Assembly: GCA_002746305.1 (NCBI GenBank) | Contig: NVWV01000008.1 | Span: 125,353-189,352, forward strand | DNA length: 64,000 bases | Source: Bacteroidota bacterium | GTDB taxonomy: Bacteria; Bacteroidota; Bacteroidia; NS11-12g; UBA9320 | Reading direction: 5' to 3' | Part shown: piece after piece, positions 1 to 64,000 of the stretch | Numbering within the stretch: the first letter of the stretch is position 1 | How the letters are laid out: each line of letters opens with the position of its first letter | Position numbers and translations under genes: made by a program | Notes under the pieces: generated by a model | Database searches by the model: none | Told to the model about the DNA's origin: nothing | Seen by the model: the letters and a program-made list of their open reading frames with translations, nothing else

Positions 1-493
1 TCATCTCCCTCCTGTTCTATTTACAGAGGATGAAGCAAATGCGTTAATTACAGTGGAGCAGCTAGCTCTTAATAATAAAGATCAATCCTTTAGTGACAAT
101 GTATCCAGTGCTATTGAGAAAATAAAATCTATTTTGAGACATTCTCAAAAAGGAAATGCTGACCTACTTTCCGATAGAATTTACTTTGGAGGTAATCACA
201 ACCGAACAAAATCGAGTAATAATCTGATGAAGATTCAGTCTGCCATTATCCATTTCCAAGTCTTAAGGATAGATTATTTTTCCTCTCAAAGTAAGCGAAC
301 CACTAGAGACATTGAACCCTTTGCTATATACAGTATCAATGGCGACTTTCTCCTCATAGCCTTTTGTAGGTTGAGAGAAGATTTTCGTGCATTTAGAATC
401 GACTACATCGAAAAACTAGTTGCTCAAAGCGAATCTTTCTCTCCCCACGATATGACTTTACAAAAGTATTTCGAAAAATATGTAAAGACCTAA
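1..493 (+). CDS. WYL domain-containing transcriptional regulator, 5'-truncated by window edge
   Basis: Frame 2 is open from nt 2 to the stop at 493. The C-terminal half has WYL-like beta-rich motifs (FQVLRIDYFS, FAIYSINGDFLLIAF, FRAFRIDYIEKL). The HTH part would lie upstream of the window. Confidence 0.5.
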   Translation, partial: HLPPVLFTEDEANALITVEQLALNNKDQSFSDNVSSAIEKIKSILRHSQKGNADLLSDRIYFGGNHNRTKSSNNLMKIQSAIIHFQVLRIDYFSSQSKRTTRDIEPFAIYSINGDFLLIAFCRLREDFRAFRIDYIEKLVAQSESFSPHDMTLQKYFEKYVKT

Positions 494-566
494 AAACACC
501 CCTGACATACCTTTGTCACACACCCCATTTACCTATGCACTCATAAACATATAACAGCAAATCAAA

Positions 567-953
567 ATGGAAATTTTCAAAATCGTAACTCTATCGCTAT
601 CAGGCCTTTTACTGCTTTTTGTAGGCACAATGAGACTTATTAATCCAATTAAAACTTATTTAAAAAATTCTGGAATCAAGCTGGAAAATGATGTCAACTT
701 ACTTAACGAAATGAGAGGAGTCAGTTCTGTAATGCTATTGGCTGGAGTAATTATTTTGATGGGCACTTTTATCCCTGAGATCTCCTTAACCTCACATTCT
801 TTCGCGATCCTTTTATTCCTAGGATTCGCTGTAGGCAGAGTCGTGAGCTTTGGCTTAGATGGCAAACCAAATAGTTTGATAATTCAAGGATTGATATTTG
901 AACTAGTCCTGGGTGGAGCAAATGCTTTCTGTATAGTTAACACCTTGGCCTAA
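567..953 (+). CDS. small integral membrane protein (4 predicted TM, DUF4345-like)
   Basis: Hydrophobic helices throughout. No recognisable catalytic motif. Confidence 0.4.
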   Translation: MEIFKIVTLSLSGLLLLFVGTMRLINPIKTYLKNSGIKLENDVNLLNEMRGVSSVMLLAGVIILMGTFIPEISLTSHSFAILLFLGFAVGRVVSFGLDGKPNSLIIQGLIFELVLGGANAFCIVNTLA

Positions 954-1084
954 GGATATACATATCAACTAAAGGTTGAGTGCTGCTCCAGGATTAAAGA
1001 ATATAAAAAATAGCGAACACTATATATAGCAAAGAGCGTTCACTGCCTAACCAAAACTCTAATACAATTACCACTCTTACCTCT

Positions 1085-1112
1085 CAAACCTTTGCAAACC
1101 TTTGTAAACCTT
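1085..1112. repeat. tandem ~10-nt repeat (caaacctttg x2.8)
   Basis: Direct reading: caaacctttg caaacctttg taaacctt, in the intergenic region upstream of ORF 1196. Confidence 0.5.
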
Positions 1113-1195
1113 ATTTATGCTTATTTTCGAAACCTACTGATTGGATTAATAGAGAAAGTCCTTATCTAGTTATATGCAACCTAAAAAATTAAACA

Positions 1196-1612
1196 ATGAC
1201 AAAAGCCAATATACTACTTCTAAGACTGGGAACTCTACAAACAGTCCTCATGGGTCTATATCATTTTTTTATCCCATTCCAATTTAATTGGGGCAATTAT
1301 CTTGAACAAAAAAGTGCAACAATTAATTGGTCTCTTTATTCATTGAATAATTATTTTAGTTTTAATCTGTTAATTTTAGCTCTATTTTTAGGCTATTATT
1401 TAGTTAGAAAAAAACAAAATATTGAAGTTATCCAAGTCCTTGCCTCAATAATTCTTTTGTTTTGGATTTTCAGCACAGTCTATCAGCTAATTGAGCCAAT
1501 GCCATTACCGGAACATTTAAATTGGATAGGTTTCGTTTTGTTAGGAGTTGCCTTTCTAAATGGACTAATATTTTTCATCCCACTGATGTCTTTACTAAAA
1601 AAGAAAGAATAA
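1196..1612 (+). CDS. hypothetical membrane protein
   Basis: 138-aa ORF with 4 hydrophobic segments. Its stop overlaps the next start (TAATG). Confidence 0.4.
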   Translation: MTKANILLLRLGTLQTVLMGLYHFFIPFQFNWGNYLEQKSATINWSLYSLNNYFSFNLLILALFLGYYLVRKKQNIEVIQVLASIILLFWIFSTVYQLIEPMPLPEHLNWIGFVLLGVAFLNGLIFFIPLMSLLKKKE

Positions 1613-1902
1613 TGTACAGCATACTAATCTATATTTTCTTAACGATAGTATGTCTTTTAACCGTTTTTTTTGTTGTAAAATCCTACAAAAAAAACAAGAA
1701 AATCACCTCTATTTTATTTGCACTTTTCGTGCTAACATTTTCATCGAGTGTTCTATTAGCTGGATATTATTTCTGCTATTATTTAGGTAATAATGATGCC
1801 ATTATTCAGAAGATATACTTTGGTCTATTTTACATATCATTCATACTTTTAACAGCTTTAGTAGTTCTCTTTTTTACAAAAAAAATAAAACTACTGTACT
1901 AA
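1612..1902 (+). CDS. hypothetical membrane protein
   Basis: Start re-set to the in-frame ATG at 1612 (MYSILIYIFL...) to avoid a 90-nt overlap. Three hydrophobic helices. Confidence 0.35.
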   Translation: MYSILIYIFLTIVCLLTVFFVVKSYKKNKKITSILFALFVLTFSSSVLLAGYYFCYYLGNNDAIIQKIYFGLFYISFILLTALVVLFFTKKIKLLY

Positions 1903-2123
1903 AACCTGTAAAACAATTCTTAATTTAGTACTTAATCAAAACATAATATTTCATTGTTATGTCTTATTTCTCTGCGAAAAAATTCATACCCCAAACTCCA
2001 TTTAATTCAACCAAAGACTGACTCAAACCAATTCTTCTTTCTTGGCTCCTATTTGATTTAGGACACTAAACTTACTACTATCCCTATTCTTATGACTCCC
2101 ATTGAGGCCTAAATATACTCACG

Positions 2124-2131
2124 TATATTTG
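2124..2131 (+). promoter_or_regulatory. Bacteroidota-type -7 box TAtaTTTG for the VOC gene
   Basis: tatatttg matches the TAnnTTTG consensus. It sits inside a ~29-nt motif shared with sites at 3582 and 6544. Confidence 0.4.
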
Positions 2132-2288
2132 TCTCAATCACTAACAGACTCTAAAATCAGTTTAAGCAAGCGTTATGCCACGGCTAAAAGGAAAATTTAT
2201 TAGTAAAACTGGTTGGTAAAATGAATAACCTAATATGGATTGTAGCAGTTCTTACACGTTGCAACTCAATCAATAAAGAAACAAACAA

Positions 2289-2717
2289 ATGGAAGAACAA
2301 AACAATCAAACGGAGAGCTCTACTTCCTCTGCCGATATAACACCAAAGGTGACAGGAATTGGCGGGATTTTCTTTTTCTCTGATAATCCCAAAGAAACGA
2401 ATGAATGGTATGCCAAAAATTTAGGACTTGAAATAAATGATTGGGGTTCCTCAAGTTTTGAATCAAGAAACATTAACAGGCCAGACGAAATAAATTCTTT
2501 GCAATGGAAACCTTTCAAAAAAGGAGATGAATACTTTTCACCATCCAAAAAAGAATTTATGATTAATTACCAAGTTCAAAATATTGAAGGGCTTGTCAGT
2601 AAACTTAAAGAAAACGGAGTAACCATACTTGACAATATTGAGACTTATGACTACGGTAAATTTGTACATATCCTGGATAGTGAAGGAAACAAAATTGAAC
2701 TATGGGAACCAATTTAA
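2289..2717 (+). CDS. VOC family (glyoxalase/bleomycin-resistance fold) protein
   Basis: GIGGIFFFSDNPKETNEWYAKNLGLE ... KFVHILDSEGNKIELWEP is typical of VOC beta-alpha-beta-beta-beta modules. Confidence 0.5.
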   Translation: MEEQNNQTESSTSSADITPKVTGIGGIFFFSDNPKETNEWYAKNLGLEINDWGSSSFESRNINRPDEINSLQWKPFKKGDEYFSPSKKEFMINYQVQNIEGLVSKLKENGVTILDNIETYDYGKFVHILDSEGNKIELWEPI

Positions 2718-2804
2718 CACCCTCACTTTGGGCCTAAAACCAACTGTTAGCACATCCTAATGATAAAAACAATATGAATGAAAGAGCCGAGTGCCTAAAA
2801 TTAA

Positions 2805-3503
2805 ATGAATAAAAGTATAATTCTATCCATCTTCTGTATTTTCATCCTTCTGCCGAAGGTTGGAAAAGCTCAAATCAATGAAGACCAACTAGGGGCATGG
2901 TATATGTATTTTTTCAATACCACGTTTAAGGAAAGTCCGTGGGGCATTCAAGGAGACATTCAATATCGCAATTGGGATATTGGCGGAGACCTTGAACAGC
3001 TTTTACTTCGTGGTGGAGTAACCTATAAACCAGAATTGAGCGATATTAAACTCACACTCGGTTATGGAAATGTGACCACTGGAAGTTTTGGATCTGAAAA
3101 TTCCACTTCTTCAGAGAGTAGAATTTATCAAGAATTCCTCTACCCTGTTCAATTCGGCAATCGCATCTATACCAATCACCGATTTAGATATGAGCAAAGA
3201 TTTGTTGAAAATCAAGATTTCAGAACACGCTACAGGTACAATTTATTCCTAAACATCCCATTAAATAAAGCGAAAATGGTCGACAAGACTGTTTATCTTG
3301 CTCTTTACAATGAGCTGTTTATAAATGGACAACGGACTATTGGGAATGGGAATAGCGTAGAAATTTTTGATCGAAATAGGTTCTATGCATCGATTGGGTA
3401 TATGATAAAAAAAGGAATCAAAGTGCAGTGTGGTATTATGAACCAAACAACTGACAATTGGGGTAAGAATCAGTTACAATTAAGCTTCCATCAAAAAATT
3501 TAG
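2805..3503 (+). CDS. DUF2490-like secreted/outer-membrane protein
   Basis: Signal peptide ending KAQ. The W/Y/F-rich alternating pattern resembles DUF2490. Confidence 0.4.
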   Translation: MNKSIILSIFCIFILLPKVGKAQINEDQLGAWYMYFFNTTFKESPWGIQGDIQYRNWDIGGDLEQLLLRGGVTYKPELSDIKLTLGYGNVTTGSFGSENSTSSESRIYQEFLYPVQFGNRIYTNHRFRYEQRFVENQDFRTRYRYNLFLNIPLNKAKMVDKTVYLALYNELFINGQRTIGNGNSVEIFDRNRFYASIGYMIKKGIKVQCGIMNQTTDNWGKNQLQLSFHQKI

Positions 3504-3581
3504 CTTTACATCTCAACCAAAAATTACAGTACCTATCTCAAACAGACAAGTCTAGGTTCTTTTTGCATAAGTCTTCTAATG

Positions 3582-3589
3582 TATATTTG
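3582..3589 (+). promoter_or_regulatory. -7 box TAtaTTTG for the TPR gene
   Basis: Reading aATGTATATTTGtc. The ORF-track ATG at 3579 is part of this promoter element. Confidence 0.4.
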
Positions 3590-3647
3590 TCTTTATTGCA
3601 AACAGACTACTTTGTTGGGCGATGAAAAACCACACATTAAAGAAACA

Positions 3648-4808
3648 ATGAAAACTAAATTAACATTCCTCCTTATTTTAACGTTTGTTTTTGGATTCAT
3701 CAATGCACAAACAGTTGAAGAATTATACACCAATCAAAATTTTAAAGAACTAATAACATTTGCAAGTAAGTCTGAAGAACTAAGTAAAAACCAATTATAC
3801 TATGTTGGGTACGCCTTCTTTCAACTTGAAAATGATAAGAAAGCAATTGAGATGTACGATAAAGCCATTGCCAAAGGTTTGGACGATGACTATATTTATT
3901 TGTACAAGGGACTATCTTTAAGGTATGATAGACAGTACGCTAAGGCAATTGAAGTTTTCAAAATTGCCATTGAAAAAAATCCAAAAGGACAAAAAAACTA
4001 CACTGAGTTAGCAAATACCTTTTATTATCAAAAAAACCATGACTCGGCTTTAGTCTATTTTTATAAAGCTAGAGAATTAGAGTTTGAACTTGGCGACCCT
4101 TATTTTAAAATCCCGAACATCTACCATATTCAACAAGACTTCAAAAAGGCTCTTGATGAATATTACATAAGTGCGTCTCTAATTAACAAAGCGGACCCTT
4201 CATATATTGAAATTTTAAAATCAATTGGATTGTTAGAATATACTGACACTAAAAATTACATCAATTCAATTAAAGCATACACCGAAGTCCTTTCTATCGT
4301 ACCTAAAGAATACAACCTTTATGCTAAGCTAATTAAAGCATACTATGCGAACGAAAACTATACGAAAGGAGACAGCATTTTTGATATTCTAAAAACCCAA
4401 TATAAAAACAAACAACTTCCAGGTGACATGATGAACATTAGGGGAGAAACAGTTGACGAATTTATCTGGAATGACCAAAGGGTTAGTGTGATGAAATATT
4501 ACAAAACGCCCACAGAATTTGCTGAACCCATTTATCAGTTTTTTCTAATTGACAAATCAAATACAAAAGTCGAGAGAAAGATTCTAACTGAAAAAACAGG
4601 TTCTATGATTGATGGTACAAAACATGTACTCTGCGGAATAGACAAAGCCACAAACACACACTACACTTATCCGATTGGATGGGAAACAGATGACATAGAC
4701 TACAAAAAACTCAAAGAGTACGTAATCTTAATTCTTAATGATGAAATGAAATCTCAAGCCTCCTCCAATTTTTCAAATGGGAAAAATAAAAAAAGAAAGA
4801 AGAGATAA
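3648..4808 (+). CDS. TPR-repeat protein with signal peptide
   Basis: Start moved to ATG 3648 (MKTKLTFLLILTFVFGFINAQ signal peptide). Repeated AxxxYxKA / YYxxG TPR-like units. Lys-rich C-terminus. Confidence 0.55.
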   Translation: MKTKLTFLLILTFVFGFINAQTVEELYTNQNFKELITFASKSEELSKNQLYYVGYAFFQLENDKKAIEMYDKAIAKGLDDDYIYLYKGLSLRYDRQYAKAIEVFKIAIEKNPKGQKNYTELANTFYYQKNHDSALVYFYKARELEFELGDPYFKIPNIYHIQQDFKKALDEYYISASLINKADPSYIEILKSIGLLEYTDTKNYINSIKAYTEVLSIVPKEYNLYAKLIKAYYANENYTKGDSIFDILKTQYKNKQLPGDMMNIRGETVDEFIWNDQRVSVMKYYKTPTEFAEPIYQFFLIDKSNTKVERKILTEKTGSMIDGTKHVLCGIDKATNTHYTYPIGWETDDIDYKKLKEYVILILNDEMKSQASSNFSNGKNKKRKKR

Positions 4809-4916
4809 AAGTTTCAGCTAAAATCTTGTTGTACAACTAGATTGACTCATAAACTCATAGCTACAGCTTATGAATTGTCTATTGCATTATACTGGCATAC
4901 ATACTGTCTTTGACGT

Positions 4917-6338
4917 ATGTATAAATCAATATTATCCACTTTTGCTCTTGTAGGGTTATTCACCGCAACATTTGCCCAAAATGTCTTTATTCCAGATTCT
5001 GTTTTCAAAGCACGATTAACTCAAAATGCTGCATTAAATACAAACTCGGATGGAGAGATACAAGTAAGTGAAGCTCTAAATTTCACTGATAATCTAACCG
5101 TAGTCTCTTCAAATATTACGGATGCTACAGGAATAGAGGCATTCAAAAACATCACCTACTTAAACTTATATAATAACAAACTCGACTCAATAGATTTATC
5201 TCAAAATACGAAATTGGAAACTTTGTTTCTGAAACAGAACCAACTTCTAAAACTAGATTTAAGTCACAATCCCAAAATCAAAATATTGAATTTGACAGGA
5301 AACAGGGTAGTAATGGATAGCTTAGACCTTTCAGGAGTTACAGATTTAGAGGAATTTAATATTACCAATTCTTCAAGAAACATAAAATTTCTTAAACATC
5401 TGAATATCACTCAAAATACGAAACTAAAAAAACTCAATTTTAGTTTTGCTATTGCATTTACCATGAGTACTTTAGATTTAACTGGATGTACCAATCTAGA
5501 GTATTTAAAATTGGATAGATGTGAAATGCGTAGTTTAGACTTGAGTAAAAACACTAAACTCACTCGCCTAGAGATCGGAGGAAATAAGTTCTATACTTCA
5601 GGCTTAGACGTGAGTGTAAATACGTTGTTAGAATATATCGACGTTTCCTACTCTGGATTATCCTCCTTTGATGTTTCCACCAATAACAATTTAACCTACT
5701 TGCGACTATGGAAAAATTCACTAGCATCTGCTAACCTAGCAAATGGCAATAACGCTTTCATGGCAACGGATCTAACCCAAAACGACGGTTGCTGTTTCCA
5801 AGTAGATGACAAACAATATTGCGACACAACCTGGTTCAAAGATCTAACCTCTCGATTTAGCGAAGACTGCAGCATATGCCTTAATGAAGACTTGACATGG
5901 GAAAATGACACCTTATTCTCACGTGAAACCGATGCCACTTTTCAATGGGTACAATGTGACGATTCAGTTACCATCTTGACTGGTGATACTAACAGCTATC
6001 TAGTTCCTCAGAAAAATGGAAGCTACGCTTGTATTGTCGCTCATTCAGACTGCACCGATACTACTGATTGTATGACCATAAATTTGACAGCTTCTCTAAA
6101 CCCTATCGAACTAAAAAAAATAAAAGTTTATCCCAATCCCGTAAGCAACATTCTAACCTATGTGAGTTGGAGTAATAGTAGTGCTGGAATTAGAATAGTG
6201 ACTCCCAGTGGCAAGGTGGTAATGGACCAAGTTAAACTAGGGAACCAGCTGAAGGTATCAAATCTAGAAAAGGGTATTTATATTTTAATTGTAAGTGATG
6301 GGAAACAAGTACAATACGCCAGATTTATTAAGCAATAA
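4917..6338 (+). CDS. leucine-rich-repeat protein with T9SS type-A C-terminal sorting domain
   Basis: Signal peptide. Repeated LxLxxNxL units. C-terminal KVYPNPVSNILTYV ... GIYILIVSDGKQV matches the Por secretion tail. Confidence 0.6.
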   Translation: MYKSILSTFALVGLFTATFAQNVFIPDSVFKARLTQNAALNTNSDGEIQVSEALNFTDNLTVVSSNITDATGIEAFKNITYLNLYNNKLDSIDLSQNTKLETLFLKQNQLLKLDLSHNPKIKILNLTGNRVVMDSLDLSGVTDLEEFNITNSSRNIKFLKHLNITQNTKLKKLNFSFAIAFTMSTLDLTGCTNLEYLKLDRCEMRSLDLSKNTKLTRLEIGGNKFYTSGLDVSVNTLLEYIDVSYSGLSSFDVSTNNNLTYLRLWKNSLASANLANGNNAFMATDLTQNDGCCFQVDDKQYCDTTWFKDLTSRFSEDCSICLNEDLTWENDTLFSRETDATFQWVQCDDSVTILTGDTNSYLVPQKNGSYACIVAHSDCTDTTDCMTINLTASLNPIELKKIKVYPNPVSNILTYVSWSNSSAGIRIVTPSGKVVMDQVKLGNQLKVSNLEKGIYILIVSDGKQVQYARFIKQ

Positions 6339-6543
6339 GAATCTGGCCTAAGACCACGAACGAAGATGAGCAATTTGCCTGACACAGATGTAAACGACCA
6401 TCCTCCTTCACAAACACATCTGCATACCCATTAGACTAGCGTAGGTTTAGCATATAGTCTACTTACAAAAGTCATTTAAAGTTACTTTCAGAGCCTACTA
6501 TGAGATGAATAAAGTAATCCCAAACTTATCATTAGACTCTTGA

Positions 6544-6551
6544 GTATATTT
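6544..6551 (+). promoter_or_regulatory. -7 box TAtaTTTG for the amine oxidase gene
   Basis: gagTATATTTGtctcaattgcacacaagtctac shares the extended motif with sites 2124 and 3582. Confidence 0.4.
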
Positions 6552-6615
6552 GTCTCAATTGCACACAAGTCTACATTTCATTGGCAACTTTTTGTGAGCA
6601 TTGAAACTAAAATAA

Positions 6616-7719
6616 ATGACAAGAAAAGAGTTTATCAAAATCTGTGGAATTCTGGGAGTGGCCATTCCCATTCAACTTCCGTTAATATCTTGTTCTGATG
6701 ATGATAAAATTCAACAATCATTTAAAGGAAAAGTACTTATAATAGGTGCTGGTGCCGGAGGATTATCTGCAGGATACTTATTACAACAGCAAGGTATTGA
6801 ATATGAAATTTTGGAAGCATCAGCCATTCATGGAGGCAGAATGAAGATAAATACTGATTTCGCTGACTTCCCTATTCCTTTAGGAGCTGAATGGTTGGAA
6901 ACGGATACAACTATCTTTTCAGAAATCGTGAATAATGCCTCCGTACAAGTCAACATAGAAACTGTGGCCGATGACCCAGATCGAAAATTCGTAAATTCTT
7001 CTTGGTACTCTTTCTTTGAGGAATACATCGTTCCATCGGTGGCCAACCATATTTCTTACAACACCATTGTACAATCTATTGACTACTCAAATGATCAAGT
7101 CGTTGTGACCACGCAAAACGGAGAGCATCTAGCCGATAGAGTGATTGTTTCCGTTCCACTTAAAATCCTTCAAGATGGAGATATTAATTTCACACCGAGC
7201 CTACCACAGAGCAAGATAGATGCTATCAACGGCACAACTATTTGGGAAGGATTTAAAGCCTTTTTTGAATTTTCAACTAAATTCTATAATGATGAGCACG
7301 AGTTCCCAATTACTCCGGCTACTGATGGGGAGAAGATTTATTACAATGCCACTCTTGGCCAAAATACTGCCAAACATATTCTTGGATTGTTCGTTGTAGG
7401 GAAACCAGCTCTTGACTACATCTCACTCTCTGATAATGATTTGAAAGACTTTATTCTAAACGAGCTTGATGGTATTTATTCTAACCAAGCAACCCCAAAT
7501 TATGTTAAACACATTTCACAAAATTGGAATAACGAACCATTTATTAAATCTGGTTACATGACAGACAATGCCGACTGGAAAACAGTTAGAGAACTCGGCA
7601 CACCTGTTGCCAATAAAATACATTTTGCAGGAGGAGCTTACACCGACGGAGAAGACTGGGTTTCAGTACATACTGCAGCACAGTCAGCAAAAAAAGCAGT
7701 TGAAGAATTAAGCAATTAA
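6616..7719 (+). CDS. flavin-containing amine oxidase family oxidoreductase (lipoprotein/Tat-like leader)
   Basis: GxGxxG dinucleotide fold VLIIGAGAGGLSAGYLL. C-terminal HFAGGAYTDGEDWVSVHTAAQSA is typical of amine oxidases. N-terminal leader with LISCS. Confidence 0.55.
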   Translation: MTRKEFIKICGILGVAIPIQLPLISCSDDDKIQQSFKGKVLIIGAGAGGLSAGYLLQQQGIEYEILEASAIHGGRMKINTDFADFPIPLGAEWLETDTTIFSEIVNNASVQVNIETVADDPDRKFVNSSWYSFFEEYIVPSVANHISYNTIVQSIDYSNDQVVVTTQNGEHLADRVIVSVPLKILQDGDINFTPSLPQSKIDAINGTTIWEGFKAFFEFSTKFYNDEHEFPITPATDGEKIYYNATLGQNTAKHILGLFVVGKPALDYISLSDNDLKDFILNELDGIYSNQATPNYVKHISQNWNNEPFIKSGYMTDNADWKTVRELGTPVANKIHFAGGAYTDGEDWVSVHTAAQSAKKAVEELSN

Positions 7720-7847
7720 ACATCGGGTTACGGTAAGATACAAAGACCTTGGATCTCTATCATCCAAGAAAAATAGTACCTTTCGCTAGATAAAACTTAA
7801 GCTGAAATGCAATATCACACCACTACTCTTAGACAAAACATATACGT

Positions 7848-8627
7848 ATGAATCAAACTTCTCTAGCCCTATTTCTTGCAATACTGATATTCTCAGGATG
7901 CGATAAAAAAGAAACAGATGACTTAACACAACAGGTTACTTATGAAGTGAATGAAGATGGTGACTATCCTGACTTTCTAACGCCTCATTATTACAATATA
8001 AATGCGACTGACCTGAGAAACGACATTAACAAATTGGTCCATTTTGCTCGACTTAACGATTACAATCATCCATTTGAAAATGAGAATGACGAAATAGCCG
8101 CTCACTCAACCAAAAGAGAGTTTGGAGTTGGTATTGGAATGAGCGATACATCTCAGCATCATCCAGCAATAGACCTACATCCTACCAATCCAACTAACAT
8201 TGTTATGTATGCGGCTCATAATGGGTTAATAAAAACCTATAGAGATAGTCCAAAATACAGACACTACCTGAGCCTAACCAGTGAGATAAAAGATACCGAT
8301 AATAATATCATTGGTAAAATAGTTACGATCTATGCCCATATTGATTTGGATTTGGACAATAGCGAATCCTTGCAATTGGATGGTCAATACATCAATAAAG
8401 GAGAGGTCATATCAAAAAATTTATACTCTGGAACTATGGGTGGAGCACACTTACATTTTGAGACCAGAATCTACAGAAACTCAGAAACTGGGAATGAAGA
8501 TTTTTACTATTGGCAAAATAGTGAAAATCACACAACTCGGTCTTCTGGTGTTTGGTCCTATGGATATTGGACTAATGATCTAGGATATGGTTTTATGGAC
8601 CCGGTAAACCTTGGGATTGGATTGTAA
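7848..8627 (+). CDS. M23 (LytM) family metallopeptidase lipoprotein
   Basis: Lipobox FSGC. HxxxD (HPAIDLH) and HxH (GGAHLHFE) zinc-ligand motifs. Confidence 0.5.
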   Translation: MNQTSLALFLAILIFSGCDKKETDDLTQQVTYEVNEDGDYPDFLTPHYYNINATDLRNDINKLVHFARLNDYNHPFENENDEIAAHSTKREFGVGIGMSDTSQHHPAIDLHPTNPTNIVMYAAHNGLIKTYRDSPKYRHYLSLTSEIKDTDNNIIGKIVTIYAHIDLDLDNSESLQLDGQYINKGEVISKNLYSGTMGGAHLHFETRIYRNSETGNEDFYYWQNSENHTTRSSGVWSYGYWTNDLGYGFMDPVNLGIGL

Positions 8628-8820
8628 TCCCTGAAGAGTATTCATTTACCAATTATTCCAGATTGAGGTGCAAAATCCTTAAACTTGACAACAGGGTAAA
8701 ATTAAAAAATAAGATGTTTCGACTTTTACGAATCTCCTATTGAGCAACGAGTGTTAAACCATACAATACATTCAAGCACTCAACGTTTCATAGGTTAAGT
8801 GCTAGTAAGCAATGTAAAGA

Positions 8821-9249
8821 GTGAAAAAACTTAAGCAAATATGTCAGGTGGGAGTTGTACTTATCATCTCCGGAGTTTGTTTGTACCAATTTGATTTTAT
8901 CAAACGCGGTATAGCCTCCCAAAATCACAGGATTGATTTACCCAACTATCTAAATCACATCTCGATAAAAGAACCCAAATCAGTATTTATTTTCGGAGCT
9001 TTTAGTAACTCTATCACACATGGTCGATTAGCTTCTGATAGGTTAAAAGATTTTTATCGTGATATAAACGGGGAACAGATAGTAATAGAGGGCAAATCAA
9101 CGGGAGATATTTCCAAAAATCTGGATTTAGTTTCTAGTACTTTTTCAATTATTTTCAGGGATAATGCCAATCAGTTGAACGGAATAACCATGAAATATTC
9201 CGAGGACAACAAAACATATTTACTGAAAATTAAAAGTTCAAGAGAATAG
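8821..9249 (+). CDS. hypothetical protein with N-terminal TM anchor
   Basis: ORF only. No recognised motif. Confidence 0.3.
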   Translation: MKKLKQICQVGVVLIISGVCLYQFDFIKRGIASQNHRIDLPNYLNHISIKEPKSVFIFGAFSNSITHGRLASDRLKDFYRDINGEQIVIEGKSTGDISKNLDLVSSTFSIIFRDNANQLNGITMKYSEDNKTYLLKIKSSRE

Positions 9250-9521
9250 CAAAGAGTGCAATTTTGATAATTTAAACGAGGGATTCAGGCCCATTGGATT
9301 AAATAACCCTATGCAATATTCATTTATGGTATATAATCATTGGGGTGAAAAACATTTGAGTCTGGACAAAGTGGAGAAGCCTGGAATCGCATATACCTTA
9401 AATTGTATATCTCATACGAGACATACTATTAATAGAAGAGGAACTGTTACATTACTTAGGTAAGACTATCTAGTTATTGATTCTATTAAAATCCTCGATT
9501 ACATTACTTAAGACAACCGGA

Positions 9522-9938
9522 TCATACATCCATCAAATGTTCTTTTTCAAGTTTTTCTCGGAGGGATTTTAACAAAACGTCTCTATCATCTCTTGCTTGA
9601 GCCAAGAAGATATCATCGGCTCCAGTTTCACTGTCATGTTCCCCACTCCAAGAAATCATATCTACCATGAAAGGAAGCATTTTAATCCCCTTTTTGGTAA
9701 GGCTATATTTAATTCGTGATTTTTTAACAGTATCCTGTCCTTTACTGATTATTCCAGATTCCTCCAGTTGTTTTAATCGATCTCCTAAGACACTTGTCGA
9801 GACTTTTTCTCCGGATTCAAAAAACTCATTGTAATGCCTTTTCTCCATGAACATTAAGTCCCTTATTACTAATAAAGACCACTTATCTCCGAAGTGCTCT
9901 AAAGCATAATTTATAGGACAATGTGATCGCATTTTCAT
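9522..9938 (-). CDS. HxlR-family winged-helix transcriptional regulator
   Basis: CPINYALEHFGDKWSLLVIRDL...RHYNEF...ISKGQDTVKKSRIKYSLTKKG is the HxlR/MarR-like signature. Confidence 0.65.
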   Translation of the reverse strand: MKMRSHCPINYALEHFGDKWSLLVIRDLMFMEKRHYNEFFESGEKVSTSVLGDRLKQLEESGIISKGQDTVKKSRIKYSLTKKGIKMLPFMVDMISWSGEHDSETGADDIFLAQARDDRDVLLKSLREKLEKEHLMDV

Positions 9939-9960
9939 TTTTCAAAGGTAGTAAATAGTT

Positions 9961-10060
9961 CTCTTTTAACTTCGAAATTAAAAGTTAATTGTTCAGTTAA
10001 CTTGCTTTTTCCAAGTTAATATTTAGTTTTGCTTCGAAATAACAAGTTAAATTAACAATC
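9961..10060. promoter_or_regulatory. divergent promoter/operator region with aagttaa half-sites (probable HxlR operator)
   Basis: Perfect palindrome aagttaa-N8-ttaactt at 9982-10003. A ~21-nt direct repeat cttcgaaatt/aa(a/c)aagttaa(t/a)tt occurs at 9970-9990 and 10033-10054. Confidence 0.4.
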
Positions 10061-10068
10061 AATAAAAA

Positions 10069-10440
10069 ATGAAAAAATCACCAATGGAAGTATTCCAAGC
10101 GTTTGGACAAGGAATGATGTCTGGCACAGATTCTTGGAAAGAGGTAATATCAGATGATATTGTATTTACAGGACCAGTAGACCAAGTAAATGGACTGGAC
10201 GCCTTTGCTAAACTAAATGAGAATTTTATGCCAATGATAAGGGGTAATGAAATGAAGCAGGCCGTAGAAGCTGGGAATTTTGTGATTACTCAAATGGAAA
10301 TGCAGGTTGCCATGCCATCAGGAAAAACAATTACACTAGATATGAGCGAATGGTATGAAATCAAAGATGGTAAAATTCAAAGTGTCAAAATTTACTATGA
10401 TGCAGAGGAATTTAGACACGAATCTTCACCTACTTTGTAA
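10069..10440 (+). CDS. SnoaL/NTF2-like small protein
   Basis: 123 aa. alpha+beta cone pattern (KIQSVKIYYD). Weak recognition. Confidence 0.35.
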   Translation: MKKSPMEVFQAFGQGMMSGTDSWKEVISDDIVFTGPVDQVNGLDAFAKLNENFMPMIRGNEMKQAVEAGNFVITQMEMQVAMPSGKTITLDMSEWYEIKDGKIQSVKIYYDAEEFRHESSPTL

Positions 10441-10492
10441 TCCATCCGCTAATTTTAGGGGTAGCGTTTGTTGCCCCTTTTATATCAAAAGA

Positions 10493-11086
10493 ATGAAAAT
10501 GAAATACATACTAACTATAGTACTAGCACTTGCTATCACTACTTCAGCTTTGGCCCAAAAACAAAACATGGAAAACACAGAGAATTATATTGGCCCACAA
10601 TTAGGTAAAATCCAAGGTAAAGAATCAATAGTAATAAATGCATCACAAGAAATTGTGTGGGAAGCCATTTTCAATTCTAGTGTTCTCGAAAAATGGTCCC
10701 CTCCTACAGATAGCGTTGAAGTATTTCTTCAAGAAGGACAAATACAAGAGGGAGTCGGAACAAGAAGAAAAATCTACGCTAAATTTGGCAAAAGGAATGG
10801 TAGTTTTATGGAACACCGTATTGCACAAGAAGATGGAAGGAGTATTTCATTTATGATTGACAGTGACGAAGGTTTGGGAGTCACAAAAATTTTGAAATAC
10901 CCAGGAGCAAGTATGGCAATTACAAAGGTTGATGGTGAACAAACCACAGTTGAATTTATATTTTATCATAAAACCAAAGGGTTTATGGGATGGTTATTAA
11001 ATCCAATGATAAAATCCCAACAAAAAAAACAACGTCATGGAGCACTACTTTCATTAAAAAAATATTGCGAGTCAAAATTGGATTAG
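10493..11086 (+). CDS. secreted SRPBCC-like protein
   Basis: Start re-set to MKMKYIL (signal peptide ...ALAQ) because the longer ORF overlaps the upstream gene. Fold guess is weak. Confidence 0.35.
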   Translation: MKMKYILTIVLALAITTSALAQKQNMENTENYIGPQLGKIQGKESIVINASQEIVWEAIFNSSVLEKWSPPTDSVEVFLQEGQIQEGVGTRRKIYAKFGKRNGSFMEHRIAQEDGRSISFMIDSDEGLGVTKILKYPGASMAITKVDGEQTTVEFIFYHKTKGFMGWLLNPMIKSQQKKQRHGALLSLKKYCESKLD

Positions 11087-11189
11087 AAATCAAGACAAAC
11101 TAAAATACGCATTTTATCGTATTAAGTATATTTGTATAGCAGCCGCTTAAATGAGTAAGTGGCGATGTCGTTTGTATACCCTATTGAAA

Positions 11190-11906
11190 ATGAGATACAC
11201 AATCACCATACTATTTTTCTTATTCTGTTGGAGTTCCTTTGCCCAGCACTTATACTTAAAATGTGGGGATGTAAAAATTCGATGCTACAACGGCAACATG
11301 GATCATTTTAGCATGATTGTTCATACTCCTTATACTGAGGCGGATACAAATGAAATTCCAAAAGAAATTCGTGTCAAAAATAAAAATTACTTACTGGAAC
11401 GAGTAGGTGAGAATTTCAAATGCAAATTGAATTATTACAGTTGTCAAATCATTGATTTCAAGAACTATAAAAATATAAAAAGTGAAAGAGGGTTTACTCG
11501 TAAAGACCTCTCTGACAAACGAGCAAAGTATGCATTTCAATACTACTTTGAAGTCCAAGACAGTATGCGGTATTATCTCTCAATAGTTTATGACAAGGAG
11601 GGCAATGTAATATCTGACCACCAATTGCCTAAGGTACAAAAAAATGGGTCTTTTGACAGTATAATCACAGTCTGCCAAGCAAAACAAATTGCGGAAGACA
11701 ACAAAAAATACCAAGGAAAACTGGAAGGTATTTCATTAGAATACTCAAGCAAACACAATTCCTTCGTTTGGGAGGTAAAAAAAACAAGAATCGTCAAGGG
11801 AAAAGATGTAACGATACCATTTGTACTTGTTTGTGCACAAACTGGCAGAGTAATAGGCCATAGGATAGAACTAGGCCGCATTGTTTGTATACTCCCAGAT
11901 TTTTGA
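11190..11906 (+). CDS. hypothetical secreted Cys-containing protein
   Basis: Start re-set to MRYTITILFFLFCWSSFAQ signal peptide. No recognised domain. Confidence 0.3.
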   Translation: MRYTITILFFLFCWSSFAQHLYLKCGDVKIRCYNGNMDHFSMIVHTPYTEADTNEIPKEIRVKNKNYLLERVGENFKCKLNYYSCQIIDFKNYKNIKSERGFTRKDLSDKRAKYAFQYYFEVQDSMRYYLSIVYDKEGNVISDHQLPKVQKNGSFDSIITVCQAKQIAEDNKKYQGKLEGISLEYSSKHNSFVWEVKKTRIVKGKDVTIPFVLVCAQTGRVIGHRIELGRIVCILPDF

Positions 11907-12029
11907 CCAATTTGAGGAATAAAAGCAGAGTCTCAATAGTATTCTTAATTGTAAAAAATCATTTTGAGTAAATTCTAAAATCCGTATTTAAGCATTTGCT
12001 AAAACACGCAAGAAAGCTAGATTTGTAGT

Positions 12030-12404
12030 ATGTTAAATAACTCATGCATTCGACAACAAGCAGATATTACACAAATAAACCGTTGCAAAGAGACTGTCTC
12101 TACATTAAATGACACTTTTGATTATTTAACAAATGGGCTTTCACTCGTGGGAAACAACGTTAGATTGAAAATACTGTACCTCATCTTTGAAGAAAGGAGA
12201 CTTTGTGTTTGTGATTTAAGCGACATTCTTGGAATGAACATTTCCGCTGTCTCTCAACATTTGAGAAAAATGAAGGATAGAAACCTAATAGAAACTGAAA
12301 GGGAAGCACAAACCGTTTTTCACTCATTAACCCCTGAATATGAGCAATTACTAAATCCTTTTTTTAAGATTCTCGACAATAATAAAATTCTGGAAGTACT
12401 ATGA
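12030..12404 (+). CDS. ArsR/SmtB-family metalloregulator
   Basis: LKILYLIFEERRLCVCDLSDILGMNISAVSQHLRKMKDRNLI is an ArsR HTH with a CVC metal site in the alpha3 position. Confidence 0.6.
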   Translation: MLNNSCIRQQADITQINRCKETVSTLNDTFDYLTNGLSLVGNNVRLKILYLIFEERRLCVCDLSDILGMNISAVSQHLRKMKDRNLIETEREAQTVFHSLTPEYEQLLNPFFKILDNNKILEVL

Positions 12405-12994
12405 AGACTGAAAAAAAATTAATCGGAGCAGGTTTATTGACTGCAGCTGCAGCTTCGCTATGTTGTATAACACCTGTTATAGCACTGATAGCAGGAACAA
12501 GCGGCATTGCCTCAACGTTCTCTTGGCTTGAACCGTTCAGACCTTACTTAATCGGATTGACTATTTTGGTTCTTGGTTTTGCTTGGTATCAAAAATTAAA
12601 GCCAAAAAAAGAAATAGACTGCGATTGTGATACTGATGAAAAGCCGAAATTCATTCAATCAAAAATATTTTTAGGCTTTATAACCGTGTTCGCACTTGTT
12701 ATGTTGGCTTTTCCATACTATTCAAAAACATTCTATCCAAACACTGAAAACCAAACTAGGATAGTTGATGACTCAAACATTTCAACCATAGTATTTAAAA
12801 TAAGTGGAATGACCTGTACCAGTTGCGAACAACATGTGAATCACGAAGTTAATAAACTGAGTGGTATTGTAAGTTCAAAAGCATCCTATGAAATGGGAAA
12901 TGTGATTGTAGAATTAGACCGAACAAAGACCAGTATAACTGACATTAAGAAAGCAATTAACTCAACAGGATACACGGTAACTGACACCAAATAA
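12401..12994 (+). CDS. MerT-MerP fusion (mercuric/heavy-metal transport protein with C-terminal HMA domain)
   Basis: N-terminal AASLCCITPVIALIAG...LEPFRPYLIGLTILVLGFAWYQ parallels MerT (CC pair in TM1, LEPYRP). C-terminal GMTCTSCEQHVNHEV is an HMA (MerP-like) motif. ATGA-type overlap with ArsR. Confidence 0.6.
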   Translation: MKTEKKLIGAGLLTAAAASLCCITPVIALIAGTSGIASTFSWLEPFRPYLIGLTILVLGFAWYQKLKPKKEIDCDCDTDEKPKFIQSKIFLGFITVFALVMLAFPYYSKTFYPNTENQTRIVDDSNISTIVFKISGMTCTSCEQHVNHEVNKLSGIVSSKASYEMGNVIVELDRTKTSITDIKKAINSTGYTVTDTK

Positions 12995-12999
12995 GACTT

Positions 13000-13206
13000 A
13001 TGAAAATAACATTAAAGTCGGAAATTACTTGCCCTTCTTGCAAACATAAAAAAGTAGAAGAGATGCCTACAAATGCCTGTCAATTCTTTTACGAATGTGA
13101 CAACTGTAAAATAATTTTTAAACCAAAAGAGGGAGATTGTTGTGTCTATTGTTCTTATGGAACTGTTCCTTGTCCACCTATTCAAGAAAATAAAAATTGT
13201 TGCTAA
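13000..13206 (+). CDS. small cytoplasmic Cys-rich protein with GDCCVxCSYG motif (13 Cys in 68 aa)
   Basis: CPSC...CDNC...GDCCVYCSYGTVPC...NCC. I recall a GDCCVxC family named for mer contexts but cannot verify it. Confidence 0.45.
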   Translation: MKITLKSEITCPSCKHKKVEEMPTNACQFFYECDNCKIIFKPKEGDCCVYCSYGTVPCPPIQENKNCC

Positions 13207-13345
13207 ATGAATACTAAAACCAAAGATATAGCATGTCTTTAACCGCTTTTTATTGTTGGTGCTAATTCGAAAGAATAAAAATTGTCACACTCTCATTTAA
13301 ATTTTGTCTAAAGGGTATATAACAACTTTATAAACTCATAAAAAG

Positions 13346-13729
13346 ATGAAAAAAGCAACAACACAGACCATTAGTATTAACGCTGAATACCAAAAGGTAT
13401 TCAACTACATCTCAAATCCTTTAACTCAAAAGGAATGGGCAATTAACTTTATGAAAGACGTAAAAGAAACGGATAATGGATTTATAGCCATAACACCATT
13501 TGGAGAAATGCCATTAGAACTTAGGGCCAATGAACAAACAGGAACTATCGACATCATTCTAGGTGATGGCAAACCAATTCCAACTCGACTCATTAAAAAC
13601 CAAAATGGATGTGAATATATTTTTACATTGTTTCAACCCACAGGAATGCCTGACACTGCCTGGGAACGAGAAGGAATTCCTGGTTTAACGGAAGAATTAA
13701 AAGAACTTAAATCAATACTTGAACAATAA
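13346..13729 (+). CDS. hypothetical protein (SRPBCC-like guess)
   Basis: 127-aa ORF. No strong motif. Confidence 0.3.
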   Translation: MKKATTQTISINAEYQKVFNYISNPLTQKEWAINFMKDVKETDNGFIAITPFGEMPLELRANEQTGTIDIILGDGKPIPTRLIKNQNGCEYIFTLFQPTGMPDTAWEREGIPGLTEELKELKSILEQ

Positions 13730-13735
13730 ATAAAT

Positions 13736-14140
13736 ATGAAACAGTTCAGTTTAAGTTTAGGGCTTGGTTTTCTAGTCAACAATATTGTTGCAACAATGCT
13801 TGCAATGTTTGTTCTAAACCCGCTATTAAACCCAATGTTTGAGGGAATGATTCGAAAACAAGAAGAGGGGTTGGAAATGCCATCATTACTAAGCGGATAT
13901 TTTTTACTTACACTGTTTATGGTAATTGGTTACAGGCATTTTTCTTTAGATGCAAAATGGCTAAAAAAAGGCATAATTTGGGGTCTATTGGTTGGAGGAA
14001 TTGCTTTTATTGCAGGGCACTTAATTGTAGCTGGTTGGTCAAGCATGCCTCCGTTACCAATGCTAATTTCTGGAGTAATAGATACAGTAGCAACTTTGGC
14101 AACCGGAATACTTATTGCGTATTTTCATCGAAATGAATGA
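13736..14140 (+). CDS. hypothetical integral membrane protein (4 TM)
   Basis: Hydrophobic helices. Stop overlaps the sigma gene start (ATGAATGA). Confidence 0.4.
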   Translation: MKQFSLSLGLGFLVNNIVATMLAMFVLNPLLNPMFEGMIRKQEEGLEMPSLLSGYFLLTLFMVIGYRHFSLDAKWLKKGIIWGLLVGGIAFIAGHLIVAGWSSMPPLPMLISGVIDTVATLATGILIAYFHRNE

Positions 14141-14939
14141 TTTAGAAATAGTAGTAAAAAAGGCTGTAGAAGGAGATAAAAAAGCACTTGAAGAAGTTGT
14201 TCTTCAAATTCAAGACTTCATATATAACTTAGCAATCAGGATGCTGTGGCATCCTGATGATGCTAAAGACGCTACACAAGACATATTGATAAAGGTAATT
14301 ACTAATTTGAGCAAGTTCAACAATAAAAGTGCCTTCACTACCTGGGTTTACAGATTGTCTTCAAACAACCTAATTAACTTTAAAAAGAAAAAAAATACAG
14401 GCTCATTGAACTTTGATCAATATGAACTCCAATTAAATCAAGGCTTCTCCAACACAATAGAATATACAACCAACAAAGCAGAGCAGAGTTTATTAATTCA
14501 AGAAGCAAAAATTGGATGTTCCAATGCCATGCTACAATGTCTGAACAAAGAAAGTCGCATAACATATATCATAGGTGAAATACTAGAATTCAATGGTTAT
14601 GAAGGAGGAATAATACTAAATATTACACCCGAAAATTTTAGAAAAAAACTCTCACGGGCTCGGAAGAGTTTGCACAATTTTTTAAATAAAAATTGTGGAA
14701 TAGTCAATAAGCAAAATACATGCAGGTGTCACAAAAAAGTAGATGGTTCTATAAAAAATGGATTCATTCAACCCACTAATTTACTTTTTACAAAGAATAT
14801 AAAAGATGACAATCTTATTAATACAATTGAAAGTATTAGCCATGAAGTAAATTTATACCAAACAAACCCAAACTATACAGCTCCTGATATTTTCTTAAGT
14901 GAAGTTAGAAGAATCGTAACTACCGCCAAAAATGTATAA
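14133..14939 (+). CDS. ECF-type sigma-70 family factor with ~80-aa C-terminal extension containing CxxxxxxxxCRCH
   Basis: Region 2 (DATQDILIKVITNLSKF...FTTWVYRLSSNNLINF). Region 4 (FRKKLSRARKSLHNFL). Extension NKNCGIVNKQNTCRCHKK... Start set at ATG 14133. Confidence 0.5.
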   Translation: MNDLEIVVKKAVEGDKKALEEVVLQIQDFIYNLAIRMLWHPDDAKDATQDILIKVITNLSKFNNKSAFTTWVYRLSSNNLINFKKKKNTGSLNFDQYELQLNQGFSNTIEYTTNKAEQSLLIQEAKIGCSNAMLQCLNKESRITYIIGEILEFNGYEGGIILNITPENFRKKLSRARKSLHNFLNKNCGIVNKQNTCRCHKKVDGSIKNGFIQPTNLLFTKNIKDDNLINTIESISHEVNLYQTNPNYTAPDIFLSEVRRIVTTAKNV

Positions 14940-15010
14940 AAACATAAAACACATTGTTGCTGAATAAGTCCTAAATGTAGGGGAGTATTCTTTAAATATA
15001 AAGGGAAACC

Positions 15011-15745
15011 TTATACGAAGTGCTTACGAATGAATTGCTTTGAGACCCAAATTAAAAGGGTTATCAAAAACAGAAAACCAACTAACAAGAATGGAAGAGT
15101 TGCCGTATTATTTGCCGCACCATGAATCAATTGAAAAATCCAATGAGTAGGCAAAAATCCTAAGATATGCTTCAGATTTTCGGGAAGAAAAAAGGATGCA
15201 ATTGGCAAAAGAACAATCATATTAAAAGCTTTGATATAAACAATCCCTTGCATTCTATTTTCAACTATTGAATTAATCCCTAGTACGTATACAGGCACAA
15301 CTAAAGCTGTAAGAACAGATATAACCACGTTTGTCCCCCAATCAATAGTGTAAAATGACTGGAGCTTAATCAAAATAATATTGAGTACCACTGTTATTAG
15401 AAAGGGGATTAAGAGTCGCGACACTATATACTCCACCTTACTTAAAGGCACTATTCCATACACCTTGGCAACATCAGTCTCTTTCTCATCAATCAGAACC
15501 ATACTACTGATAAAACTAAACATTTGAGTGTTCTCAATTACCCCAACTATTAAAAAAAGAGACAGATAGGGCGTTAAAAATTCGTATTGGGCTACCATGA
15601 TTGGTAGAAACCAGATAAATACAGCAAACAAGACCAGAGGCATTGCTAAAAATACTCTTAACGATGAATCCCTAAAAATTAGTTTAAAATCTGATATGGC
15701 AAGTGTTATTATTTTCTTGTTCATGGAGTTTTCCTTTATTGGCAA
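15011..15745 (-). CDS. ABC-2 type transporter permease
   Basis: 6 TM. Operon with the ATPase at 16428. Confidence 0.5.
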   Translation of the reverse strand: MPIKENSMNKKIITLAISDFKLIFRDSSLRVFLAMPLVLFAVFIWFLPIMVAQYEFLTPYLSLFLIVGVIENTQMFSFISSMVLIDEKETDVAKVYGIVPLSKVEYIVSRLLIPFLITVVLNIILIKLQSFYTIDWGTNVVISVLTALVVPVYVLGINSIVENRMQGIVYIKAFNMIVLLPIASFFLPENLKHILGFLPTHWIFQLIHGAANNTATLPFLLVGFLFLITLLIWVSKQFIRKHFV

Positions 15746-16431
15746 ATCACCTTTCTTTTGAATAATTTATAGGCCAAACTATAAAATAGCGTAATCCAAA
15801 AAAAGATGGAAATATAAGTGGCCCATAAGTTAATTTCCGTTCCACTAATCCCATTGTCTATTAAATTGATACTACCTTGAGCTGGGAATACATACTTCAA
15901 TAATCCCATATCAAAAACTCCCAAATATTGCAATAATGGAACGTTAATAAATGTTAAAAAAACAGGAATGGATATCATGGCAAACTTCAAAAATTCGGAA
16001 GCGAAGGTGAGCATGATTAGACCTAAAAGAGCTGATAAAAGGCAAATACCTAAAGTTCCTATGGCGTAATTAATAATATCAAAATCGAAACCTTTGACAA
16101 AAAAAGCAAGACCCAGAGCACAAACTATTCCAACAACAGAAAGAGCCATTACTTTGGAAATGATGTAATGATGTAAATTAATGGGGGTAGTAAATATTGC
16201 AGGCAATATTTCATGTTTTATTTCAGTATAAATGGCTAATGCTATAAAGAAATAACCAATTACTGAAGGGTCATTTAAAACAATTGAAATCAGTACTACA
16301 TCCAAGCTACCTACATCCTTTATTAAAAATAAGATGACGCCATAAATCACAGTAACGCCAATACTGATATTGATAATATTATTTTTATGAAGTAACATCA
16401 ACTGCCACTTTAGTTGTGAAAGTATCTTCAT
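15736..16431 (-). CDS. ABC-2 type transporter permease
   Basis: 6 TM. Overlaps neighbours by 10 and 4 nt. Confidence 0.5.
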   Translation of the reverse strand: MKILSQLKWQLMLLHKNNIINISIGVTVIYGVILFLIKDVGSLDVVLISIVLNDPSVIGYFFIALAIYTEIKHEILPAIFTTPINLHHYIISKVMALSVVGIVCALGLAFFVKGFDFDIINYAIGTLGICLLSALLGLIMLTFASEFLKFAMISIPVFLTFINVPLLQYLGVFDMGLLKYVFPAQGSINLIDNGISGTEINLWATYISIFFWITLFYSLAYKLFKRKVICQ

Positions 16432-17279
16432 ATTTTCAAGGTTTTACCGGTAACATTAATGAACACTTCTTCCAAACTGGCTTCCAAAGTGTGAATCCGA
16501 TTTATTTCACCTTTTTTTAAGAAATTGATAAAATCAGCATTTTCTCCCAAGTCTTTCAAAGAGAACTCGTCACTCTCTCCATTCTTCAATTCCACATTTA
16601 CGGCTTCTTTACCATATTTAGTTTTCAGAGCTTTGGGCGTATCCGTTATTTTAAGTTCACCATCTACAATGAAAGAAACCCTATCACATAGCTCATCTGC
16701 CGTATTCATATTATGGGTTGTGATAAAAATCGTCTTCCCCGATTTCTTTAAATCCAAAATATGCTGCTTCATTTTATGTCCATTTACTGGATCTAATCCT
16801 GCAGTAGGTTCATCAAAAAATAAAATTGCAGGGTCGTGTTGAATGGCTCTAATAAAATTCAATCTCATTTTCATCCCCTTTGAATATGCCTCGACTGGTT
16901 TATTCATGTCATCTTCAAGTCCAACCATTTCAAATAATTTTAAAACGTCTCTACCGGAATTCTTAGGATAGAAAGAAGCGAATAAATCTAAATTTTCTCT
17001 CCCAGATAGTTTCAAATAATGGTTTGGCAACTCAAATCCGACTCCTATTTTTTCATAAAAAGAACTATCCCAAAGGTTCAAATCTTTTCCTTCTATTTCT
17101 ACTTTCCCCTGATAACCCGTTAATATTTTATAAAGCACCTTCTGGGCTGTACTTTTTCCAGCTCCTGAGGGTCCCAAAAATCCAAACACCTCACCCGATT
17201 GAATCTCAAAACTCAATCCTTTTAGAGTTGGAGAGTCATTCTTTGGATATTGAAATATCAAATCTTCTACTCGTATCAT
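16428..17279 (-). CDS. ABC transporter ATP-binding protein
   Basis: Walker A GPSGAGKST. Signature YSKGMKMRLNF. Walker B ILFFDEPTAGLD. H-loop ITTHNM. Confidence 0.85.
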   Translation of the reverse strand: MIRVEDLIFQYPKNDSPTLKGLSFEIQSGEVFGFLGPSGAGKSTAQKVLYKILTGYQGKVEIEGKDLNLWDSSFYEKIGVGFELPNHYLKLSGRENLDLFASFYPKNSGRDVLKLFEMVGLEDDMNKPVEAYSKGMKMRLNFIRAIQHDPAILFFDEPTAGLDPVNGHKMKQHILDLKKSGKTIFITTHNMNTADELCDRVSFIVDGELKITDTPKALKTKYGKEAVNVELKNGESDEFSLKDLGENADFINFLKKGEINRIHTLEASLEEVFINVTGKTLKI

Positions 17280-17282
17280 AGT

Positions 17283-17963
17283 TTATAATTCTTTGTCAAA
17301 TGCCCTTTTTAAGAGTTGGATATAATCATCGACTGTCTTTAATAGTACATCCACCTTCCCTTGATAAACAGGGGTGTTATTTTTTATACTCTCTTTTGGA
17401 TTGATTTCCCCAAAAACTTGCATTTGTTCTTGAATTGCAACCCCAGACTTATAGAGTAAAAAGCCCATAGTCTTAATCGGTAAATCGGCCCTGAATAAGC
17501 CTAATTTAATTTCATGTTCTATCATTTTTTCAAAACCTGCAACAGACTGATTTAACAAATCATCGTATAGGCTTTTGATAGACGGAGAATTAAGGCTGCT
17601 CACTAAATTGTGTAAAAAGTGACTTTGCAATGGGTTTTCTAAATCGAATTTTATCCCTTCGGAGTATAACAATCGGAAAAAGACCCAAAAATCAGAACAA
17701 TCCTCCCTTTTCAAATCCTTAAAATATTTCATCTTGGTACTCGTGCATTCATTTATCAAATACATAAACAAATCCAATTTATCATCAAAATATTGATAGA
17801 TACTTCCTTTAGCAATACCTAATGATTTAACAACAGAGGTTAGAGAAGCGTCATCAAAAGTATGCGTTGCAAACTCCTTTAAAAAGGCGTCTACTAGTAT
17901 CTTCTTCTTGTCTTCTTTTAGATTGGTGAAAGTTATTTTAGGCATTTGTGACTTTACGGTCAC
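17283..17963 (-). CDS. TetR/AcrR family transcriptional regulator
   Basis: N-terminal HTH FATHTFDDASLTSVVKSLGIAKGSIYQYF. Located immediately upstream of the ABC operon. Confidence 0.7.
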   Translation of the reverse strand: MTVKSQMPKITFTNLKEDKKKILVDAFLKEFATHTFDDASLTSVVKSLGIAKGSIYQYFDDKLDLFMYLINECTSTKMKYFKDLKREDCSDFWVFFRLLYSEGIKFDLENPLQSHFLHNLVSSLNSPSIKSLYDDLLNQSVAGFEKMIEHEIKLGLFRADLPIKTMGFLLYKSGVAIQEQMQVFGEINPKESIKNNTPVYQGKVDVLLKTVDDYIQLLKRAFDKEL

Positions 17964-18093
17964 AAATATACGTTACTTTATGACTAGTCAGTCATATTTT
18001 ATCTTAACACTACGACAAGGTTCGTTAATCCGAGCAAAAAAAAGCCCTTGTTGAACAAATGCAACAAGGGCCTAAACTTAATTTACTACTTTT

Positions 18094-18957
18094 CTAGTTC
18101 AGTAGGTCTTTCATCCCAAAAGCTGTGATAAAATTATCGTAACCTTCTTTCACCTGAGCATTCGCCTTTTCTATGAACTCTCCAGTCATTCCATCTACTA
18201 CTGTTCTCAATGGTCTTTCACCTTTAGGGGTCTCCATCAATTTAAAAATTGCGTCTGGAACCATTTGAGGGTCCGGTTTCATAGCCTCAAACATTTGCCC
18301 CATTCCTTGGCTAACTTGCTCAGGAACTTTCGCTAACTCTCCGTACCCTTCGGCAACAGCCTGATCAGAACCATATGCTACCTTACTGAAAATCTCAGTA
18401 GGGAACGCCCCTGGTTGCACTAATACCACATCTACTCCCAATGGTCTTACCTCATAATGCAATCCTTCTGTCAGTCCCTCAACGGCAAATTTGGTGCTAT
18501 TGTAAACGGTCATAAAAGGTGCCGAGAATCTACCTAAACCACTAGATGTATTAATAATCAAACCTTCTCCTTGCTTTCTCATTTGTGGGAGACTCGCCTT
18601 GATAGTTCTCCAGGTTCCTTTCACATTTACATCGTACATCTTTTCAAGATCTACGTCCGAATATGTTTCCGCTAATCCACCTCCAAAATAACCTGCGTTG
18701 TTAACTAAAACATCCAATCTTCCTTCCTTTTCAATTACACTTCCTAAGGCATTTTTCACACCTTCAGAATCTGTTACGTCCAACTCAATAACATTAATGT
18801 TATCAATGGATTGTAACTCATTTGCTCTTTCAGCATTTCTTCCCTTTATGTCTCTCATTGTTGCATAAACAGTATAGCCTCGTTCTGCTGCTCCCTTTGC
18901 CGTTAGGTATCCAAATCCACTGTTGGTACCTGTAATTAATACTACTTTATTACTCAT
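18094..18957 (-). CDS. short-chain dehydrogenase/reductase (SDR)
   Basis: TGxxxGxG (VVLITGTNSGFGYLTA). NNAG. YNSTK catalytic YxxxK. Confidence 0.75.
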   Translation of the reverse strand: MSNKVVLITGTNSGFGYLTAKGAAERGYTVYATMRDIKGRNAERANELQSIDNINVIELDVTDSEGVKNALGSVIEKEGRLDVLVNNAGYFGGGLAETYSDVDLEKMYDVNVKGTWRTIKASLPQMRKQGEGLIINTSSGLGRFSAPFMTVYNSTKFAVEGLTEGLHYEVRPLGVDVVLVQPGAFPTEIFSKVAYGSDQAVAEGYGELAKVPEQVSQGMGQMFEAMKPDPQMVPDAIFKLMETPKGERPLRTVVDGMTGEFIEKANAQVKEGYDNFITAFGMKDLLN

Positions 18958-18978
18958 AATTATATTTTTATATTATAT

Positions 18979-19020
18979 TTGTTACGCAAAGTTACTATTA
19001 ACAGTTACTTTATGTAACAA
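18979..19020. promoter_or_regulatory. palindromic operator ttgttac-N28-gtaacaa with internal agttact repeats between the SDR and HxlR genes
   Basis: Read directly: ttgttacgcaaagttactattaacagttactttatgtaacaa. A further gtaac half-site lies at ~19044. Confidence 0.35.
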
Positions 19021-19063
19021 ATGAATTTTATTTAGACATAAAGTGGTTACCTACAAGTAACAA

Positions 19064-19411
19064 TTGCCTAAAAATATGAATTGTAGCAATCCAACATGTT
19101 CGTTAACTCAAGCCATATCCGTAATAGGCGGAAAATGGAAACCGTTAATCATCTACAGCTTAAACAGATCCAGTAAAAGATTTGGACAGTTAGATGCTAC
19201 TATCCTTGGCATTTCTAGAAAAGTACTTACGTCACAACTGAATGAATTGCTCCGAGACAAACTAATTAGCAGAGAGGCCTTTGCTGAAACTCCACCAAGA
19301 GTTGAATACAGTTTAACCTCAAAGGGGAAAGAACTCATCCCGATATTTGGATCAATTGCAGAGTGGGGAACTTACTTAGTTGAAGAATACAAGGACGAAC
19401 TCGTTAAGTAA
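19064..19411 (+). CDS. HxlR-family transcriptional regulator
   Basis: CSLTQAISVIGGKWKPLIIYSL...KRFGQL...ISRKVLTSQLNELLRDKLISRE...PPRVEYSLTSKG. Confidence 0.7.
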   Translation: MPKNMNCSNPTCSLTQAISVIGGKWKPLIIYSLNRSSKRFGQLDATILGISRKVLTSQLNELLRDKLISREAFAETPPRVEYSLTSKGKELIPIFGSIAEWGTYLVEEYKDELVK

Positions 19412-19478
19412 CTTATAGCTACAACACTTTAAACACTTACCTTTGGGAATTTTGGAAACTACAGAACTTCACTAAATA

Positions 19479-19697
19479 ATGAACAATGCAATCAATCAAA
19501 AAATCACAGCCGTTTGTAATGATAAAATTTTGAAGAAAGGAGAAAATGTAGGACTTTCATTCTACGCCTTTTTCGCGAATAAAAACGATAATCCAAAACT
19601 ACTTATGGAAGTAGCAGAGTGGTGGATTAAGAAACATAAACTTAATCATTTCGAGAAAGCAGTAAAAATTAAAGAAATGATCCAAAATAAATTATGA
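19479..19697 (+). CDS. hypothetical small protein
   Basis: 72-aa ORF following the HxlR gene. No motif. Confidence 0.25.
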   Translation: MNNAINQKITAVCNDKILKKGENVGLSFYAFFANKNDNPKLLMEVAEWWIKKHKLNHFEKAVKIKEMIQNKL

Positions 19698-19787
19698 TTG
19701 CGAAGAGATTAAATATCTCTAGCAAATAATAGCACGACGAATCATCTTGTATCTCTACTTTACTCTTAAAATTCTTACTTTTACCCT

Positions 19788-20564
19788 ATGAAAATCCAGT
19801 TCTCACTTGTAGTCCTTTTAATTTTAGGTTTAGCCGCATGCTCATCTCATGAATATGAAAAACAAAAGGGAATATCTCTTGAGCAGACCAATGAAAATGT
19901 AAACAGCAACGAATTGGAAAATAATCAGCAATTCAAAGATCTTCAAACTCGACCAGGAAAAGTGCTTTATACCGGGCACAAGGAACATAGGCTAGTTTCC
20001 ATATTTAAGCTAAACTATAGTCCAAAAACGAAAAAGTATTTCACAGGCAGTAATGCATACCACACCATATACAGTTATAATGAATATACAGGTAATCACT
20101 ACACTAACTTTATGCCTGGACTAGAGGCTACTTATGGATACAATATGCTCAACATATCTCACTACAACAGAGATTCAAACGAGAACAATTTATTCTTCGA
20201 GAAACCAGTTCTCATTAACAACCTATATTACCCATCTGAAAGTCAAGATAGCCTCAATAATCAACCTATAACACGAGACTACTATCTTGTTTCTGTATAC
20301 GATGAAGATTCTAATAACGATAGTCTAATCAACCACAAAGACTTAAGAAGATTATATCATTTCGATATCGATGGTAAGAATAAATCATTGCTTATACCCA
20401 AAAAGTATAGTGTTATGGGTTCACAATACGACACAAATAATGATCACATGCTTATACGAGCTAGGTTGGACAAAAATGAAAATGGAAGTATTGACGAAAA
20501 CGATGCCATCCATATTTTTTGGATTGACTTAAAAAAACCCAAAGAAGGGGTTAGACTATACTAA
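19788..20564 (+). CDS. lipoprotein with EF-hand-like Ca-binding loop
   Basis: Lipobox LAACS. DKNENGSIDEND fits a 12-residue EF-hand loop (D1,N3,N5,G6,I8,D12). Confidence 0.4.
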   Translation: MKIQFSLVVLLILGLAACSSHEYEKQKGISLEQTNENVNSNELENNQQFKDLQTRPGKVLYTGHKEHRLVSIFKLNYSPKTKKYFTGSNAYHTIYSYNEYTGNHYTNFMPGLEATYGYNMLNISHYNRDSNENNLFFEKPVLINNLYYPSESQDSLNNQPITRDYYLVSVYDEDSNNDSLINHKDLRRLYHFDIDGKNKSLLIPKKYSVMGSQYDTNNDHMLIRARLDKNENGSIDENDAIHIFWIDLKKPKEGVRLY

Positions 20565-20569
20565 CACAC

Positions 20570-21067
20570 TTACTTCTCCCAAATACAAAAGTCAAATGCA
20601 AATTCATTAACTTCATTTGCCTCATACGGAACACACTGAGTTTGTTCCCAACCAATTAAATTAGGCTCTGGGAAATACGCGTCAGCTTCTGGAAACTCAG
20701 ATTTAACTTCACTCAGATACATCCTATCTACCAAGTCCAAAGACTGACGGTAAATCTCTGCACCTCCCAAAATAAAAATTTCTCCATTTTGCTCCAATTG
20801 ATGTCCCAATTCAATAGCTTCTTCAAGAGAATTGGTTACAAATGCCCCTTTTGCTTTGTAGTCTTTGTTTCGGGTGATAATGATATTACTCCTATTTGGC
20901 AATGGCCTTCCAATGCTCTCAAAACTCTTCCGACCATGTATCACTACATGGCCTGCTGTTGTGCTTTTAAATAGCTTTAAATCATCCTTTATCTTCCAAA
21001 GGAGGTCATTGTCTTTTCCTATGGCATTGTCCTGAGCTCGAGCTACGATGAGAGAAATACTGTTCAC
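20570..21067 (-). CDS. folA: dihydrofolate reductase
   Basis: LIVARAQDNAIGKDNDLLW...GRKSFESIGRPLPNRSNIIITR parallels the E. coli FolA core. Confidence 0.8.
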   Translation of the reverse strand: MNSISLIVARAQDNAIGKDNDLLWKIKDDLKLFKSTTAGHVVIHGRKSFESIGRPLPNRSNIIITRNKDYKAKGAFVTNSLEEAIELGHQLEQNGEIFILGGAEIYRQSLDLVDRMYLSEVKSEFPEADAYFPEPNLIGWEQTQCVPYEANEVNEFAFDFCIWEK

Positions 21068-21099
21068 TCTGCAAAGTAAATTTATTCTTCCTTTAATAA

Positions 21100-21765
21100 T
21101 TGACTTGGTTTGAGGTTAATTTCGCAGCTTTATTGAATACATACTTGGAGCGACAAATCACATTTGAACAAAAGGCCACACTAGAGCGGCTAGGTAGTGG
21201 GAATAAACTATTGTATGTACTTCATGGCTACGGTCAACTTGCCAAGTTCTTTATTCGGCAGTTTAAACCTGCTGAGACTATGGACTATACTATAGTGGCA
21301 CCTGAAGGTCTTCACCGATTTTATTTAGAAGGCACAAAAGGTCGAGTTGGAGCAAGCTGGATGACAAAGGAGAATCGTGAGCAGGACATTCAAAACTACC
21401 TAAGCTATTTGAATGCCATTCACCTTCAATTATCTGCTGAAAAGGATTGGGATAAAATTGTAGTTTTGGGATTTAGTCAAGGTGTAGCTACAGCCTTTCG
21501 TTGGCTTGCAGAGAGTGATATAAAACCTAGTAAATTCCTAATTTGTAGCGGGTTAGTACCTCCAGATGTTGATTTAAACATTAAGAAAGGAATCTTTGAC
21601 CCTATTAAGATGACTTATTTCAGTGGAGTGCATGATCCGTATAGAACAGAAGCGTCTGTTAAGGAGTTTTACGATGCTGTAACTAGCAGTAAGTTGGATA
21701 TGGAATTGGTTAATTTTGAGGGAGTGCATGAGATAAATGTAGATGGGGTTATGGAAAGACTCTAA
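21100..21765 (+). CDS. alpha/beta hydrolase (phospholipase/carboxylesterase family)
   Basis: Nucleophile elbow LGFSQG. About 220 aa. Confidence 0.5.
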   Translation: MTWFEVNFAALLNTYLERQITFEQKATLERLGSGNKLLYVLHGYGQLAKFFIRQFKPAETMDYTIVAPEGLHRFYLEGTKGRVGASWMTKENREQDIQNYLSYLNAIHLQLSAEKDWDKIVVLGFSQGVATAFRWLAESDIKPSKFLICSGLVPPDVDLNIKKGIFDPIKMTYFSGVHDPYRTEASVKEFYDAVTSSKLDMELVNFEGVHEINVDGVMERL

Positions 21766-22614
21766 TCAGAATTCCTTTAAGCTCAAATCCAAGCTTTTCA
21801 CTGAATGGGTTAAAGCTCCAACTGAAATGTAATCTACTCCAGTTTCTGCGTAACTACGTATAGTCTTGCCGGTAATACCCCCACTTGCTTCGGTTTCACA
21901 CTGTCCGTTAACCAGCTTCACTCCTTCTACCATTTGCTCTGGCGAAAAATTATCAAACATTATTCTGTCCACTAAACCCGTATCCATTGCCTCTTGAACT
22001 TCTTCTAAATTCCGTGTTTCCACCTCTATTTTAAGATTCTTTCCTTTGGCTTCAAGATATTCTTTAGTCCGTTTTACTCCTTTAGTAATTCCACCAGCAT
22101 AGTCGTTGTGATTATCCTTAAGCATCACCATATCCCAAAGAGCAAATCTATGATTTACACCACCACCCACTTTTACTGCGTACTTCTCAAAAGTCCTAAG
22201 TCCGGGAGTTGTTTTGCGTGTATCCAGTAACTTTGCATTCGTTCCTTCTATTTTATCTACCAATCGTTTGGTAACTGTTGCAATTCCACTCATTCGTTGC
22301 ATAAAATTTAACATTAACCTCTCTGCCTGTAAAATACTATGTACACTTCCTTTAACTGTAAATGCAATATCTCCAAATTTCACTTCCGCTCCCTCCTCTA
22401 TCAATTGATTAAAAGCAACCTCAGAGTCCATTCGTTCCATAATGTGCTTTGCCAACGGAATACCACAAAGAACCCCCTCATCTTTCACCAAAAGACGTGC
22501 TTGGCCTTGTGTCCCTTCAGGTATTGACCCCAAACTCGAATGGTCTCCATCTCCAATATCTTCCGCTATTGCCAAGTCAATAAGTTGTACTACAAACGGG
22601 TCTTTAAAATCCAT
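21766..22614 (-). CDS. nadC: nicotinate-nucleotide pyrophosphorylase (carboxylating)
   Basis: Matches QPRTase length and fold motifs (LLDTRKTTPGLR, MLKDNH, GGITGKTI). Confidence 0.75.
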   Translation of the reverse strand: MDFKDPFVVQLIDLAIAEDIGDGDHSSLGSIPEGTQGQARLLVKDEGVLCGIPLAKHIMERMDSEVAFNQLIEEGAEVKFGDIAFTVKGSVHSILQAERLMLNFMQRMSGIATVTKRLVDKIEGTNAKLLDTRKTTPGLRTFEKYAVKVGGGVNHRFALWDMVMLKDNHNDYAGGITKGVKRTKEYLEAKGKNLKIEVETRNLEEVQEAMDTGLVDRIMFDNFSPEQMVEGVKLVNGQCETEASGGITGKTIRSYAETGVDYISVGALTHSVKSLDLSLKEF

Positions 22615-22658
22615 GAAACAAAACTAACAATTGAATAATTGAATCATAGAATAATTGA

Positions 22659-23342
22659 ATGCTTTATTTTCGTCTCAAAATAAAATCTGTGGTACATATA
22701 CTTTCTAAGGAATTTTCTCTTATCAATGAGTTTCTGCGTGAACTAAGAGACAAAGACATACAACAAGACCGTGCTCGTTTTCGTAAAAACATAGAACGCA
22801 TTGGACAAATTGCTGCATACGAAATAAGTAAACAAATGGAAAGTGAACTTCATTTTACGACAACACCTTTGGGTATTGCTCAAGCCAAAAAAATGAAAGA
22901 ACAGCCCATCATTGCAACAATACTTCGGGCCGGATTACCTCTACAACGCGGTATGAATGAAATGTTTGACCAAGCTGATTTGGCTTACATTTCTGCATAT
23001 AGAAAGCACACATCAAAAACAAACAGTAGTCTTTTTAAAATAATTTTGGAATATGTTGCGACCCCAGATATAAATGACCGCATTCTTATTATATGTGACC
23101 CTATGCTTGCCACTGGTCAAAGTCTTGTTGAGACCTATGAAGCTTTTATGCAAAAAGGGAAGCCAAGTAAGGTGTTTTTAGTATCTGTAATAGGTAGTCA
23201 ACAAGGTGTAGACTATGTAACTTCCAATATCCCCAATGCTGATTTATGGATTGGTGTAATAGATGAAACACTAGACAAAAATGGATACATTGTCCCTGGA
23301 TTAGGAGATGCTGGAGATTTATCATTTGGCACTAAACTTTAG
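22659..23342 (+). CDS. upp: uracil phosphoribosyltransferase
   Basis: ILRAGL, DPMLATG and YIVPGLGDAGDLSFGTK match the E. coli Upp motifs almost exactly. Confidence 0.85.
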   Translation: MLYFRLKIKSVVHILSKEFSLINEFLRELRDKDIQQDRARFRKNIERIGQIAAYEISKQMESELHFTTTPLGIAQAKKMKEQPIIATILRAGLPLQRGMNEMFDQADLAYISAYRKHTSKTNSSLFKIILEYVATPDINDRILIICDPMLATGQSLVETYEAFMQKGKPSKVFLVSVIGSQQGVDYVTSNIPNADLWIGVIDETLDKNGYIVPGLGDAGDLSFGTKL

Positions 23343-23353
23343 ATCATAAAAAA

Positions 23354-24043
23354 ATGCCAAAAAATATTTTTTTTGATTTAGATCATACCATTTGGGACTT
23401 TAATGCTAACGCAGACGAGACTTTACGAGAATTGTATGATGTTTATAAAATCAAAGAGCTTACAGGAAGAAACATAGACGATTTTATAGCTATATACATT
23501 CGTCACAATCACAACCTTTGGTCGCTCTACAGACAAAATAAGGTAGACAAAGAAGTTCTTAGAACAAAACGATTTGAAGATACATTCCGTGAAATGGGAG
23601 TACCTGAAGACAAAATCCCCTTTAATATTTGGGAGACATATCTAGAAATCTGCCCAACAAAAACGAAACTCTTACCTGGTGCGAGAGAAACCCTTGACTA
23701 TCTCTCTGGAAAGTATGACATCCACATGATCACCAATGGGTTTGCAGAAACACAAAGAAGAAAATTAAAACATTCTGACTTGGGTAAATACTTTAAAACA
23801 CTGACAATATCTGAAGAGGTGGGAGTGCAAAAGCCACATCCTTTAATTTTTAAAACAGCTCTTCTAAATGCAGGAAGCAGTCTAAAGACAAGTCATTATG
23901 TCGGAGACAATTTTGAAGCAGATATTAAAGGAGCTCTGGGTTCTGGCTGGAAGGCATACTGGATTTGTGATGATTGGAATGATTTCGTGCACGAAGACTG
24001 CAGAATAATCTTAGATTTAAGGGATTTAAAGAAATATTTCTAA
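23354..24043 (+). CDS. HAD-IA hydrolase, YjjG-like pyrimidine 5'-nucleotidase
   Basis: FFDLDHTIWDF (DxDxT). Sits adjacent to upp. Confidence 0.6.
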   Translation: MPKNIFFDLDHTIWDFNANADETLRELYDVYKIKELTGRNIDDFIAIYIRHNHNLWSLYRQNKVDKEVLRTKRFEDTFREMGVPEDKIPFNIWETYLEICPTKTKLLPGARETLDYLSGKYDIHMITNGFAETQRRKLKHSDLGKYFKTLTISEEVGVQKPHPLIFKTALLNAGSSLKTSHYVGDNFEADIKGALGSGWKAYWICDDWNDFVHEDCRIILDLRDLKKYF

Positions 24044-25323
24044 ATTCTGAAGAAGCTAAAAAACAGCCCCCAATTCCAATTGTTTTCTGACTGCCAGCAA
24101 CCGTCAAAATTAAATTGAGCTACAAACAGAAGTGCTGCTACAACTATGACTCCTATCCAAGTTATTCTCACTATTGGTTTAGACAAACTTGAGAAAAAAC
24201 CTGCAATGGGAAGGGCAAAAAATGCCAAATGTTCTGTAAACCCTCTGTGACCAAATCCACATCCCAACTCTGGGGACCACCATGCAGCATAGGTAAAACT
24301 GATTACTAAAAAGAAAATCGGATAAATCAAAGACAGATAGTTCTTCACTCGAAATTGCTGAATGACAGCCACAAAAACGAGCACTAATAATGGGCTGTAT
24401 AAAAGGGCTCCGTTATTAGGTGAAAACCATAACATCAACAAATCCATACTGCTTAAATTGGAAAAACTCTCATTTTCATATCCATCTGCTATTGGTTTAC
24501 CATAGGCATAGTAATTATAGCTTATCTGTAAAAGAAGTGGAATAGCTCCTAGTATCACTCCAACAATCCATCCCCAAAGGCGTATGCTAAATTTCAGCCT
24601 CTTAATCTTATTTCTATGAATTAATAGGATATAAGTCAAAGGCAGTAAAACGAACAGTAAATTTAGAGGTCGAAGTACTATGAGCAATGAGAATAAAGGT
24701 AGAAGCAAAAGGACATCCCTAGTTGCAATTTTCTGTCTATCCAAACAACTAAAAACTAGGTACTGGATTGCCGCAAAAACAGTAAACGAATAGGTATGAG
24801 ACATTCCACAATCTCTGGTCATATAGTAAAGAAGGTTTGTTGTAAACAACAGAGTAAACACCAACAAATAGGCTCTATTCCTTGATAGACTCCAATATCT
24901 GATAGCCGTTAAAAAAATCAAAACAAGACCCAATACACCCCAGACAGCAGTTGCCCAGTTTAATGCAAGATGATGAGTATCCGTAAAGCCTTGATTCGAG
25001 TTTATCTCTTTTACAGCATCTACACCGCTAGCTAAAGCAAAGAAAGGCAACTGGCATATTGCCACTCCAATTGGATACTTGGTAATAATCTTATTCTCCT
25101 CAAACCTAAATCCATTACCAGTCTTCTCAACCAAGGACTTCTCCATACTATCCGCCTCCATATCATAATAAAAGTAGCCTGGTAGATAGACGTGATATCC
25201 TGCTTTATCCGCAAAAATTTGAGAATGATAATTAAAAATAGGATGATGTGAATGTCTATTGAGACTTATGAAAAGTAGTCCTACAAAAAGAAGTAGAAAT
25301 ATTATTTTGTCTAAAAGTCTCAT
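24040..25323 (-). CDS. polytopic membrane protein, possibly GT-C-type glycosyltransferase-like
   Basis: 427 aa with ~11 TM and an N-terminal loop containing acidic and aromatic residues. Assignment is weak. Confidence 0.3.
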   Translation of the reverse strand: MRLLDKIIFLLLFVGLLFISLNRHSHHPIFNYHSQIFADKAGYHVYLPGYFYYDMEADSMEKSLVEKTGNGFRFEENKIITKYPIGVAICQLPFFALASGVDAVKEINSNQGFTDTHHLALNWATAVWGVLGLVLIFLTAIRYWSLSRNRAYLLVFTLLFTTNLLYYMTRDCGMSHTYSFTVFAAIQYLVFSCLDRQKIATRDVLLLLPLFSLLIVLRPLNLLFVLLPLTYILLIHRNKIKRLKFSIRLWGWIVGVILGAIPLLLQISYNYYAYGKPIADGYENESFSNLSSMDLLMLWFSPNNGALLYSPLLVLVFVAVIQQFRVKNYLSLIYPIFFLVISFTYAAWWSPELGCGFGHRGFTEHLAFFALPIAGFFSSLSKPIVRITWIGVIVVAALLFVAQFNFDGCWQSENNWNWGLFFSFFRI

Positions 25324-25447
25324 TTAAGACGCAAAGCTAAAAATATAATCACCAACCCATTACTAAAACTCTCTTTACCAAGAATATACTGTTTCCACTC
25401 TTATCCACCTAATATTGGTTTTCCCCTATTATTAGTATTTTAGCGAT

Positions 25448-26155
25448 ATGAAAACAATTCTAACTAGCTTGTTAACTCTATTTTTTTGTTCCAACATCTG
25501 TGCTCAAGACCCTTATGGTACTCCACTCTCTGAGGTAAAACAAATGCTATCTGACCATCCATCTTTGTACGATAGTCTTAGAACACAATTATTTGCTGGA
25601 GACTCTTTGGGTGGTGGAGACCTATTTACTATCTATTATGGCGTCGCTTATCAAGATAATTACTCTCCCTATGGACAAGGGTCCGAAATCAAAATAATTT
25701 CCGAGTTACTTGACGAGAAAGAGTATAATAAAGCAGCCCAAGAAGGGGTCAAACTCATCGAATCCTCAGCATTAAACTTAAAAGCCATTCTCTACACTGC
25801 CTACTCTTATAGAATGGCAGACGACTCTCTTTCTTCGGCCAAATATTATAAGATGTACTACTCCATATTCTCTATTCCATATAACAGTGGTGATGGAGAA
25901 TCTGAAGAATCGGCTTTCGTAGTATCCTCGGTGCAAGATGAGTATCTGATTATAGATAAACTCGACGGGAAATTTAGCGGTCAAGCATTAGTAAGCAAAA
26001 ATGGATCTAGCTACGACGTTATGACCCTAAAGATAGATGATGAAGAAAAGCAACTTTACTTTAACATAGACCAACCATTTGGTATAGGTTTAGCAGGTAT
26101 GTTCAAGGATACAAAGTCTTCTAAGAAGAAAAAACGAAGGGAAAGAAGAAAGTAG
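25448..26155 (+). CDS. hypothetical secreted protein with basic C-terminal tail
   Basis: Signal peptide ...CAQ. KSSKKKKRRERRK tail. Confidence 0.35.
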   Translation: MKTILTSLLTLFFCSNICAQDPYGTPLSEVKQMLSDHPSLYDSLRTQLFAGDSLGGGDLFTIYYGVAYQDNYSPYGQGSEIKIISELLDEKEYNKAAQEGVKLIESSALNLKAILYTAYSYRMADDSLSSAKYYKMYYSIFSIPYNSGDGESEESAFVVSSVQDEYLIIDKLDGKFSGQALVSKNGSSYDVMTLKIDDEEKQLYFNIDQPFGIGLAGMFKDTKSSKKKKRRERRK

Positions 26156-26157
26156 GT

Positions 26158-27150
26158 CTAGTCATTCATCATACTCCAAAGCTTGTCTTTGAGCTCTAGA
26201 ATATTTTTACCTGAAACAGCAGATATAAATTCGTAATCGCAATCTACATCAATTTCTTTTCGCATAGCCGCTTCAAGTTCGTCATCCAACATATCACTTT
26301 TAGTAATTGCTAAAATTCGTTCTTTAAACATCAATTCTTCGTTGAATTTTTTCAACTCGTCCAATAGTATTTGATACTCTTTATTAATATCGTCACTATC
26401 AGCAGGTATCATAAATAACAAAACTGCATTTCGTTCTATGTGCCTTAAAAAGCGATGTCCCAAACCTTTACCTTCACTTGCTCCTTCAATTATTCCAGGA
26501 ATATCTGCCATTACGAATGACTTATACTCCCGATATTTTACTATCCCAAGATTGGGAGTTAGCGTTGTAAATGCATAATCTGCTATTTCAGGTTTAGCTG
26601 CAGAGACTACAGATAACAGTGTTGATTTTCCAGCATTGGGGAGACCGACAAGGCCAACATCTGCCAGTACTTTCAATTCTAAAACAAACCACTCTTCTTT
26701 ACCTGGCTGTCCCGGTTGAGCATATCGAGGAGTTTGATTGGTAGCACTTTTAAAATTGGTATTTCCCAATCCACCTTTACCACCTTTGAGCAAAACTATT
26801 TCTTGTCCATCTTCGGTAATTTCGCCCAGAACTTCAAATGTTTCGGGATGCTTTGCCACTGTTCCAAGAGGAACCTCCACGATTTGATTTTGACCACTTT
26901 TGCCTGTTTGGTGTTTCTTTTTACCTGGTGCTCCATCTCGACAAACTACATGGCGTTTATATTTTAAATGGAGCAGAGTCCAAAGTTGAGAATTCCCCTT
27001 TAAAACAATAGAGCCTCCTTTACCTCCATCGCCTCCATCAGGTCCTCCCTTAGCATTTAAGTTATCCCTAAAATAGCTATGACTTCCGGCTCCCCCTTTA
27101 CCACTCTTGCCATTGATCTTTACATAGTCTATAAAATTTTGATTGCTCAT
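26158..27150 (-). CDS. obg: GTPase Obg
   Basis: Gly-rich N-terminal Obg fold ([15 protein letters not shown]). G-domain [13 protein letters not shown]. Confidence 0.85.
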
Positions 27151-27195
27151 GGTTTACGATTTTCAGTATCTCTAGATAAATAAGAAGTTATAGAA

Positions 27196-27777
27196 TTACT
27201 CTTCTGATCGTGAGTCTATTGCATGCGTCAATCTCTCAAATATTTCATCAACAGAACCCATTCCATGTACTCCACGATACTTTTCTTGATCAGAATAAAA
27301 CACTGCTACAGGTGCTGTCTCTTCTTGATACACCTTAAATCTATTGCGAATGGTGTCTTCATTTTGATCATCAGCACGACCACTTGTTTTTCCCCTTTCA
27401 ATTAAACGCTTAACTAATTCGTCTTCATCCACCTCAAGAGCCACCATCATTGTAACTGTCGTATTATGCTCAGTAAGCATTCTATCAAGGGCCTCCCCTT
27501 GTGCAATAGTTCTTGGGTATCCATCAAATATAAAACCTTGCTCGTTCACGTTTCTTATGATAAAATCCTTTACCATATCATTTGTAACTTCATCAGGCAC
27601 TAACTCTCCTTTGTCTATGTAGCTTCTAGCCAACACACCAAGATCTGTTTCGTTCTTAATATTATAACGAAATACATCCCCAGTAGACAAATGTATTAGG
27701 TTATATTTTTCAATTAATTTAGCACTCTGGGTACCTTTTCCTGCACCTGGAGGGCCAAATAAAATAATGTTCAACAT
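27196..27777 (-). CDS. adk: adenylate kinase
   Basis: GPPGAGKGTQ P-loop. GFIFDGYPRT. LID region. Confidence 0.9.
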   Translation of the reverse strand: MLNIILFGPPGAGKGTQSAKLIEKYNLIHLSTGDVFRYNIKNETDLGVLARSYIDKGELVPDEVTNDMVKDFIIRNVNEQGFIFDGYPRTIAQGEALDRMLTEHNTTVTMMVALEVDEDELVKRLIERGKTSGRADDQNEDTIRNRFKVYQEETAPVAVFYSDQEKYRGVHGMGSVDEIFERLTHAIDSRSEE

Positions 27778-27843
27778 TGTTTCAATTAGTTGTGGTGCAA
27801 AGGTATAGAGAAATAGAAGATTGTAAAAAATTTACATGCTTTT

Positions 27844-29340
27844 TTATCTGCCAAATAAAGAATATACTTTTTTAAGAATGTTATTAAATATTAAATTAAC
27901 ATCTTCAGAAACATTCATTTTCAATATTGCAAACACATATAGACCAAGAGTTAACGCAGGAGGTATGAATAAATTCATCAATTCAGATCCAAATTTTGGC
28001 GAATACTCTAACATAATAAAAATCATTACCCCTAGAACTCCTACTTTAAATAAATCCAAAGTAATTGGATCCAAATTATATTTATACTTGACATAGAAAT
28101 ATTTCAATAAATTGAATGCACTTAGTGATATCAAAGTGGAAATAGCAGCTCCATTAATCCCAAATAAAGGAATAAGCTTAATATTTAAAAAAACATTGAG
28201 AAAAGATAAACCTAATACAAAATAAAAAAAAACAACATACTTCGGAGACATTGAGAGTATTTGACTGTTCAAACCAGACGCCATATCAAGCAATTTAGCA
28301 ACGCCTAAAATCAGTATAACCATTTTTCCTGCCTTAAACTCTGAACCTCTCGGCATCATAGCAAAAAGAGGGTCAATAGCAGCCCATATAACCAAGAAGA
28401 CTCCAAGACCCAATACAAATAAATTGATAGATGATTTACGATATATGATATTTAGTTCATCCATGTTTTTAGATTGCCAATGAGAAGCAATAAGTGGTGT
28501 TGCAATAGCTGCAACAAGGGTAAGTGGTACCATCACGGTATTGGAAATAAACATTGCTACTGAATATATCCCATTATCATAAGTAGATTTTAATGTAGTT
28601 ACCATTACACTATCTATTCGAGTGGCTACCTGACTGCCTATAGACGCAAGAACACCAAAACTGGCAAATTTTAACATTCCCAATAATCTTGGTTTATTCA
28701 GGCTTCTTGTAAATTTAGTGTTAAGACTAATTTTACTGATACTTTTAATATATAAAAAGAAAATAACGATAAGTATTAAGTAGAACAACACTAAAACTAA
28801 ATAAATAATACTAAAATCAAATAGCTTAAAGTAATACCCAAGGCACAAAATGGGCAATATTATTTTTATAAGATTGTTTAAAAAATTGGGTATTGCTATT
28901 CTTTTCAGATTGGCAGAAAAACTACTTGAAATAGAACTAAACGACATAAAAATAGCGATAAGTGGGATAGCATTTAAAGCTTCCTTACTTACCTCCTTAT
29001 CTGTATTAAAAAAATCAAATATTGACTCATGAAACAAATAATACAGGACTATCAATGAAAAACCTGTTAGAATGGGCGGGATATATAAAAAGGTTAAAAA
29101 ACCTGAAACTTCTTTGTTTGAACCATTATACTTTGAAAAAAACTTAGAACTAACTGAGGAGAAACCAAAGAGTAAAAAAGGTAGGATAAGTATTGCAGAT
29201 TGCAACACAAATTGTATTTCCCCAAGTTGTTCAATTTCAAGAGTAAGCGGATAAATTATTATAGTGTTTACAAAACCTAATATTATTGAAAAATAACTTA
29301 CTACACTTGATTTAGCTCCTTGCCTTATAACTACACCCAT
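27844..29340 (-). CDS. polysaccharide biosynthesis protein / Wzx-like flippase (MOP superfamily)
   Basis: 498 aa with ~14 TM, at the head of the glycan operon. Confidence 0.55.
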   Translation of the reverse strand: MGVVIRQGAKSSVVSYFSIILGFVNTIIIYPLTLEIEQLGEIQFVLQSAILILPFLLFGFSSVSSKFFSKYNGSNKEVSGFLTFLYIPPILTGFSLIVLYYLFHESIFDFFNTDKEVSKEALNAIPLIAIFMSFSSISSSFSANLKRIAIPNFLNNLIKIILPILCLGYYFKLFDFSIIYLVLVLFYLILIVIFFLYIKSISKISLNTKFTRSLNKPRLLGMLKFASFGVLASIGSQVATRIDSVMVTTLKSTYDNGIYSVAMFISNTVMVPLTLVAAIATPLIASHWQSKNMDELNIIYRKSSINLFVLGLGVFLVIWAAIDPLFAMMPRGSEFKAGKMVILILGVAKLLDMASGLNSQILSMSPKYVVFFYFVLGLSFLNVFLNIKLIPLFGINGAAISTLISLSAFNLLKYFYVKYKYNLDPITLDLFKVGVLGVMIFIMLEYSPKFGSELMNLFIPPALTLGLYVFAILKMNVSEDVNLIFNNILKKVYSLFGR

Positions 29341-29346
29341 TTGTAT

Positions 29347-30084
29347 TTAAGGTTCTAAATCTAACAGAGCACTACTAATTCCTCCATCTATACTTATTAC
29401 GGAGCCATTTAGATAGCGATTGTTATGAGTTGTAAGCTGTAATACAAATTCAGCAATATGTTCTGGTTTCCCGATAATTTGTGAAGGATGCAGCTCTGCA
29501 AGTTCTGTCAGCAATTCTGGTTTGTTATCAAACCCAGCTTTTAACATTTTTGTACCTACGGCAGCAGGACTAATTGCATTTACAGTTATTTTTCCTTTAA
29601 ATTCTACTGCCAATGATTTTGTCATGCCTACTAGTGCCGACTTTGATGTAGCATATGCAAAGAAATTAGGCTTGGTAAGTTGACTATGTATACTCGCTAT
29701 GTTAACTACTTGACCCTCGTTCGCACAAAGCTGACTATAAAGACTTTTTATTAAAACAAAACCAGCAGATACATTCACATTCATGGTTTTTGTCCATTCT
29801 TCTATGGTGAAATCTTCAAAATCATTAACGATTTGAGTAGCTGCATTGTTTATCAAAATAGATACACTCTCACTTGATATTTCTGAGAATTTGACTTTTC
29901 TGTAAGTCTCATCCGAAACAAATTTATCGAGGTCAACGCTATGATAATTTGAGAAGTATGAATGGGAACATTCCCCTTGTAAATCTGATGCTATGACAAA
30001 GTGATTTGACTCATAGTACGCTTTACAAAGTTCAGACCCTATACCTCCATTTGCCCCAGATATATAAACTTGCTTTTGCTTCAT
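29347..30084 (-). CDS. SDR family oxidoreductase
   Basis: VYISGANGGIGSEL. YATSKSAL (YxxxK). Confidence 0.7.
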   Translation of the reverse strand: MKQKQVYISGANGGIGSELCKAYYESNHFVIASDLQGECSHSYFSNYHSVDLDKFVSDETYRKVKFSEISSESVSILINNAATQIVNDFEDFTIEEWTKTMNVNVSAGFVLIKSLYSQLCANEGQVVNIASIHSQLTKPNFFAYATSKSALVGMTKSLAVEFKGKITVNAISPAAVGTKMLKAGFDNKPELLTELAELHPSQIIGKPEHIAEFVLQLTTHNNRYLNGSVISIDGGISSALLDLEP

Positions 30085-30085
30085 A

Positions 30086-31009
30086 TTATTTAATATCTAA
30101 AAAACCATATAACAAACCAATGGCTTTATAACTTGTTTTATCTACTGCTTCTTTTGTGTTTGACCCATTATGACTTCCAAAAAAGCAGTTGTCCAAATCC
30201 ATCAATTCTGATGATACTGAAAGTGGTTCATTTTCAAAAACATCTAAACCCACACCTCCTATACTTCCTTTTCTTAGACAATCTATAAGTTTTTTTTCAT
30301 CAATCAACGGACCACGAGATACGTTGACAATAATAACTGTGCTCTTAAGTTTATTCAAAATATCAGCGTTTATCAAATGATGAGTAGAGTCATTTAATGC
30401 ACAAGCCAAAAACAAATAATCCAATTCTTCAATTCCTTCTGGAAATTTCTTTACGGGGATTCCAAACTCAGTTTTTGCATTTGGGTCATAGGCAATTATA
30501 TTCATTTCAAATGCTTTTAGTTTGCGACCTATTGCCTTTCCAATATCTCCAAAACCTATTATCCCTACCTTTTTGTATACTGTAGAATTGCCAACTGGTT
30601 TAACCCAATTTCCTTTTCTTACTTCAGAATCTATAATGTGTAGTTTTCTTGTGAGATTGAGCATCATACCTATGGCCACATCAGACACTTCATTGCCAAA
30701 CATACCAGGGGTATTAATAATCGGAATATTAAATTTCTTGCAAGCCTCAAAATCTACATTATCTACTCCTACCCCCCATTTTACAGCAGCTTTAAGATTC
30801 CCATCCACTCCCGCCTTAAAAACTCTTTCTGTGGCAGGATCATCCCCTATAATCCATCCATCCATATCAGGGAGAATCTCTATTAGTTCGTCCTCCGTCA
30901 TTACCTGTAGTACCTGAGGAGCTACAAGCTCAATATTTTTTTCTTCAAACAAATAACGATATGCGTCTATTTGTTTTAACATAGGTGGACAGGTTACTAG
31001 TATTTTCAT
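30086..31009 (-). CDS. D-isomer-specific 2-hydroxyacid dehydrogenase
   Basis: NAD site GIIGFGDIGKAIG. VSRGPLID. Catalytic GSH near the C-terminus. Confidence 0.75.
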   Translation of the reverse strand: MKILVTCPPMLKQIDAYRYLFEEKNIELVAPQVLQVMTEDELIEILPDMDGWIIGDDPATERVFKAGVDGNLKAAVKWGVGVDNVDFEACKKFNIPIINTPGMFGNEVSDVAIGMMLNLTRKLHIIDSEVRKGNWVKPVGNSTVYKKVGIIGFGDIGKAIGRKLKAFEMNIIAYDPNAKTEFGIPVKKFPEGIEELDYLFLACALNDSTHHLINADILNKLKSTVIIVNVSRGPLIDEKKLIDCLRKGSIGGVGLDVFENEPLSVSSELMDLDNCFFGSHNGSNTKEAVDKTSYKAIGLLYGFLDIK

Positions 31010-31701
31010 TTCACTTGACTATTATGAATGGCTTCTGCTATCAGATATTCTTGTTCTGTGTCTATGTCTTGAGCTTCTATCGGCTCTATTTCATGCATCA
31101 TGGGTCTATCTCCTATTCTATTGTGTTTTTGTCGCAGTATTTCTTCTGTAAACAAATAAATGCACGAATTTTCTTCAAACACAGGCGGCAAATCTTGAGT
31201 AGGTAGTAAGATATTTGGATTATGGTTCAAAGGCATCGACAGCTCATTCCATAACCTAGTCTGTAATCTCGTTACACTAAACAAGGAGTCATAAATGGGA
31301 TACTTCCCAAGAAATTTATCAATTGCGATATCTATACTCTCCTTGGTAAGCAAAGGATTGGTACTATGCGTTTGCAAATAAAACTTGGACGGTACTTGAC
31401 TTATGGTATTAAGCAGTACATCATTCATAGGAGTATCCCCAGGTCTAAGATTTTCTGGCCTTTCCAAAATTTTAACTGTTGGGTAATCCGATTTCAACCT
31501 ATCTACAATAGTTTCACTATCAGTGTCTACCACGACAAAGTCTATCTTTTCGCAAGATAAAAGTGTCTGTAGTATATGCTCAAACAACAACTTATCTCCA
31601 AATTTTCTATAATTTTTACCTGGCACCCTTTCCGAAGAATGCTTCATAGGTAGTATGGCTACGATATTATTCATTAAATATTTTTCAATATAGCTCTGCA
31701 A
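31006..31701 (-). CDS. acylneuraminate/Kdo-type cytidylyltransferase (CTP_transf_3 family)
   Basis: N-terminal VAILPMKHSSERVPGKNY parallels the NeuA/KdsB IPARxxSxRxPGKN motif. 4-nt overlap with the downstream dehydrogenase. Confidence 0.6.
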   Translation of the reverse strand: MQSYIEKYLMNNIVAILPMKHSSERVPGKNYRKFGDKLLFEHILQTLLSCEKIDFVVVDTDSETIVDRLKSDYPTVKILERPENLRPGDTPMNDVLLNTISQVPSKFYLQTHSTNPLLTKESIDIAIDKFLGKYPIYDSLFSVTRLQTRLWNELSMPLNHNPNILLPTQDLPPVFEENSCIYLFTEEILRQKHNRIGDRPMMHEIEPIEAQDIDTEQEYLIAEAIHNSQVK

Positions 31702-32306
31702 GGAGCTGCTTCTATTTTATCTAACTTGAGTGGTAAGCAGTATAACTCATACCATCCTTCATCAACATTTGTTAAATTTATTCCCTCTAAAAGAACTACT
31801 TTTTGAAGTAGCAAATTTCTATGTGTATCATTATGCTCAAAAAAACCTTGGATAGACAAATAATCTACTCCTATCAAATCTACATTTCTATCAGCAAGTA
31901 TTTTGGCACCATGCTTATCCAAAGCAACAAATTTTTCCTTAAATCCGTGATTGGGATTTGACCAAAGTAACGAATTAGTAGTTTTAAACAATACTTTTTG
32001 AGCATCCTCTGGAATACTAGATGCCAATTCTTTTGAAATAACACTAGCTGTTTTACAATCTTTTACAAAACATTTACCCACCAATTTACTCAATGGCATA
32101 GTGCTCATATCCTCTCCATTTTCTAAAAAATGTAAAGGAGCATCTACATGAGTACCAAAATGTACATCCATTTCTATTTTAGTAACATTGGCCTCAATGT
32201 CTCCACCTATTTTAAGCATAGGAGCTGTATTATATCCAAAACTATCTGGCCATTTCACCAAATCAGGAGTGATGGATAATGAAATATCTATAAGTTCATT
32301 ATTCAT
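31674..32306 (-). CDS. cyclase-family (kynurenine formamidase-like) metal hydrolase
   Basis: HFGTHVDAPLHF is the cyclase-family signature. Confidence 0.6.
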   Translation of the reverse strand: MNNELIDISLSITPDLVKWPDSFGYNTAPMLKIGGDIEANVTKIEMDVHFGTHVDAPLHFLENGEDMSTMPLSKLVGKCFVKDCKTASVISKELASSIPEDAQKVLFKTTNSLLWSNPNHGFKEKFVALDKHGAKILADRNVDLIGVDYLSIQGFFEHNDTHRNLLLQKVVLLEGINLTNVDEGWYELYCLPLKLDKIEAAPCRAILKNI

Positions 32307-33237
32307 TGTAATCTATAGGTTGTTGATTTAAAGAAGATTTTGCAATCACATTTCTTTTGGGAGGATAATAGTATTTGTTCCGTAGTTTTTCATTTAGGTT
32401 AACCTCTTTTTCCCTATATCCATTATATGTTCCAATAAACTGGTTGTACCTGAACATAAATATTTCTCCAAAAAATTTAGATATCACACGTTCTTCAATC
32501 GCCTGAGATATATCATGAAAAATGTTTATTACCAGAAGACGAGTCATTGTTAGAAAACCAAAAGAAGTGTCTGGATTTATACGTTTCAGTGCTATTGCCT
32601 CACGCATATACCTGTTTCTAATATTTGCAGCTTTTTCTTCATGCACATGTATAATAGTTGCATTACTTTCATACACTAATTTATACCCTTTCACTTGAAT
32701 TTTTTTTGCCCAATCTAAGTCTTCTAAGCCAGTGAGGAGCTCATCAAATGGTTGCTCTTTCCAAAGGCTTGTCCGCACTGCACAATTTGCATTATTACAA
32801 AAAGGTATTTTTTGATTATTGTTAGACTCTTCAGGAAACCACTGCTTAAAAATCTGATGCTCAGAATACTTATTCCTAGAATCTCCACGTTGCTTTCCAT
32901 ATACCAAGGCTACTTCTTTATCCTTTATAAATGGTGCTGCCATTTTGCTCAACCAATCTTCGTAAAGGGGATAAACGTGAGCACTCCCAAACAATAAAAT
33001 ATCTCCAGTAGCTGCTGCACAACCCACATTTAACGCATATCCAAATGAAAAATCCTCTGGCTTTATTTTAATAAGTTTTATATTAAACTTAGAAGCAATA
33101 GCAACAGTAGAATCTGTAGAACCGGAGTCTACGACTATAACTTCATGGTTTTTGTAATCTTGATGCTCTAACCCTGTAAGGAGCTTCCCAATATGCTCCT
33201 CCTCATTAAAGCACCTAATAACAATGGATATTTTCAA
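32299..33237 (-). CDS. glycosyltransferase family 2
   Basis: ISIVIRCFNEEEHI...VIVVDSGSTDST. GT-A fold. Confidence 0.65.
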   Translation of the reverse strand: MKISIVIRCFNEEEHIGKLLTGLEHQDYKNHEVIVVDSGSTDSTVAIASKFNIKLIKIKPEDFSFGYALNVGCAAATGDILLFGSAHVYPLYEDWLSKMAAPFIKDKEVALVYGKQRGDSRNKYSEHQIFKQWFPEESNNNQKIPFCNNANCAVRTSLWKEQPFDELLTGLEDLDWAKKIQVKGYKLVYESNATIIHVHEEKAANIRNRYMREAIALKRINPDTSFGFLTMTRLLVINIFHDISQAIEERVISKFFGEIFMFRYNQFIGTYNGYREKEVNLNEKLRNKYYYPPKRNVIAKSSLNQQPIDYNE

Positions 33238-33254
33238 GAATGCAAATTTAAGAA

Positions 33255-34472
33255 CTATTTACGTCTAAGGAACAATGATATTTTTCTAATAGTTGGTTGA
33301 TACATAAACATTCTCACTTTATCCATTAGGGATATTTTTTTTACAGGTATTTGGACAGATTTCAATATGTTAGCAATAGTATCAGAAGGCAACAGAGTAC
33401 CCTTTGGACTTAAGCAATTTCTGTATAAATATGTATCAAACTCTTTTTCATCTACTTCAGAAGCTTTAAATGACTTCACTTCTGATAGCAGTTCGTCAAA
33501 ATTTCGTGCAAGACGTACTACTACACCATCAATTTCTACATTATCAGTTTGAGATTCATTGTGAGGGTTATAATAGATTACTGGTATTTTAAAAAAAAGT
33601 GCTTCATGAATAAGTGAGCTAAATCTTGTAATTACCAAGCTAGAGTCTTTAAGTTGACTATGAATGCTTGATGCAGAACTAGATAAAACATTTTTAAATG
33701 CATCTAAGTTGCCCCTATCTCTAGGATGTTGAGAGATATTAAATGGGATATTTAACCCATCTAAAACATTGGATATATCAGACAGCCATGATTCTCTTAC
33801 CTCCTCATATATCCCATATGTAAAGTTGCAATTAATCAAAACACTATTTTTCTTATTTGAGCTTTCTTGTAGTAAGTGCTCATATCTAGGATTCCCTGTA
33901 ATAAATGATAGTTTGACATCTAACTTGCTCAAATACCATAATCCTTGTAAAAATACGGCATCAGAAAATTGCATTCGTCCCTTTGTACCAAAATCTATCA
34001 TAGACTCCTGTATACAAATAGTCGGCACATTAAGCTTTCTAGCCTTTAGTATTACATACTTCGCAAGCTTAGTCCAATCATTGAGAACTACTAAGATGTC
34101 AGGTTTGTATGCTTTTAATTTCGTCACAGAAAAAACCTCATAAGAAATACCCTCTTGGACTAGCTGAGTATCACTATTCTCCCGATCCATTTCTGGTATA
34201 AAAATTATAAATTCACTATCAGCAAATTTTGAAAGGATAGGCAGGACACTCTTCACCAATGTATCACTCTGAAGATAGAAGGCTATTTTATTTTGTCTTA
34301 CACTCTTAATATCATCTTCTATATGAATGGCCCAATTATAAGTAGGGCACAAATTTTCTATATCTTTAAAAGGAGCAAGTGTATTATTATTCTTTTCTAC
34401 AAATACAAGTTTATCGAATTGAACCGAGAGTAATGAAGTAGCACTTAGATTAGAATATTTTATCCCTTTCAC
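33255..34472 (-). CDS. hypothetical protein, possible GT-B/TagF-like transferase
   Basis: 405 aa. The C-terminal SSLIHEAL...PVIYYNP pattern resembles GT-B donor-binding halves. Weak. Confidence 0.35.
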   Translation of the reverse strand: MKGIKYSNLSATSLLSVQFDKLVFVEKNNNTLAPFKDIENLCPTYNWAIHIEDDIKSVRQNKIAFYLQSDTLVKSVLPILSKFADSEFIIFIPEMDRENSDTQLVQEGISYEVFSVTKLKAYKPDILVVLNDWTKLAKYVILKARKLNVPTICIQESMIDFGTKGRMQFSDAVFLQGLWYLSKLDVKLSFITGNPRYEHLLQESSNKKNSVLINCNFTYGIYEEVRESWLSDISNVLDGLNIPFNISQHPRDRGNLDAFKNVLSSSASSIHSQLKDSSLVITRFSSLIHEALFFKIPVIYYNPHNESQTDNVEIDGVVVRLARNFDELLSEVKSFKASEVDEKEFDTYLYRNCLSPKGTLLPSDTIANILKSVQIPVKKISLMDKVRMFMYQPTIRKISLFLRRK

Positions 34473-35473
34473 TCGTTCGAGATCTTATTCAAGATTTTTT
34501 TCCAAACCTCGTGTTGATTGTATTCCGTTTTTATTCTTTTCTGAATTGCCTGAATGTAAGGCAATTGCTTCTCAACATTATTCATATAATAAATACTTTT
34601 TGAAATATATTCATCTGGGTCCATTTCTAAAACTACTTCATTTTCATTATAAAAATCAAGCACGCCTTCATTATCCACCACACCAAATCTTCCTAATGAG
34701 AATACGGTCCAAAAACGATCCATAATACCTTTTTCTACTTTCCAAGAGGTTGCATGTATAATAGGACATAACCTTGATTTTTCAAGAAACTCAACGTGCT
34801 TACTTACTGAAACGGCACCTACTTTAGTGCCTCTACCCGCTAATATGGTGTTTTCACTCGCATCTAATACTGGTTGAAGATATCTCTCCCATTCCTTAAT
34901 ATTACCCCTAGTTGCTGTGCCCCATTTACTTCCTACAAAGGCTGCATCATATTCAAAACCGTTCATTATCGGCTCAGATTGCATAATCTTATCATAGGAC
35001 AATGTCATCGTCCCCCATGGTATCCAGAAAATTCTATCTGCATGTCTATTCACAATTTCAGATTTAACTGGAAACGTCTCTATATCAGATTTAGCTCCAA
35101 AAGCATAATATCGATATCCACTTTTAGCAAGATAATCCAACTTTTTATACTGAGGCCAATGCCAGTTTTTAAAGAACGTGAGTGGATCATCAGTCCAATC
35201 TCCTTCCGACTCTTTACTCGCATCAAATGAGGTTAATTTTTGGATTATAACACTATCTTTATGAGGCTTATATTTCTCAATCAACTCTATGCTATCAGGA
35301 GCATTCCAACATATAAAAATGGCAGGTTTTTTAAAATTTATTTTAGAAGCATTTATATGTTCTGCTTCATAGCCTAACTCATTAAAAGTAGTGGTCAAGT
35401 AATTCCAAGGCCAAAAATTAGTATGTTTCTTTTTGTAGAATGGTGGAATATAACCTAGGAGATAAACTTTCAT
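34469..35473 (-). CDS. hypothetical protein in glycan operon
   Basis: 334 aa, W-rich, no recognised motif. 4-nt overlap with the upstream gene. Confidence 0.35.
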   Translation of the reverse strand: MKVYLLGYIPPFYKKKHTNFWPWNYLTTTFNELGYEAEHINASKINFKKPAIFICWNAPDSIELIEKYKPHKDSVIIQKLTSFDASKESEGDWTDDPLTFFKNWHWPQYKKLDYLAKSGYRYYAFGAKSDIETFPVKSEIVNRHADRIFWIPWGTMTLSYDKIMQSEPIMNGFEYDAAFVGSKWGTATRGNIKEWERYLQPVLDASENTILAGRGTKVGAVSVSKHVEFLEKSRLCPIIHATSWKVEKGIMDRFWTVFSLGRFGVVDNEGVLDFYNENEVVLEMDPDEYISKSIYYMNNVEKQLPYIQAIQKRIKTEYNQHEVWKKILNKISNE

Positions 35474-36333
35474 TATTTACTTAACAAATTTAAAGTTTTT
35501 AAGAACCTATTGTTTCTTGAATCTACAGCGATAAAATTCCCCCATTCATTTTGTTTGATAGTAAATGGGTATTTTTCAATTCTTGAAAACGAATGTTTCA
35601 CACCATATCTAACGATTGGATCCCATATTGAGGCAAACACTTCATATCCCTCGCTAATCAATAAATCAACTATATCTTCCTTTGTATTTTCAGCCATTTT
35701 CCTATCTTCAAATTCAATTAATATTACTTCAGGGCTACATTTTTTAAAATTTAGACCTTTTAACACTTCATAATCTGCACCCTCTACATCTATTTTTAAA
35801 AACTGAACAGAGTCAATTTTTTTTTCTAGCAAAAAATCTGTGAGCGAAACAGTCTTAACAGTATCGGATTTTTGATGTTGTGGAGTAAAGTTAAGAGTTG
35901 AAGATATTCCTTTTGATTCAGGAGAAATAAAAAAATCTATAAAATTTCCGCTCTCACTTGTTACTGCTAAATTATGAAGTTTAAAATCACTAAACCTTCC
36001 TGTTAAAGAAATTAATTTTTCCGTCTTAATAGAGTCTTTATCTGGCTCAAATGCATGAACTTTCCAATTACCGTGAAGTAGAAATGGTAAAGAGCACTCT
36101 CCGAACATTGCTCCTACATCAAGCATAACTCCACCACTTTTCCCAATGTGTGAGAAAATCAATTTATTTTCATTTAAGTCACTTAATTCTGTTTCCCTAA
36201 ATTTCTGATTATCCCAATTAGCTGACTTTACATTGAACCACGATTTATAAACCCGTTCTTTAAAATACTGAGGATAGTCAAATCCCGATATATTGATAAT
36301 TTTTTCTCTTACAGATTTTGACAAAAATGACAT
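35473..36333 (-). CDS. FkbM-family methyltransferase
   Basis: MLDVGAMFGECSLPF...HAFEP SAM-binding pattern. 1-nt overlap. Confidence 0.5.
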   Translation of the reverse strand: MSFLSKSVREKIINISGFDYPQYFKERVYKSWFNVKSANWDNQKFRETELSDLNENKLIFSHIGKSGGVMLDVGAMFGECSLPFLLHGNWKVHAFEPDKDSIKTEKLISLTGRFSDFKLHNLAVTSESGNFIDFFISPESKGISSTLNFTPQHQKSDTVKTVSLTDFLLEKKIDSVQFLKIDVEGADYEVLKGLNFKKCSPEVILIEFEDRKMAENTKEDIVDLLISEGYEVFASIWDPIVRYGVKHSFSRIEKYPFTIKQNEWGNFIAVDSRNNRFLKTLNLLSK

Positions 36334-36481
36334 AAGTTAAACGAAAATAGTACAGAAACTGAGATATTCTTTGCAAAAGAATTTATAAACCATAAATATT
36401 TATATTCAAGCTCAATTCCCTGTTTAGACATTGTAATATCACCTTCTCAATTCAATACTTTTTTAGTTAAAATCCATATAT

Positions 36482-38974
36482 TTGTTGCAGATTATGACCA
36501 ATACTCAACTCTCTTTATTAAAAAATTATGTAAACATACAATCTGCTAAGAATTGGAGCATTTTACTGCTCATACTATTTTCTTTTACTAGTAAATCAAG
36601 TTTTAGTCAAGTAGATTCTATATTTTGGTTTGCAGCTCCAGAAATCTCAGAACACACTTCTAATTTTGATAAGCCAATAATTATTAGGATCACTACTTTA
36701 GATAAATCAGCTAAAGTAGTCATTACCCAGCCTGCCAACCCTTCTTTTGTTCAAATCACGGTAAACATTCCTGCATCATCAACTAAATCAGTTGATTTAA
36801 CATCATACATTAACAATATAGAAACAAGGCCTTCAAATGAGATTTTGAAGACAGGATTACTTATAAAATCAGACAATTACATCACTGCTTACTACGAGGT
36901 AGCTAGTCAACAATGTAATTGCAACCCTGAGATTTTTAGTTTAAAAGGCGGCAATGCACTAGGTGAATTATTCTATATTCCTACTCAAATGACTTATGAA
37001 AATTCAACTAGGTATTCACCACAAGCTACGAGCTCATTTGACATAGTTTCCACACAAGATAATAACCAAATTACTATCACTCCAAACAAGTCAATAGTTG
37101 GTCATGCTAAAGATATTTCATTTAGCATTACACTAAACAAAGGAGAAACATATTCAGCTGTTGCTACATCAAGATTAGGATCAGGGCATTTAGCAGGGTC
37201 AAAGGTCCAAGCAACCTATCCAATAGCAATTACAGTCAAAGATGATTTACTAGAGGGACTAGGACAGTGCAGAGATGTAGCAGGCGATCAAATAGTTTCA
37301 ATAAATAATATTGGCCTTGAATATATTGCCGTAAAAGGATTTCTCGATGGAAATAGAGAGTTAGCCACAATAGTAGCTACAGAACCCAATACGAAAATTT
37401 TTATAGGTTCCTCAGTTGTACCAAGTGCTATTCTAAATGAGGGCCAGTACTATGAGTTTAATCTTACGCAAAATTCAACTTATATTCGGAGTTCTAAACC
37501 CATATACGTATGGCATACTTCTGGTTTCGGTTGCGAATTAGCTGGAGCGATATTACCTCCTGTCAATTGCACTGGAACATTTTCCACATCAGTGGTCAGG
37601 TCTACACCAGATCAGTTAGGAATAGTACTGTTTACAAGTAAAGCAGGAATCAATTCATTTACAAACAATAGAGGTTTGACAATAAACTCTACAACCTTTA
37701 CATCTGTCCCTGGCACAAATAACCGATGGTATGCTGCGAGGATTGAGCTCACACAATCTCAAATTTCAGCCGGAGAAGTTCTTAATATTTCAAATCCCTC
37801 TCACCTATTTCATTTGGGATTTATAAACGGTGTTGCAGGTTCAGGAACTCGTTATGGCTATTTTTCTGATTATCGAAAAGTAACAGGTACAATTGAAAAT
37901 ATCATTGAGTGTAATCAATCTGAAATAGTGTTACAACACAAAAAGGGGAATTTAGATCAATGGAGTACTGGGAGTACTATTGATTCAATAATGCTCCAAA
38001 AAAGCGGCACATATTGGGTAAATTATACTATAAATAATTGCCCAGCATCTGACACCTTTCACGTGAGCATAACCAAAAACAATAGTCTTAATTTTATTGA
38101 TACAGTTCTTTGTAAAGGGGAAGTCCTAAAGCTTGATTTAACAAATAGCGAATTACTGTTAGACTCAAATAAATTGCAGGTAATAGACAATAAAATAGTT
38201 GCAGAAGGATTCTATTTTAGAACGGTTAAGAATTGTCCCAACGTAGATTCTTTCTACGTCTACCAATCAAAAATTGATTTAGATTTAGGTCCGGATAGCA
38301 CCTTCTGCGACAGCATAGAATTGGTCCTAAGTCTTTCCGACTTTGTCTCATACCAGTGGTCTACGGGTTCCGATTCTTCAAGTACAGTATTAATATCTGA
38401 AGGCACATTCTCAGTAATCGTAGAAGATGAATTCTCTTGTAAAGAGTCAGACACAATCAAAATCATAAAAGGAGTAGTGCCTAAAGTAAACTTGGGTCAG
38501 GACACCACCTTATGTAAAAGTTCAACAGCTTTTCTTGATGCTGGACATTTTGCGAAATATCAATGGAGCAATGGTTCAAATAAAAGATATTCTCCACTAA
38601 ATCAGTTTGGCGAAATTTGGGTTATGGTAACAAATGATGATGGATGCTTAGCTGCTGACACAATATTAATTTCCGAGTCTACCAAGACAAATTTTGATGA
38701 ACTATTAATTCCTAATTCTTTTAGTCCAGACCAAAATAATTTGAACGAGAATTTTCCTTTTTATAAATCAATAATTGAGGTTGAAGATTTTACTTTAAAA
38801 ATTTATAACCTATGGGGTCAACAAATTTTTGAAAGTCATTCCCCCTTAAATAATTGGAATGGCACTTTTCAAAATGAACCATCTGCACTTGGAACATACA
38901 TTTATACAATTAGTTGGAAAGATTGCAGCAATAGAATTAAAAACAAAAAAGGAGCATTCCACTTACTTAGATAA
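36482..38974 (+). CDS. large surface protein with T9SS type-B (gliding-motility-associated, CHU_C) C-terminal domain
   Basis: C-terminal LLIPNSFSPDQNNLNENF...IYNLWGQQIF...WNGTF...GTYIYTISW matches the type-B CTD. Ig-like repeats (DTxLCxG...). Confidence 0.65.
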   Translation: MLQIMTNTQLSLLKNYVNIQSAKNWSILLLILFSFTSKSSFSQVDSIFWFAAPEISEHTSNFDKPIIIRITTLDKSAKVVITQPANPSFVQITVNIPASSTKSVDLTSYINNIETRPSNEILKTGLLIKSDNYITAYYEVASQQCNCNPEIFSLKGGNALGELFYIPTQMTYENSTRYSPQATSSFDIVSTQDNNQITITPNKSIVGHAKDISFSITLNKGETYSAVATSRLGSGHLAGSKVQATYPIAITVKDDLLEGLGQCRDVAGDQIVSINNIGLEYIAVKGFLDGNRELATIVATEPNTKIFIGSSVVPSAILNEGQYYEFNLTQNSTYIRSSKPIYVWHTSGFGCELAGAILPPVNCTGTFSTSVVRSTPDQLGIVLFTSKAGINSFTNNRGLTINSTTFTSVPGTNNRWYAARIELTQSQISAGEVLNISNPSHLFHLGFINGVAGSGTRYGYFSDYRKVTGTIENIIECNQSEIVLQHKKGNLDQWSTGSTIDSIMLQKSGTYWVNYTINNCPASDTFHVSITKNNSLNFIDTVLCKGEVLKLDLTNSELLLDSNKLQVIDNKIVAEGFYFRTVKNCPNVDSFYVYQSKIDLDLGPDSTFCDSIELVLSLSDFVSYQWSTGSDSSSTVLISEGTFSVIVEDEFSCKESDTIKIIKGVVPKVNLGQDTTLCKSSTAFLDAGHFAKYQWSNGSNKRYSPLNQFGEIWVMVTNDDGCLAADTILISESTKTNFDELLIPNSFSPDQNNLNENFPFYKSIIEVEDFTLKIYNLWGQQIFESHSPLNNWNGTFQNEPSALGTYIYTISWKDCSNRIKNKKGAFHLLR

Positions 38975-39131
38975 AACAACTTCTGACATTTATTTAAGAC
39001 TTCACTTTCAAAAATTAACTCCTTGTTTTTAAGTACCTCTTTGATTAAACTAGAGTTATTTAATCATGTATATTTTATTAGCATCCAGAATTAATAATAA
39101 TCATCGTTCCTAAGAATTAAAATATTCAGAA

Positions 39132-39938
39132 CTAAAATAGCTGTGAAAACTTAAGGATTATCCGCTCAAAATATAAACGACTAAGGGACCAAGATCTAAC
39201 TACACCCATTTTAAAGTCTTTAATCGTTAGAAAAGGAAAAACCCTATTGGTTAACCTTGAATTCTTACTACCTGAATACACTTCAAAATCCAGACCATTC
39301 TTTAAGGAAATAGCCATTTTTATCCAAGCCAAAAAATGTCCATCTCCAAATGGTTTACTATACACAGTACCTTTCCCAAAATAATCCGGTCTGAAATGGT
39401 TCAAATCATTGTCTTCTGACGAAACATACTCATTACCAGTTATCTTGACACCCTTAAGTTTTTTCTCTTCATAATTTGCATCACAACCTAGCACAAGGAC
39501 ACGTTTATACCCAAGCAAATAAAGGACCTGCAAACTACATACACTTACATCACCAAAGTACCCCATATCTTCAAAGGAAACATTGGCTTTCATTCCTTTA
39601 ATAAGTTCATTAGTTGTAATAAACGTCACTTTATCAGATTTCACAATGTGTTCTCTTGTAGAAAAACATGAGTGATTCCAGTCTTCTGTACCATCTACAT
39701 CCCTAATAAAAAAACGCTTTATTTTCGAGTGTGTTATTAATCTATTCACATCTTCGTAAATATTCTCTAAAACACGAATATCAATAATCATATAATAGGT
39801 TGGATCAAACCCCCAATCTTCATATGCGATGTAAGCTCTGTTAAATGAAATTGTAATATCATTTTTCAAAGCAGCAACATCTATCTCATTCAAACTAGGG
39901 CCATTACCTATTAAGTAGACCGTTTTATTATTATTCAT
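39132..39938 (-). CDS. CstII-like (GT42) sialyl/nonulosonate transferase family protein
   Basis: N-terminal VYLIGNGPSLNEIDVAALKNDITISFNRAYIAYED parallels C. jejuni Cst-II (IIAGNGPSLKEIDYSRLPNDFDVFRCNQFYFED). Confidence 0.5.
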   Translation of the reverse strand: MNNNKTVYLIGNGPSLNEIDVAALKNDITISFNRAYIAYEDWGFDPTYYMIIDIRVLENIYEDVNRLITHSKIKRFFIRDVDGTEDWNHSCFSTREHIVKSDKVTFITTNELIKGMKANVSFEDMGYFGDVSVCSLQVLYLLGYKRVLVLGCDANYEEKKLKGVKITGNEYVSSEDNDLNHFRPDYFGKGTVYSKPFGDGHFLAWIKMAISLKNGLDFEVYSGSKNSRLTNRVFPFLTIKDFKMGVVRSWSLSRLYFERIILKFSQLF

Positions 39939-39940
39939 CT

Positions 39941-39958
39941 ATTTTCGGACGCGAAAAT
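39941..39958. promoter_or_regulatory. 7-bp inverted repeat attttcg-N4-cgaaaat in the 35-nt divergent intergenic region
   Basis: Read directly. It lies 3 nt from the GT42 start and 16 nt from the GT2 start. Confidence 0.3.
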
Positions 39959-39973
39959 AAATATTATTCACAC

Positions 39974-40894
39974 ATGATTCTAAGTATCATTATATGCACG
40001 TACAATAGAGTAAGGTTACTACCATATTGTATCGACAGTATTTTCAATCAAAACTATGATAAAAACGATATTGAAATAATATTTATAGACAATAATTCTA
40101 CCGATGGGTCCGGAGATTATTTTAAAAATCTAATGGATAAAGACCCTCGGTTTACTTTTAAATATTTCTTGGAAACAAAACAAGGTCTTTCCTATGCTAG
40201 AAATAGAGGGATACAAGAATCTATAGGTAAATATGTCGCTTTTGTGGATGATGATGCTATTATGAAAGAGGATTATTTTCAAAAAATATCAGATTTCATA
40301 TATCAACACCCAAAGTGCCAGGCATTTGGAGGGATAATAAACGTACACTTCGAGTCCACTCCTCCAAGGTGGGAAAACAAATATATTAATACCATGTTTG
40401 GATATTACTACCGTGGTAATGAGTCATTTATCTATAAGAACAGTGACTACCCTAGAGGATCAAATATGATTTTTCTTAAAACACTTTTTGACGAAGTAGG
40501 CATCTTTAATCCCAAACTCGGCAGAATAAAAAGAGGACTACAAGGCAATGAAGAAAAGGACCTATTTCAGCGTATCTATGCAAAAAGACACATCGTAAGA
40601 TATGACCCTAATTTAATAGTAGATCATATTGCACCACCAGAACGCACTGAAATCTCATTTGTAAAGCGTCAAGCTACTGGTACAGGAAATTCTGAAAGAA
40701 TTAGAACACAAGAACTAGGCCTTTTTTATTACATAAAAGCTCTGATCTTAGAAAGTTTAAAATGGATAGCGACCTTTTTATTAGCAATATTGTATTTCTT
40801 TAAACTTACCCCAATGAAGGGTATAATTTTAATTCGTTTTAGGTACTGGATTAGTTCAGGTTTGGTAGGTAAAATAGGTGTTTCTGAAATTTAG
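39974..40894 (+). CDS. glycosyltransferase family 2
   Basis: LSIIICTYNRVRLL...IEIIFIDNNSTDGS...FVDDDA (DxD). Confidence 0.7.
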   Translation: MILSIIICTYNRVRLLPYCIDSIFNQNYDKNDIEIIFIDNNSTDGSGDYFKNLMDKDPRFTFKYFLETKQGLSYARNRGIQESIGKYVAFVDDDAIMKEDYFQKISDFIYQHPKCQAFGGIINVHFESTPPRWENKYINTMFGYYYRGNESFIYKNSDYPRGSNMIFLKTLFDEVGIFNPKLGRIKRGLQGNEEKDLFQRIYAKRHIVRYDPNLIVDHIAPPERTEISFVKRQATGTGNSERIRTQELGLFYYIKALILESLKWIATFLLAILYFFKLTPMKGIILIRFRYWISSGLVGKIGVSEI

Positions 40895-40970
40895 TCATCC
40901 TAATACTTACTAATTCTCTTTGGAAATATCATATTTGTCTTACTTCTTTAAATAATAAATTATTGTAAAA

Positions 40971-43460
40971 ATGAAACTGACATTTAATAAATATAAAAAA
41001 CATTTATTGGCTATTTTAGTATTTGCCGTACTAACTTATGCATATATGCCACCAGTATTAAGCGGGAAAGCAATTCAACAAGGTGATGTAGTTAACTTCA
41101 AAGGGTCTGTCTCTGAAACTGATGCATATTATAAAAAAGAAGGTAAAACTCCGCTCTGGACGAATGCTATTTTTGGAGGAATGCCCACCTATCAAATAAG
41201 CACGAAAGGGCATAGTAACCCTGTAAAGGTGCTTATGAAGCCCTCATTTCATCACCCATTCAACAAATTATTTATTGGCTTGATATGTGCATACATCATG
41301 TTTTTAGCTTTTAAAGTAGAGCATTGGTTGGCTATTATTGGAGCATTTGCATTTACATATACTACAGGAAATCTTATTTTCTTAGAAGCCGGACACAACA
41401 CAAAAATGCAAGCAATTGCATACGCTCCATTGGTCTTAGCCGGACTAAAATTCTTACTAAACAAAAGGTATCTTCTAGGCTCCAATATCCTTGCAGTAGG
41501 GATAGCCCTAGAGCTGGTATCAAATCATATTCAGATATCATTTTACCTAGCTATAATGGTAACGATTTGGATGATAGCCGAATTTATCACACACCTTAAA
41601 AACAAAGACCTCAGTTCCTACTTTAAAGTTGTTGGGATATCCTTGTTGTTAGCCTTGTTGGGCATTGCTATTAGTTCTCCAAATATTCTTTTAACAAAAG
41701 AATATTCAGAATCTACTATTCGTGGCCAGTCAGATTTAACTATTTCTAAGGGAGTCAGCGGAGTGCAGGTTAAAGAAAACAGCGGCAGCGGATTAGACTA
41801 TAACTACGCCTTTCAATGGAGCAATGGCTGGCAGGATGTAATGGCTATTATCATACCAAACTATGCTGGAAGTGGAGGAGTTGTTGACCTTGGTAAAAAT
41901 TCTGCTTTTGAAGGAAAACTAAATAAGAAAGCTATCAAAAATTTTCCGTTTGCATATTGGGGGGAACTTCCATTCACGGTGGGCCCTGTTTACCTTGGTG
42001 CGAGCGTATTTCTTCTTTTTATTCTGGCATTTATCTTTATTCGAGGCCCCATTAGATGGTGGATACTTATAGCTTTTATTTTATCTCTAGTTATGTCAAT
42101 GGGTAAGAATAATTTTGCTTGGTTCAATGATTTCCTATTCAATCACTTTCCACTTTATAATAAATTCAGAGTACCAAGTATGTCACTTACCCTTGGTCAA
42201 TGGTGTGTGCCTCTCCTTGCTATCGTAGGATTATCTCACTTTATAAAGAGTACAGATAAAGAGAGACTTCAAAAGAGTCTTAAATTTTCAGGTATAATAG
42301 TAGGTGCTTTTTTAGTTCTACTTACTTTCATGAGCAGTATGTTTACAGACTTTAGTCATAAAGTGACTGATCCAATAACTGGAAATGTCTTAAAAGATTT
42401 TGATAAAGATATATACGACCAATATAAAATAGAAACCTACTTGCTAGAAGAGGCAAGATCAGACCTTATTCAGTCTGATGGATTAAGATCCTTATTCTTT
42501 GCCGGGACAGTATTTTTGCTGTTATGGTTGTTCATTAAAAATAAAGTTAAAAAAGAGTATTTAATTCTGGGAATTGGTCTTGCTATATTGGTTGATTTAT
42601 GGTCTATTGACAAAAGATACTTAAACAATGAAGATTTTGTAAAGAAAAGAGTCTATGAAAAGAAGGCAACTCCTTCCGCAGCTGATCTAGCCATCCTAAC
42701 AGACACCAGTTATTATCGAGTTTTGGATGTGAGAACTTCTAATGTAATGTCTAATTCAAAGGCAGCATTGTTCCATAAGTCGATAGGAGGTTATCACCCA
42801 GCAAAGCTTAGAAGATACCAAGAACTTTACGATTGGCATATTGTTAATGATATAAGAAACAACAGTTACGAAAATAGTTCTGTTCTCAATATGCTTAATA
42901 CTAAATACATAATTGGGAAAGACCAAAAAGGGGCAGATTTATATAGGATAAATTCAAACAATCTAGGTCATGCGTGGTTTGTAAATAACATTAATACTTT
43001 AAAAAACGCAGATAGTGTAATTCTTGCTTTGGCTACGTTTAATCCAAAGTCTACAGCAATACTTGAAGCAACACAATCTGATGTTTCATCGAAACAGCTA
43101 GAAATTGATAGTTCGGCCTCTATTTCGTTAATAAGTTATCATCCAGATAAAATGATTTACAAATCGAATAGTATTCACTCTGGATTCGCAGTATTTTCAG
43201 AAATCTTTTATAAAGATGGATGGGTAGCTTCAATAAACGGGAATCCTGCTACCATAGAAAATGCCAACTTTGTTTTAAGAGGACTTTCATTACCTAAGGG
43301 AGAAAACGAGATAATCTTTAGTTTTGAGCCGAGAACTTATTCAATTAGTAGAGGTATAATGCTAGGAGGTAATACAATCTTGTATTTACTGCTAATTGGT
43401 TCATTATTCTTTTGGATTAAAAAAGAGTTCTTTACCAAAAGCAAAGAGGCTAGAGCATAG
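40971..43460 (+). CDS. YfhO-like large polytopic membrane protein (putative glycan/glycolipid transferase)
   Basis: 829 aa with a many-TM N-terminal half, a large extracytoplasmic C-terminal domain and a final TM. Confidence 0.45.
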   Translation: MKLTFNKYKKHLLAILVFAVLTYAYMPPVLSGKAIQQGDVVNFKGSVSETDAYYKKEGKTPLWTNAIFGGMPTYQISTKGHSNPVKVLMKPSFHHPFNKLFIGLICAYIMFLAFKVEHWLAIIGAFAFTYTTGNLIFLEAGHNTKMQAIAYAPLVLAGLKFLLNKRYLLGSNILAVGIALELVSNHIQISFYLAIMVTIWMIAEFITHLKNKDLSSYFKVVGISLLLALLGIAISSPNILLTKEYSESTIRGQSDLTISKGVSGVQVKENSGSGLDYNYAFQWSNGWQDVMAIIIPNYAGSGGVVDLGKNSAFEGKLNKKAIKNFPFAYWGELPFTVGPVYLGASVFLLFILAFIFIRGPIRWWILIAFILSLVMSMGKNNFAWFNDFLFNHFPLYNKFRVPSMSLTLGQWCVPLLAIVGLSHFIKSTDKERLQKSLKFSGIIVGAFLVLLTFMSSMFTDFSHKVTDPITGNVLKDFDKDIYDQYKIETYLLEEARSDLIQSDGLRSLFFAGTVFLLLWLFIKNKVKKEYLILGIGLAILVDLWSIDKRYLNNEDFVKKRVYEKKATPSAADLAILTDTSYYRVLDVRTSNVMSNSKAALFHKSIGGYHPAKLRRYQELYDWHIVNDIRNNSYENSSVLNMLNTKYIIGKDQKGADLYRINSNNLGHAWFVNNINTLKNADSVILALATFNPKSTAILEATQSDVSSKQLEIDSSASISLISYHPDKMIYKSNSIHSGFAVFSEIFYKDGWVASINGNPATIENANFVLRGLSLPKGENEIIFSFEPRTYSISRGIMLGGNTILYLLLIGSLFFWIKKEFFTKSKEARA

Positions 43461-44590
43461 TGCAATTATCCCAAATATACGGTCTTCAAAAAATCAAACA
43501 AAAGCTACTCGCTAATGTAAGGGACAATAGGTTACCACATGCCCAGCTATTCCTAGGACCTGAGGGGAGTGGTAAACTTGGATTAGCATTGGCTCTTACA
43601 CAATATTTATACTGCTCGAATAAATCTGAAACAGACTCTTGTGGAGAATGTAGCTCTTGTCGTAAAATAAGTTCTCATACTCATCCTGATGTTCATTTCA
43701 CATTTCCCACTGTTGTGAAATCATCTGGGAAGGAACCCGTGAGTAACGATTTTTTGGAAGCATGGAGAAAAGAATTACAAGAAAGCATATATTTCAATAC
43801 GTCCGATTGGATTAAGAACATTGCTGACGACGAAAACAAGAAACCCAATATAACACGTAAGGAGACCCGCGATATTATCTCAAAACTCTCGCTCAAACCC
43901 TATGAAGGTGAAGCTAAAACACTCATAATCTGGATGCCTGAGTATTTAGCAGGACAAAGCAATGCTTTGCTAAAACTGATTGAAGAACCACCTCAAAAAA
44001 CGTATTTTATATTAGTTGCCGAAAATTCAGATGCCTTGCTAGCTACAATAACAAGTAGAACACAATTGGTAAAAATACCGAAGTATACTGAAGAAGAAAC
44101 TATGGCATTTTTACAAGCCAAGTATTCATTAGATCCTCAAAAGGCCGAACAAATTGCATATTTAGCAGAAGGAAACTTTAGAAAAGCAATTGATTTAGTA
44201 GAAAGTGTAGAGGACAACTATTCTGAAATGTTTAGAGACTGGATGTTAGCATGTTATAGCAACAACCTCAAAACGGTAAGCTCTCTTGTAGACTCCATGC
44301 ATAAACTAGGAAGAGTACAATTGCAAATATTCTTGACCAATGGATTGTCAATACTTCGAGAAAGCTTACTTTATAAAACCATTGATAACTACACTATAAA
44401 AGCAGAAAAAGACCAACAAGATTTTATTCGGAAATTTTCAGGTACGTTAAATGCTGCGTGTATTGAAAAGAGTTATGAGCAAATCAATGAAGTAATTTAT
44501 CATATTCAGCGAAATGCAAATGCTAAGATTGCCATTTTTAACCTTTCTCTAAACTTGAGGTATAACTTTGTACGTAAGAAAGATGCTTAA
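43460..44590 (+). CDS. holB: DNA polymerase III subunit delta'
   Basis: HAQLFLGPEGSGKLGLA. Zinc module CGECSSC. SHTHPDVHF. Confidence 0.75.
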   Translation: MQLSQIYGLQKIKQKLLANVRDNRLPHAQLFLGPEGSGKLGLALALTQYLYCSNKSETDSCGECSSCRKISSHTHPDVHFTFPTVVKSSGKEPVSNDFLEAWRKELQESIYFNTSDWIKNIADDENKKPNITRKETRDIISKLSLKPYEGEAKTLIIWMPEYLAGQSNALLKLIEEPPQKTYFILVAENSDALLATITSRTQLVKIPKYTEEETMAFLQAKYSLDPQKAEQIAYLAEGNFRKAIDLVESVEDNYSEMFRDWMLACYSNNLKTVSSLVDSMHKLGRVQLQIFLTNGLSILRESLLYKTIDNYTIKAEKDQQDFIRKFSGTLNAACIEKSYEQINEVIYHIQRNANAKIAIFNLSLNLRYNFVRKKDA

Positions 44591-45218
44591 TTCATTTCAA
44601 AAAATACTAATTCTGGCACCTCATACTGATGATGGGGAATTTGGCTGTGGTGCAAGCATCAACAAATGGGTGGAGGAAGGAAAAGACGTCTATTATGCTA
44701 CATTCTCTGCTTGCAAGCAATCCGTTTTACCGCAGTTTCCAGAAGACATTCTAATCACGGAAGTTAAGGCAGCAACTCTTACTTTGGGAATTAAACCTTC
44801 GAACCTAATTATGTACGATTATGAGGTTCGTACATTCACGTACCACCGACAAGAAATACTAGATGACCTAATACAATTAAGAGAGACTATAGCTCCAGAT
44901 TTAGTTCTCATGCCCTCTCTTAATGATATACATCAGGACCATAAAACAATTGCAGAAGAAGGACTCCGAGCATTTAAGTTTGGCAGCATTCTTTGCTACG
45001 AAATGCCCTGGAATAACTTAGTATTTAATACAACATGTTTTAATACACTAGAAGCACGGCATATAAATAAGAAAATAGAAGCACTCAAAGAGTATAAATC
45101 TCAGGCTCATAGACCTTATTGTAATCCGGAATTTATTAAAGGTTTATCTTTAAGTCGAGGAGTGCAAATCAATGCTGATTTTGCTGAAGTTTTCGAGGTA
45201 GTACGATGGAAATTATAA
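44568..45218 (+). CDS. PIG-L/LmbE family N-acetylglucosaminyl deacetylase
   Basis: ILILAPHTDDGEFGCGASI (AHPDDE-type motif). HQDH. 23-nt overlap with holB. Confidence 0.65.
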   Translation: MYVRKMLNSFQKILILAPHTDDGEFGCGASINKWVEEGKDVYYATFSACKQSVLPQFPEDILITEVKAATLTLGIKPSNLIMYDYEVRTFTYHRQEILDDLIQLRETIAPDLVLMPSLNDIHQDHKTIAEEGLRAFKFGSILCYEMPWNNLVFNTTCFNTLEARHINKKIEALKEYKSQAHRPYCNPEFIKGLSLSRGVQINADFAEVFEVVRWKL

Positions 45219-46249
45219 AAAGAGTTCTTGTAACTGGAGGCGGTGCTCCTGGTGCTCCTGGAATTCTTAATGCTCTTAAACAAAGTAACTCATCCACTGA
45301 AATCTTTTCTTGTGATATACAAGAAAATACAGCTGGAAAGATCTTAGCTGACAGCTATTTTACAGTGCCTTCTGGTGATACAGAACAGTATATACCCGAA
45401 ATACTACAGAAGTGCATTGAGCATAAAATATCTACTATCCTACCCATTACGACTAAGGAACTCTTACCCCTTTCAAAAAACAAAAAACTATTTATCCAAA
45501 ACAACATCAACGTTCTTGTATCTGAATTTGATGAACTCAGTGTTGCCAATGATAAAGGTAAACTTTACGCACATTTGGATAAGCACCATATTGCAACCCC
45601 ATCATTCTGTGTGGTAAATAACCACTTAGAATATATAGAAGCTGCAAAACCCTATATCAACTCGGACACAACGTTTATTGTCAAACCTTGCTTTGCAAAT
45701 GGAAGTAGAGGTTTTAGAATTGTTGGTTCGGATATAAACGAAGGGGATTTACTTTTTAATCACAAACCAAACTCAACCCATATATCCAGCAGTAAACTGA
45801 ATTCAATATTATCAAGTTACAGATTTCCTCAGTTGTTGGTTTCAGAATACCTGCCTGGGAGAGAATATACCGTAGATTGTCTCATTCAAAATGGTGATGT
45901 TAAATTCATCATTCCGCGTTTAAGAGAAAAAATGAATAATGGAATAAGCGTTGAGGGAACCATTGAGAAGAATGATGAGGTTATTGATTACTGCTACAAA
46001 ATATTACAAAGCTTGAGACTCGATGGACCAATAGGAATTCAAGTAAAATATAGTATTAAAGACAAACCACTTATTGTTGAAATAAATCCTAGAATTCAGG
46101 GCACTACTGTTGCCTTAATGGGAGCAGGAGTGAACATACCTGCACTCTGTACAGATGTACAGCACTTGCAAAATTTCACAAAACCAAATGAATTCCCAAT
46201 CAAGTGGGGAACTAAATTTATTAGACACTACAACGAGCTTTATTTCTAA
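45206..46249 (+). CDS. ATP-grasp domain protein
   Basis: Rossmann-like pre-domain (VLVTGGGAPGAPGIL). Central KPCFANGSRGFRIV and C-terminal EINPRIQG are ATP-grasp-like. 13-nt overlap with the PIG-L gene. Confidence 0.5.
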   Translation: MEIIKRVLVTGGGAPGAPGILNALKQSNSSTEIFSCDIQENTAGKILADSYFTVPSGDTEQYIPEILQKCIEHKISTILPITTKELLPLSKNKKLFIQNNINVLVSEFDELSVANDKGKLYAHLDKHHIATPSFCVVNNHLEYIEAAKPYINSDTTFIVKPCFANGSRGFRIVGSDINEGDLLFNHKPNSTHISSSKLNSILSSYRFPQLLVSEYLPGREYTVDCLIQNGDVKFIIPRLREKMNNGISVEGTIEKNDEVIDYCYKILQSLRLDGPIGIQVKYSIKDKPLIVEINPRIQGTTVALMGAGVNIPALCTDVQHLQNFTKPNEFPIKWGTKFIRHYNELYF

Positions 46250-46368
46250 GCCTTTTACCCTTTTTTGGATATATTTGACAATTGTATAAATAATCATTTA
46301 TACATATTAGGAGCAGTATAGATAATACGCTCTTTACCAATGAACTAAAACCAAGAAGAGATATAAAT

Positions 46369-47709
46369 ATGGGATGTGGAAGTTGCGGAAATAACAACGG
46401 AAGTCATAGCCCCGGTTGCAAGAGCAACGGTGGGTGTAGCACTGGAAGTTGTAATAAGTTAAACGTATACAACTGGTTAACGGACATGGTCTTGCCAGAA
46501 GACTATACGCCATTTAATATAGTAGAGGTTAGATTTAAGGGCAGTAAAAAACAATTTTATAAGAATATAAATAACTTAGAGCTATTTACTGGAGACAAAG
46601 TAATAGTGGATTCAGACATCGGTTATGATGTTGGTGAAGTATCTTTAAGTGGGGAACTCGTAAAACTACATCTGAAAAAATATGGAGTTGATGAGAACAA
46701 CTCTGAAATGAGAACAATAAAGAGTAAAGCCACTGAACAGCAAATAGCCAAGTATCAAGAATTCAAAGATGCCGAACAAAAGACATTGGAAGAAGCTCGG
46801 ACTATTGCCCTTCAACTTCAGTTAAAAATGAAAATAAGTGATATTGAATACCAAGGAGATGGTAAAAAAGTCACTTTTTACTATACCTCTGAGGGTCGCG
46901 TAGATTTTAGAGACCTTATTCGTCGATATGCATCTTCTTTCAAAAGCAGAATTCAAATGCTTCAAGTTAGCTATAGGGAAGAAGCTTCAAGACTTGGAGG
47001 AATCGGATCTTGTGGTAGGGAGTTGTGCTGTAGTACATGGCTTACAGATTACAAAGTTGTAAGTATGAGTGCTCCTAAAACACAAAACCTGTCCATTAAT
47101 ATGCTTAAGCTAAGTGGACAATGTGGTAGGCTTAAATGCTGCTTAAACTATGAACTTGAACTGTACAGTGAAAAACTAAAAGAATTCCCTTCTGAAAAGG
47201 TGAAATTAAAAACTGAATCTGGTCTGGCAAGTCTTCGCAAAATTGATATTCTCAAAGGAACCGCTTGGTACTGCTATGAAAATAGCTTTGACTGGATTCC
47301 TGTAAACATTGACCGAGTAAACGAAATCATTGCTGAGAACAAAAAAGGTAAGACTCCTATGACATTAAGCGATACAGCCAAAGGTGCTGAAATAGCGTTT
47401 AAGACTTTAGAGTTTAAAGACGATTTGTTAGGTGATACGGACCTCACCCGAATGGATAATAAAAACAGAAAATCTAAAGGAAAGGGTGGCAATAGAAAAC
47501 CTCAAAACAGAAATAGCAGCAACCGTAAAAAAATACCCAATAACAAAAAGGGTGACAGGAGCGGAGGGAATAGGAATGACCCAAATAAGCCTAAAAATGA
47601 GAATAAGCCCAAGGTAGAAAAAAGCACTCAGTCAAAGAAAAAGTCAAACTACAATCCCAATCGTAGAAACAACAGAAAAGATGAATCTAAACCCGATGAC
47701 CAAAATTAA
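46369..47709 (+). CDS. PSP1 C-terminal domain protein with Cys-rich N-terminus and K/N/R-rich tail
   Basis: PSP1 core (FYYTSEGRVDFRDLIR...GSCGRELCCSTWL...GRLKCCLNYE). N-terminal MGCGSCGNNNGSHSPGCKSNGGCSTGSC. ~90-aa basic low-complexity C-terminus. Confidence 0.6.
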   Translation: MGCGSCGNNNGSHSPGCKSNGGCSTGSCNKLNVYNWLTDMVLPEDYTPFNIVEVRFKGSKKQFYKNINNLELFTGDKVIVDSDIGYDVGEVSLSGELVKLHLKKYGVDENNSEMRTIKSKATEQQIAKYQEFKDAEQKTLEEARTIALQLQLKMKISDIEYQGDGKKVTFYYTSEGRVDFRDLIRRYASSFKSRIQMLQVSYREEASRLGGIGSCGRELCCSTWLTDYKVVSMSAPKTQNLSINMLKLSGQCGRLKCCLNYELELYSEKLKEFPSEKVKLKTESGLASLRKIDILKGTAWYCYENSFDWIPVNIDRVNEIIAENKKGKTPMTLSDTAKGAEIAFKTLEFKDDLLGDTDLTRMDNKNRKSKGKGGNRKPQNRNSSNRKKIPNNKKGDRSGGNRNDPNKPKNENKPKVEKSTQSKKKSNYNPNRRNNRKDESKPDDQN

Positions 47710-47727
47710 CCTTTAGGCCAAAAGATA

Positions 47728-48516
47728 ATGCAGGAAAGACATTCCAATAGAAAACAATATTTTGATGAGCAAGCACTGACTACAAAAAAATATGTAATCC
47801 CATACCTTAACACATTAAAGAAAATTGACAAAAACACCTCCGTTTTAGAGATTGGTTGTGGCGAAGCAGGAAATCTAAAACCTTTCTTAGACTTGGGTTG
47901 CCAAAGAGTTGTAGGCATAGATCTCTCATTAGGAAGAATTGAAAACGGAAGAAAATTCTTTAGTGACCATCCCAATCTAGCAAATCTCGAACTCATTGCA
48001 GAAAACATATATGACTCTGTCATCTCAGAGGAATTTGACATTATCATATCTCGGGATGTGATAGAACATATTCCAAACCAAACTAAGTTCATGGCCAGAT
48101 GTCGAGACTTTATCAAACCAGACGGACTCTATTTTATTGGTTTTCCCCCTTGGTACAATCCTTTTGGTGGACACCAGCAGCTTTTAAAAAGCAAACTACT
48201 CTCTAAGCTACCGTACTTTCATATTGTCCCTAGACCTATTTACAAAAGAATACTTAAACTCTTTGGTGAAACTGATGGACAAATAAAAGGAATGCTGGAA
48301 ATTTACGATACCCGTATCACCATCGATCGACTAAATAGGATTCTAAAAGAGAATAACTATACAGTTCTTAAAAAAACAGATTATGTTATCAATCCCAACT
48401 ATGAAACCAAATTCGGTCTGAAACCTAGAAAGCAAATTGGTCTAATAAGTGCCATACCCTTTATACGAAATTTTTTCACTACAGCCTCGTATTACGTAGT
48501 ACAAGCAAATAAATAG
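47728..48516 (+). CDS. class I SAM-dependent methyltransferase
   Basis: Motif I VLEIGCGEAGN. Motif II IIISRDVIEH. Confidence 0.6.
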   Translation: MQERHSNRKQYFDEQALTTKKYVIPYLNTLKKIDKNTSVLEIGCGEAGNLKPFLDLGCQRVVGIDLSLGRIENGRKFFSDHPNLANLELIAENIYDSVISEEFDIIISRDVIEHIPNQTKFMARCRDFIKPDGLYFIGFPPWYNPFGGHQQLLKSKLLSKLPYFHIVPRPIYKRILKLFGETDGQIKGMLEIYDTRITIDRLNRILKENNYTVLKKTDYVINPNYETKFGLKPRKQIGLISAIPFIRNFFTTASYYVVQANK

Positions 48517-49122
48517 TCAGGAATCTAGACTTACTCTATTTCTAATAGATCGAGCAAGAGTCATTTCATCTGCATATTCTAACTCACCTCCAACCGATAT
48601 GCCTTTGGAAAGAGTCGAAACTTTCACCCCCAACGCTTTAAGTTTCTTAGCAATGTAATACTCTGTCGTATCACCTTCTAATGTAGAACTGAGAGCTATA
48701 ATAGCTTCTGTTATTGTCCCCTCAGAAACTCTCTCCAATAATTCTGGGATTTTAACATCACTGGGCCCTACTCCATCTACTGGCGATACAAGACCACCTA
48801 ATACGTGAAATAGACCATTGTACTGGCCTGTATTTTCTATCGCAATAACATCTTGAAAGTCCTTTACTATGCAAACTAGACCCTGATCTTTAGAGGGAGA
48901 CTTACACACATTACATAAATCAGCATCACTAAGATTAAAACACTGCTTACAGAATTTTATCTCGGTTCTTAGTTTAAGAATTGCCTGACTCAATTCCACC
49001 GTATCAGCCTCGGGTCTTTTAAGTAAATGTAGAGCCATTCTTAGAGCACTTTTCTGCCCAATTCCAGGAAACTTCGAAAGTTGTTCTACAGCCTTATTGA
49101 TGAGATTGGAAGATGTACTCAT
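48517..49122 (-). CDS. recR: recombination protein RecR
   Basis: HhH N-terminus. C4 zinc finger CKQCFNLSDADLCNVC. Toprim. Confidence 0.85.
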   Translation of the reverse strand: MSTSSNLINKAVEQLSKFPGIGQKSALRMALHLLKRPEADTVELSQAILKLRTEIKFCKQCFNLSDADLCNVCKSPSKDQGLVCIVKDFQDVIAIENTGQYNGLFHVLGGLVSPVDGVGPSDVKIPELLERVSEGTITEAIIALSSTLEGDTTEYYIAKKLKALGVKVSTLSKGISVGGELEYADEMTLARSIRNRVSLDS

Positions 49123-49178
49123 TTCTATCCTACAAATGTAAATACTGACAATAATAATACAACATATATGAAAATCAT

Positions 49179-49595
49179 GTGTTTAACTTGTACCTAGTTT
49201 ACAAAGTGGAAAAATATTCAGATATACGTACACAAATTAAGGTGCTCGCAAAGCCAAAGCACGAAAAAGGTCATACCGTCCAAGGGGCAAGCTATGTCTT
49301 TAGCTACCGCATAACTATAGAAAACTTCTCCAATGTATCCATCAGACTAACGCGGCGACAATGGTATATCTCTGATGGCCTTTTTGGAGAAAGAGAAGTA
49401 GAAGGAGAAGGTGTAATAGGCCAAATGCCCACTATAGATCCTGGTGAGAAATTTGAATATGAATCTTGGTGTCCAGTATCTTCTGAATACGGATCAATGA
49501 CTGGTTACTTCACATTTGAAAATTTAAAAAATAACGAAGTGTTTTATGTAGACATACCACCAATGGTATTGCTACCTGAGTTTGTCTTAAACTAG
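49179..49595 (+). CDS. apaG: ApaG (DUF525) protein
   Basis: YVFSYRITIEN...VEGEGVIGQMPTIDPGEKFEYES parallels E. coli ApaG. Confidence 0.75.
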   Translation: MFNLYLVYKVEKYSDIRTQIKVLAKPKHEKGHTVQGASYVFSYRITIENFSNVSIRLTRRQWYISDGLFGEREVEGEGVIGQMPTIDPGEKFEYESWCPVSSEYGSMTGYFTFENLKNNEVFYVDIPPMVLLPEFVLN

Positions 49596-50393
49596 TGAGG
49601 AAATGATTCCAATGAGTCCCACTGCCCAACAGTAATAAGCAAAATAAGACAGCTTACTCTTTTTCACTATTTCTATCATCCATTTACAAGCAAAGTATCC
49701 AGCAACAAGAGCTGCAACAAATCCCGCTAGTATCGTAGAATCAAGAATTAAGGCACTTGCTTGTTCAGCAACCGAAAGATCAAAATAATCTTTAAACTCT
49801 TTTGCCATTGCTCCAAAAATGAGGGGCAGTACCATTAAAAAACTAAATCGTGCAGCTTTTTCTCTATCAATACCTAGCATTACAGCTGAAGCTATAGTAC
49901 TTCCACTCCTACTTATACCTGGCATAATTGCAATTGCTTGCACCACACCAAGAATAAAAGCATCTTTAAACGTTACAGGTCCTACAGGATTTTTAGCTCT
50001 ATCTGAAAAGAATAAAATGACACCTGTAATAAGCAACATAATACTTACTAGGAATACATTGCCATTGTAAAAGTGATCTATGTGATCCTTTAACAGCATT
50101 CCTACAAGTGCTGCGGGAACCATAGATATTATAACCAGTAGACCAAACTTCGTCTCATCATTCCACTTAAACTGGAATAAGCCTTTAAAGATTTGAACGA
50201 TATCTTTCCATAAAACAATGATGGTACTTAAGGCAGTTGCAAAATGAAGTACAATAGTAAAAAGCAATCCTGCTTCTTTTTCTTCAATCCCAAAGATTGC
50301 TTTGCCTAATTCAATATGACCGCTACTACTTACCGGTAAAAATTCGGTAAGACCTTGGATGATTCCAAGGATAATGGACTCAATTAAAGTCAT
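49587..50393 (-). CDS. uppP: undecaprenyl-diphosphate phosphatase
   Basis: IIQGLTEFLPVSSSGH BacA signature. 8 TM. Confidence 0.8.
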   Translation of the reverse strand: MTLIESIILGIIQGLTEFLPVSSSGHIELGKAIFGIEEKEAGLLFTIVLHFATALSTIIVLWKDIVQIFKGLFQFKWNDETKFGLLVIISMVPAALVGMLLKDHIDHFYNGNVFLVSIMLLITGVILFFSDRAKNPVGPVTFKDAFILGVVQAIAIMPGISRSGSTIASAVMLGIDREKAARFSFLMVLPLIFGAMAKEFKDYFDLSVAEQASALILDSTILAGFVAALVAGYFACKWMIEIVKKSKLSYFAYYCWAVGLIGIISSLV

Positions 50394-50632
50394 TATTTGG
50401 GTTTCTTCATAATAGCATATATTTCTATTATAAAGCCTCCTATTACTACAATTGGAGCCAAGGTAATTCTTCTAAAATCATCAATATCGCCTTCAGCACC
50501 AGACATTAAGATAAAACCTAATACAATTACCGCAAAGCCAATAATCATCCACTTATAGTTTTGCTTATCAAATACAAACTGTGATTTCACTGTATTTTGA
50601 GCTTCTGTATTATTGCTTTTATCCTTTGACAT
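50393..50632 (-). CDS. DUF3098-like small membrane protein
   Basis: 79 aa, 2 TM. Conserved position between ftsX and uppP. Confidence 0.45.
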   Translation of the reverse strand: MSKDKSNNTEAQNTVKSQFVFDKQNYKWMIIGFAVIVLGFILMSGAEGDIDDFRRITLAPIVVIGGFIIEIYAIMKKPK

Positions 50633-50636
50633 AGTA

Positions 50637-51518
50637 TTAATTGTATAAGTTATCCGAATCTAAATTTAAATATTTTCTAGTCGCTAAGTGTGTTGAAACA
50701 TATATCACAACCGAGCCACCAATTAGGAGCAAAAATAACATCAAAATGTATTGATACCAGTTTTCTGTAAAATGATACCCTATTGCTCTCATATTTAAGT
50801 CCATAGATGCATTAAGCCACGAAAAAAACATCCAGATTGTACTTACAAGTAACAGCACCCCAATGACAAAACTAATCAAGGTCCAAAACAATGCCTTTCT
50901 TTTATATGGCTTCATAATAAACTTTTCAGTCGCACCTATTAACTGTTGATTCCTTATTAAAAATCGATCAGAATAAATCAGAATCCGGATAGTATTAGAC
51001 ATAAGTACTGCTGCTATTGAGACCAATATAATACTCAATGCAATTAACCATAGACTAATTGCACGTCTATTTTCATCTATTTGTTGAAATACATTTCTAG
51101 GATAGCTCACTTCCAATATCCCCTTACCTCCAGCAAGTTCTCGCTCAAGTCGCATAAGACTTACTTCATCAGTGAACTCCTGGTTCAACGTAATTTCCAA
51201 GCTTGCGGGAAGAGGATTATCACCTAAAACTTCTACAAAATCCTCACCAATTTCATTCTTGAAATTAAAAACAGCATCTTCACTACTTACAAATTTTCCC
51301 TCATTAACAAATGGAAGTCTTTGGATACTATCGCTGATACTATGAGCCTGTTTATCCTGTAAACCAATATCAAAAAAAACCGTTACCTGAAGGTTTTCTT
51401 TGATGTGATTATTGAGTTGAGTGGCATTGATAATAAGAACCCCTAGTAAGCCAAGCAAGAAAATTACCAACGAAAGTGTAGCAATAATTGTAAAACCTCC
51501 TGGCTTAGTCCCGCTCAT
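50637..51518 (-). CDS. ftsX: cell division protein FtsX-like permease
   Basis: N-terminal TM then LQVTVFFD (FtsX itvYL-like), a periplasmic domain and 3 C-terminal TM. No ftsE adjacent. Confidence 0.55.
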   Translation of the reverse strand: MSGTKPGGFTIIATLSLVIFLLGLLGVLIINATQLNNHIKENLQVTVFFDIGLQDKQAHSISDSIQRLPFVNEGKFVSSEDAVFNFKNEIGEDFVEVLGDNPLPASLEITLNQEFTDEVSLMRLERELAGGKGILEVSYPRNVFQQIDENRRAISLWLIALSIILVSIAAVLMSNTIRILIYSDRFLIRNQQLIGATEKFIMKPYKRKALFWTLISFVIGVLLLVSTIWMFFSWLNASMDLNMRAIGYHFTENWYQYILMLFLLLIGGSVVIYVSTHLATRKYLNLDSDNLYN

Positions 51519-51615
51519 TCTACTTCAAATGTAGTTCAACTACCCTACTTAAAAATCAAGAAGATTTCCACTAAATAACCCTTGTTCTACTACCTTTGCA
51601 GCTTTCCAAAAATCA

Positions 51616-54600
51616 ATGAGTTCATACGATTTTAAAGCTATAGAAAGCAAATGGCAAGGTGAATGGTCTGCCAAAGACATTTACAAAACGACTATAGACC
51701 ACAGTAAGCCAAAGTATTATGCTTTGGATATGTTCCCCTATCCCAGTGGAGCAGGCTTACATGTCGGACACCCTTTGGGCTACATAGCTTCCGACATAGT
51801 AAGTAGATACAAACGGCTCAATGGTTTTAATGTATTACATCCAATGGGGTTTGATGCATTTGGTCTACCCGCAGAACAATATGCTATCCAAACTGGACAA
51901 CATCCCGCAGTAACTACAGAAGAGAATCTTGCTCGTTACAAGGAACAATTAAACAGAATTGGTTTTTGTTATGACTGGAGTCGAGAGATAAAAACCACTG
52001 ACCCTTCTTACTACAAATGGACACAATGGATTTTTATTCAACTCTTTGAGTCTTGGTACAATGCCAAAACAGATAAGGCCGAAGACATAAACTCCTTGAT
52101 TACCATTTTCGAAAATGAAGGGAATGTAAGTATCCAACACAACGGAGATGAAGTAGAAAAATTCACCGCTGAAGACTGGGAAAATAAGAATAAACAAGAG
52201 CGAGAAGCTGTTTTACAATCCTACAGACTTGCTTTTCAAAAAGAAACTACGGTTAACTGGTGCGAAGCTCTTGGTACTGTTTTAGCAAATGATGAGGTCA
52301 AAGATGGTTTATCTGAAAGAGGTGGACATCCAGTAACTCAAAAACTCATGAAGCAATGGTACTTGCGTATCACCGCCTATTCTGACCGTTTACTCGAAGG
52401 ACTAAACAGAATAGATTGGACTGATAGTATCAAAGAAACGCAACGCAACTGGATAGGAAGAAGTGAAGGAGCCAGTATCCAATTTAATCTCATAGGTTCA
52501 AAATCCAAGATCGAGGTATTTACAACTAGACCTGACACCATTTTTGGTAGTACGTTTATGGTTTTAGCACCCGATCATGAACTGGTAATTGAAATTATAA
52601 CCGCTGAACAAAAAGAGGAGATTGAGGCATACGCAAAAACTGCTGCAAACAAAACAGAGCTTGAACGCAAAAAGGATAAAAAAGTAAGTGGCGTTTTTAC
52701 AGGAACGTATGCGGAGCACCCATTTACAAAAAAGAAACTACCCGTTTATATATCTGAATATGTATTAAGTGGATACGGTACAGGAGCTATTATGGCTGTA
52801 CCTGCTCATGATGAGCGAGATCATGCATTCGCAAAGAAATTTGGATTAGAGATTATACAGGTAATCGGTGGGGGTTCGGTTCGTGAGGACACGAATGATG
52901 AAGACGAAATAAACGTGCAAGAAGAAAGCTACGATGCTAAAAGTGGTCGTTTGATGAATAGCGAAAACTTTGACAGATTATCTGTAAAAGAAGGAGCTGC
53001 TGCCATCATTCAACTTTCTGAGGAACGTGGTTTTGGAACACGAAAGATAAATTTCAAACTGCGTGATGCAGGATATAGTCGTCAACGGTATTGGGGAGAA
53101 CCTTTTCCAATCATCCATCAAGATGGAATACCTACAGTAGACACTAATCTACCTACGGAATTACCGAAAGTAGAAAGCTATGAACCTACAGGTACAGGAG
53201 AAAGCCCTTTGGCTAGTAATGAAGAATGGGTAAATACCCCTTCTGGTAGGAGAGAAACGGATACCATGCCTGGATATGCGGGAAGTAGTTGGTATTTCCT
53301 ACGTTATATGGACCCCAACAACGATACTGAGTTTGCAGGAAAGGAAAGCTTGGAATACTGGAATCAAGTGGACTTGTACATAGGAGGAACCGAACATGCC
53401 ACAGGTCACTTACTGTACAGCCGTTTCTGGACTAAGTTTTTGTATGACAGAGGCTACATTCAATTTGACGAACCGTTCAAGAAACTGGTAAATCAAGGAA
53501 TGATTCAAGGGGAGAGTATGATGGCCTACCTTTTGTCAGTAAGTCTTAAAGCCAAAAAGGGAAACTTTAAAGTCTTTCAAGATGCTAAAGTAGTTAAAAC
53601 ACAGTATATACTAATCTCAAAAAACAGAATTAGCGATTTTAAAACAACCGATGATATTTTCCAAGCCAATCCATTATTTAAGAAGAGTTTTGATGATTTC
53701 ATCAAACAGGAGGAAGAAAATGCACTAAACTCCCTTAAGCCTTTTAACCAAACAGAGTATAGCTACGGAAGATTAGAACCATCAATCATATATAAGCGAC
53801 ACATTGATATTAATCTTGTAAAAAGGAACATAGTAAATTTAGATGGTCTTAAAGCAGATTCAAAATACAGCCATTTCTCAGACTCAAATATAATCACCGA
53901 GCTTGACGGTACTTTCATCTGTGAACCACAAGTCGAAAAAATGTCCAAGTCCAAGTTCAATGTTGTCAACCCAGACGACATCTGTGCGGAGTACGGAGCA
54001 GATACGCTTCGACTGTATGAAATGTTCCTCGGACCACTGGAAGATAGTAAGCCTTGGAGCACCAAAGGAATAGACGGTACACACCGTTTCTTGCGTAAGC
54101 TATGGGCATTGTTCTTTGACTTGGACGGGAACACACTGTGGAAAGATGATGAAGCGAGCAAAGACTCATTAAAAACTTTGCACAAGACCATTAAGAAGAT
54201 TACAGACGATATAAACAACTTCTCTTTCAATACTTCTGTAGCTCAGTTTATGATTTGTGTAAACGAACTAGGCAGTCAAAAATGCTCGAACAAAGAAGTT
54301 TTGGAACAGGTGCTTGTACTATTAGCTCCTTTCGCTCCTCATATCACAGAAGAATTGTGGAATGCAATAGGCAACGAAGGTTTCATTGCTGATGCAAAAT
54401 GGCCAGTGTATAATGAAAGCCATGTTGTAGAGAGTAGCAAGGTCTACCCTATTTCTATCAACGGCAAAACGAGAACAAATCTTGAATTCCCTCTTGACAT
54501 GAGCAAAGAAGACATTGAGAAAAATGTACTTGCCAATGAAGTGGTACTGAAATGGCTAGACGGCAAACCACCTAAGAAAGTAATAGTAGTACCTGGCAGG

Positions 54601-54621
54601 ATTGTGAATGTGGTGATGTAG
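51616..54621 (+). CDS. leuS: leucine--tRNA ligase
   Basis: HVGHPLGY (HIGH). KMSKSK. CP1 editing domain. 1001 aa. Confidence 0.95.
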   Translation: MSSYDFKAIESKWQGEWSAKDIYKTTIDHSKPKYYALDMFPYPSGAGLHVGHPLGYIASDIVSRYKRLNGFNVLHPMGFDAFGLPAEQYAIQTGQHPAVTTEENLARYKEQLNRIGFCYDWSREIKTTDPSYYKWTQWIFIQLFESWYNAKTDKAEDINSLITIFENEGNVSIQHNGDEVEKFTAEDWENKNKQEREAVLQSYRLAFQKETTVNWCEALGTVLANDEVKDGLSERGGHPVTQKLMKQWYLRITAYSDRLLEGLNRIDWTDSIKETQRNWIGRSEGASIQFNLIGSKSKIEVFTTRPDTIFGSTFMVLAPDHELVIEIITAEQKEEIEAYAKTAANKTELERKKDKKVSGVFTGTYAEHPFTKKKLPVYISEYVLSGYGTGAIMAVPAHDERDHAFAKKFGLEIIQVIGGGSVREDTNDEDEINVQEESYDAKSGRLMNSENFDRLSVKEGAAAIIQLSEERGFGTRKINFKLRDAGYSRQRYWGEPFPIIHQDGIPTVDTNLPTELPKVESYEPTGTGESPLASNEEWVNTPSGRRETDTMPGYAGSSWYFLRYMDPNNDTEFAGKESLEYWNQVDLYIGGTEHATGHLLYSRFWTKFLYDRGYIQFDEPFKKLVNQGMIQGESMMAYLLSVSLKAKKGNFKVFQDAKVVKTQYILISKNRISDFKTTDDIFQANPLFKKSFDDFIKQEEENALNSLKPFNQTEYSYGRLEPSIIYKRHIDINLVKRNIVNLDGLKADSKYSHFSDSNIITELDGTFICEPQVEKMSKSKFNVVNPDDICAEYGADTLRLYEMFLGPLEDSKPWSTKGIDGTHRFLRKLWALFFDLDGNTLWKDDEASKDSLKTLHKTIKKITDDINNFSFNTSVAQFMICVNELGSQKCSNKEVLEQVLVLLAPFAPHITEELWNAIGNEGFIADAKWPVYNESHVVESSKVYPISINGKTRTNLEFPLDMSKEDIEKNVLANEVVLKWLDGKPPKKVIVVPGRIVNVVM

Positions 54622-54825
54622 GTCCATCATCCATGTTCGAATAGCAGTATTTAAGCCATCCAACATCATTTTCTTTAGTATGAGACAATTAAAAGTCTCA
54701 AATGGAGTACTTGCATTAAAATAATTCCTTCCAAATGCAACCCTCTCCTATTATCCTTGTATATCATTTAAAACAACAAAGGTATTAGCACGCCCAAAGA
54801 GCATATCGTAATAATACAGCAGTGT

Positions 54826-55335
54826 ATGACAGGTAATCCTGATGCAGAGTACCAATTGTACCAACTGTATTCTGGTGCTTTGTACAACACCTGTCTGCGA
54901 ATGCTCCGATATGTGCCAGAAGCAGAAGATATGTTACAAGAGACATTCATAAAGATTTTTAAAAACTTGAAGAGTTTCAAGTTAGATTCTAATTTTTATA
55001 CGTGGACCAATAGAATAGCAATCAACAGCTGTATCAACCATCAGAGTAAGAAAGGAATAGACTATACAATGGACTATGAGCATGAAGTGGCCATGAAAGC
55101 TGCTGATGAGGAATATAATGAAGACGAAATAGAATATTCTGTAGAAATGGTGAACAGAGGGATCATGAATCTCCCCAATGGATACAGAGAAATAATAAGT
55201 TTATACCTACTGGAAGGGTATGACCACAAAGAAATAGGTGAGATACTTGGCATAAGTAACTCCACCAGCAAATCACAGTATGCCCGAGCTAAAAAGAAAT
55301 TAAAAGAACTATTATCAGCACAAGCACATGGATAA
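54826..55335 (+). CDS. ECF sigma-70 factor
   Basis: Region 2 (EDMLQETFIKIFKNLKSF...YTWTNRIAINSCINHQ). Region 4 (EIGEILGISNSTSKSQYARAKKKLKELL). Confidence 0.75.
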   Translation: MTGNPDAEYQLYQLYSGALYNTCLRMLRYVPEAEDMLQETFIKIFKNLKSFKLDSNFYTWTNRIAINSCINHQSKKGIDYTMDYEHEVAMKAADEEYNEDEIEYSVEMVNRGIMNLPNGYREIISLYLLEGYDHKEIGEILGISNSTSKSQYARAKKKLKELLSAQAHG

Positions 55336-55888
55336 TTTAGAAGATTTTATTAAAAAAAACAAAGGTGAGTTTGATTCTAAAACCCCTAGTCCAGATCTCT
55401 GGAACCGCATTAAGGAGGAACGTGAAGAAGAAAAAGTCATCCCTATAGCTACGGGCAAACGGGCTGGAATACCAATGCAAATAATGAGAGTGGCTGCAAG
55501 CTTTTTGATACTTGCATTAGCAGCTTTTGGTGGATATCAGTTACTGAATGATAGCAACAACGAAATGGATAATGAAGTTACTCTTGAGACTTCTAACCTT
55601 CCTACTGAATTAGTAGAATTGGACCAATACTACGAAAGTCAAGTAACCGTTTCATTAACTCAAATCAATCTAATTATATCTGATACTTCCATTCTAAATG
55701 AAGTAAAATCTGAATTGAAAATGCTAGATGACGAGAAGGGAAAACTATTCTCTGAATATGGAAAAGAAATGGATGACCAACAGATTGTTGAAGCCTTAAT
55801 GAATACGTATAGAATGAAACTTCAAGTTTTGGAAAATATATTATCACTTTTAAACGAAAATGAAAATGAAGCAGATTTATCAATATAG
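55328..55888 (+). CDS. putative anti-sigma factor (single-pass membrane protein)
   Basis: ATGGATAA overlap with the sigma gene. One TM (VAASFLILALAAFGGY). Coiled-coil C-terminus. Confidence 0.4.
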   Translation: MDNLEDFIKKNKGEFDSKTPSPDLWNRIKEEREEEKVIPIATGKRAGIPMQIMRVAASFLILALAAFGGYQLLNDSNNEMDNEVTLETSNLPTELVELDQYYESQVTVSLTQINLIISDTSILNEVKSELKMLDDEKGKLFSEYGKEMDDQQIVEALMNTYRMKLQVLENILSLLNENENEADLSI

Positions 55889-56930
55889 TCTAGTATGTAT
55901 CCTACTAATTAGTGTACCTACTCTTTGCTCTGCTCAGTTCAAAGACTCAAAAACTTACACCAAAGCCATTAGTCTAAGAGAGGGAGGACGACTGTCTTTA
56001 AGAAATAAACACGGGAATATAAATATTACGAGTTGGGACAAGGATTCCGTAGTGCTAACCGCAACCATAAGTGGTCGGTCTAAATCTTTAGCTAAACTGC
56101 AAGAGAGTATTGCTAAGACGAATATTAATTTTAGACAATCAGGAAACTCAGTGGATATAGCAACAGTCATATCGGAAACCTCTTTTAGCAAAGGATTGAA
56201 TCAAATTATGTCGGCAGTTGGAGTGGAGAATGAAATCACAATCAACTATGAAATAAAAGTGCCTAGGGGAATGCGAATGGCTATTACCAATAAATATGGA
56301 GATATATACCTTGACAATCATACTGGAAAGCTTGACATTGAACTGAGCCATGGTAATTTGAGAGCCAATTCACTCAAAGAAGTAAACCATCTGCGTTCAA
56401 ACTTTGGGAATATATATATCATTGAGGTTGAAAAACTAAAAGGGAATCTCCTTTTCAGTCAATTGGAAATAGAGAAAGCAGATATTTTAGACCTCTCATC
56501 CAAAAGCACAGAATATGAATTTGAAACCGTTAATCAATTGAGAATATCCTCATCCAACGACAAAATAGATATAGACGAGGTGGGAGATTTCAATCTGGTA
56601 GGGTCTCTTAGCAAAGTATCTATTGATGACTTGCTAAATTCCTCTTCCATTAGTTTAAAATACGGTAAGGTCCGCATTAAAAAAGTACACAAAGAGGTGT
56701 GTTCATTTATGGCAACTACTACACGCTGCACTTTAGAAATAGGTCTAGAAAAGGGTAGTAATAACAAAAAAATCAGTGGTATGATTGGCGAGGGGCAGAT
56801 TCAGAATGTAAATCCTGACCTCAAAATAATTTCTAAAAGTCTCAATTTGGATGCACATATAGGTGATGTCAATGCTGCGAACTGCACCTATCACTTCACT
56901 TGTCAAAAAACTAAAATTTATTTCAAGTAA
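55860..56930 (+). CDS. DUF4097-like beta-solenoid protein (putative adhesin / LiaF-YvlB-like)
   Basis: Signal peptide. Repeated GNI/GDI/GKL...I units (HGNINITSWD, GDIYLDNHTGKLDIELSHGNL, NFGNIYIIEVE). Confidence 0.45.
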   Translation: MKMKQIYQYSLVCILLISVPTLCSAQFKDSKTYTKAISLREGGRLSLRNKHGNINITSWDKDSVVLTATISGRSKSLAKLQESIAKTNINFRQSGNSVDIATVISETSFSKGLNQIMSAVGVENEITINYEIKVPRGMRMAITNKYGDIYLDNHTGKLDIELSHGNLRANSLKEVNHLRSNFGNIYIIEVEKLKGNLLFSQLEIEKADILDLSSKSTEYEFETVNQLRISSSNDKIDIDEVGDFNLVGSLSKVSIDDLLNSSSISLKYGKVRIKKVHKEVCSFMATTTRCTLEIGLEKGSNNKKISGMIGEGQIQNVNPDLKIISKSLNLDAHIGDVNAANCTYHFTCQKTKIYFK

Positions 56931-56967
56931 AATGCAACCCTACCAGATCTTCTCGGTATATGTTAAT

Positions 56968-57609
56968 ATGAGATCAATAAGAAACTATATTTCTATCATC
57001 ATCCTAGCAATCGTATCACTTAATAGTATAGATGTAAAAGCTCAAAGTAGACAAGATGAAGAGGATTATAATGCACTTTTTAAACTTAAAAACATACGAG
57101 GTTATGCAGGATTTACTGCTGGAGTTCTCAACATTGAAGGAGATAACATTACGGCTAAGACAGGAGGTTCTGTTGCTGTGATATTGAACCACCGATTGGC
57201 ACTAGGAGTAACAGGTAGTGGATTTGCTGGCTTTCAAAACACTGTTATTGATAACAAAAAGTATTCGATGGTTGGAGGATATGGAGGTTTACTTATTGAA
57301 CCTATTATATTTCCAAAGAGAGTGGTTCATCTCAGTTTTCCTATTGCATTTGGCGGTGGAGAAAATCAATACTTTAAGGACTCTTTGGGTTACCGAGATT
57401 GGGACCATAATTACAGAGACGAATTTGTCCAAGATTTCATCTACATAGAACCTGGAATAAATCTAGAATTCAATCTTACCAAGTTTATGAGATTTGGAAT
57501 CACCAGTTCATATATGTTCACCAACACAATTAACACCTCTCCCATGGACGTTACTCAGCTTGACGGATTTAGCATAGCAGCCAATTTAAAACTTGGTTGG
57601 TTTAAATAG
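56968..57609 (+). CDS. small outer-membrane beta-barrel protein
   Basis: Start re-set to MRSIRNYISIIILAIVSLNSIDVKAQ. Alternating hydrophobic beta-strand pattern with Gly-rich turns. Confidence 0.35.
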   Translation: MRSIRNYISIIILAIVSLNSIDVKAQSRQDEEDYNALFKLKNIRGYAGFTAGVLNIEGDNITAKTGGSVAVILNHRLALGVTGSGFAGFQNTVIDNKKYSMVGGYGGLLIEPIIFPKRVVHLSFPIAFGGGENQYFKDSLGYRDWDHNYRDEFVQDFIYIEPGINLEFNLTKFMRFGITSSYMFTNTINTSPMDVTQLDGFSIAANLKLGWFK

Positions 57610-57688
57610 AGTACCCCTTGTAACTTAATACTCCCTCATTCTATATACAAATAGGACACTTAACACCGATAAAATAAATCTTACCATA

Positions 57689-60079
57689 ATGAAAAAAATA
57701 ATTGCAATTGTATTGCTCATTGGAACCTCCTTGTCTGGATTTTCTCAACTTACCCAAAACATTAGAGGCTCTATAAAAGATGCGGACACCAAGACTCCAC
57801 TTATTGGAGCGACGGTTACGGTTTTCTATGGAGAGAATAAAACAGGGGGTATAAGTAATGAAGAAGGGCTATTTATTGTCAAGAATGTTCCAGTTGGAAG
57901 AATAAACATTACGGTGCAGATGTTGGGTTATGAGAACCAAATAAGAACCCAAATTGAACTGAAATCTGCAAAAGAACTCGTACTTGATTTGGAACTCCAA
58001 GAATCCTTTGCGAGTGTTGGAACAATTGTAGTGACAGGCAAGATAAGCAAGGAAAAACCACTAAATGAAATGGCTACATTAAGTGCCCGATCATTTACCG
58101 TGGAAGAAACCAGTAGATATGCAGCAGCAGCATTTGACCCTGCACGTATGGCACAAAATTTTGCGGGTGTCTCTAGTGGTGGTAACGACTTATTCAATGA
58201 AATAGTTGTGCGAGGTAATTCTCCCAAAGGTGTACTCTGGAGACTGGAAGGAATAGAGATTGCAAATCCAAATCACTTTGCAGCTGGAGGCGGATCAGGA
58301 GGAGCAATAAGCATGCTTAGTAGCAGTACACTAGGCGGTTCTGATTTCTTCACAGGAGCATTTCCTGCGGAGTACGGCAACGCTCTATCTGGAGTTTTTG
58401 ATTTACGATTGCGAAAAGGTAATAACGAGAAAAGAGAAAATTCATTTATGATAGGAGCTTTAGGAGTTGAACTATCTACAGAAGGTCCTTTCAGTAAAAA
58501 CTACAACGGATCTTACCTAATAAACTATCGCTATTCTACTTTAGGAATTCTAAATGCCGTGGGACTTAATCCAGTTGGAGATTTGCTGCCTACCTATCAG
58601 GATTTATCCTATAACTTTTACTTTCCCACCAAAAAGCTTGGTCAATTTAGCATTTTCGGTGTAATGGGTCAAAACGGTACAGAAAACTATGATGACTTTA
58701 TTGCTACTGATACTTCTGAAGAGACCAGAGATGATTACGACGGATTTACAGAAACCGGTTTTGTGAATACTACAGGCATCAAGCACATTTACAATTTTAG
58801 TAACAAAGGATATCTTAAGACAGTGGCTTCCCATTCTTACAACAAAATATCCATTTTGGATGAATCCCTCGTTATTGACACTCTAAAAAATACCGTTTTT
58901 AGATTTAATGAGGATGACATATCCAATGTAGAAACACAGGCTCGATTAAGTATGATGTTCAACTACAAATTCAATTCTAGAAATACACTTAGAGCAGGAG
59001 TTGTACTTTCTCAACTGGACTATAATTTCTTAAGTAAATTTCATGACTATGAAGACGACAGTACGTTCATCGCTTTTGATGATAAAAATAGCTCATTACA
59101 ATACCAAGCTTATGCTCAATGGAAATACAGATTAACCAAAGAGTTAACACTAAATACAGGTGTCCATCTTACTCGTTTAGGAGCGACGAGTGCCAACAGC
59201 ATAGAACCTAGAGTATCACTTAGCTATAAAGCCTCACCCAAACTTTCGGTGTCTGCATCCATTGGTAAACACTCCCGTCCAGAACATATTGCTCTTTACC
59301 TTTTCAAATCTAAAGATGCAAATGGAAATGAAACAAGACCTAATAAAAATTTAGAACTTACAAAGGCATGGCATTATGTAGTTGCAGTGGATTATAAGCT
59401 AAATCCAAATGTGCGAATCAAAACAGAAGTGTATTATCAGTCTCTTTTTGATGTCCCAATATCCATTGCATCAGGCTCTAACGTTTCTGTACTAAATACC
59501 AGTAACTACTGGGATGCCATTTTCAATAGCGACACTACTCATCTCATGAATGGTGGTACTGGGGCAAATGTTGGCTTAGACTTTACTTTGGAAAGGTTCT
59601 TTAACAAAAACTACTATTATCTTCTTACGGCGACCATATTCAATAGTTCATACAAGACAGCTACCAACAAATCATTTAGCACCAAATACAACGGAAACTA
59701 TCAGTTTAACTTACTAGGCGGAAAAGAATTTAACTTGAGGAAGAAGAATCGAAAGATTGGAATCAATGGGAAAGCAAATTTTTACGGCGGCAACCGATAT
59801 ACTCCTATCCTATTGCAAGAATCAATAGCTGAAGGTGGTACAGTAAGAGATAAAGAAAATCCATTTGGAGAACAAACTCCTCTTTACTACAGATTCGATG
59901 TAGGGTTTAGCTACAAGTTTAATAGAGCAAAATCCAACCATAGCATAATGCTGGATATACAAAATGTCTCCGCTAGAGAAAATATTGGAGGGACTTATTA
60001 CAACAGTAAAAAACAAACTATAGAAAGCTGGACTATGACGGGACTCTTTCCATTTTTCAACTACAGAATAGAATTTTAA
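57689..60079 (+). CDS. TonB-dependent receptor with N-terminal carboxypeptidase-regulatory-like domain
   Basis: Signal peptide. IRGSIKDADTKTPLIGATVTV...GLFIVKNVPVG (CarbopepD_reg). Plug (VVTGKISKEKP...SFTVEE). C-terminal aromatic ...NYRIEF. Confidence 0.7.
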   Translation: MKKIIAIVLLIGTSLSGFSQLTQNIRGSIKDADTKTPLIGATVTVFYGENKTGGISNEEGLFIVKNVPVGRINITVQMLGYENQIRTQIELKSAKELVLDLELQESFASVGTIVVTGKISKEKPLNEMATLSARSFTVEETSRYAAAAFDPARMAQNFAGVSSGGNDLFNEIVVRGNSPKGVLWRLEGIEIANPNHFAAGGGSGGAISMLSSSTLGGSDFFTGAFPAEYGNALSGVFDLRLRKGNNEKRENSFMIGALGVELSTEGPFSKNYNGSYLINYRYSTLGILNAVGLNPVGDLLPTYQDLSYNFYFPTKKLGQFSIFGVMGQNGTENYDDFIATDTSEETRDDYDGFTETGFVNTTGIKHIYNFSNKGYLKTVASHSYNKISILDESLVIDTLKNTVFRFNEDDISNVETQARLSMMFNYKFNSRNTLRAGVVLSQLDYNFLSKFHDYEDDSTFIAFDDKNSSLQYQAYAQWKYRLTKELTLNTGVHLTRLGATSANSIEPRVSLSYKASPKLSVSASIGKHSRPEHIALYLFKSKDANGNETRPNKNLELTKAWHYVVAVDYKLNPNVRIKTEVYYQSLFDVPISIASGSNVSVLNTSNYWDAIFNSDTTHLMNGGTGANVGLDFTLERFFNKNYYYLLTATIFNSSYKTATNKSFSTKYNGNYQFNLLGGKEFNLRKKNRKIGINGKANFYGGNRYTPILLQESIAEGGTVRDKENPFGEQTPLYYRFDVGFSYKFNRAKSNHSIMLDIQNVSARENIGGTYYNSKKQTIESWTMTGLFPFFNYRIEF

Positions 60080-60090
60080 AACATATAATC

Positions 60091-60819
60091 ATGAAAAACA
60101 CACTAAAATTATCTTTAATCGTGGCTGTATTGGTCATCTTTTCCGCTTGTGAAAGAAGTATTTGCATAAAAGGAAACGGAGAAAGAGATACCCGAAACAT
60201 AGATGTTGCGGACTTTACTGGAGTAGAACTTGACGGATCATTTGATGTAGTCATACTCCAAGGGAATCGTTTCAAAGTTGAAGCAATCGGGGATGAAAAC
60301 ATCCTTGAGAGTATCCATGCAAGAGAAGTTGGGGGAGTTTGCAAATTGGATTTGAATAGAGGTTGTTACAAAGACTATAAACTCACTATTGAGGTAACTA
60401 TGCCTGAACTTACTGACGTATTTTTGGATGGATCTGGAGACTTCACTATTGAAGATTTCAATAACATTAACACCCTAAATCTAGAAATAAGTGGAAGTGG
60501 AAGCATTGAACTCTATGACCTTTCAGGATTGCAAAACATAAACTCTAAAATAGATGGCAGTGGTGATATAAATTTCAAACGAATTATTGGAGGAATAGAT
60601 AATGTGAAGACTATCATAAATGGCTCTGGCGATTACAACGGATTTGGCCTCCAAGCAGATAATGTCATCACCCGTATTAGCGGAAGTGGTACTTCTGAAG
60701 TAAATGCGAGTACCACACTGAATGCAACTATAGAAGGTAGCGGAAACATCTTATACAAAGGCACTCCAACAATAAGCAAGAGTATCACGGGATCAGGAAG
60801 TTTGATAAATGCAAATTAG
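60091..60819 (+). CDS. DUF2807-like (GIN-domain) beta-helical lipoprotein
   Basis: Lipobox FSAC. Repeated xGSGxI units (LDGSGDFTI, ISGSGSIEL, IDGSGDINF, INGSGDYN, ISGSGTSEV, IEGSGNIL, ITGSGSLIN). Confidence 0.55.
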   Translation: MKNTLKLSLIVAVLVIFSACERSICIKGNGERDTRNIDVADFTGVELDGSFDVVILQGNRFKVEAIGDENILESIHAREVGGVCKLDLNRGCYKDYKLTIEVTMPELTDVFLDGSGDFTIEDFNNINTLNLEISGSGSIELYDLSGLQNINSKIDGSGDINFKRIIGGIDNVKTIINGSGDYNGFGLQADNVITRISGSGTSEVNASTTLNATIEGSGNILYKGTPTISKSITGSGSLINAN

Positions 60820-60838
60820 TTTCATGCATTTGTCAATC

Positions 60839-60866
60839 GGAGAAATTAGGTAAGAGTTTCTCCTTT
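60839..60866 (+). terminator. hairpin ggagaaa-N11-tttctcc followed by TTT
   Basis: Read directly, 20 nt downstream of the DUF2807 stop. Confidence 0.35.
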
Positions 60867-61210
60867 AACCCCACTATTTGAGAGCATTATAAAACCTGAA
60901 GACAGGTCACTGTTAAAGGTAAAAAAAGTAGAATGGGCCACTCACATGAGTATTTTGGAAGAGGTTTATAAATTGGATTTGTAATCGTAATCCTAAAGTA
61001 GAATTAATTCAATTGCTCACTTAGAATGAGTTAAGAATAATTCCTACATTCAATATAGATACAAGTTTTCATCACCTTTCAATCTCATTATTTGCATTCT
61101 TTTACAAATTCAATTCGCTAGTTGTCAGCCACTTAGTAATGATTAATAAATTAAATGTAACGTTTATCTCTGTTCTTATACTAATGAATCCGAACAATGA
61201 ACTTATTAAT

Positions 61211-61405
61211 ATGAAACTAAAATCAATCACCACTTTATTCCTCCTAGTTGTGGGACTTTTATCTCAGGCTCAATTACCTGATATGATAAAGGATAAAAGC
61301 AATTTCATTGCGGTAGATGCCGCTCATCTTGTTGGTGTTAATGGATTAATCCAACTTCTAAAAAACAAAGGATATACTATTACGCCAAAATACTCAGTCA
61401 AATAA
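61211..61405 (+). CDS. small secreted protein (about 64 aa)
   Basis: MKLKSITTLFLLVVGLLSQAQ signal peptide. Short and unverifiable. Confidence 0.25.
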   Translation: MKLKSITTLFLLVVGLLSQAQLPDMIKDKSNFIAVDAAHLVGVNGLIQLLKNKGYTITPKYSVK

Positions 61406-61426
61406 TAAATTTGATCCGACAACATT

Positions 61427-61912
61427 GTGGACCACACGGAATCTAATTTCTTAAATCTGATTAATGAGCATAGAGGCATACTGCATAAAATATGCAATAT
61501 GTACACAGACTCATTTGAAGATAAAGAAGACTTAAGACAGGAAATCACCCTTCAACTTTGGCGATCTTTCTCTTCCTTTAAAGGAAGCAGCAAATTCTCA
61601 ACATGGATGTATACTGTATCCCTTAATACGGCAATTCTTTTCCTTAAAAAAGATAAAAAAAGAATTCAAACTTCAGAAATCACTGTGAACACACCTGATG
61701 TTGCAACGACCCGTTTTGAAGATGATAAAATGGCGACCTTCTACCAAGCCGCTAAAAAATTAACCAAAATAGAAAGAGCTGTGGTATTCCTATACCTTGA
61801 AGGTCTGTCGCACAAAGAAATAGCACTAAATCTTGGACTTACAACGGTAAACGCCAGAGTACGTCTTTCAAGATCAAAAAATAAATTAAGAAAAATTATA
61901 GATAAAACATGA
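61427..61912 (+). CDS. ECF sigma-70 factor
   Basis: Region 2 (EDLRQEITLQLWRSFSSF...FSTWMYTVSLNTAI). Region 4 (LEGLSHKEIALNLGLTTVNARVRLSRSKNKLRKII). Confidence 0.7.
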   Translation: MDHTESNFLNLINEHRGILHKICNMYTDSFEDKEDLRQEITLQLWRSFSSFKGSSKFSTWMYTVSLNTAILFLKKDKKRIQTSEITVNTPDVATTRFEDDKMATFYQAAKKLTKIERAVVFLYLEGLSHKEIALNLGLTTVNARVRLSRSKNKLRKIIDKT

Positions 61913-62526
61913 ATTTAGAAGAAATAAAAGAAAATTGGGAAGAAGACAACCCAACGACCGCAGAGATAATATCGTTAAAGGATAAAAAAAGAGTAGCCTC
62001 TCCAATACAAAAAATCAGCACTAATTTAATCATGGAGATTATCGGGTATGCAATCTCTGGGATTCTTTTGGCCACTTATATGGTATTATCCGAAGAACGG
62101 GAACCTATATCCCAAACCTTATTCGTTATTTTATCCTTTATTGGATGTATAAACATAGCTCTATATCTTGTACGAGCAATCAAAGTATATCTGAGTATTA
62201 AGAAAATAAACCTAACAGACCCAAATAGTTTAAAGAAGTTTTGTTTCAACTTTAATGTTAGTTTAGAAATGTACAAGGCATACAATAACACCATGATGCC
62301 CGTTGCGATTTTCCTAGGAGCAAGTATTGGTTCTCACAACTTATTCGATCATTTTTATGCTGACTATATTAGCAATGGATTTACGCCTCAATTCCTACTG
62401 ATAATGTTAATCGTATTTCTAATTGTTCTTGCAGCAGCATATTTCCTCACTTGGTTAGCTGCACATTGGTTCTATGGTAAACACATTAAATCAATTGAAG
62501 AATTAACAAACGATTTATATTCGTAA
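61909..62526 (+). CDS. polytopic membrane protein, candidate anti-sigma partner
   Basis: ATGA overlap with the sigma gene. 4 TM. No ChrR/RskA/FecR motif. Confidence 0.35.
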   Translation: MNLEEIKENWEEDNPTTAEIISLKDKKRVASPIQKISTNLIMEIIGYAISGILLATYMVLSEEREPISQTLFVILSFIGCINIALYLVRAIKVYLSIKKINLTDPNSLKKFCFNFNVSLEMYKAYNNTMMPVAIFLGASIGSHNLFDHFYADYISNGFTPQFLLIMLIVFLIVLAAAYFLTWLAAHWFYGKHIKSIEELTNDLYS

Positions 62527-62548
62527 ATATAGGATAGACTAAAGTTCC

Positions 62549-63049
62549 ATGGCCAACAAATTCAGAATAGAGACTAAAAGGCTCATTCTTCGGGAAATAA
62601 CAGTACATGACGCTTCTGCCATGTATGAGTTAAATCTCGACCCACTTATTAAGCAGTACACTTTAGATGACCCGTATACATCCATAGAAGCTGCTGCCGA
62701 GTCGTGGGCTACCTACGATCATTACAAAAAACATGGCTATGGAAGATGGGCTGTTGTTTTGAAAGAAACAAATGAAATACTTGGCTGGTGCGGTTTAAAA
62801 AACAATGGTAATTTTATTGATATAGGATACCGATTGATTCCTCGGTTTAGAGGAAATGGATATACAACAGAAGCTGCCAAAGCCTGCATAGAGTATGGAT
62901 TTAAGACACTAAATATGCAGGAAATAATAGCTAGAACAATTAAGGACAATACAGCATCTATTAAAGTCATAAAAAAGCTTGGCATGCACTACTGGAAAGA
63001 GGAGACATGCAAAAACCATCCAGCCATATACTATAGAATTTCGAAATAG
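62549..63049 (+). CDS. GNAT family N-acetyltransferase (RimJ/RimL-like)
   Basis: RLILREIT...GWCGL...IGYRLIPRFRGNGYTTEAAKACIEYGF is the acetyl-CoA motif A region. Confidence 0.65.
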   Translation: MANKFRIETKRLILREITVHDASAMYELNLDPLIKQYTLDDPYTSIEAAAESWATYDHYKKHGYGRWAVVLKETNEILGWCGLKNNGNFIDIGYRLIPRFRGNGYTTEAAKACIEYGFKTLNMQEIIARTIKDNTASIKVIKKLGMHYWKEETCKNHPAIYYRISK

Positions 63050-63117
63050 TCTTCTTCTCTTTATCATTTTTGCGAAGTGATTTCATACCTTCGGACCACT
63101 TTAAATAACTATTAAAA

Positions 63118-64000
63118 TGAATAGCTGGATAGATATACCCCAAAACTCTGATTTTAGTATACATAATCTTCCATACGGAATCTTCTTGAGGGATGAAAAG
63201 CCTACTCCAGGAGTAGCAATTGGTGATTATATAATTGACCTTAACGCAGCTGCAAAGGTTGGAGTGTTTACGGATTTAGAATTTGACACTTCTGTATTTG
63301 AATCTGACTTTCTAAATGATTTTATAGATTGTGGTAAAGATGCATGGACGTCATTAAGACACTGCCTAATTAAAGAATTGACTGCTCAAGGTAATCTCTT
63401 TGAATTTAAGGAAAAGGTAATTGTAGACAGGTTGTCTGCGGATATGTGTATGCCTGTTCGAATTGGAGACTACACTGATTTTTACAGCAGTATTGAACAT
63501 GCCACAAATCTCGGAAAACTATTCAGGCCAGATAGTGAACCACTACTTCCAAACTGGAGACACATTCCTGTAGGATACCATGGCAGGGCTAGTAGTATTA
63601 TCATTAGTGGGACACCAATTAAGCGTCCTAGTGGTCAGAGTAAAGCACCTACGGCAGATACTCCCAGTTTTGGCAAAAGCAAACGACTTGACATTGAACT
63701 GGAAATGGCTTTTATAATAGGTAAATCAACCACTCTTGGTGATTCTATTAACATTAACAATGCCGAAGATCACATTTTCGGGAAGGTTATATTCAACGAT
63801 TGGAGTGCTCGAGATATTCAAGGCTGGGAATACGTACCATTGGGTCCCTTCCTTGGTAAAAGCTTTGCAAGCACCATTTCTCCTTGGATTGTTACGATGG
63901 AAGCTTTAGAACCGTTTAGATGTGAGAGTATACCACAAGAGCCTACCGTTCTTCCGTACTTACAATATGAAGGTCAAAAGAATTTTAATATCAACTTAGA
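63118..64000 (+). CDS. fumarylacetoacetase, 3'-truncated by window edge
   Basis: Not in the ORF track (runs off the window). Translation MNSWIDIPQNSDFSIHNLPYGIF...IGDYTDFYSSIEHATN...HIPVGYHGRAS...FGKVIFNDWSARDIQGWEYVPLGPF matches FAH N-terminal and catalytic regions. Confidence 0.8.

What the first reader, a model, noticed from the sequence alone, without database searches (positions are those of the whole stretch)
30086..32306. Overlapping trio: D-2-hydroxyacid dehydrogenase, CMP-sugar-type cytidylyltransferase and cyclase-family hydrolase
Three translationally coupled genes (4-nt and 28-nt overlaps) combine enzyme families not normally seen together in nonulosonate pathways. A D-2-hydroxyacid dehydrogenase, as in glycerate or lactate chemistry, plus a KynB-like metal amidohydrolase next to a CMP-transferase suggests a CMP-activated hydroxy-acid or de-N-formylated/de-N-acetylated ulosonic donor. 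That would be an unusual modification chemistry.
Basis: inference. Interest (0 to 1): 0.55.

Follow-up and report, generated by a model that had tools for sequence, protein, structure and literature searches.

The report
Aldolase-free CMP-sugar-acid biosynthesis gene module
The three overlapping genes are real and belong to a widespread, uncharacterised five-enzyme module in surface-glycan loci that most likely makes a CMP-activated keto-sugar acid by oxidising a sugar, not by the usual aldol condensation.

Summary
Three minus-strand genes at 30086-32306 encode a D-2-hydroxyacid dehydrogenase (2HADH), a NeuA-like cytidylyltransferase (CTase) and a KynB-like metal hydrolase. One detail is wrong: the "28-nt overlap" is a 1-nt TAATG overlap.

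The trio is not the conserved unit. In 67 usable loci around CTase orthologues from four phyla, 40 have the 2HADH next to the CTase. Of those, 39 also carry an unusual GT2 (DXD replaced by invariant SxH), 32 an SDR and only 8 the cyclase.

Elsewhere this GT2 is fused to every other component. The second dehydrogenase can be an SDR or a Zn-ADH. The hydrolase can be cyclase-type, metallo-beta-lactamase-type or SMP30/gluconolactonase-type. The CTase can be NeuA-like or KdsB-like. No NeuB or KdsA synthase motif was found in any CTase-centred locus.

Best reading (inference, about 0.4): NDP-sugar to free aldose (GT2 as hydrolase), to lactone (SDR), to aldonate (cyclase as an optional lactonase), to 2-keto-aldonate (2HADH), to CMP-ulosonate (CTase). 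MptE/Maf-like or LIC12162-like enzymes would then transfer it.

The CTase is not a KdsB paralogue. I found no description of the module in the literature I could search.

The parts
35473..36333 (-). FkbM-family methyltransferase, first gene of the operon
   Evidence: PF05050 1.2e-18 and TIGR01444 1.3e-25. FkbM homologues recur in related loci.
34469..35473 (-). 334-aa GT-B-like protein (weak Glyco_trans_1_2 match), a variable glycosyltransferase candidate
   Evidence: PF13524 4.6e-06. A homologue was found only in the closest relative, L007.
33255..34472 (-). 405-aa protein with no Pfam match and a weak hit to 'surface carbohydrate biosynthesis protein' (TIGR04396). Candidate transferase for the CMP-sugar.
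   Evidence: TIGR04396 1.4e-4, below cutoff. Homologues occur in L007 and L046. LIC12162- and BFO_1060-like proteins occupy comparable places in L095 and L086. The single-sequence structure model was unusable, pLDDT 33.
32299..33237 (-). GT2(SxH): a GT-A fold family-2 glycosyltransferase-like protein in which DXD is replaced by invariant S85-A-H87. It is an invariant partner of the module. Proposed NDP-sugar hydrolase; the alternative is a dedicated transferase.
   Evidence: PF00535 1.4e-24. It aligns to TarS with 'SAH' in place of 'DSD', and the ED catalytic-base motif is kept. S85/H87/D173/H197/H199 are conserved. It is present in 39 of 40 module loci. Elsewhere it is fused to a Zn-ADH (24 representatives), cyclase (5), CTase (3), 2HADH (1) and a metallo-beta-lactamase domain (3). 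The model has pLDDT 80.7 and its closest folds are GT-A GT2 enzymes.
31674..32306 (-). Cyclase-family (KynB-like) binuclear-metal hydrolase. An accessory member of the module; proposed sugar lactonase.
   Evidence: PF04199 1.5e-17. TIGR03035 scores 140.7, below the 223 cutoff. The PDB relatives are kynurenine formamidases and 'metal-dependent hydrolases'. The HxGTHxDxPxH motif (H49, H53, D55, H59) plus H162 and E174 are present. When present it always lies between GT2 and CTase.
31006..31674 (-). NeuA-like cytidylyltransferase (222 aa, start ATG 31674). Proposed CMP-ulosonate synthetase.
   Evidence: PF02348 2.6e-26. PseF and KdsB models are far below their cutoffs. The PDB best hit is NeuA at only 6e-8. 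More than 8000 homologues exist, about 60% identical across phyla.
30086..31009 (-). D-2-hydroxyacid dehydrogenase, PGDH-like but with G55-D56-D57 in place of the PGDH Arg-Ser phosphate-binding motif. Proposed aldonate 2-dehydrogenase that creates the 2-keto acid.
   Evidence: PF02826 2.5e-51. TIGR01327 scores 198 against a cutoff of 454. In the alignment to 1wwk, 'VRS' becomes 'GDD'. R232/E261/H280 and the NAD-type D175 are conserved. It lies next to the CTase in 42 of 80 loci.
29347..30084 (-). Classical SDR with NAD-type Asp34. Proposed aldose 1-dehydrogenase.
   Evidence: PF13561 4.7e-36. The top NCBIfam hits, glucose 1-dehydrogenase and aldose dehydrogenase, are all below cutoff. PDB top hits include glucose 1-dehydrogenase 3vtz, which is not diagnostic. 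It is present in 32 of 40 module loci and is replaced by a Zn-ADH with Glu_dehyd_C in other lineages.
27844..29340 (-). Wzx-type (MATE-like) polysaccharide flippase, last gene of the operon
   Evidence: PF01554 2.8e-06 and TIGR00797 7.8e-11. Homologous flippases occur in related loci.
39132..39938 (-). MptE-like/Maf-type protein. Candidate CMP-ulosonate glycosyltransferase, separated from the operon by a T9SS cargo gene.
   Evidence: PF01973 2.3e-06, below cutoff. It matches an HMM built from the MptE-like family of module loci at 8.9e-38. That family occurs in 29 of 43 module loci and in none of 38 loci where the CTase stands alone.
39974..40894 (+). Ordinary family-2 glycosyltransferase, belonging to a family that recurs in module loci
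   Evidence: PF00535 4.2e-31. It is 25-33% identical to 'fam27' GT2s of L005, L006, L008 and others.
40971..43460 (+). 829-aa membrane protein with a YfhO-like C-terminus. It may belong to the same glycan system.
   Evidence: PF09586 1.7e-07, just above cutoff and covering only the C-terminal 70 residues. Membership in the system is inferred from position only.

Best explanation
The trio is part of a conserved module: GT2(SxH), [metal hydrolase], CTase, 2HADH, and an SDR or Zn-ADH. The module makes a CMP-activated 2-keto-aldonic (2-ulosonic) acid for a flipped, lipid-linked surface glycan. No aldolase-type synthase of the NeuB or KdsA kind is involved.

Proposed steps:
1. The GT-A enzyme GT2(SxH) hydrolyses a common NDP-sugar to a free reducing sugar. 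This is analogous to PseG, NeuC and LegG in nonulosonate pathways. Inferred; the weakest step.
2. The NAD-type SDR oxidises C1 to the aldono-lactone. In other lineages a Zn-ADH does this. Inferred.
3. The cyclase-family metal hydrolase opens the lactone. This step is dispensable because lactones also hydrolyse spontaneously. Inferred; supported by replacement with hydrolases of other families, including the sugar-lactonase family SMP30.
4. The NAD-type D-2-hydroxyacid dehydrogenase oxidises the D-configured C2 hydroxyl of the aldonate to the 2-keto acid. Inferred from family chemistry and from its invariant adjacency to the CTase.
5. The NeuA-like CTase forms the CMP-ulosonate. Family-level inference: every characterised PF02348 enzyme I know of activates a 2-ulosonic acid.
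6. Locus-specific enzymes add the sugar to the glycan. Here these are the MptE/Maf-like protein at 39132-39938 and/or the 405-aa protein at 33255-34472. The Wzx-type flippase then exports the product.

What is shown: the gene families, catalytic motifs, co-occurrence, fusions and non-orthologous replacements. What is not shown: the identity of the sugar and every catalytic activity.
For: - Co-occurrence. Of 67 CTase-centred loci with at least 2.5 kb on both sides, 40 have the 2HADH next to the CTase. Of these, 39 have GT2(SxH), 32 the SDR and 8 the cyclase, in the fixed order GT2-[cyclase]-CT-2HADH-SDR. The loci span Bacteroidota, Alphaproteobacteria, a cyanobacterium and an Anaerolineae MAG. 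Starting from GT2 or from the cyclase recovers the same module.
- Fusions. Among the long representatives of the GT2(SxH) family there are GT2::Zn-ADH (24), GT2::cyclase (5), GT2::CTase or CTase::GT2 (3), GT2::2HADH (1) and MBL::GT2 (3).
- Non-orthologous displacement at three steps:
  - CTase: NeuA-like here, KdsB-type in L086 (279 bits, above the 255 cutoff).
  - Second dehydrogenase: SDR here, Zn-ADH with a glucose-dehydrogenase C-terminal domain elsewhere.
  - Hydrolase: cyclase here, a Lactamase_B_2 domain in L095, and SMP30/gluconolactonase in the Sulfitobacter plasmid, L079 and L046.
- Gene order. In L086 the order GT2::ADH, cyclase, 2HADH matches the proposed reaction order.
- No synthase. 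No NeuB or KdsA motif and no such gene family appears in any locus collected around a CTase orthologue.
- Distinct substrate. In L095 the module sits beside a separate NeuB plus a second CTase, so the module CTase has a different substrate.
- 2HADH features. The catalytic R232/E261/H280 are kept, and invariant GDD replaces the PGDH Arg-Ser phosphate site.
- Cofactor preference. The 2HADH (D175) and the SDR (D34) both carry the Asp that marks NAD preference (established rule). That fits oxidative steps.
- GT2 conservation. GT2(SxH) is 50-59% identical across phyla, as conserved as the pathway enzymes. This suits a small-molecule substrate better than a variable acceptor.
- Candidate transferases. 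MptE/Maf-like proteins occur in 29 of 43 module loci and in none of 38 solitary-CTase loci. Maf enzymes are reported to use CMP-Neu5Ac and CMP-Kdo (abstract of bioRxiv 10.1101/2020.06.03.131540).
Against: - No biochemical data exist, and the identity of the sugar is unknown.
- I know of no polysaccharide reported to contain a hex-2-ulosonic acid, and two literature searches found none.
- No cyclase-family (PF04199) lactonase is described in what I could search.
- No GT-A enzyme is known as a dedicated NDP-sugar hydrolase.
- About half of the CTase orthologues (38 of 80 loci) stand alone in housekeeping contexts. They show no diagnostic residue difference from module CTases. So the CTase substrate may exist without the neighbouring enzymes, or the partners lie elsewhere in those genomes.
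- SDR similarity to aldose dehydrogenases is generic.
- Seven alphaproteobacterial loci lack an adjacent second dehydrogenase.
- A related plasmid locus pairs a 43%-identical CTase with an HpcH aldolase, a different 2HADH (no GDD) and a HAD hydrolase. So CTase-2HADH adjacency does not always mean that the 2HADH makes the keto group.
Confidence: 0.4

Rival explanations
1. The oxidative core is the same: aldonate to 2-keto-aldonate by the 2HADH, then CMP activation. GT2(SxH), however, is the dedicated glycosyltransferase that installs the ulosonate or its acceptor sugar. It is not a hydrolase. The aldose or aldonate comes from general metabolism.
For: - GT2(SxH) has an intact GT-A fold, a nucleotide-binding DSGSTD motif and the ED catalytic base. 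Its closest structures are true transferases such as TarS, TarP, WrtF and PcManGT.
- Loss of DXD is also seen in metal-independent CMP-sugar GT-A enzymes such as GT42 (my own knowledge).
- It is nearly always present with the CTase.
Against: - Its very high conservation across phyla (50-59%) is atypical for acceptor-specific transferases in variable loci.
- The dominant fusion partner is the second dehydrogenase (24 of 48 long representatives), which suggests consecutive small-molecule steps.
- Other candidate CMP-ulosonate transferases (MptE-like, LIC12162/BFO_1060-like) vary from locus to locus, as expected for the linkage-specific step.
- Conserved His residues (H87, H197, H199) could still bind a metal, as in DxH-type NDP-sugar enzymes. 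That favours an NDP-sugar substrate.
Confidence: 0.2
2. The CTase activates an ordinary ulosonic acid made elsewhere, such as Kdo from the LPS pathway. The 2HADH, SDR, cyclase and GT2 perform separate tailoring, for example making a glycerate- or lactate-type hydroxy-acid substituent. This is.
For: - CTase orthologues stand alone in 38 of 80 loci and have no residue signature that separates them from module CTases.
- In L086 the module CTase is a bona fide KdsB-type enzyme by NCBIfam score.
- The 2HADH's nearest characterised relatives act on glycerate, hydroxypyruvate and phosphoglycerate.
Against: - CTase and 2HADH are adjacent, often overlapping, in every module locus, and each is found fused to GT2(SxH).
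- The module also occurs in MAGs labelled Anaerolineae and Woesearchaeota, which are not expected to make LPS or Kdo. The binning is unverified.
- No acyl-activating enzyme (ligase, ATP-grasp or acyltransferase) is part of the conserved module.
- The PGDH phosphate-binding Arg-Ser is replaced by GDD.
- Replacement of the hydrolase by SMP30 lactonases points to a sugar lactone intermediate.
Confidence: 0.15
3. This is a TarI/TarJ- or Bcs1-like system. A dehydrogenase reduces a ketose phosphate to an alditol phosphate, which the CTase turns into a CDP-alditol for a teichoic-acid-like polymer.
For: - The dehydrogenase-CTase pairing, and the Zn-ADH variant, resemble TarJ/TarI.
- GT2(SxH) is most similar in sequence to TarS.
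- A YfhO-like protein lies nearby.
Against: - The CTase is PF02348 (NeuA/KdsB type), not IspD/TarI or TagD type.
- No polyol-phosphate transferase (TagF/TarL-like) is conserved with the module.
- It does not explain the invariant 2-hydroxyacid dehydrogenase or the lactonase-type hydrolases.
- Both dehydrogenases look NAD-type, that is oxidative.
Confidence: 0.08
4. The cyclase-family enzyme is a de-N-formylase or de-N-acetylase that acts on an amino-ulosonic acid or its CMP derivative.
For: The closest characterised relatives are kynurenine formamidases, and the binuclear metal site is intact.
Against: - No aminotransferase, N-acyltransferase or NeuB belongs to the conserved module.
- The cyclase is missing from 32 of 40 module loci.
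- SMP30-type lactonases take its place in some loci, and metallo-beta-lactamase-type hydrolases in others.
- It scores below the arylformamidase cutoff.
Confidence: 0.05

Closest known systems
CMP-Kdo and CMP-nonulosonate pathways (KdsA/KdsC/KdsB; NeuC/NeuB/NeuA; Pse and Leg pathways)
   Same: - The final step is catalysed by a PF02348 cytidylyltransferase that gives a CMP-linked 2-ulosonic acid.
- The genes sit in surface-glycan loci together with Maf/MptE-like or LIC12162-like candidate transferases.
- A free reducing sugar is probably released from an NDP-sugar early in the pathway.
   Different: - There is no aldolase-type synthase (NeuB or KdsA), no PEP condensation and no 3-deoxy carbon.
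- The 2-keto acid is proposed to arise by dehydrogenation of an aldonate.
- The CTase fails the KdsB, PseF and NeuA family cutoffs.
Oxidative, non-phosphorylative aldose pathways (aldose 1-dehydrogenase plus lactonase, e.g. glucose dehydrogenase/gluconolactonase, XylB/XylC)
   Same: - A proposed NAD-dependent SDR or Zn-ADH oxidises C1, and an optional lactonase follows.
- SMP30/gluconolactonase-family genes are present in some module loci.
   Different: - The purpose is anabolic. The aldonate is not dehydrated and cleaved; it is oxidised at C2 and cytidylylated.
- The lactonase here would be a cyclase-family (PF04199) enzyme. I found no precedent for that.
2-ketoaldonate / 2-ketogluconate reductases of the D-2HADH family (GhrB/TkrA; see PMC11837542 for 2-ketogluconate reductases)
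   Same: They share the fold and the catalytic Arg-Glu-His triad. They interconvert the same pair of compounds, an aldonate and a 2-keto-aldonate.
   Different: - The proposed direction is the opposite, oxidative.
- The enzyme carries an NAD-type Asp rather than NADPH-type residues.
- It has a distinct GDD motif.
- It scores below every NCBIfam equivalog cutoff.
Kynurenine formamidase KynB (arylformamidase, PF04199)
   Same: It has the same fold and the complete HxGTHxDxPxH/His/Glu metal site. PDB matches reach about 1e-21 to 1e-29.
   Different: - It scores below the TIGR03035 cutoff.
- There is no tryptophan-catabolic context.
- In other loci lactonase-type hydrolases take its place.
PseG / NeuC / LegG nucleotide-sugar hydrolases
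   Same: The proposed role of GT2(SxH) is the same: a glycosyltransferase-fold enzyme transfers the sugar to water to free a reducing sugar for the next step.
   Different: Those enzymes have a GT-B or epimerase fold, whereas this one is GT-A with SxH in place of DXD. The activity is untested.
TarI/TarJ and Bcs1 (CDP-ribitol synthesis)
   Same: A dehydrogenase is paired or fused with a cytidylyltransferase. Zn-ADH and SDR variants both exist.
   Different: - The CTase fold family differs (IspD-like versus NeuA/KdsB-like).
- The chemistry is reductive, on sugar phosphates.
- There is no 2HADH and no lactonase.
Maf (MptE-like, DUF115) glycosyltransferases
   Same: MptE-like proteins accompany the module in 29 of 43 loci, and one lies in this window. 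Maf enzymes use CMP-ulosonic acids (abstract of 10.1101/2020.06.03.131540).
   Different: There is no flagellin context here. The window protein scores below the Pfam cutoff (28 against 34.6 bits), and its acceptor is unknown.

Membership tests
KdsB (CMP-Kdo synthetase) | Scores above the curated cutoffs of the NCBIfam KdsB models and carries the QGDEP-type motif | tested here: not met
   NF003952, NF009905 and NF003950 score 26.9-29.7 bits against cutoffs of 193-255. The motif region reads LQTHSTNP, which is NeuA-like.
NeuA/PseF/LegF (CMP-nonulosonate synthetases) | Scores above the equivalog cutoff and co-occurs with a NeuB-type synthase | tested here: not met
   PseF TIGR03584 scores 65.6 bits against 205.7. 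The PDB NeuA match is only 6.4e-08. No NeuB motif appears in the window or in 80 related loci. In L095 a separate NeuB and CTase pair sits beside the module.
PF02348 cytidylyltransferase superfamily | Pfam gathering score, plus the N-terminal P-loop-like CTP-binding motif (PxxxxSxRxxxKN) | tested here: met
   93.2 bits against 22.6. PMKHSSERVPGKNYR is invariant in the family.
D-3-phosphoglycerate dehydrogenase (SerA) | Equivalog score, plus the Arg-Ser phosphate-binding motif | tested here: not met
   TIGR01327 scores 198.5 against 454. 'VRS' of 1wwk aligns to the invariant 'GDD'.
D-isomer-specific 2-hydroxyacid dehydrogenase superfamily | Pfam domains, the catalytic Arg-Glu-His triad and a GxGxxG NAD site | tested here: met
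   PF02826 at 174 bits and PF00389 at 54.6 bits. R232, E261, H280, GFGDIG and D175 are conserved.
Kynurenine formamidase KynB | Equivalog score (TIGR03035) | tested here: not met
   140.7 bits against a cutoff of 223.05.
Kynurenine formamidase KynB | Binuclear metal site HxGTHxDxPxH plus a distal His and Glu | tested here: met
   H49, H53, D55, H59, H162 and E174 are present and conserved among module cyclases.
Kynurenine formamidase KynB | Tryptophan/kynurenine pathway gene context | tested here: not met
   The neighbours are glycan genes. No kynurenine-pathway gene was found in the annotated parts of the window.
Family-2 glycosyltransferases (canonical, metal-dependent GT-A) | GT-A fold, and a DXD motif that coordinates the metal and the diphosphate | tested here: inconclusive
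   The fold and the Pfam score are met. DXD is replaced by the invariant S-A-H, with conserved H197 and H199 that could substitute. Activity is untested.
Sugar lactonase (functional class) | Hydrolysis of aldono-1,4/1,5-lactones | not testable with these tools
   Support is indirect only. SMP30/gluconolactonase genes (L100, L079, L046) or MBL-fold hydrolases fused to GT2 occupy the same role in other module loci.
Maf / MptE-like glycosyltransferases (window 39132-39938) | PF01973 gathering score | tested here: not met
   28.0 bits against 34.6. It does match the HMM of the locus-associated MptE-like family at 8.9e-38, and a representative of that family passes Pfam at 49.6 bits.

The most novel reading that the evidence does not exclude
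There is a previously unrecognised, aldolase-independent route to CMP-activated 2-ulosonic acids, probably a hex-2-ulosonic acid that is isobaric with hexuronic acid. A GT-A glycosyltransferase fold acts as an NDP-sugar hydrolase. A KynB-type 'cyclase', a metallo-beta-lactamase or an SMP30 enzyme acts as the lactonase. A PGDH-like dehydrogenase creates the anomeric keto-acid carbon. The pathway would be widespread in Bacteroidota, Proteobacteria, cyanobacteria, Chloroflexi and some archaeal or CPR-like MAGs. It would add an acidic sugar to surface glycans that mass-only glycomics has counted as 'HexA'.
Probability: 0.35. Interest if true: 0.8.

Novelty: new variant of a known kind. Interest (0 to 1): 0.62.

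Why it matters
All CMP-activated sugars known so far are made by condensing PEP with a sugar. If the module works as proposed, it would be a second biosynthetic logic for this class of sugar.

It would also introduce an acidic monosaccharide not yet recognised in bacterial glycans. Composition-only mass spectrometry would miss it, because a hex-2-ulosonic acid has the same mass as a hexuronic acid.

The module is large. There are more than 8000 CTase homologues, more than 7400 GT2 homologues, and 1068 GT2(SxH) cluster representatives at E<1e-30. Databases currently label its members 'CMP-N-acetylneuraminic acid synthetase', 'phosphoglycerate dehydrogenase', 'arylformamidase' and 'rhamnosyltransferase'. 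Even the family-level result corrects widespread misannotation.

It would also give new activities to three folds: GT-A as a hydrolase, PF04199 as a lactonase, and PGDH-like as an aldonate 2-dehydrogenase. The prediction can be tested directly with recombinant enzymes or with CMP-sugar profiling.

Tried and rejected
- Literature. Searches combined cytidylyltransferase, 2-hydroxyacid dehydrogenase and cyclase; hex-2-ulosonic or hexulosonic acid in polysaccharides; MptE-like plus cytidylyltransferase; 2-ketogluconate plus cytidylyltransferase; PF04199 plus lactonase; and acylneuraminate cytidylyltransferase plus 2-hydroxyacid dehydrogenase. Nothing described this module. The one useful item came from a later search on DUF115: the Maf preprint showing that DUF115 enzymes use CMP-Kdo and CMP-Neu5Ac.
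- Structure of the 405-aa protein. The single-sequence model had pLDDT 33 and was discarded.
- Fold search with the GT2(SxH) model. It returned only generic GT-A GT2 enzymes and gave no functional discrimination.
- PDB and NCBIfam hits for the SDR. They were generic and not diagnostic for an aldose dehydrogenase.
- Cyclase-side contexts. Five of six sampled homologues at about 44% identity are outside the module. The cyclase subfamily is therefore not specific to the module. Two of these contexts contain sugar-acid-type enzymes (enolase-superfamily plus SDR; DHDPS-family), which I treat as anecdotal.
- Separate clade for module CTases. I looked for residue signatures that would split module-linked from solitary CTases and found no diagnostic column.
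- Promoter and terminator scan. Counts did not exceed shuffled expectation, and there is no minus-strand terminator inside the operon.
- tRNA and Rfam scans of the window found nothing.
- A plain KdsB paralogue, a SerA or a KynB was rejected by curated cutoffs.
- A CMP-activated simple hydroxy acid was rejected on chemical grounds, since it has no anomeric carbon, and because no acyl-activation gene is present.

Full report
**Observation**

The minus strand carries three ORFs at 30086-31009, 31006-31701 and 31674-32306. Pfam and NCBIfam assign them as follows.
- 30086-31009 is a D-isomer-specific 2-hydroxyacid dehydrogenase (2HADH): PF02826 at 2.5e-51, best NCBIfam model PGDH at 198 bits against a cutoff of 454.
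- 31006-31701 is a PF02348 cytidylyltransferase (CTase): 2.6e-26. PseF scores 65.6 bits against 205.7, and the KdsB models score 27-30 bits against 193-255.
- 31674-32306 is a cyclase-family hydrolase: PF04199 at 1.5e-17, arylformamidase at 140.7 bits against 223.

The 4-nt ATGA overlap is real. The 28-nt overlap is not. The identical database protein is 222 aa (P0001), and all homologues begin at the ATG at 31674. That gives a 1-nt TAATG overlap.

The trio lies inside a nine-gene operon, 36333..27844. Junctions range from an 8-nt overlap to a 17-nt gap, and no minus-strand terminator-like site lies inside. The gene order is: FkbM methyltransferase, a GT-B-like protein, a 405-aa protein with a weak 'surface carbohydrate biosynthesis' match, a GT2, the cyclase, the CTase, the 2HADH, a classical SDR and a Wzx-type flippase.

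Beyond an inserted T9SS cargo gene lie three more genes: an MptE/Maf-like protein (39132-39938), another GT2 and a YfhO-like membrane protein. Housekeeping genes flank both sides (adk and obg; holB-like, recR, uppP, leuS). The source is a marine Bacteroidia MAG.

**Co-occurrence**

A scan of one genome per species with a CTase alignment returned 80 loci. tblastn and clustering of their ORFs gave these results.
- Of 67 loci with at least 2.5 kb on both sides, 40 have the 2HADH next to the CTase.
- Of those 40, 39 also have the GT2, 32 the SDR and 8 the cyclase.
- The order is almost always GT2-[cyclase]-CTase-2HADH-SDR.

Carriers include Pedobacter, Mucilaginibacter, Larkinella, Spirosoma, Saprospiraceae, Chitinophagales, Rhizobium/Asaia-labelled MAGs, Niveispirillum, Azospirillum, Roseibium, Hyphomicrobiales, an Oscillatoriales cyanobacterium and an Anaerolineae MAG.

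Starting from the GT2 recovers the same module with FkbM and a flippase (L089-L091). The conserved unit is therefore GT2+CTase+2HADH, usually with an SDR. The cyclase is an accessory.

The other 38 CTase orthologues stand alone in housekeeping synteny. No alignment column distinguishes them from module CTases.

**The GT2 is unusual**

Aligned to TarS, the DXD motif is replaced by an invariant Ser-Ala-His. The nucleotide-binding DSGSTD and the ED catalytic base are kept, and H197 and H199 are conserved. The AlphaFold model (pLDDT 80.7) is a standard GT-A fold. The protein is 50-59% identical across phyla, which is as conserved as the pathway enzymes.

A profile search of 1.84 billion cluster representatives found 1068 relatives at E<1e-30. 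Of the best 150, 48 are long proteins. Their architectures are as follows.
- GT2::Zn-ADH: 24. Fourteen members match the glucose-dehydrogenase C-terminal domain.
- GT2::cyclase: 5.
- GT2::CTase or CTase::GT2: 3.
- GT2::2HADH: 1.
- Metallo-beta-lactamase::GT2: 3.

Every component of the module is thus found fused to this GT2 somewhere. That is strong evidence for a single pathway.

**Non-orthologous replacements**

A contig labelled Woesearchaeota (L086) carries the following genes.
- A KdsB-type CTase, 279 bits against a cutoff of 255.
- GT2(SxH)::Zn-ADH.
- A cyclase, 44% identical to the one here.
- A GDD-type 2HADH.
- A weakly BFO_1060-like protein.
- A flippase and a Wzy.

L095 carries LIC12162-family, MBL::GT2, CTase, 2HADH and SDR. 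Beside them sit a separate NeuB, a second CTase and aminotransferases. The module CTase is therefore not the nonulosonate CTase.

The Sulfitobacter sp. D7 plasmid has an SMP30/gluconolactonase gene, an SDR, the GT2 (SGH), the CTase, a 50%-identical GDD 2HADH, GalE and a giant MptE-like protein. SMP30 homologues also lie in L079, adjacent to the GT2, and in L046.

Three unrelated hydrolase families therefore occupy the optional hydrolase role. One of them is the classical sugar-lactonase family.

**Other evidence**

No NeuB or KdsA motif or gene family occurs in the window or in any locus collected around a CTase orthologue. The motifs were recalled from memory.

MptE-like proteins occur in 29 of 43 module loci and in none of the 38 solitary-CTase loci. 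Maf/DUF115 enzymes are reported to transfer Neu5Ac and Kdo from CMP donors (abstract of bioRxiv 10.1101/2020.06.03.131540).

**Mechanistic inference**

To my knowledge, every characterised PF02348 enzyme activates a 2-ulosonic acid. Ulosonic acids have so far been seen only as CMP derivatives (10.64898/2026.04.20.719630). D-2HADH enzymes interconvert D-2-hydroxy acids and 2-keto acids.

Here the catalytic Arg-Glu-His triad is intact, and invariant GDD replaces the PGDH Arg-Ser phosphate site. That suits a neutral, polyhydroxylated substrate.

Both dehydrogenases carry the Asp that marks NAD preference (established rule). This fits oxidation.

The simplest pathway that uses every conserved part is this:
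1. NDP-sugar to free aldose, by GT2(SxH) acting as a hydrolase in the manner of PseG or NeuC.
2. Free aldose to aldono-lactone, by the SDR or Zn-ADH.
3. Aldono-lactone to aldonate, by a cyclase, MBL or SMP30 lactonase. This step is optional.
4. Aldonate to 2-keto-aldonate, by the 2HADH.
5. 2-keto-aldonate to CMP-ulosonate, by the CTase.
6. Transfer to the glycan by MptE-like or LIC12162-like enzymes, followed by flipping.

The gene order in L086 and the dominance of GT2::dehydrogenase fusions agree with consecutive early steps. All catalytic steps are inferred. The identity of the sugar is open: Glc, Gal, Xyl, L-Rha and GlcA all have the required D-configured C2 hydroxyl.

**Caveats and rivals**

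- I found no reported glycan containing a hex-2-ulosonic acid.
- I found no PF04199 lactonase.
- No GT-A enzyme is known as a dedicated hydrolase.
- The solitary CTases could mean the substrate exists independently, for example Kdo.
- An Acuticoccus plasmid pairs a 43%-identical CTase with an HpcH aldolase, a non-GDD 2HADH and a HAD hydrolase. That is a different, aldolase-based variant.

The rivals are:
- GT2(SxH) as the dedicated transferase (0.2).
- An ordinary ulosonate plus unrelated hydroxy-acid tailoring (0.15).
- A TarIJ-like CDP-alditol system (0.08).
- The cyclase as a de-N-acylase (0.05).

**Comparison with known families, and verdict**

By curated cutoffs the proteins are not KdsB, PseF, SerA or KynB. 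They belong only to the corresponding superfamilies.

I rate this a new variant of a known kind: CMP-ulosonate biosynthesis without a synthase. It is uncharacterised in the literature I could search and widespread. Interest is 0.62.

Noticed in passing
window 36482-38974 (+): An 830-aa protein with an IgGFc_binding-like domain and a CHU_C type IX secretion signal. It sits between the two halves of the glycan locus (operon 27844-36333 and genes 39132-43460).
   Followed up: partly
window 39974-43460 (+): An ordinary GT2 is followed directly by an 829-aa membrane protein with a YfhO-like C-terminus. The pairing recalls the GT2/flippase/YfhO systems that glycosylate polymers outside the cytoplasm in Firmicutes, which is unusual for a Bacteroidia genome.
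   Followed up: no
window 44568-46249 (+): A PIG-L-family deacetylase overlaps an ATP-grasp (ATPgrasp_Ter/PylC-like) gene, directly after a DNA polymerase III delta'-like gene. The function of the pair is unknown.
   Followed up: no
L010, L018, L021, L032, L003 and about 33 other loci (match at about 10001-10650 in most): CTase orthologues about 60% identical to the window enzyme stand alone in conserved housekeeping synteny. They lie next to a Ham1-like protein and an unknown acidic protein, or next to an enoyl-CoA hydratase and a thioredoxin-reductase-like gene. No GT2, 2HADH or MptE-like gene lies within 10 kb. Their substrate source is unexplained.
   Followed up: partly
L098 (Acuticoccus sp. 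I52.16.1 plasmid NZ_CP094833.1) 6210-10662: A different variant: HpcH/HpaI-type aldolase, CTase (43% identical), a non-GDD 2HADH annotated as phosphoglycerate dehydrogenase, a HAD hydrolase and an epimerase-like oxidoreductase. It may be a pyruvate-aldolase route to a CMP-2-keto-3-deoxy acid.
   Followed up: partly
L095 1659-10441: A NeuB-based nonulosonate set (NeuB, a 257-aa CTase, aminotransferases) and the MBL::GT2-CTase-2HADH-SDR module sit in one locus, joined by a LIC12162-family protein. One glycan locus thus carries two CMP-sugar pathways.
   Followed up: partly
L086 9454-10941: In the 'Woesearchaeota' variant of the module, a B12-binding radical SAM enzyme follows a 585-aa BFO_1060-like protein. 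It may be a further tailoring step for the sugar.
   Followed up: no
L093 5808-8365 and L092 7001-9061: Cyclase homologues outside the module lie next to enolase-superfamily (MR_MLE) fragments plus an SDR, or next to a DHDPS-family aldolase. These are enzyme types typical of sugar-acid catabolism, so this cyclase subfamily may act as a lactonase more generally.
   Followed up: no
window 1-64000: No tRNA genes and no Rfam family matches at gathering score were found anywhere in the 64-kb window.
   Followed up: yes

Follow-up and report, generated by a model that had tools for sequence, protein, structure and literature searches.

Removal of the N-acetyl group from an amino sugar, followed by acylation of the freed amine, is a familiar chemical logic that is shared by LpxC/LpxD, MshB/MshC and BshB/BshC. 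The eukaryotic PIG-L enzyme acts on GlcNAc-PI, and NaxD/LgmC act on undecaprenyl-P-HexNAc. For TupA-like ATP-grasps and C. jejuni Cj1438 the proposed reaction is the amidation of uronic acids; Cj1438 is an ATP-grasp of a surface-polysaccharide cluster and may add amino acids or amines to sugars. A further precedent for the deacetylate-then-acylate logic is the VimE/VimA pair of the Wbp/Vim linking-sugar pathway in P. gingivalis and T. forsythia, made up of a CE4 esterase (VimE) and a FemAB-like/GNAT-type transferase (VimA), which produce the aminoacyl linking sugar by which type IX secretion cargo is anchored (PMC7468200). The locus described here belongs to the same phylum and lies in a window of 64,000 nucleotides from a Bacteroidota bacterium (contig NVWV01000008.1). 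It carries a PIG-L/LmbE deacetylase next to an ATP-grasp ligase, an enzyme pairing that is uncharacterised and whose chemical logic is familiar. We give about an even chance to the reading that the two enzymes carry out an 'N-acyl exchange' on an amino sugar (HexNAc precursor) of a cell-surface glycan, both proteins being soluble and cytoplasmic and forming a translationally coupled two-enzyme module, with ricT/PSP1, the methyltransferase and holB as bystanders.

The gene order is holB, PIG-L/LmbE deacetylase, ATP-grasp ligase, RicT/PSP1 and class I methyltransferase, and the five open reading frames reported in the first-pass annotation are all present on the + strand with their coordinates and family assignments upheld. 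Together with the two genes upstream, the features are as follows.

39974..40894, + strand: GT2 glycosyltransferase with one C-terminal hydrophobic region (PF00535, 108.6 bits), first in the GT2-YfhO-(holB)-PIG-L-ATP-grasp string
40971..43460, + strand: YfhO-like polytopic membrane protein, putative GT-C-type extracytoplasmic glycosyltransferase (PF09586, 30.5 bits)
43460..44590, + strand: holB, DNA polymerase III delta-prime (PF13177, 141 bits; TIGR00678, 166.7 bits)
44583..45218, + strand: PIG-L/LmbE-family zinc de-N-acetylase, 211 aa (PF02585; ATG start at 44583, reading frame opening at TTG 44568)
45206..46249, + strand: ATP-grasp carboxylate-amine ligase, 347 aa, with PylC-like N-domain (PF15632, PF02655 and PylC-like_N matches; 13-nt overlap with PIG-L)
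46250..46368, no strand: intergenic gap of 119 nt, read from the sequence
46369..47709, + strand: RicT/PSP1 (YaaT-like), neighbour outside the module (NF041131, 232.9 bits against a cut-off of 70)
47728..48516, + strand: class I SAM-dependent methyltransferase, neighbour outside the module (Methyltransf_11/23/12/25 matches)

The 13-nt overlap between the PIG-L and ATP-grasp genes, noted earlier, is borne out by the ATG at 45206 and the TAA ending at 45218, and is kept in 17 of 25 related loci. The 23-nt overlap proposed between holB and PIG-L holds only if translation starts at TTG 44568; from the in-frame ATG at 44583 the overlap is 8 nt, and this start yields a 211-aa protein, in agreement with orthologues of 209-213 aa. 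The 119-nt stretch is the first real gap 3' of the YfhO gene and is, on slight evidence, likely to be a transcription-unit boundary before ricT/PSP1. It contains one TAnnTTTG motif (46270-46277), a motif that is not enriched across the window, and a search of the + strand for terminator-like sites gave none.

The deacetylase belongs to the LmbE/PIG-L de-N-acetylase superfamily by profile, motif and fold alike. It matches PF02585 at 57.8 bits (cut-off 28.2) over profile positions 1-128 of 129, and its H14-T-D16-D17 and H117-Q-D119-H120 align with the HADD and HPDH of 2ixd. These zinc/catalytic motifs, (A/P)-H-x-D-D and H-x-D-H, are conserved in at least 95% of an aligned set of 28, made up of the window protein and 27 proteins encoded in the loci, and are invariant in a second alignment (A2). 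The AF2 model (pLDDT 88.9) superposes on BC1534, BshB, diacetylchitobiose deacetylase, LnmX and TT1542 with TM-scores of 0.75-0.81 in Foldseek, and a hydropathy scan found no transmembrane segment in the protein. Some automatic source annotations name its orthologues 'N-acetylglucosamine malate deacetylase 1'. Assignment as a BshB was rejected, as TIGR04001 and TIGR04000 (BshB1 and BshB2) score 51.4 against 182.5 and 28.0 against 195.25 bits, far under both equivalog cut-offs, and no bshC-like gene occurs in the window or in about 90 loci. Within the same genomes PIG-L is far more conserved (80-92% identity) than the ATP-grasp (58-61%). In one locus (L088) PIG-L stands beside YfhO without an acylating partner, so that in some cases the pathway may stop at free GlcN.

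The partner protein, of 347 residues, falls into the ATP-grasp superfamily through its PF15632, PF02655 and PylC-like_N matches, with domain models scoring above the gathering threshold, and its ATP-grasp motifs are intact, the Mg/ATP residues being conserved. Its closest characterised structural relatives are PylC, BacD, L-amino-acid ligases, PurD, PurT and Ddl, enzymes that join small carboxylates to amines; PurD (GAR synthetase) attaches glycine to a sugar amine, and PurD, PylC and the L-amino-acid ligases (BacD, RizA, BL00235) are counted here among the closest known systems. The concern that the ligase might be a PurK, CarB or biotin-carboxylase housekeeping paralogue was dispelled, with CarB models scoring 17-19 bits against cut-offs of 599-1027 and no extra domains in the 347 aa. 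The label PRK12767, 'carbamoyl phosphate synthase-like protein' (NF009402), was likewise rejected at 148.7 bits against a cut-off of 218, and would in itself have assigned no function; PF14305 (TupA-like) is absent among the Pfam matches at E <= 0.01. In about 29 fetched loci from a derived Chitinophagaceae clade the ATP-grasp has no adjacent PIG-L and a non-glycan context, and L086 and L087 also lack a PIG-L adjoining it, which indicates that the ligase is not strictly dependent on this deacetylase.

The most telling observation concerns the slot 3' of PIG-L. In PIG-L orthologues with 66-70% identity, an LpxD-family glucosamine N-acyltransferase sits in place of the ATP-grasp, and in a neighbour-joining tree these LpxD-partnered PIG-Ls are nested among the ATP-grasp-linked ones. 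The LpxD-family partner scores 216.5 and 211.8 bits on NF002060 (cut-off 207), and 215.5 and 200.9 bits on the true LpxD equivalog, under its cut-off of 242.5; it is located in capsule/EPS-type clusters, and in L089 its gene overlaps PIG-L by 4 nt. Since an enzyme of this family replaces the ATP-grasp, the slot appears to serve N-acylation of a glucosamine amine.

The first-pass annotation treated the pair as wedged into a conserved holB-PSP1 neighbourhood. Indeed, related Bacteroidota (L019, L024, L083, L085) conserve holB and PSP1 as adjacent genes, and throughout the clade of the window itself (L003, L006-L009, L012-L015) the two are split by PIG-L and ATP-grasp, so that the position between holB and PSP1 is a real inherited arrangement and no chance pattern. 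As a defining trait, however, the insertion fails, given that sister lineages have the pair upstream of holB or of YfhO. The order in L085 and L019 is GT2-YfhO-PIG-L-ATP-grasp-holB-PSP1, holB thus lying downstream of the pair in these two loci, and it lies downstream of YfhO in L010, L024 and L083. These relocations show that the pair belongs with the glycan genes and that holB is the embedded element, a housekeeping gene functionally outside the module. Loss of the pair from relatives that keep holB-PSP1, which would have spoken against the first-pass reading, was not seen in the loci examined: L019, L024 and L085, the ones with enough sequence for a judgement, retain the pair nearby, relocated, whereas L083 breaks off within reach of the ATP-grasp and shows the ligase gene alone.

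The methyltransferase, previously counted as the third member of a cassette, has to be removed from it. It is missing after PSP1 in L019, L024, L083 and L085, where no methyltransferase lies between PSP1 and recR. Its orthologues (60-62% identity) occupy a different conserved neighbourhood, with Crp-regulator, M23-peptidase, dUTPase and haem genes, where they have neither PIG-L nor ATP-grasp nor glycosyltransferase genes as neighbours, and it is therefore unrelated to the pair. At the edge of one such locus (L091), a polysaccharide-exporter gene fragment lies 7 kb from the methyltransferase orthologue.

The pair travels instead with the upstream GT2 and YfhO glycan genes and not with holB-PSP1. 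In about 33 of 84 loci, drawn from several clades, no more than 2 kb separates PIG-L from the ATP-grasp, and PIG-L is usually the gene immediately 5'; the distribution is patchy (465 of 185,579 species genomes) and relocation is frequent. In the window a 13-kb glycan cluster stands directly upstream. In relatives farther off, the pair forms part of polysaccharide clusters that also encode Wbp-like enzymes, GT4s and AsnB-like amidotransferases, and its neighbours across loci include AsnB-like amidotransferase, UDP-GlcNAc 2-epimerase, GT4, YfhO and a Wzx-like flippase. In L001, L002 and L060, a triad of GFO oxidoreductase, DegT aminotransferase and small LbH acetyltransferase, whose members match general family models only, sits directly 5' of the pair together with GT4s; sugar-nucleotide enzymes are present in these loci and YfhO is not. 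Wbp-like genes are absent from the window.

Across clades no gene accompanies PIG-L more constantly than YfhO: at least 16 loci of several clades have a YfhO orthologue (31-57% identity) no more than 10 kb from the pair, with GT2 orthologues directly upstream of it in L003, L019 and L085. The window protein can be placed in the GT-C-like YfhO family by a marginal PF09586 match (30.5 bits against 28.5) confined to the C-terminal 70 residues, and its orthologues have precomputed PF09586 matches. A crude hydropathy scan gave about 8 separate hydrophobic regions and a large non-membrane C-terminal part, and a sequence search returned no solved homologue. The nearest PDB sequence matches of the window GT2 are PglI-, GalT1-, chondroitin- or heparosan-synthase-type GT2s. 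Assignment as a polyprenol-phosphate sugar synthase (GtrB/ArnC/DPMS) was rejected, because the PDB matches differ and the protein has a single hydrophobic region (residues 254-287) rather than two C-terminal transmembrane helices.

On the N-acyl-exchange reading, the PIG-L/LmbE zinc hydrolase, judging from its family and intact catalytic motifs, would act on a precursor at the cytoplasmic face, either nucleotide-linked or polyprenol-linked, and strip its GlcNAc-type (HexNAc) residue of the N-acetyl group. The ATP-grasp would then turn a small carboxylic acid, with an amino acid as the likeliest candidate, into an acyl-phosphate and ligate it to the freed sugar amine, giving an N-acyl or N-aminoacyl hexosamine. 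This second step is suggested by gene coupling, by partner displacement in sister lineages and by the fold neighbours. The core logic proposed at the outset, in which a deacetylase frees an amine for acylation by an ATP-dependent ligase, is supported. Finally, going by gene context, the YfhO-type membrane enzyme and the glycosyltransferases encoded nearby may build the modified sugar into a surface glycan, which could be an LPS O-chain, capsule/EPS or a protein-linked glycan.

An unlikely alternative has the ATP-grasp activating a (HexNAc) uronic acid at its C-6 carboxylate and joining that group to an amino acid or amine, while PIG-L independently exposes an amine, either on this sugar or on one next to it. 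The Wbp-like context of L001, L002 and L060 fits, that pathway classically yielding a di-N-acetyl uronic acid (PMC7468200), as does the general prediction that ATP-grasps of polysaccharide loci add amino acids to polymers (PMC12632600). Compatible with it, too, is a fusion relative (P0383) that lies immediately 3' of a UDP-sugar 6-dehydrogenase gene, and a HAD hydrolase is found 3' of the ATP-grasp in 11 loci. Cj1438/Cj1435 use phosphorylated amines that are then dephosphorylated, a parallel to this hydrolase. The window, however, has no UDP-sugar dehydrogenase in its annotated parts, the ligase lacks a PF14305 match, and the LpxD-family enzyme in the same slot points to amine chemistry. Moreover, AsnB-like uronate amidotransferases, which would use the same carboxyl, co-occur with the pair in four loci (L010, L031, L054, L058), a modest argument that the ATP-grasp does not target it, and this alternative does not explain why the ligase is so tightly coupled to a deacetylase.

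In a lipid-anchored, GPI-like route, which we hold to be distinctly improbable, a glycosyltransferase would add GlcNAc to a membrane lipid or polyprenol phosphate, PIG-L would deacetylate it on the cytoplasmic face, much like eukaryotic PIG-L or, by analogy, NaxD/LgmC, the ATP-grasp would acylate it, and after flipping YfhO would transfer or extend it outside the membrane. The recurrence of GT4 or GT2 with YfhO and PIG-L across clades, including the lone PIG-L of L088, and the polytopic YfhO with its large non-membrane part favour it, and parallels exist: GT4 plus PIG-L is the pairing of PIG-A/PIG-L, MshA/MshB and BshA/BshB, and lipid A aminosugar addition likewise combines a GT2, a deacetylase and a GT-C enzyme. 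On the other side, the window GT2 resembles PglI/GalT1 types and not GtrB, DPMS or ArnC-type synthases, the MshA model gives the co-travelling GT4 just 20 bits, PIG-L lacks a membrane segment, and L001, L002 and L060 offer sugar-nucleotide enzymes without YfhO. The first-pass annotation had suggested a soluble low-molecular-weight thiol or amino-sugar conjugate of the bacillithiol/mycothiol kind, with the ATP-grasp replacing the Cys ligase, a proposal that now appears extremely unlikely. The generic GT4/PIG-L/ligase logic fits it, some loci have GT4 genes and a HAD phosphatase with the pair, the PIG-L fold is as near to BshB as to any other LmbE enzyme, and the automatic malate-deacetylase names agree; but the BshB scores lie far below cut-off, no bshA-, bshC- or mshC-like gene is nearby, and the partners are extracytoplasmic-glycan genes (GT-C-like YfhO, flippase-containing polysaccharide clusters, Wbp-like enzymes) that a cytosolic redox buffer would not need. 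Likewise, the LpxD-like replacement, an acyl-ACP/CoA-type transferase, would not install cysteine, and the patchy, often relocated pair is unlike a core redox cofactor.

By analogy, the N-acyl exchange might extend to type IX secretion. A pair belonging to the Wbp/Vim pathway proper would have its product joined by an amide bond to the C-terminus of T9SS cargo, and cargo attachment would depend on it. The pair could be a non-homologous replacement of VimE/VimA, making a 2-N-aminoacyl amino sugar whose free alpha-amine would be the nucleophile for the PorU sortase and would anchor cargo to LPS, in many environmental Bacteroidota without Vim enzymes; we consider this quite unlikely. If true, it would address an explicitly open question, and an LpxD-like partner, or none, would mark lineages with other glycan decorations.

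Compared with the known systems, BshA/B/C and MshA/B/C similarly combine an LmbE-family deacetylase acting on a GlcNAc conjugate with ATP-dependent amide formation on the GlcN amine, and many pair loci also have GT4 partners; their ligase, however, is of another superfamily, whereas the context of the pair is extracytoplasmic glycan assembly. TupA-like amidoligases (PF14305; WemR, TupA) are also ATP-grasps of surface-polysaccharide clusters, thought to add amino acids or amines (PMC12632600), but for these and Cj1438 the proposed targets are uronate carboxyls, and they have no deacetylase partner; the window ATP-grasp is not a PF14305 protein. Like the pair, LpxC/LpxD deacetylate a UDP-GlcNAc derivative and then N-acylate the glucosamine amine, but LpxC is not LmbE-fold and LpxD takes acyl-ACP rather than ATP and a free acid. 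VimE/VimA likewise remove the 2-N-acetyl group of an amino sugar and place an amino acid on the freed amine, and some relatives of the pair recall the Wbp/Vim pathway in their WbpB/E/D-like triad, AsnB-like WbpS-type amidotransferase and VimF-like GT4. The likeness to VimE/VimA is one of analogy only, as the enzymes are neither CE4 nor FemAB-like; the pair is not homologous to them, as it combines a hydrolase of the LmbE fold with an ATP-grasp whose substrates would be ATP and a free acid.

[quoted passage not shown] The two genes lie in a run of five whose order and families, as described in the first-pass annotation, were confirmed by open reading frames and by agreement between Pfam and NCBIfam:

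43460-44590, + strand, holB
44568 (TTG) or 44583 (in-frame ATG) to 45218, + strand, PIG-L/LmbE deacetylase
45206-46249, + strand, ATP-grasp protein
46369-47709, + strand, RicT/PSP1
47728-48516, + strand, class I SAM methyltransferase

The 13-nt overlap claimed for the PIG-L and ATP-grasp genes is seen in the window sequence; the 23-nt overlap claimed for holB and PIG-L holds solely with the TTG start at 44568, but is 8 nt from the ATG at 44583, from which PIG-L is 211 aa long, equal in length to its orthologues. With a further 1-nt overlap between YfhO and holB, the four genes YfhO, holB, PIG-L and ATP-grasp form an unbroken string, and the 119 nt ahead of ricT are the first real gap after it. 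The ATP-grasp protein is identical to COA58_11815, annotated in a 'Bacteroidetes bacterium' MAG. Scans were uninformative on operon boundaries: sigma-70 matches fell below shuffled expectation, the Bacteroidota TAnnTTTG promoter motif was not enriched in the window, and no + strand terminator was found 3' of ATP-grasp. RicT/PSP1 itself carries a Cys-rich N-terminus (MGCGSCGNNNGSHSPGCKSNGGCSTGSC) and, past the conserved RicT core (residues 76-294), a ~90-residue Lys/Asn/Arg-rich low-complexity C-terminal tail.

Members of the ligase family are spread widely through Bacteroidota. A pattern scan covering a single genome of each species turned up 465 species genomes that encode an ATP-grasp relative, the best 80 of which are nearly all labelled Bacteroidota (three MAG records have another or no phylum label), and the family comprises 279 clusters at 50% identity (E <= 1e-30). 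Two loci labelled as Burkholderiales and Agrobacterium MAGs (L034, L035) share their ATP-grasp-RecQ-GT4 synteny with three Bacteroidia loci (L021, L032, L055), and are thus probably mis-binned Bacteroidota contigs. In the window's own clade (ATP-grasp identity at least 56%), the order YfhO-holB-PIG-L-ATP-grasp-PSP1-MTase-recR is kept. Sister lineages show other arrangements: GT2-YfhO-PIG-L-ATP-grasp-holB-PSP1-recR, with holB adjoining PSP1 (L019, L085); PIG-L-ATP-grasp-YfhO(-holB) (L010, L016); and GT2-PIG-L-ATP-grasp-GT4-YfhO-holB-PSP1 (L024), an order shared from ATP-grasp onward by L083, which is cut at that gene. These gene orders indicate that the pair travels with glycosyltransferase and YfhO genes, not with the holB-PSP1 neighbourhood into which an insertion had been proposed, and that holB is simply embedded among those genes in the window's lineage. 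Distant relatives (43-46% identity) retain the same 13-nt overlap. Among these relatives, three loci (L001, from Flavisolibacter ginsenosidimutans; L002; L060) have a triad of GFO oxidoreductase, small LbH acetyltransferase and DegT aminotransferase genes directly 5' of the pair and several GT4 genes 3' of it. Across the loci, other genes that recur nearby encode a GT4 of 415-435 aa, an AsnB-like glutamine amidotransferase, a UDP-GlcNAc 2-epimerase and a HAD hydrolase of ~200 aa. The HAD phosphatase is not a universal third component, being found 3' of ATP-grasp in just 11 loci of other clades and absent from the window.

The methyltransferase was likewise removed from the proposed cassette. 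METHYLTRANSFERASE (class I methyltransferase, 47728-48516) lies 3' of PSP1 in the window's clade only and is missing from that place in four relatives (L019, L024, L083, L085). Its family is well conserved in Bacteroidota (~60% identity across orders), and orthologues with 60-62% identity in Mariniphaga and one other genome (L091, 7001-7783; L092, 7001-7789) occupy an unrelated conserved neighbourhood, with no PIG-L, ATP-grasp or glycosyltransferase gene beside them. A Crp/Fnr-type regulator is immediately 5' in the Mariniphaga-like context, and genes for an M23 peptidase, DUF4292, a TPR protein, a dUTPase and HemN/haem biosynthesis are found near the orthologues.

Some ATP-grasp relatives lack an adjacent PIG-L. 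A derived Chitinophagaceae clade of ~29 loci (L020, L023, L026-L028, L030, L037, L052, L053, L056, L063 and others) places the ATP-grasp gene in a conserved non-glycan context, together with an enolase-superfamily gene of dipeptide-epimerase-like type, genes for an outer-membrane beta-barrel and a UbiD-like decarboxylase, TraB/GumN, ndk, and genes for a DHH phosphoesterase, FKBP and folP. Since a PIG-L-linked copy is also present in Flavisolibacter genomes (L001, L060), the members of this clade are probably paralogues, or copies acquired by transfer, that serve another role. Elsewhere, an ATP-grasp gene without adjacent PIG-L has a 'T9SS plug' protein gene at position -1 (L059, L044) or is flanked by two CHU_C cargo genes (L086), which may be chance, as these genomes carry many CTD genes.

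In the window, a surface-glycan cluster lies directly upstream of the string, and two T9SS cargo genes are present, one of them within the cluster; from these genes it follows that the organism possesses type IX secretion:

4917-6338, T9SS cargo, LRR protein with type A CTD (Por_Secre_tail)
27844-39938, surface-glycan cluster: Wzx-like MatE; SDR; 2-hydroxyacid dehydrogenase (D-2-hydroxyacid dehydrogenase); CMP-sugar-type cytidylyltransferase; 'cyclase' family protein; GT2; GT1-like protein; FkbM methyltransferase; MptE-like/DUF115 (Maf-like) gene
36482-38974, T9SS cargo inside the glycan cluster, with type B CTD (CHU_C) and IgGFc_binding domain
39974-40894, GT2, next after the cluster's MptE-like/DUF115 gene
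40971-43460, YfhO-like gene, next after this GT2

The cluster's enzyme mix suggests a ulosonic or nonulosonic-acid-type sugar, and a tblastn search of the window found no Wbp homologues. One ORF within the cluster (33255-34472, 405 aa) and two outside it (24040-25323, - strand, 427 aa; 55860-56930, + strand, 356 aa) are without Pfam match.

The H-x-D-D and H-x-D-H motifs of PIG-L align with those of B. cereus BC1534 (2ixd) and are kept at 95% or more in 28 aligned sequences. Its AF2 model (pLDDT 88.9) superposes on BshB/BC1534, diacetylchitobiose deacetylases and LnmX with TM ~0.8 at ~20% identity, and somewhat more poorly on TT1542, teicoplanin Orf2* and MshB (TM 0.65-0.76); judged from the model, no single LmbE relative is preferred. 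Assignment as BshB or MshB was rejected, the protein scoring far under the BshB1 and BshB2 equivalog cut-offs and the context also speaking against it. For the ATP-grasp protein, model scores and architecture rule out a housekeeping CarB, PurK or biotin carboxylase, the paralogues against which the first-pass annotation had set its reading.

The key evidence on the role of the ligase comes from loci in which it is displaced. Conservation is much stronger in PIG-L than in its ATP-grasp partner, and the PIG-L family is large: it has at least 7,971 matches, with identity still 66-70% at rank 120. Three relatives at this identity on long contigs were compared (L088, L089, L090). In L089 (9001-10532) and L090 (9001-10527), both inside capsule/EPS-type clusters, a ~295-aa hexapeptide-repeat protein is encoded directly 3' of PIG-L, replacing ATP-grasp and overlapping PIG-L by 4 nt in L089; it passes NF002060, an LpxD-family subfamily (216.5 and 211.8 bits against a cut-off of 207), while falling under the true-LpxD equivalog cut-off. 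In L088, PIG-L has no acylating partner and adjoins GT4-YfhO. In a neighbour-joining tree these three PIG-Ls are nested among ATP-grasp-linked ones, with the L001/L002/L060 clade as the sister group of L090, and with both L088 and L089 placed beside the window's super-clade. The nesting and the swapped neighbours thus point to one orthologous deacetylase with interchangeable 3' partners, one of which is recognisable from its family as a putative glucosamine N-acyltransferase. Of the evidence available, this LpxD-family protein in the same slot speaks most strongly for N-acylation, by the ATP-grasp enzyme, of the amine freed by PIG-L.

In the proposed mechanism, PIG-L would, on family and motifs, de-N-acetylate a HexNAc on a cytoplasmic precursor; the ATP-grasp enzyme, as its coupling, the partner displacement and its fold neighbours suggest, would convert a small carboxylic acid, probably an amino acid, into an acyl-phosphate and move the acyl group onto the sugar amine; and, by context, neighbouring glycosyltransferases and YfhO would build the sugar into a surface glycan. 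Deacetylation followed by ATP-dependent re-acylation and surface-glycan incorporation has, as a whole, about an even chance of being correct. The main rival, in which ATP-grasp amidates the carboxyl of a uronic acid, is rather unlikely: the Wbp-like context in relatives supports it, as does a metagenomic fusion relative (P0383, 591 aa; L093 1648-3423, L094 1364-3139) that sits after a UDP-sugar 6-dehydrogenase, but the LpxD-like displacement and the co-occurrence of AsnB-like amidotransferases with ATP-grasp argue against it. P0383, which also neighbours a cis-prenyltransferase, fuses ATP-grasp (residues 239-575) to a 238-aa N-domain without match in Pfam, NCBIfam or PDB sequences; this domain is not a PIG-L, and the protein is therefore no Rosetta stone linking the two families. 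By eye only, its RHDVD, GHSIGLH, FHRP and LLVHP stretches resemble CE4/NodB deacetylase motifs.

A lipid-linked, GPI-like variant is very unlikely; the GT/PIG-L/YfhO trio suggests it, but the window GT2 is neither GtrB- nor DPMS-like, and its assignment as a GtrB/ArnC-like undecaprenyl-phosphate sugar synthase, from which a tidy scheme of GT2, deacetylase and GT-C would have followed, is not supported. A low-molecular-weight thiol, the product originally proposed, is extremely improbable; of that interpretation the chemistry survives in part, while the product class, the methyltransferase and the genes with which the pair was thought to belong do not.

N-acyl decorations on amino sugars set bacterial surface antigenicity, charge and phage/immune recognition, and in Bacteroidota the covalent anchor of type IX secretion cargo is an aminoacylated 'linking sugar'. 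The pair is a concrete, testable candidate for ATP-dependent amino-sugar acylation, and a cultured isolate, Flavisolibacter ginsenosidimutans, carries one relative. An ordinary O-antigen or capsule decoration as product would make this a useful, unsurprising annotation; interest is moderate overall, and high only if the T9SS link is true. That the pair supplies a T9SS linking sugar is an idea by analogy and quite unlikely; it is entertained because CTD cargo of both type A (4917-6338) and type B (36482-38974) is encoded in the window genome. In P. intermedia, an N-alanyl deoxyhexose was described in 2025, with VimA and VimE absent and the pathway for the N-alanyl sugar stated to be unknown, and the same study allows for several different pathways within the phylum (PMC11969387). 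Likewise, the cargo anchoring mechanism of C. hutchinsonii was reviewed as still to be studied (PMC11611037).

Among known systems, PIG-L with its LpxD-like partner would follow the same deacetylate-then-acylate logic as LpxC/LpxD, and the pairs in L089 and L090 are themselves a second uncharacterised pair of this type; ATP-grasp would use ATP and a free acid in place of an acyl thioester. By analogy, the precedent closest in function within the same phylum is the Wbp/Vim pathway. There, WbpA/B/E/D produce a di-N-acetyl glucuronic acid; its 2-N-acetyl group is taken off by VimE (CE4), and Ser or Gly is attached by VimA (FemAB-like). WbpS (AsnB-like) turns the uronate into its amide, VimF (GT4) is the transferase for the sugar, and the sugar's free amine is finally joined to T9SS cargo through an amide bond (PMC7468200; PMC13086638). 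The pair has no homology to VimE or VimA and so is not a member of this pathway; the likeness is that, in several relatives, it sits among the same kinds of enzyme.

Follow-up and report, generated by a model that had tools for sequence, protein, structure and literature searches.

A candidate autoregulated ECF sigma factor module of Bacteroidota with a putative short anti-sigma factor and an exported protein of predicted Toastrack fold

Among described systems, the rpoE-rseA-rseB-rseC locus of E. coli resembles the locus analyzed here in its autoregulated ECF sigma factor, its single-pass anti-sigma factor, its outputs on the outer membrane, the periplasmic accessory protein encoded directly after the anti-sigma factor, and a promoter with RpoE-like AAC (-35) and GTC-type (-10) elements. 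The FecI/FecR/FecA and Bacteroides SusC-type systems likewise hold an ECF sigma factor, a membrane anti-sigma factor and a TonB-dependent receptor in one block. Bacteroidota genomes encode about 20 ECF sigma factors each (PMC7826278). To our knowledge, neither a signal nor a partner has been assigned to most of those that lie outside polysaccharide utilisation loci. A further likeness is found in Firmicutes, where the Toastrack genes for LiaF and LiaG (liaIH-GFSR), YvlB and VraT lie beside membrane-linked transcription control; their partners are two-component systems, and a cytoplasmic location at the inner face of the membrane is predicted for them (PMC11237479). The solved DUF2807 proteins have, judged by their descriptions, no known link to a sigma factor, and we found no description of a module like the present one in literature on DUF2807 or DUF4097 with sigma or anti-sigma factors.

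The locus occupies positions 54826-60819 of a 64-kb window, by which we mean the whole stretch of DNA analyzed, and an ORF check of the window confirmed six plus strand ORFs; the overlaps that the original prediction described at the first two junctions measure 8 nt between the sigma and anti-sigma genes and 29 nt between the anti-sigma gene and ORF3. We consider it reasonably probable that these genes form a self-contained envelope module of two units, conserved across Bacteroidota and controlled by an ECF sigma factor that regulates its own gene, in which an anti-sigma factor and a Toastrack protein act as sensor and the receptor is cargo. The lack of FecR, STN and a SusC signature bears out the proposal of an ECF sigma module with a layout other than sigma/FecR/SusC, and most of the gene labels were right, the exception being DUF4097 for gene 3, which has no Pfam match. 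The description as one block is better replaced by two promoter-driven units, with a second predicted promoter copy after the Toastrack gene.

The first gene (ORF1, 54826..55335, plus strand) encodes an ECF (group 4) sigma factor, with Pfam matches to Sigma70_r2 (9e-14) and Sigma70_r4_2 (1e-13) and an NCBIfam match to TIGR02937 at 100.1 bits (cutoff 42.9). At 169-183 aa it contains the sigma-2 and sigma-4 domains only, and its context is also that of an ECF (group 4) factor, with an adjacent co-directional anti-sigma gene and a predicted autoregulatory promoter, P1, of the type with AAC at -35 and GTC or GTA at -10, both judged from sequence. The true start is probably an ATT at position 54784, which would give 183 aa: the in-frame sequence upstream of the annotated start is conserved at the protein level, this upstream sequence holds no canonical start codon in one related locus (L003), and the NCBI record for another (L074) starts the sigma factor at ATT.

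The second gene (ORF2, 55328..55888, plus strand) was assigned as a putative single-pass anti-sigma factor by position, transmembrane segment and conserved motifs. The 186-aa protein has one transmembrane segment (~50-72), a ~45-aa cytoplasmic N-terminus and a ~110-aa helical periplasmic domain, and its family, which lies directly 3' of the sigma gene in 63 loci, shares two motifs, LExFIxxNRxEFDxxEP...W..I before the transmembrane segment and ELxEAExYY...NYRxKLxIL after it. Pfam detects no FecR domain in the window protein or in 24 family members (E<=0.1), in agreement with its earlier description as short, single-pass and not FecR-like. Gene 2 has no Pfam or NCBIfam match, even at permissive thresholds, and the family profile retrieved only designed coiled coils among PDB sequences, nothing informative. 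Weak matches to DUF4179 and DUF5056 occur in single relatives. Anti-sigma domains of class I comprise four N-terminal helices in ~80-90 aa and in many cases carry an HxxxCxxC motif. The ~45 residues before the membrane segment contain no Cys/His motif and no Pfam match that would place the protein with the class I or zf-HC2 anti-sigma factors, and are too short for the classical four-helix domain, which counts against the reading that we prefer.

The third gene (ORF3, 55860..56930, plus strand) encodes an exported, 356-aa, DUF2807-like beta-helix protein that had been labelled DUF4097 (PF13349). We rejected this label, which the HMM does not support in the window protein: no Pfam match appears even at E<=10, and none of 19 homologues matches DUF4097 at E<=1. 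Gene 3 has no NCBIfam match either, even at permissive thresholds; the family as a whole is without a Pfam or NCBIfam model, and its profile has no match among PDB sequences. The predicted structure is nearest to solved DUF2807 proteins, as expected of the Toastrack superfamily (PMC11237479), and on this model gene 3 therefore encodes a divergent member of the Toastrack fold. Its kinship to DUF2807 rests on predicted structure because the hhalign comparison of the family with the DUF2807 profile of the locus, although co-linear, was not significant (E 0.025, probability 1.9%). An exhaustive profile search found 12,453 family members among cluster representatives; the 21 proteins returned by a word-indexed search, which made the family seem tiny, were a sensitivity artefact. 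Members are annotated everywhere as "hypothetical". One of 10 distant representatives reaches E 0.004 for DUF4097, its 16.9 bits falling short of the 22.9-bit cutoff.

The fourth gene (ORF4, 56968..57609, plus strand, in a frame open from 56863) encodes a 213-aa protein with no Pfam or NCBIfam match, even at permissive thresholds; Pfam OMP_b-brl matched weakly, in 3 of 33 relatives. It has a signal peptide and an AF2 model (pLDDT 86.8) with 8 strands, for which Foldseek against the PDB gives 1bxw as best match (E 1.2e-6), then Ail, NspA, OprF-N, OmpX and OmpW. The earlier label of outer-membrane beta-barrel is thus upheld, the protein belonging by these features with the small 8-stranded barrels of the OmpA-TM/OmpX/OmpW class, and at least 141 homologues were found. 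The sixth gene (ORF6, 60091..60819, plus strand) encodes a 242-aa canonical DUF2807 (Toastrack/GIN) lipoprotein, correctly named at the outset, which matches PF10988 at E 4.7e-37 (127.9 bits, cutoff 24.2) over profile positions 1-181 of 181; its lipobox cysteine is invariant in 15 orthologues, and its profile matches 3jx8, 3lyc, 4opw, 3pet, 3ljy, 7muc_AM and 4ygu in the PDB. The expected two beta-solenoid proteins are therefore present, gene 6 falling in the Toastrack superfamily by sequence and gene 3 by predicted structure, and both carry export signals (a signal peptide or lipobox). The suggested analogy with LiaF and YvlB holds at the level of the fold and no further, since the Firmicute Toastracks are predicted to be cytoplasmic (PMC11237479) whereas the products of genes 3 and 6 are exported.

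Two predicted ECF-type promoters occur in the locus. P1 (54736..54764, plus strand) precedes the sigma gene and would be autoregulatory, with TGCAACCC (-35), 15 nt and GTATAT (-10); P2 (56933..56961, plus strand; TGCAACCC-N15-GTATAT) lies directly after the Toastrack gene, with 6 nt between the end of its -10 element and the ORF4 ATG. Throughout the 64-kb window no sequence other than these two fits the strict pattern, for which 0 matches are expected, and P2 was also recovered independently by a repeat finder (family D2). Upstream of the sigma gene, the dyad TG[CT]AAC-N16-18-GT[CA] is enriched, the best dyad being found in 26 sequences where shuffles gave no more than 9, and its position is constant across 56 of the 60 non-identical related loci. 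P2 is kept in all seven close-clade loci that include the Toastrack/ORF4 junction, its -35 and -10 elements invariant and its spacer variable (in the window, L001 and L003), and, besides the window, 15 other non-identical loci carry it after their Toastrack gene. In each of those 15, as in the window, the -35 variant (TGCAAC or TGTAAC) and -10 variant (GTA or GTC) of P2 are those of P1, a co-variation that represents ~3 independent clades and not 16 independent events. Because P1 and P2 are both conserved and change together between clades, we divide the block into two units; the same sigma factor probably drives both, and the second copy of its promoter ahead of genes 4-6 suggests that the downstream genes are in its regulon. 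The two-unit layout is not universal, since strict P2 is absent in 21 loci, where the DUF2807 gene begins 3-30 nt after the Toastrack gene. A search of Bacteroides-type loci found no P2-like promoter in front of either the barrel gene or the 164-aa gene. A scan for generic sigma-70 promoters and terminators gave background levels only, and Rfam has no match in 54000-62600.

To place the locus among Bacteroidota we compared 72 related loci, in 63 of which the core of sigma factor, anti-sigma factor and Toastrack genes is adjacent on one strand, with small gaps or overlaps, so that the gene order is kept well outside the strain. Beyond this core, 45 loci have the DUF2807 lipoprotein gene next after the Toastrack gene, and the 8-stranded barrel family is present in 25. 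The core occurs in Bacteroidales, Cytophagales, Saprospiraceae and others, and this spread is a lower bound because the genome scan relied on two peptide patterns from a closer alignment. Cultured carriers include Marinoscillum luteum KCTC 23939 (L039) and Labilibaculum filiforme 59.16B (L053). What the window shows is the form that a widespread but unstudied candidate stress-signalling cassette of Bacteroidota takes in one lineage.

Other explanations of the block differ in how they fare against these data. That the genes adjoin by chance, with no functional link, is extremely improbable: the 79 nt ahead of the receptor gene leave room for an independent promoter, but the junctions overlap, the promoters are duplicated, and dozens of distant genomes, with Toastrack proteins of only 21-33% identity, show the same order, so that the conservation data in effect refute it. 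A somewhat better case, still a very weak one, can be made for trans-envelope signalling, in which the receptor would sense a ligand and signal to the anti-sigma factor as in FecA/FecR/FecI or Bacteroides SusC-type systems. The receptor gene (ORF5, 57689..60079, plus strand; 796 aa) does lie within the same co-directional block, a position kept in four related loci (L001, L073, L075 and L077), and Pfam finds an N-terminal CarboxypepD_reg domain, a Plug and a TonB-dependent barrel, as the label CarbopepD-TonB receptor implied. Yet Pfam detects neither STN nor another N-terminal signalling domain on the receptor, and the anti-sigma factor is without FecR; the system is therefore not of the FecIRA or SusC type. 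Nor does the receptor carry a SusC signature (no NCBIfam match at E<=0.01) or neighbour a SusD gene, the next gene encoding DUF2807, which sets it apart from the SusC/SusD pairs of polysaccharide utilisation loci; its search against PDB sequences returned 0 matches. Orthologues of 796 aa at the same position are confined to the close clade, the window and those four loci, and are absent from the sister lineage (L003/L004) and the remaining more distant related loci examined, while relatives at 34-39% identity sit outside the module. The original prediction stressed the coupling to a TonB-dependent receptor, which on this distribution is not a defining trait: the receptor is a late add-on cargo gene recruited in one clade and not a signal transducer or sensor. 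A TonB-dependent receptor beside a sigma/anti-sigma pair is alone no proof of trans-envelope signalling, and a tempting misreading is thereby corrected.

In the two-unit module that we favor, P1 would drive a regulatory unit of sigma factor, single-pass anti-sigma factor and exported DUF2807-like Toastrack protein, whose genes overlap or nearly abut and whose sigma gene would open with a weak start codon, and P2 would drive an envelope output unit that in the window lineage comprises the 8-stranded barrel, the TonB-dependent receptor and the DUF2807 lipoprotein. The anti-sigma factor would bind the sigma factor by its short N-terminal domain and so keep it at the inner membrane, and the helical periplasmic part of the anti-sigma factor would form a joint sensor with the Toastrack protein expressed alongside it, in resemblance to RseA with RseB or to LiaF-type Toastracks. 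Envelope perturbation would then release the sigma factor, which, by recognizing P1 and P2, would raise transcription from both and so remodel the outer membrane. We infer the co-sensor role from the constant place of the Toastrack gene in the regulatory unit and by analogy with known Toastrack signalling roles (PMC11237479), and the same positional argument makes gene 3 a putative RseB-like or LiaF-like co-regulator of the anti-sigma factor. It is less probable, although far from negligible, that the unit-1 Toastrack protein is output only, with a structural, adhesin-like or outer-membrane-associated function, and that the anti-sigma factor senses alone, for example through regulated proteolysis, leaving the barrel, the receptor and the two Toastrack proteins as the regulon. 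An output function would fit the annotation of solved DUF2807 proteins as putative adhesins or lipoproteins, the place of one of them, 7muc_AM, as a structural component of the Dot/Icm outer-membrane complex in Legionella, the export of both Toastrack proteins here, and the many ECF operons in which the anti-sigma gene is followed by output genes. Against it, the Toastrack gene without exception shares its side of P2 with the regulators and overlaps the anti-sigma gene in many lineages, and its canonical DUF2807 paralogue is on the output side, a split more easily explained by different roles.

A more detailed version of the co-sensor reading is offered tentatively, as more probably wrong than right: the 356-aa exported Toastrack protein might be the periplasmic partner of an undescribed class of short anti-sigma factors, a Gram-negative extracytoplasmic counterpart of LiaF and VraT, in a cassette common to much of Bacteroidota in which a conserved weak start (TTG; ATT in the window clade) sets the sigma:anti-sigma ratio and outputs are expressed from a duplicated promoter. 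The analysis defines a testable cassette, with a conserved promoter pair, an anti-sigma factor without a family model and a Toastrack family that exceeds 12,000 cluster representatives, and it would extend the link between Toastracks and envelope stress from cytoplasmic proteins of Firmicutes to exported proteins of diderm bacteria.

Compared with the solved DUF2807 "putative adhesin" proteins, namely 3pet (BF0245), 3lyc/3ljy/3jx8 (Parabacteroides distasonis), 4opw and 7muc_AM, gene 3 encodes a protein ~110 residues longer and without significant sequence or profile similarity. Unlike the FecI/FecR/FecA and SusC-type systems, the module has no FecR, STN, SusC signature or SusD, and its receptor is dispensable across the family. 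Set against the Toastracks of Firmicutes, the window protein fails the DUF4097 HMM, its partner is an ECF sigma/anti-sigma pair, and both Toastracks of the module carry a signal peptide or lipobox. The E. coli rpoE system differs in turn from the module, whose anti-sigma factor has a cytoplasmic part of ~45 aa and no detectable RseA-like or zf-HC2 domain, whose accessory protein is a predicted Toastrack beta-helix in place of the RseB fold, and whose predicted promoter is present in a second copy inside the locus.

All six predicted plus-strand genes are present: the sigma factor (54826-55335), the anti-sigma factor (55328-55888), ORF3 (55860-56930), ORF4 (56968-57609), a TonB-dependent receptor (57689-60079) and a DUF2807 lipoprotein (60091-60819), with the overlaps foreseen at the first two junctions measuring 8 nt (55328-55335) and 29 nt (55860-55888). 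GC content is even along the block (~0.33-0.42) and gives no sign of a foreign island. Pfam and NCBIfam confirm the labels of the ECF sigma factor, the receptor (CarboxypepD_reg, Plug and barrel domains) and the DUF2807 protein; neither database, at any threshold, assigns the anti-sigma factor, ORF3 or ORF4 to a family. Hydropathy gives the anti-sigma factor one transmembrane segment, making it the single-pass protein proposed, and together with N-terminal sequences indicates signal peptides on ORF3, ORF4 and the receptor; the lipobox cysteine of the DUF2807 protein is invariant among relatives.

The assignment of ORF3 to DUF4097 failed, as the window protein has no Pfam match and none of 19 homologues matches DUF4097 at E ≤ 1. 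A confident AlphaFold2 model built from 19 homologues (pLDDT 87.8, pTM 0.82) begins with an alpha/beta region and continues as a long beta-helix, and each of its best 21 Foldseek matches in the PDB is a Toastrack structure labeled "putative adhesin" (4qrk, 3pet, 3lyc, 3ljy, 3jx8, 4opw, 4ygu, and 7muc_AM), beyond which E-values leap to >0.5. It is on this modelled fold that we identify ORF3 as a very divergent DUF2807-like Toastrack protein, and the module contains two Toastrack paralogues, ORF3 and the DUF2807 protein. A word-indexed protein search returned only 21 relatives of ORF3; an exhaustive profile search raised the number to 12,453 cluster representatives (E ≤ 1e-3), of which 2,352 reach E ≤ 1e-30. 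Almost all are ~350-380 residues long and are matched from end to end. Members bearing a name are called "hypothetical protein."

Related loci were gathered by contig look-up for ORF3 homologues and by a scan of species-representative genomes, which yielded 62 loci with ORF3 identities of 21-33%, almost all from Bacteroidota (Bacteroidales, Cytophagales, Saprospiraceae, Marinoscillum, Fulvivirga, and Labilibaculum); their genes were annotated by iterated profile searches. The predicted gene order is conserved at its regulatory end: among the 72 loci counted, some of them redundant, sigma and anti-sigma genes lie directly upstream of the Toastrack gene on the same strand in 63, most of the others being cut by contig ends. 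Downstream of the Toastrack gene, DUF2807 occurs in 45/72 loci and an ORF4-family barrel in 25/72, a frequent order in other lineages being Toastrack, DUF2807, a 164-residue protein and the barrel, and the genes are tightly packed, either overlapping or a few nucleotides apart. The ~164-residue protein, conserved and without an assigned family, is encoded between the DUF2807 and barrel genes in Bacteroides-type MAG loci (L013, L017, L019, L020, L022, L025, and others) and has no counterpart in the window. Within the clade the position of the module is syntenic, since the window shares with three relatives (L001, L003, and L074) a leucyl-tRNA synthetase gene directly upstream (51616-54621 in the window). 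Two Clostridia MAG loci (L071 and L072) encode a 430-residue ORF3-like protein and lack the sigma/anti-sigma neighbors. A locus labeled Alphaproteobacteria (L055) may reflect a binning error, because its layout and promoters are nearly identical to those of a Bacteroidales locus (L056).

Beyond the module, an 88-residue ORF (61139-61405) aligns with no more than the final 40 positions of the TraB/PrgY/GumN profile (E = 5e-10); it is probably the remnant of a gene, or a gene whose start is misassigned. A second ECF sigma gene (161 residues, GTG start), within 61427-62526, overlaps by 4 nt a gene whose 205-residue product is a membrane protein that contains several hydrophobic segments and matches no family. 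The pair is missing from the corresponding site in L001 and L003, and is therefore distinct from the module, a sigma factor with its own putative anti-sigma factor.

Members of the module's anti-sigma family form a coherent group, sharing an N-terminal motif LExFIxxNRxEFDxxEPxxxxWxxI, one transmembrane segment and then a helical C-terminal domain of ~110 residues. The sigma gene itself probably starts upstream of ATG 54826, judging from the reading frame, which is open from 54772 and encodes the conserved N-terminus GISTPKEHIVIIQQC. A weak start codon seems to be conserved (TTG; ATT at 54784 in the window): a TTG exactly 16 codons before the aligned position is present in 48/60 related loci and is the sole canonical start in 39/60, the NCBI record of L074 begins at ATT, and in L003 the upstream start region lacks ATG, GTG and TTG altogether.

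A search for dyads in the sequences preceding the sigma genes recovered TG[CT]AAC-N16-18-GT[CA], the best dyad occurring in 26/60 sequences versus ≤9 in shuffles; with a relaxed pattern, the spacing between the element and the sigma coding region is constant in 56/60 non-identical loci. The element before the window's sigma gene is the predicted promoter P1 (TGCAACCCTCTCCTATTATCCTTGTATAT, 54736-54764); elsewhere in the 64 kb the strict pattern TGCAACCC-N13-16-GTATAT matches just once, with 0 expected. This second copy, P2 (56933-56961), was independently paired with P1 by a repeat finder (family D2); it begins 3 nt past the stop of ORF3, and 6 nt separate its end from ATG 56968. In an alignment of the window with L001 and L003 the -35 and -10 elements of P2 do not vary, unlike its spacer, and P2 is found in 7/7 close-clade loci spanning the junction, always as GTATAT, 6 nt, ATG. 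In other clades the second site lies ahead of DUF2807. P2 has the same -35 and -10 variants as P1 in 15/15 non-identical two-site loci, or 16/16 with the window, representing about three independent clades: TGTAAC/GTC in 11 loci, TGCAAC/GTC in two and TGCAAC/GTA in three, including the window, where both sites carry it. Such co-variation is the pattern expected if one sigma factor reads both sites. P2 was not found in 21 loci whose Toastrack and DUF2807 genes are separated by a very short gap; the genes there probably form a single operon.

ORF4, downstream of P2, is predicted to comprise a signal peptide and an eight-stranded barrel, its nearest structures in Foldseek being OmpA-TM, Ail, NspA, OprF-N, OmpX and OmpW. 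The public annotation (COA58_11875, 225 residues) implies a start at ATG 56932, which sits within the P2 -35 element (aTGCAACCC) and is GTG in L003; the start kept in all relatives is ATG 56968, from which an mRNA initiated at P2 would be leaderless or nearly so.

Coupling to a TonB-dependent receptor, predicted as a trait of the module, proved confined to the window and four close relatives (L001, L073, L075, and L077), where a 796-residue orthologue follows the barrel. The sister lineage (L003/L004), ordered sigma, anti-sigma, Toastrack, barrel, DUF2807, lacks the receptor, as do the remaining, more distant loci examined; receptor relatives at 34-39% identity occur in unrelated contexts. The receptor is a clade-specific recruit on the output side of the module. 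The barrel-receptor spacer contains a promoter-like TGTAAC-N17-TATATA (57620-57648) with a -10 unlike that of P1 and P2; L001 and L075 retain this element in part, and the short spacer of L073 does not contain it.

Building on the observed architecture, export signals, conservation and promoter duplication, we suggest that the anti-sigma factor would sequester the sigma factor, whose release would boost both the sigma/anti-sigma/Toastrack unit and the barrel/receptor/DUF2807 unit and so alter outer-membrane composition. ORF3 would probably act as a co-sensor with the periplasmic domain of the anti-sigma factor, because its gene always lies with the regulators, ahead of P2, and in many cases is translationally coupled to that of the anti-sigma factor; the chief rival to this co-sensor role is that ORF3, itself exported, is merely an output protein. 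A trans-envelope signaling reading could draw on the receptor's presence in the close clade and is poorly supported, the receptor lacking an STN domain in Pfam and a SusC signature in NCBIfam. Collectively, the original prediction is partly confirmed as an observation and partly supported in its interpretation.

In the literature searched we found no paper tying DUF2807, DUF4097 or Toastrack to an ECF sigma/anti-sigma pair in Bacteroidota; the ECF group of this module may already be catalogued, without description, in the group tables of the ECF classification. Toastrack proteins of Firmicutes have been tied to envelope-stress signaling and are predicted to be cytoplasmic (PMC11237479), whereas both Toastrack proteins of the present module are exported, which is the main difference between the two systems.
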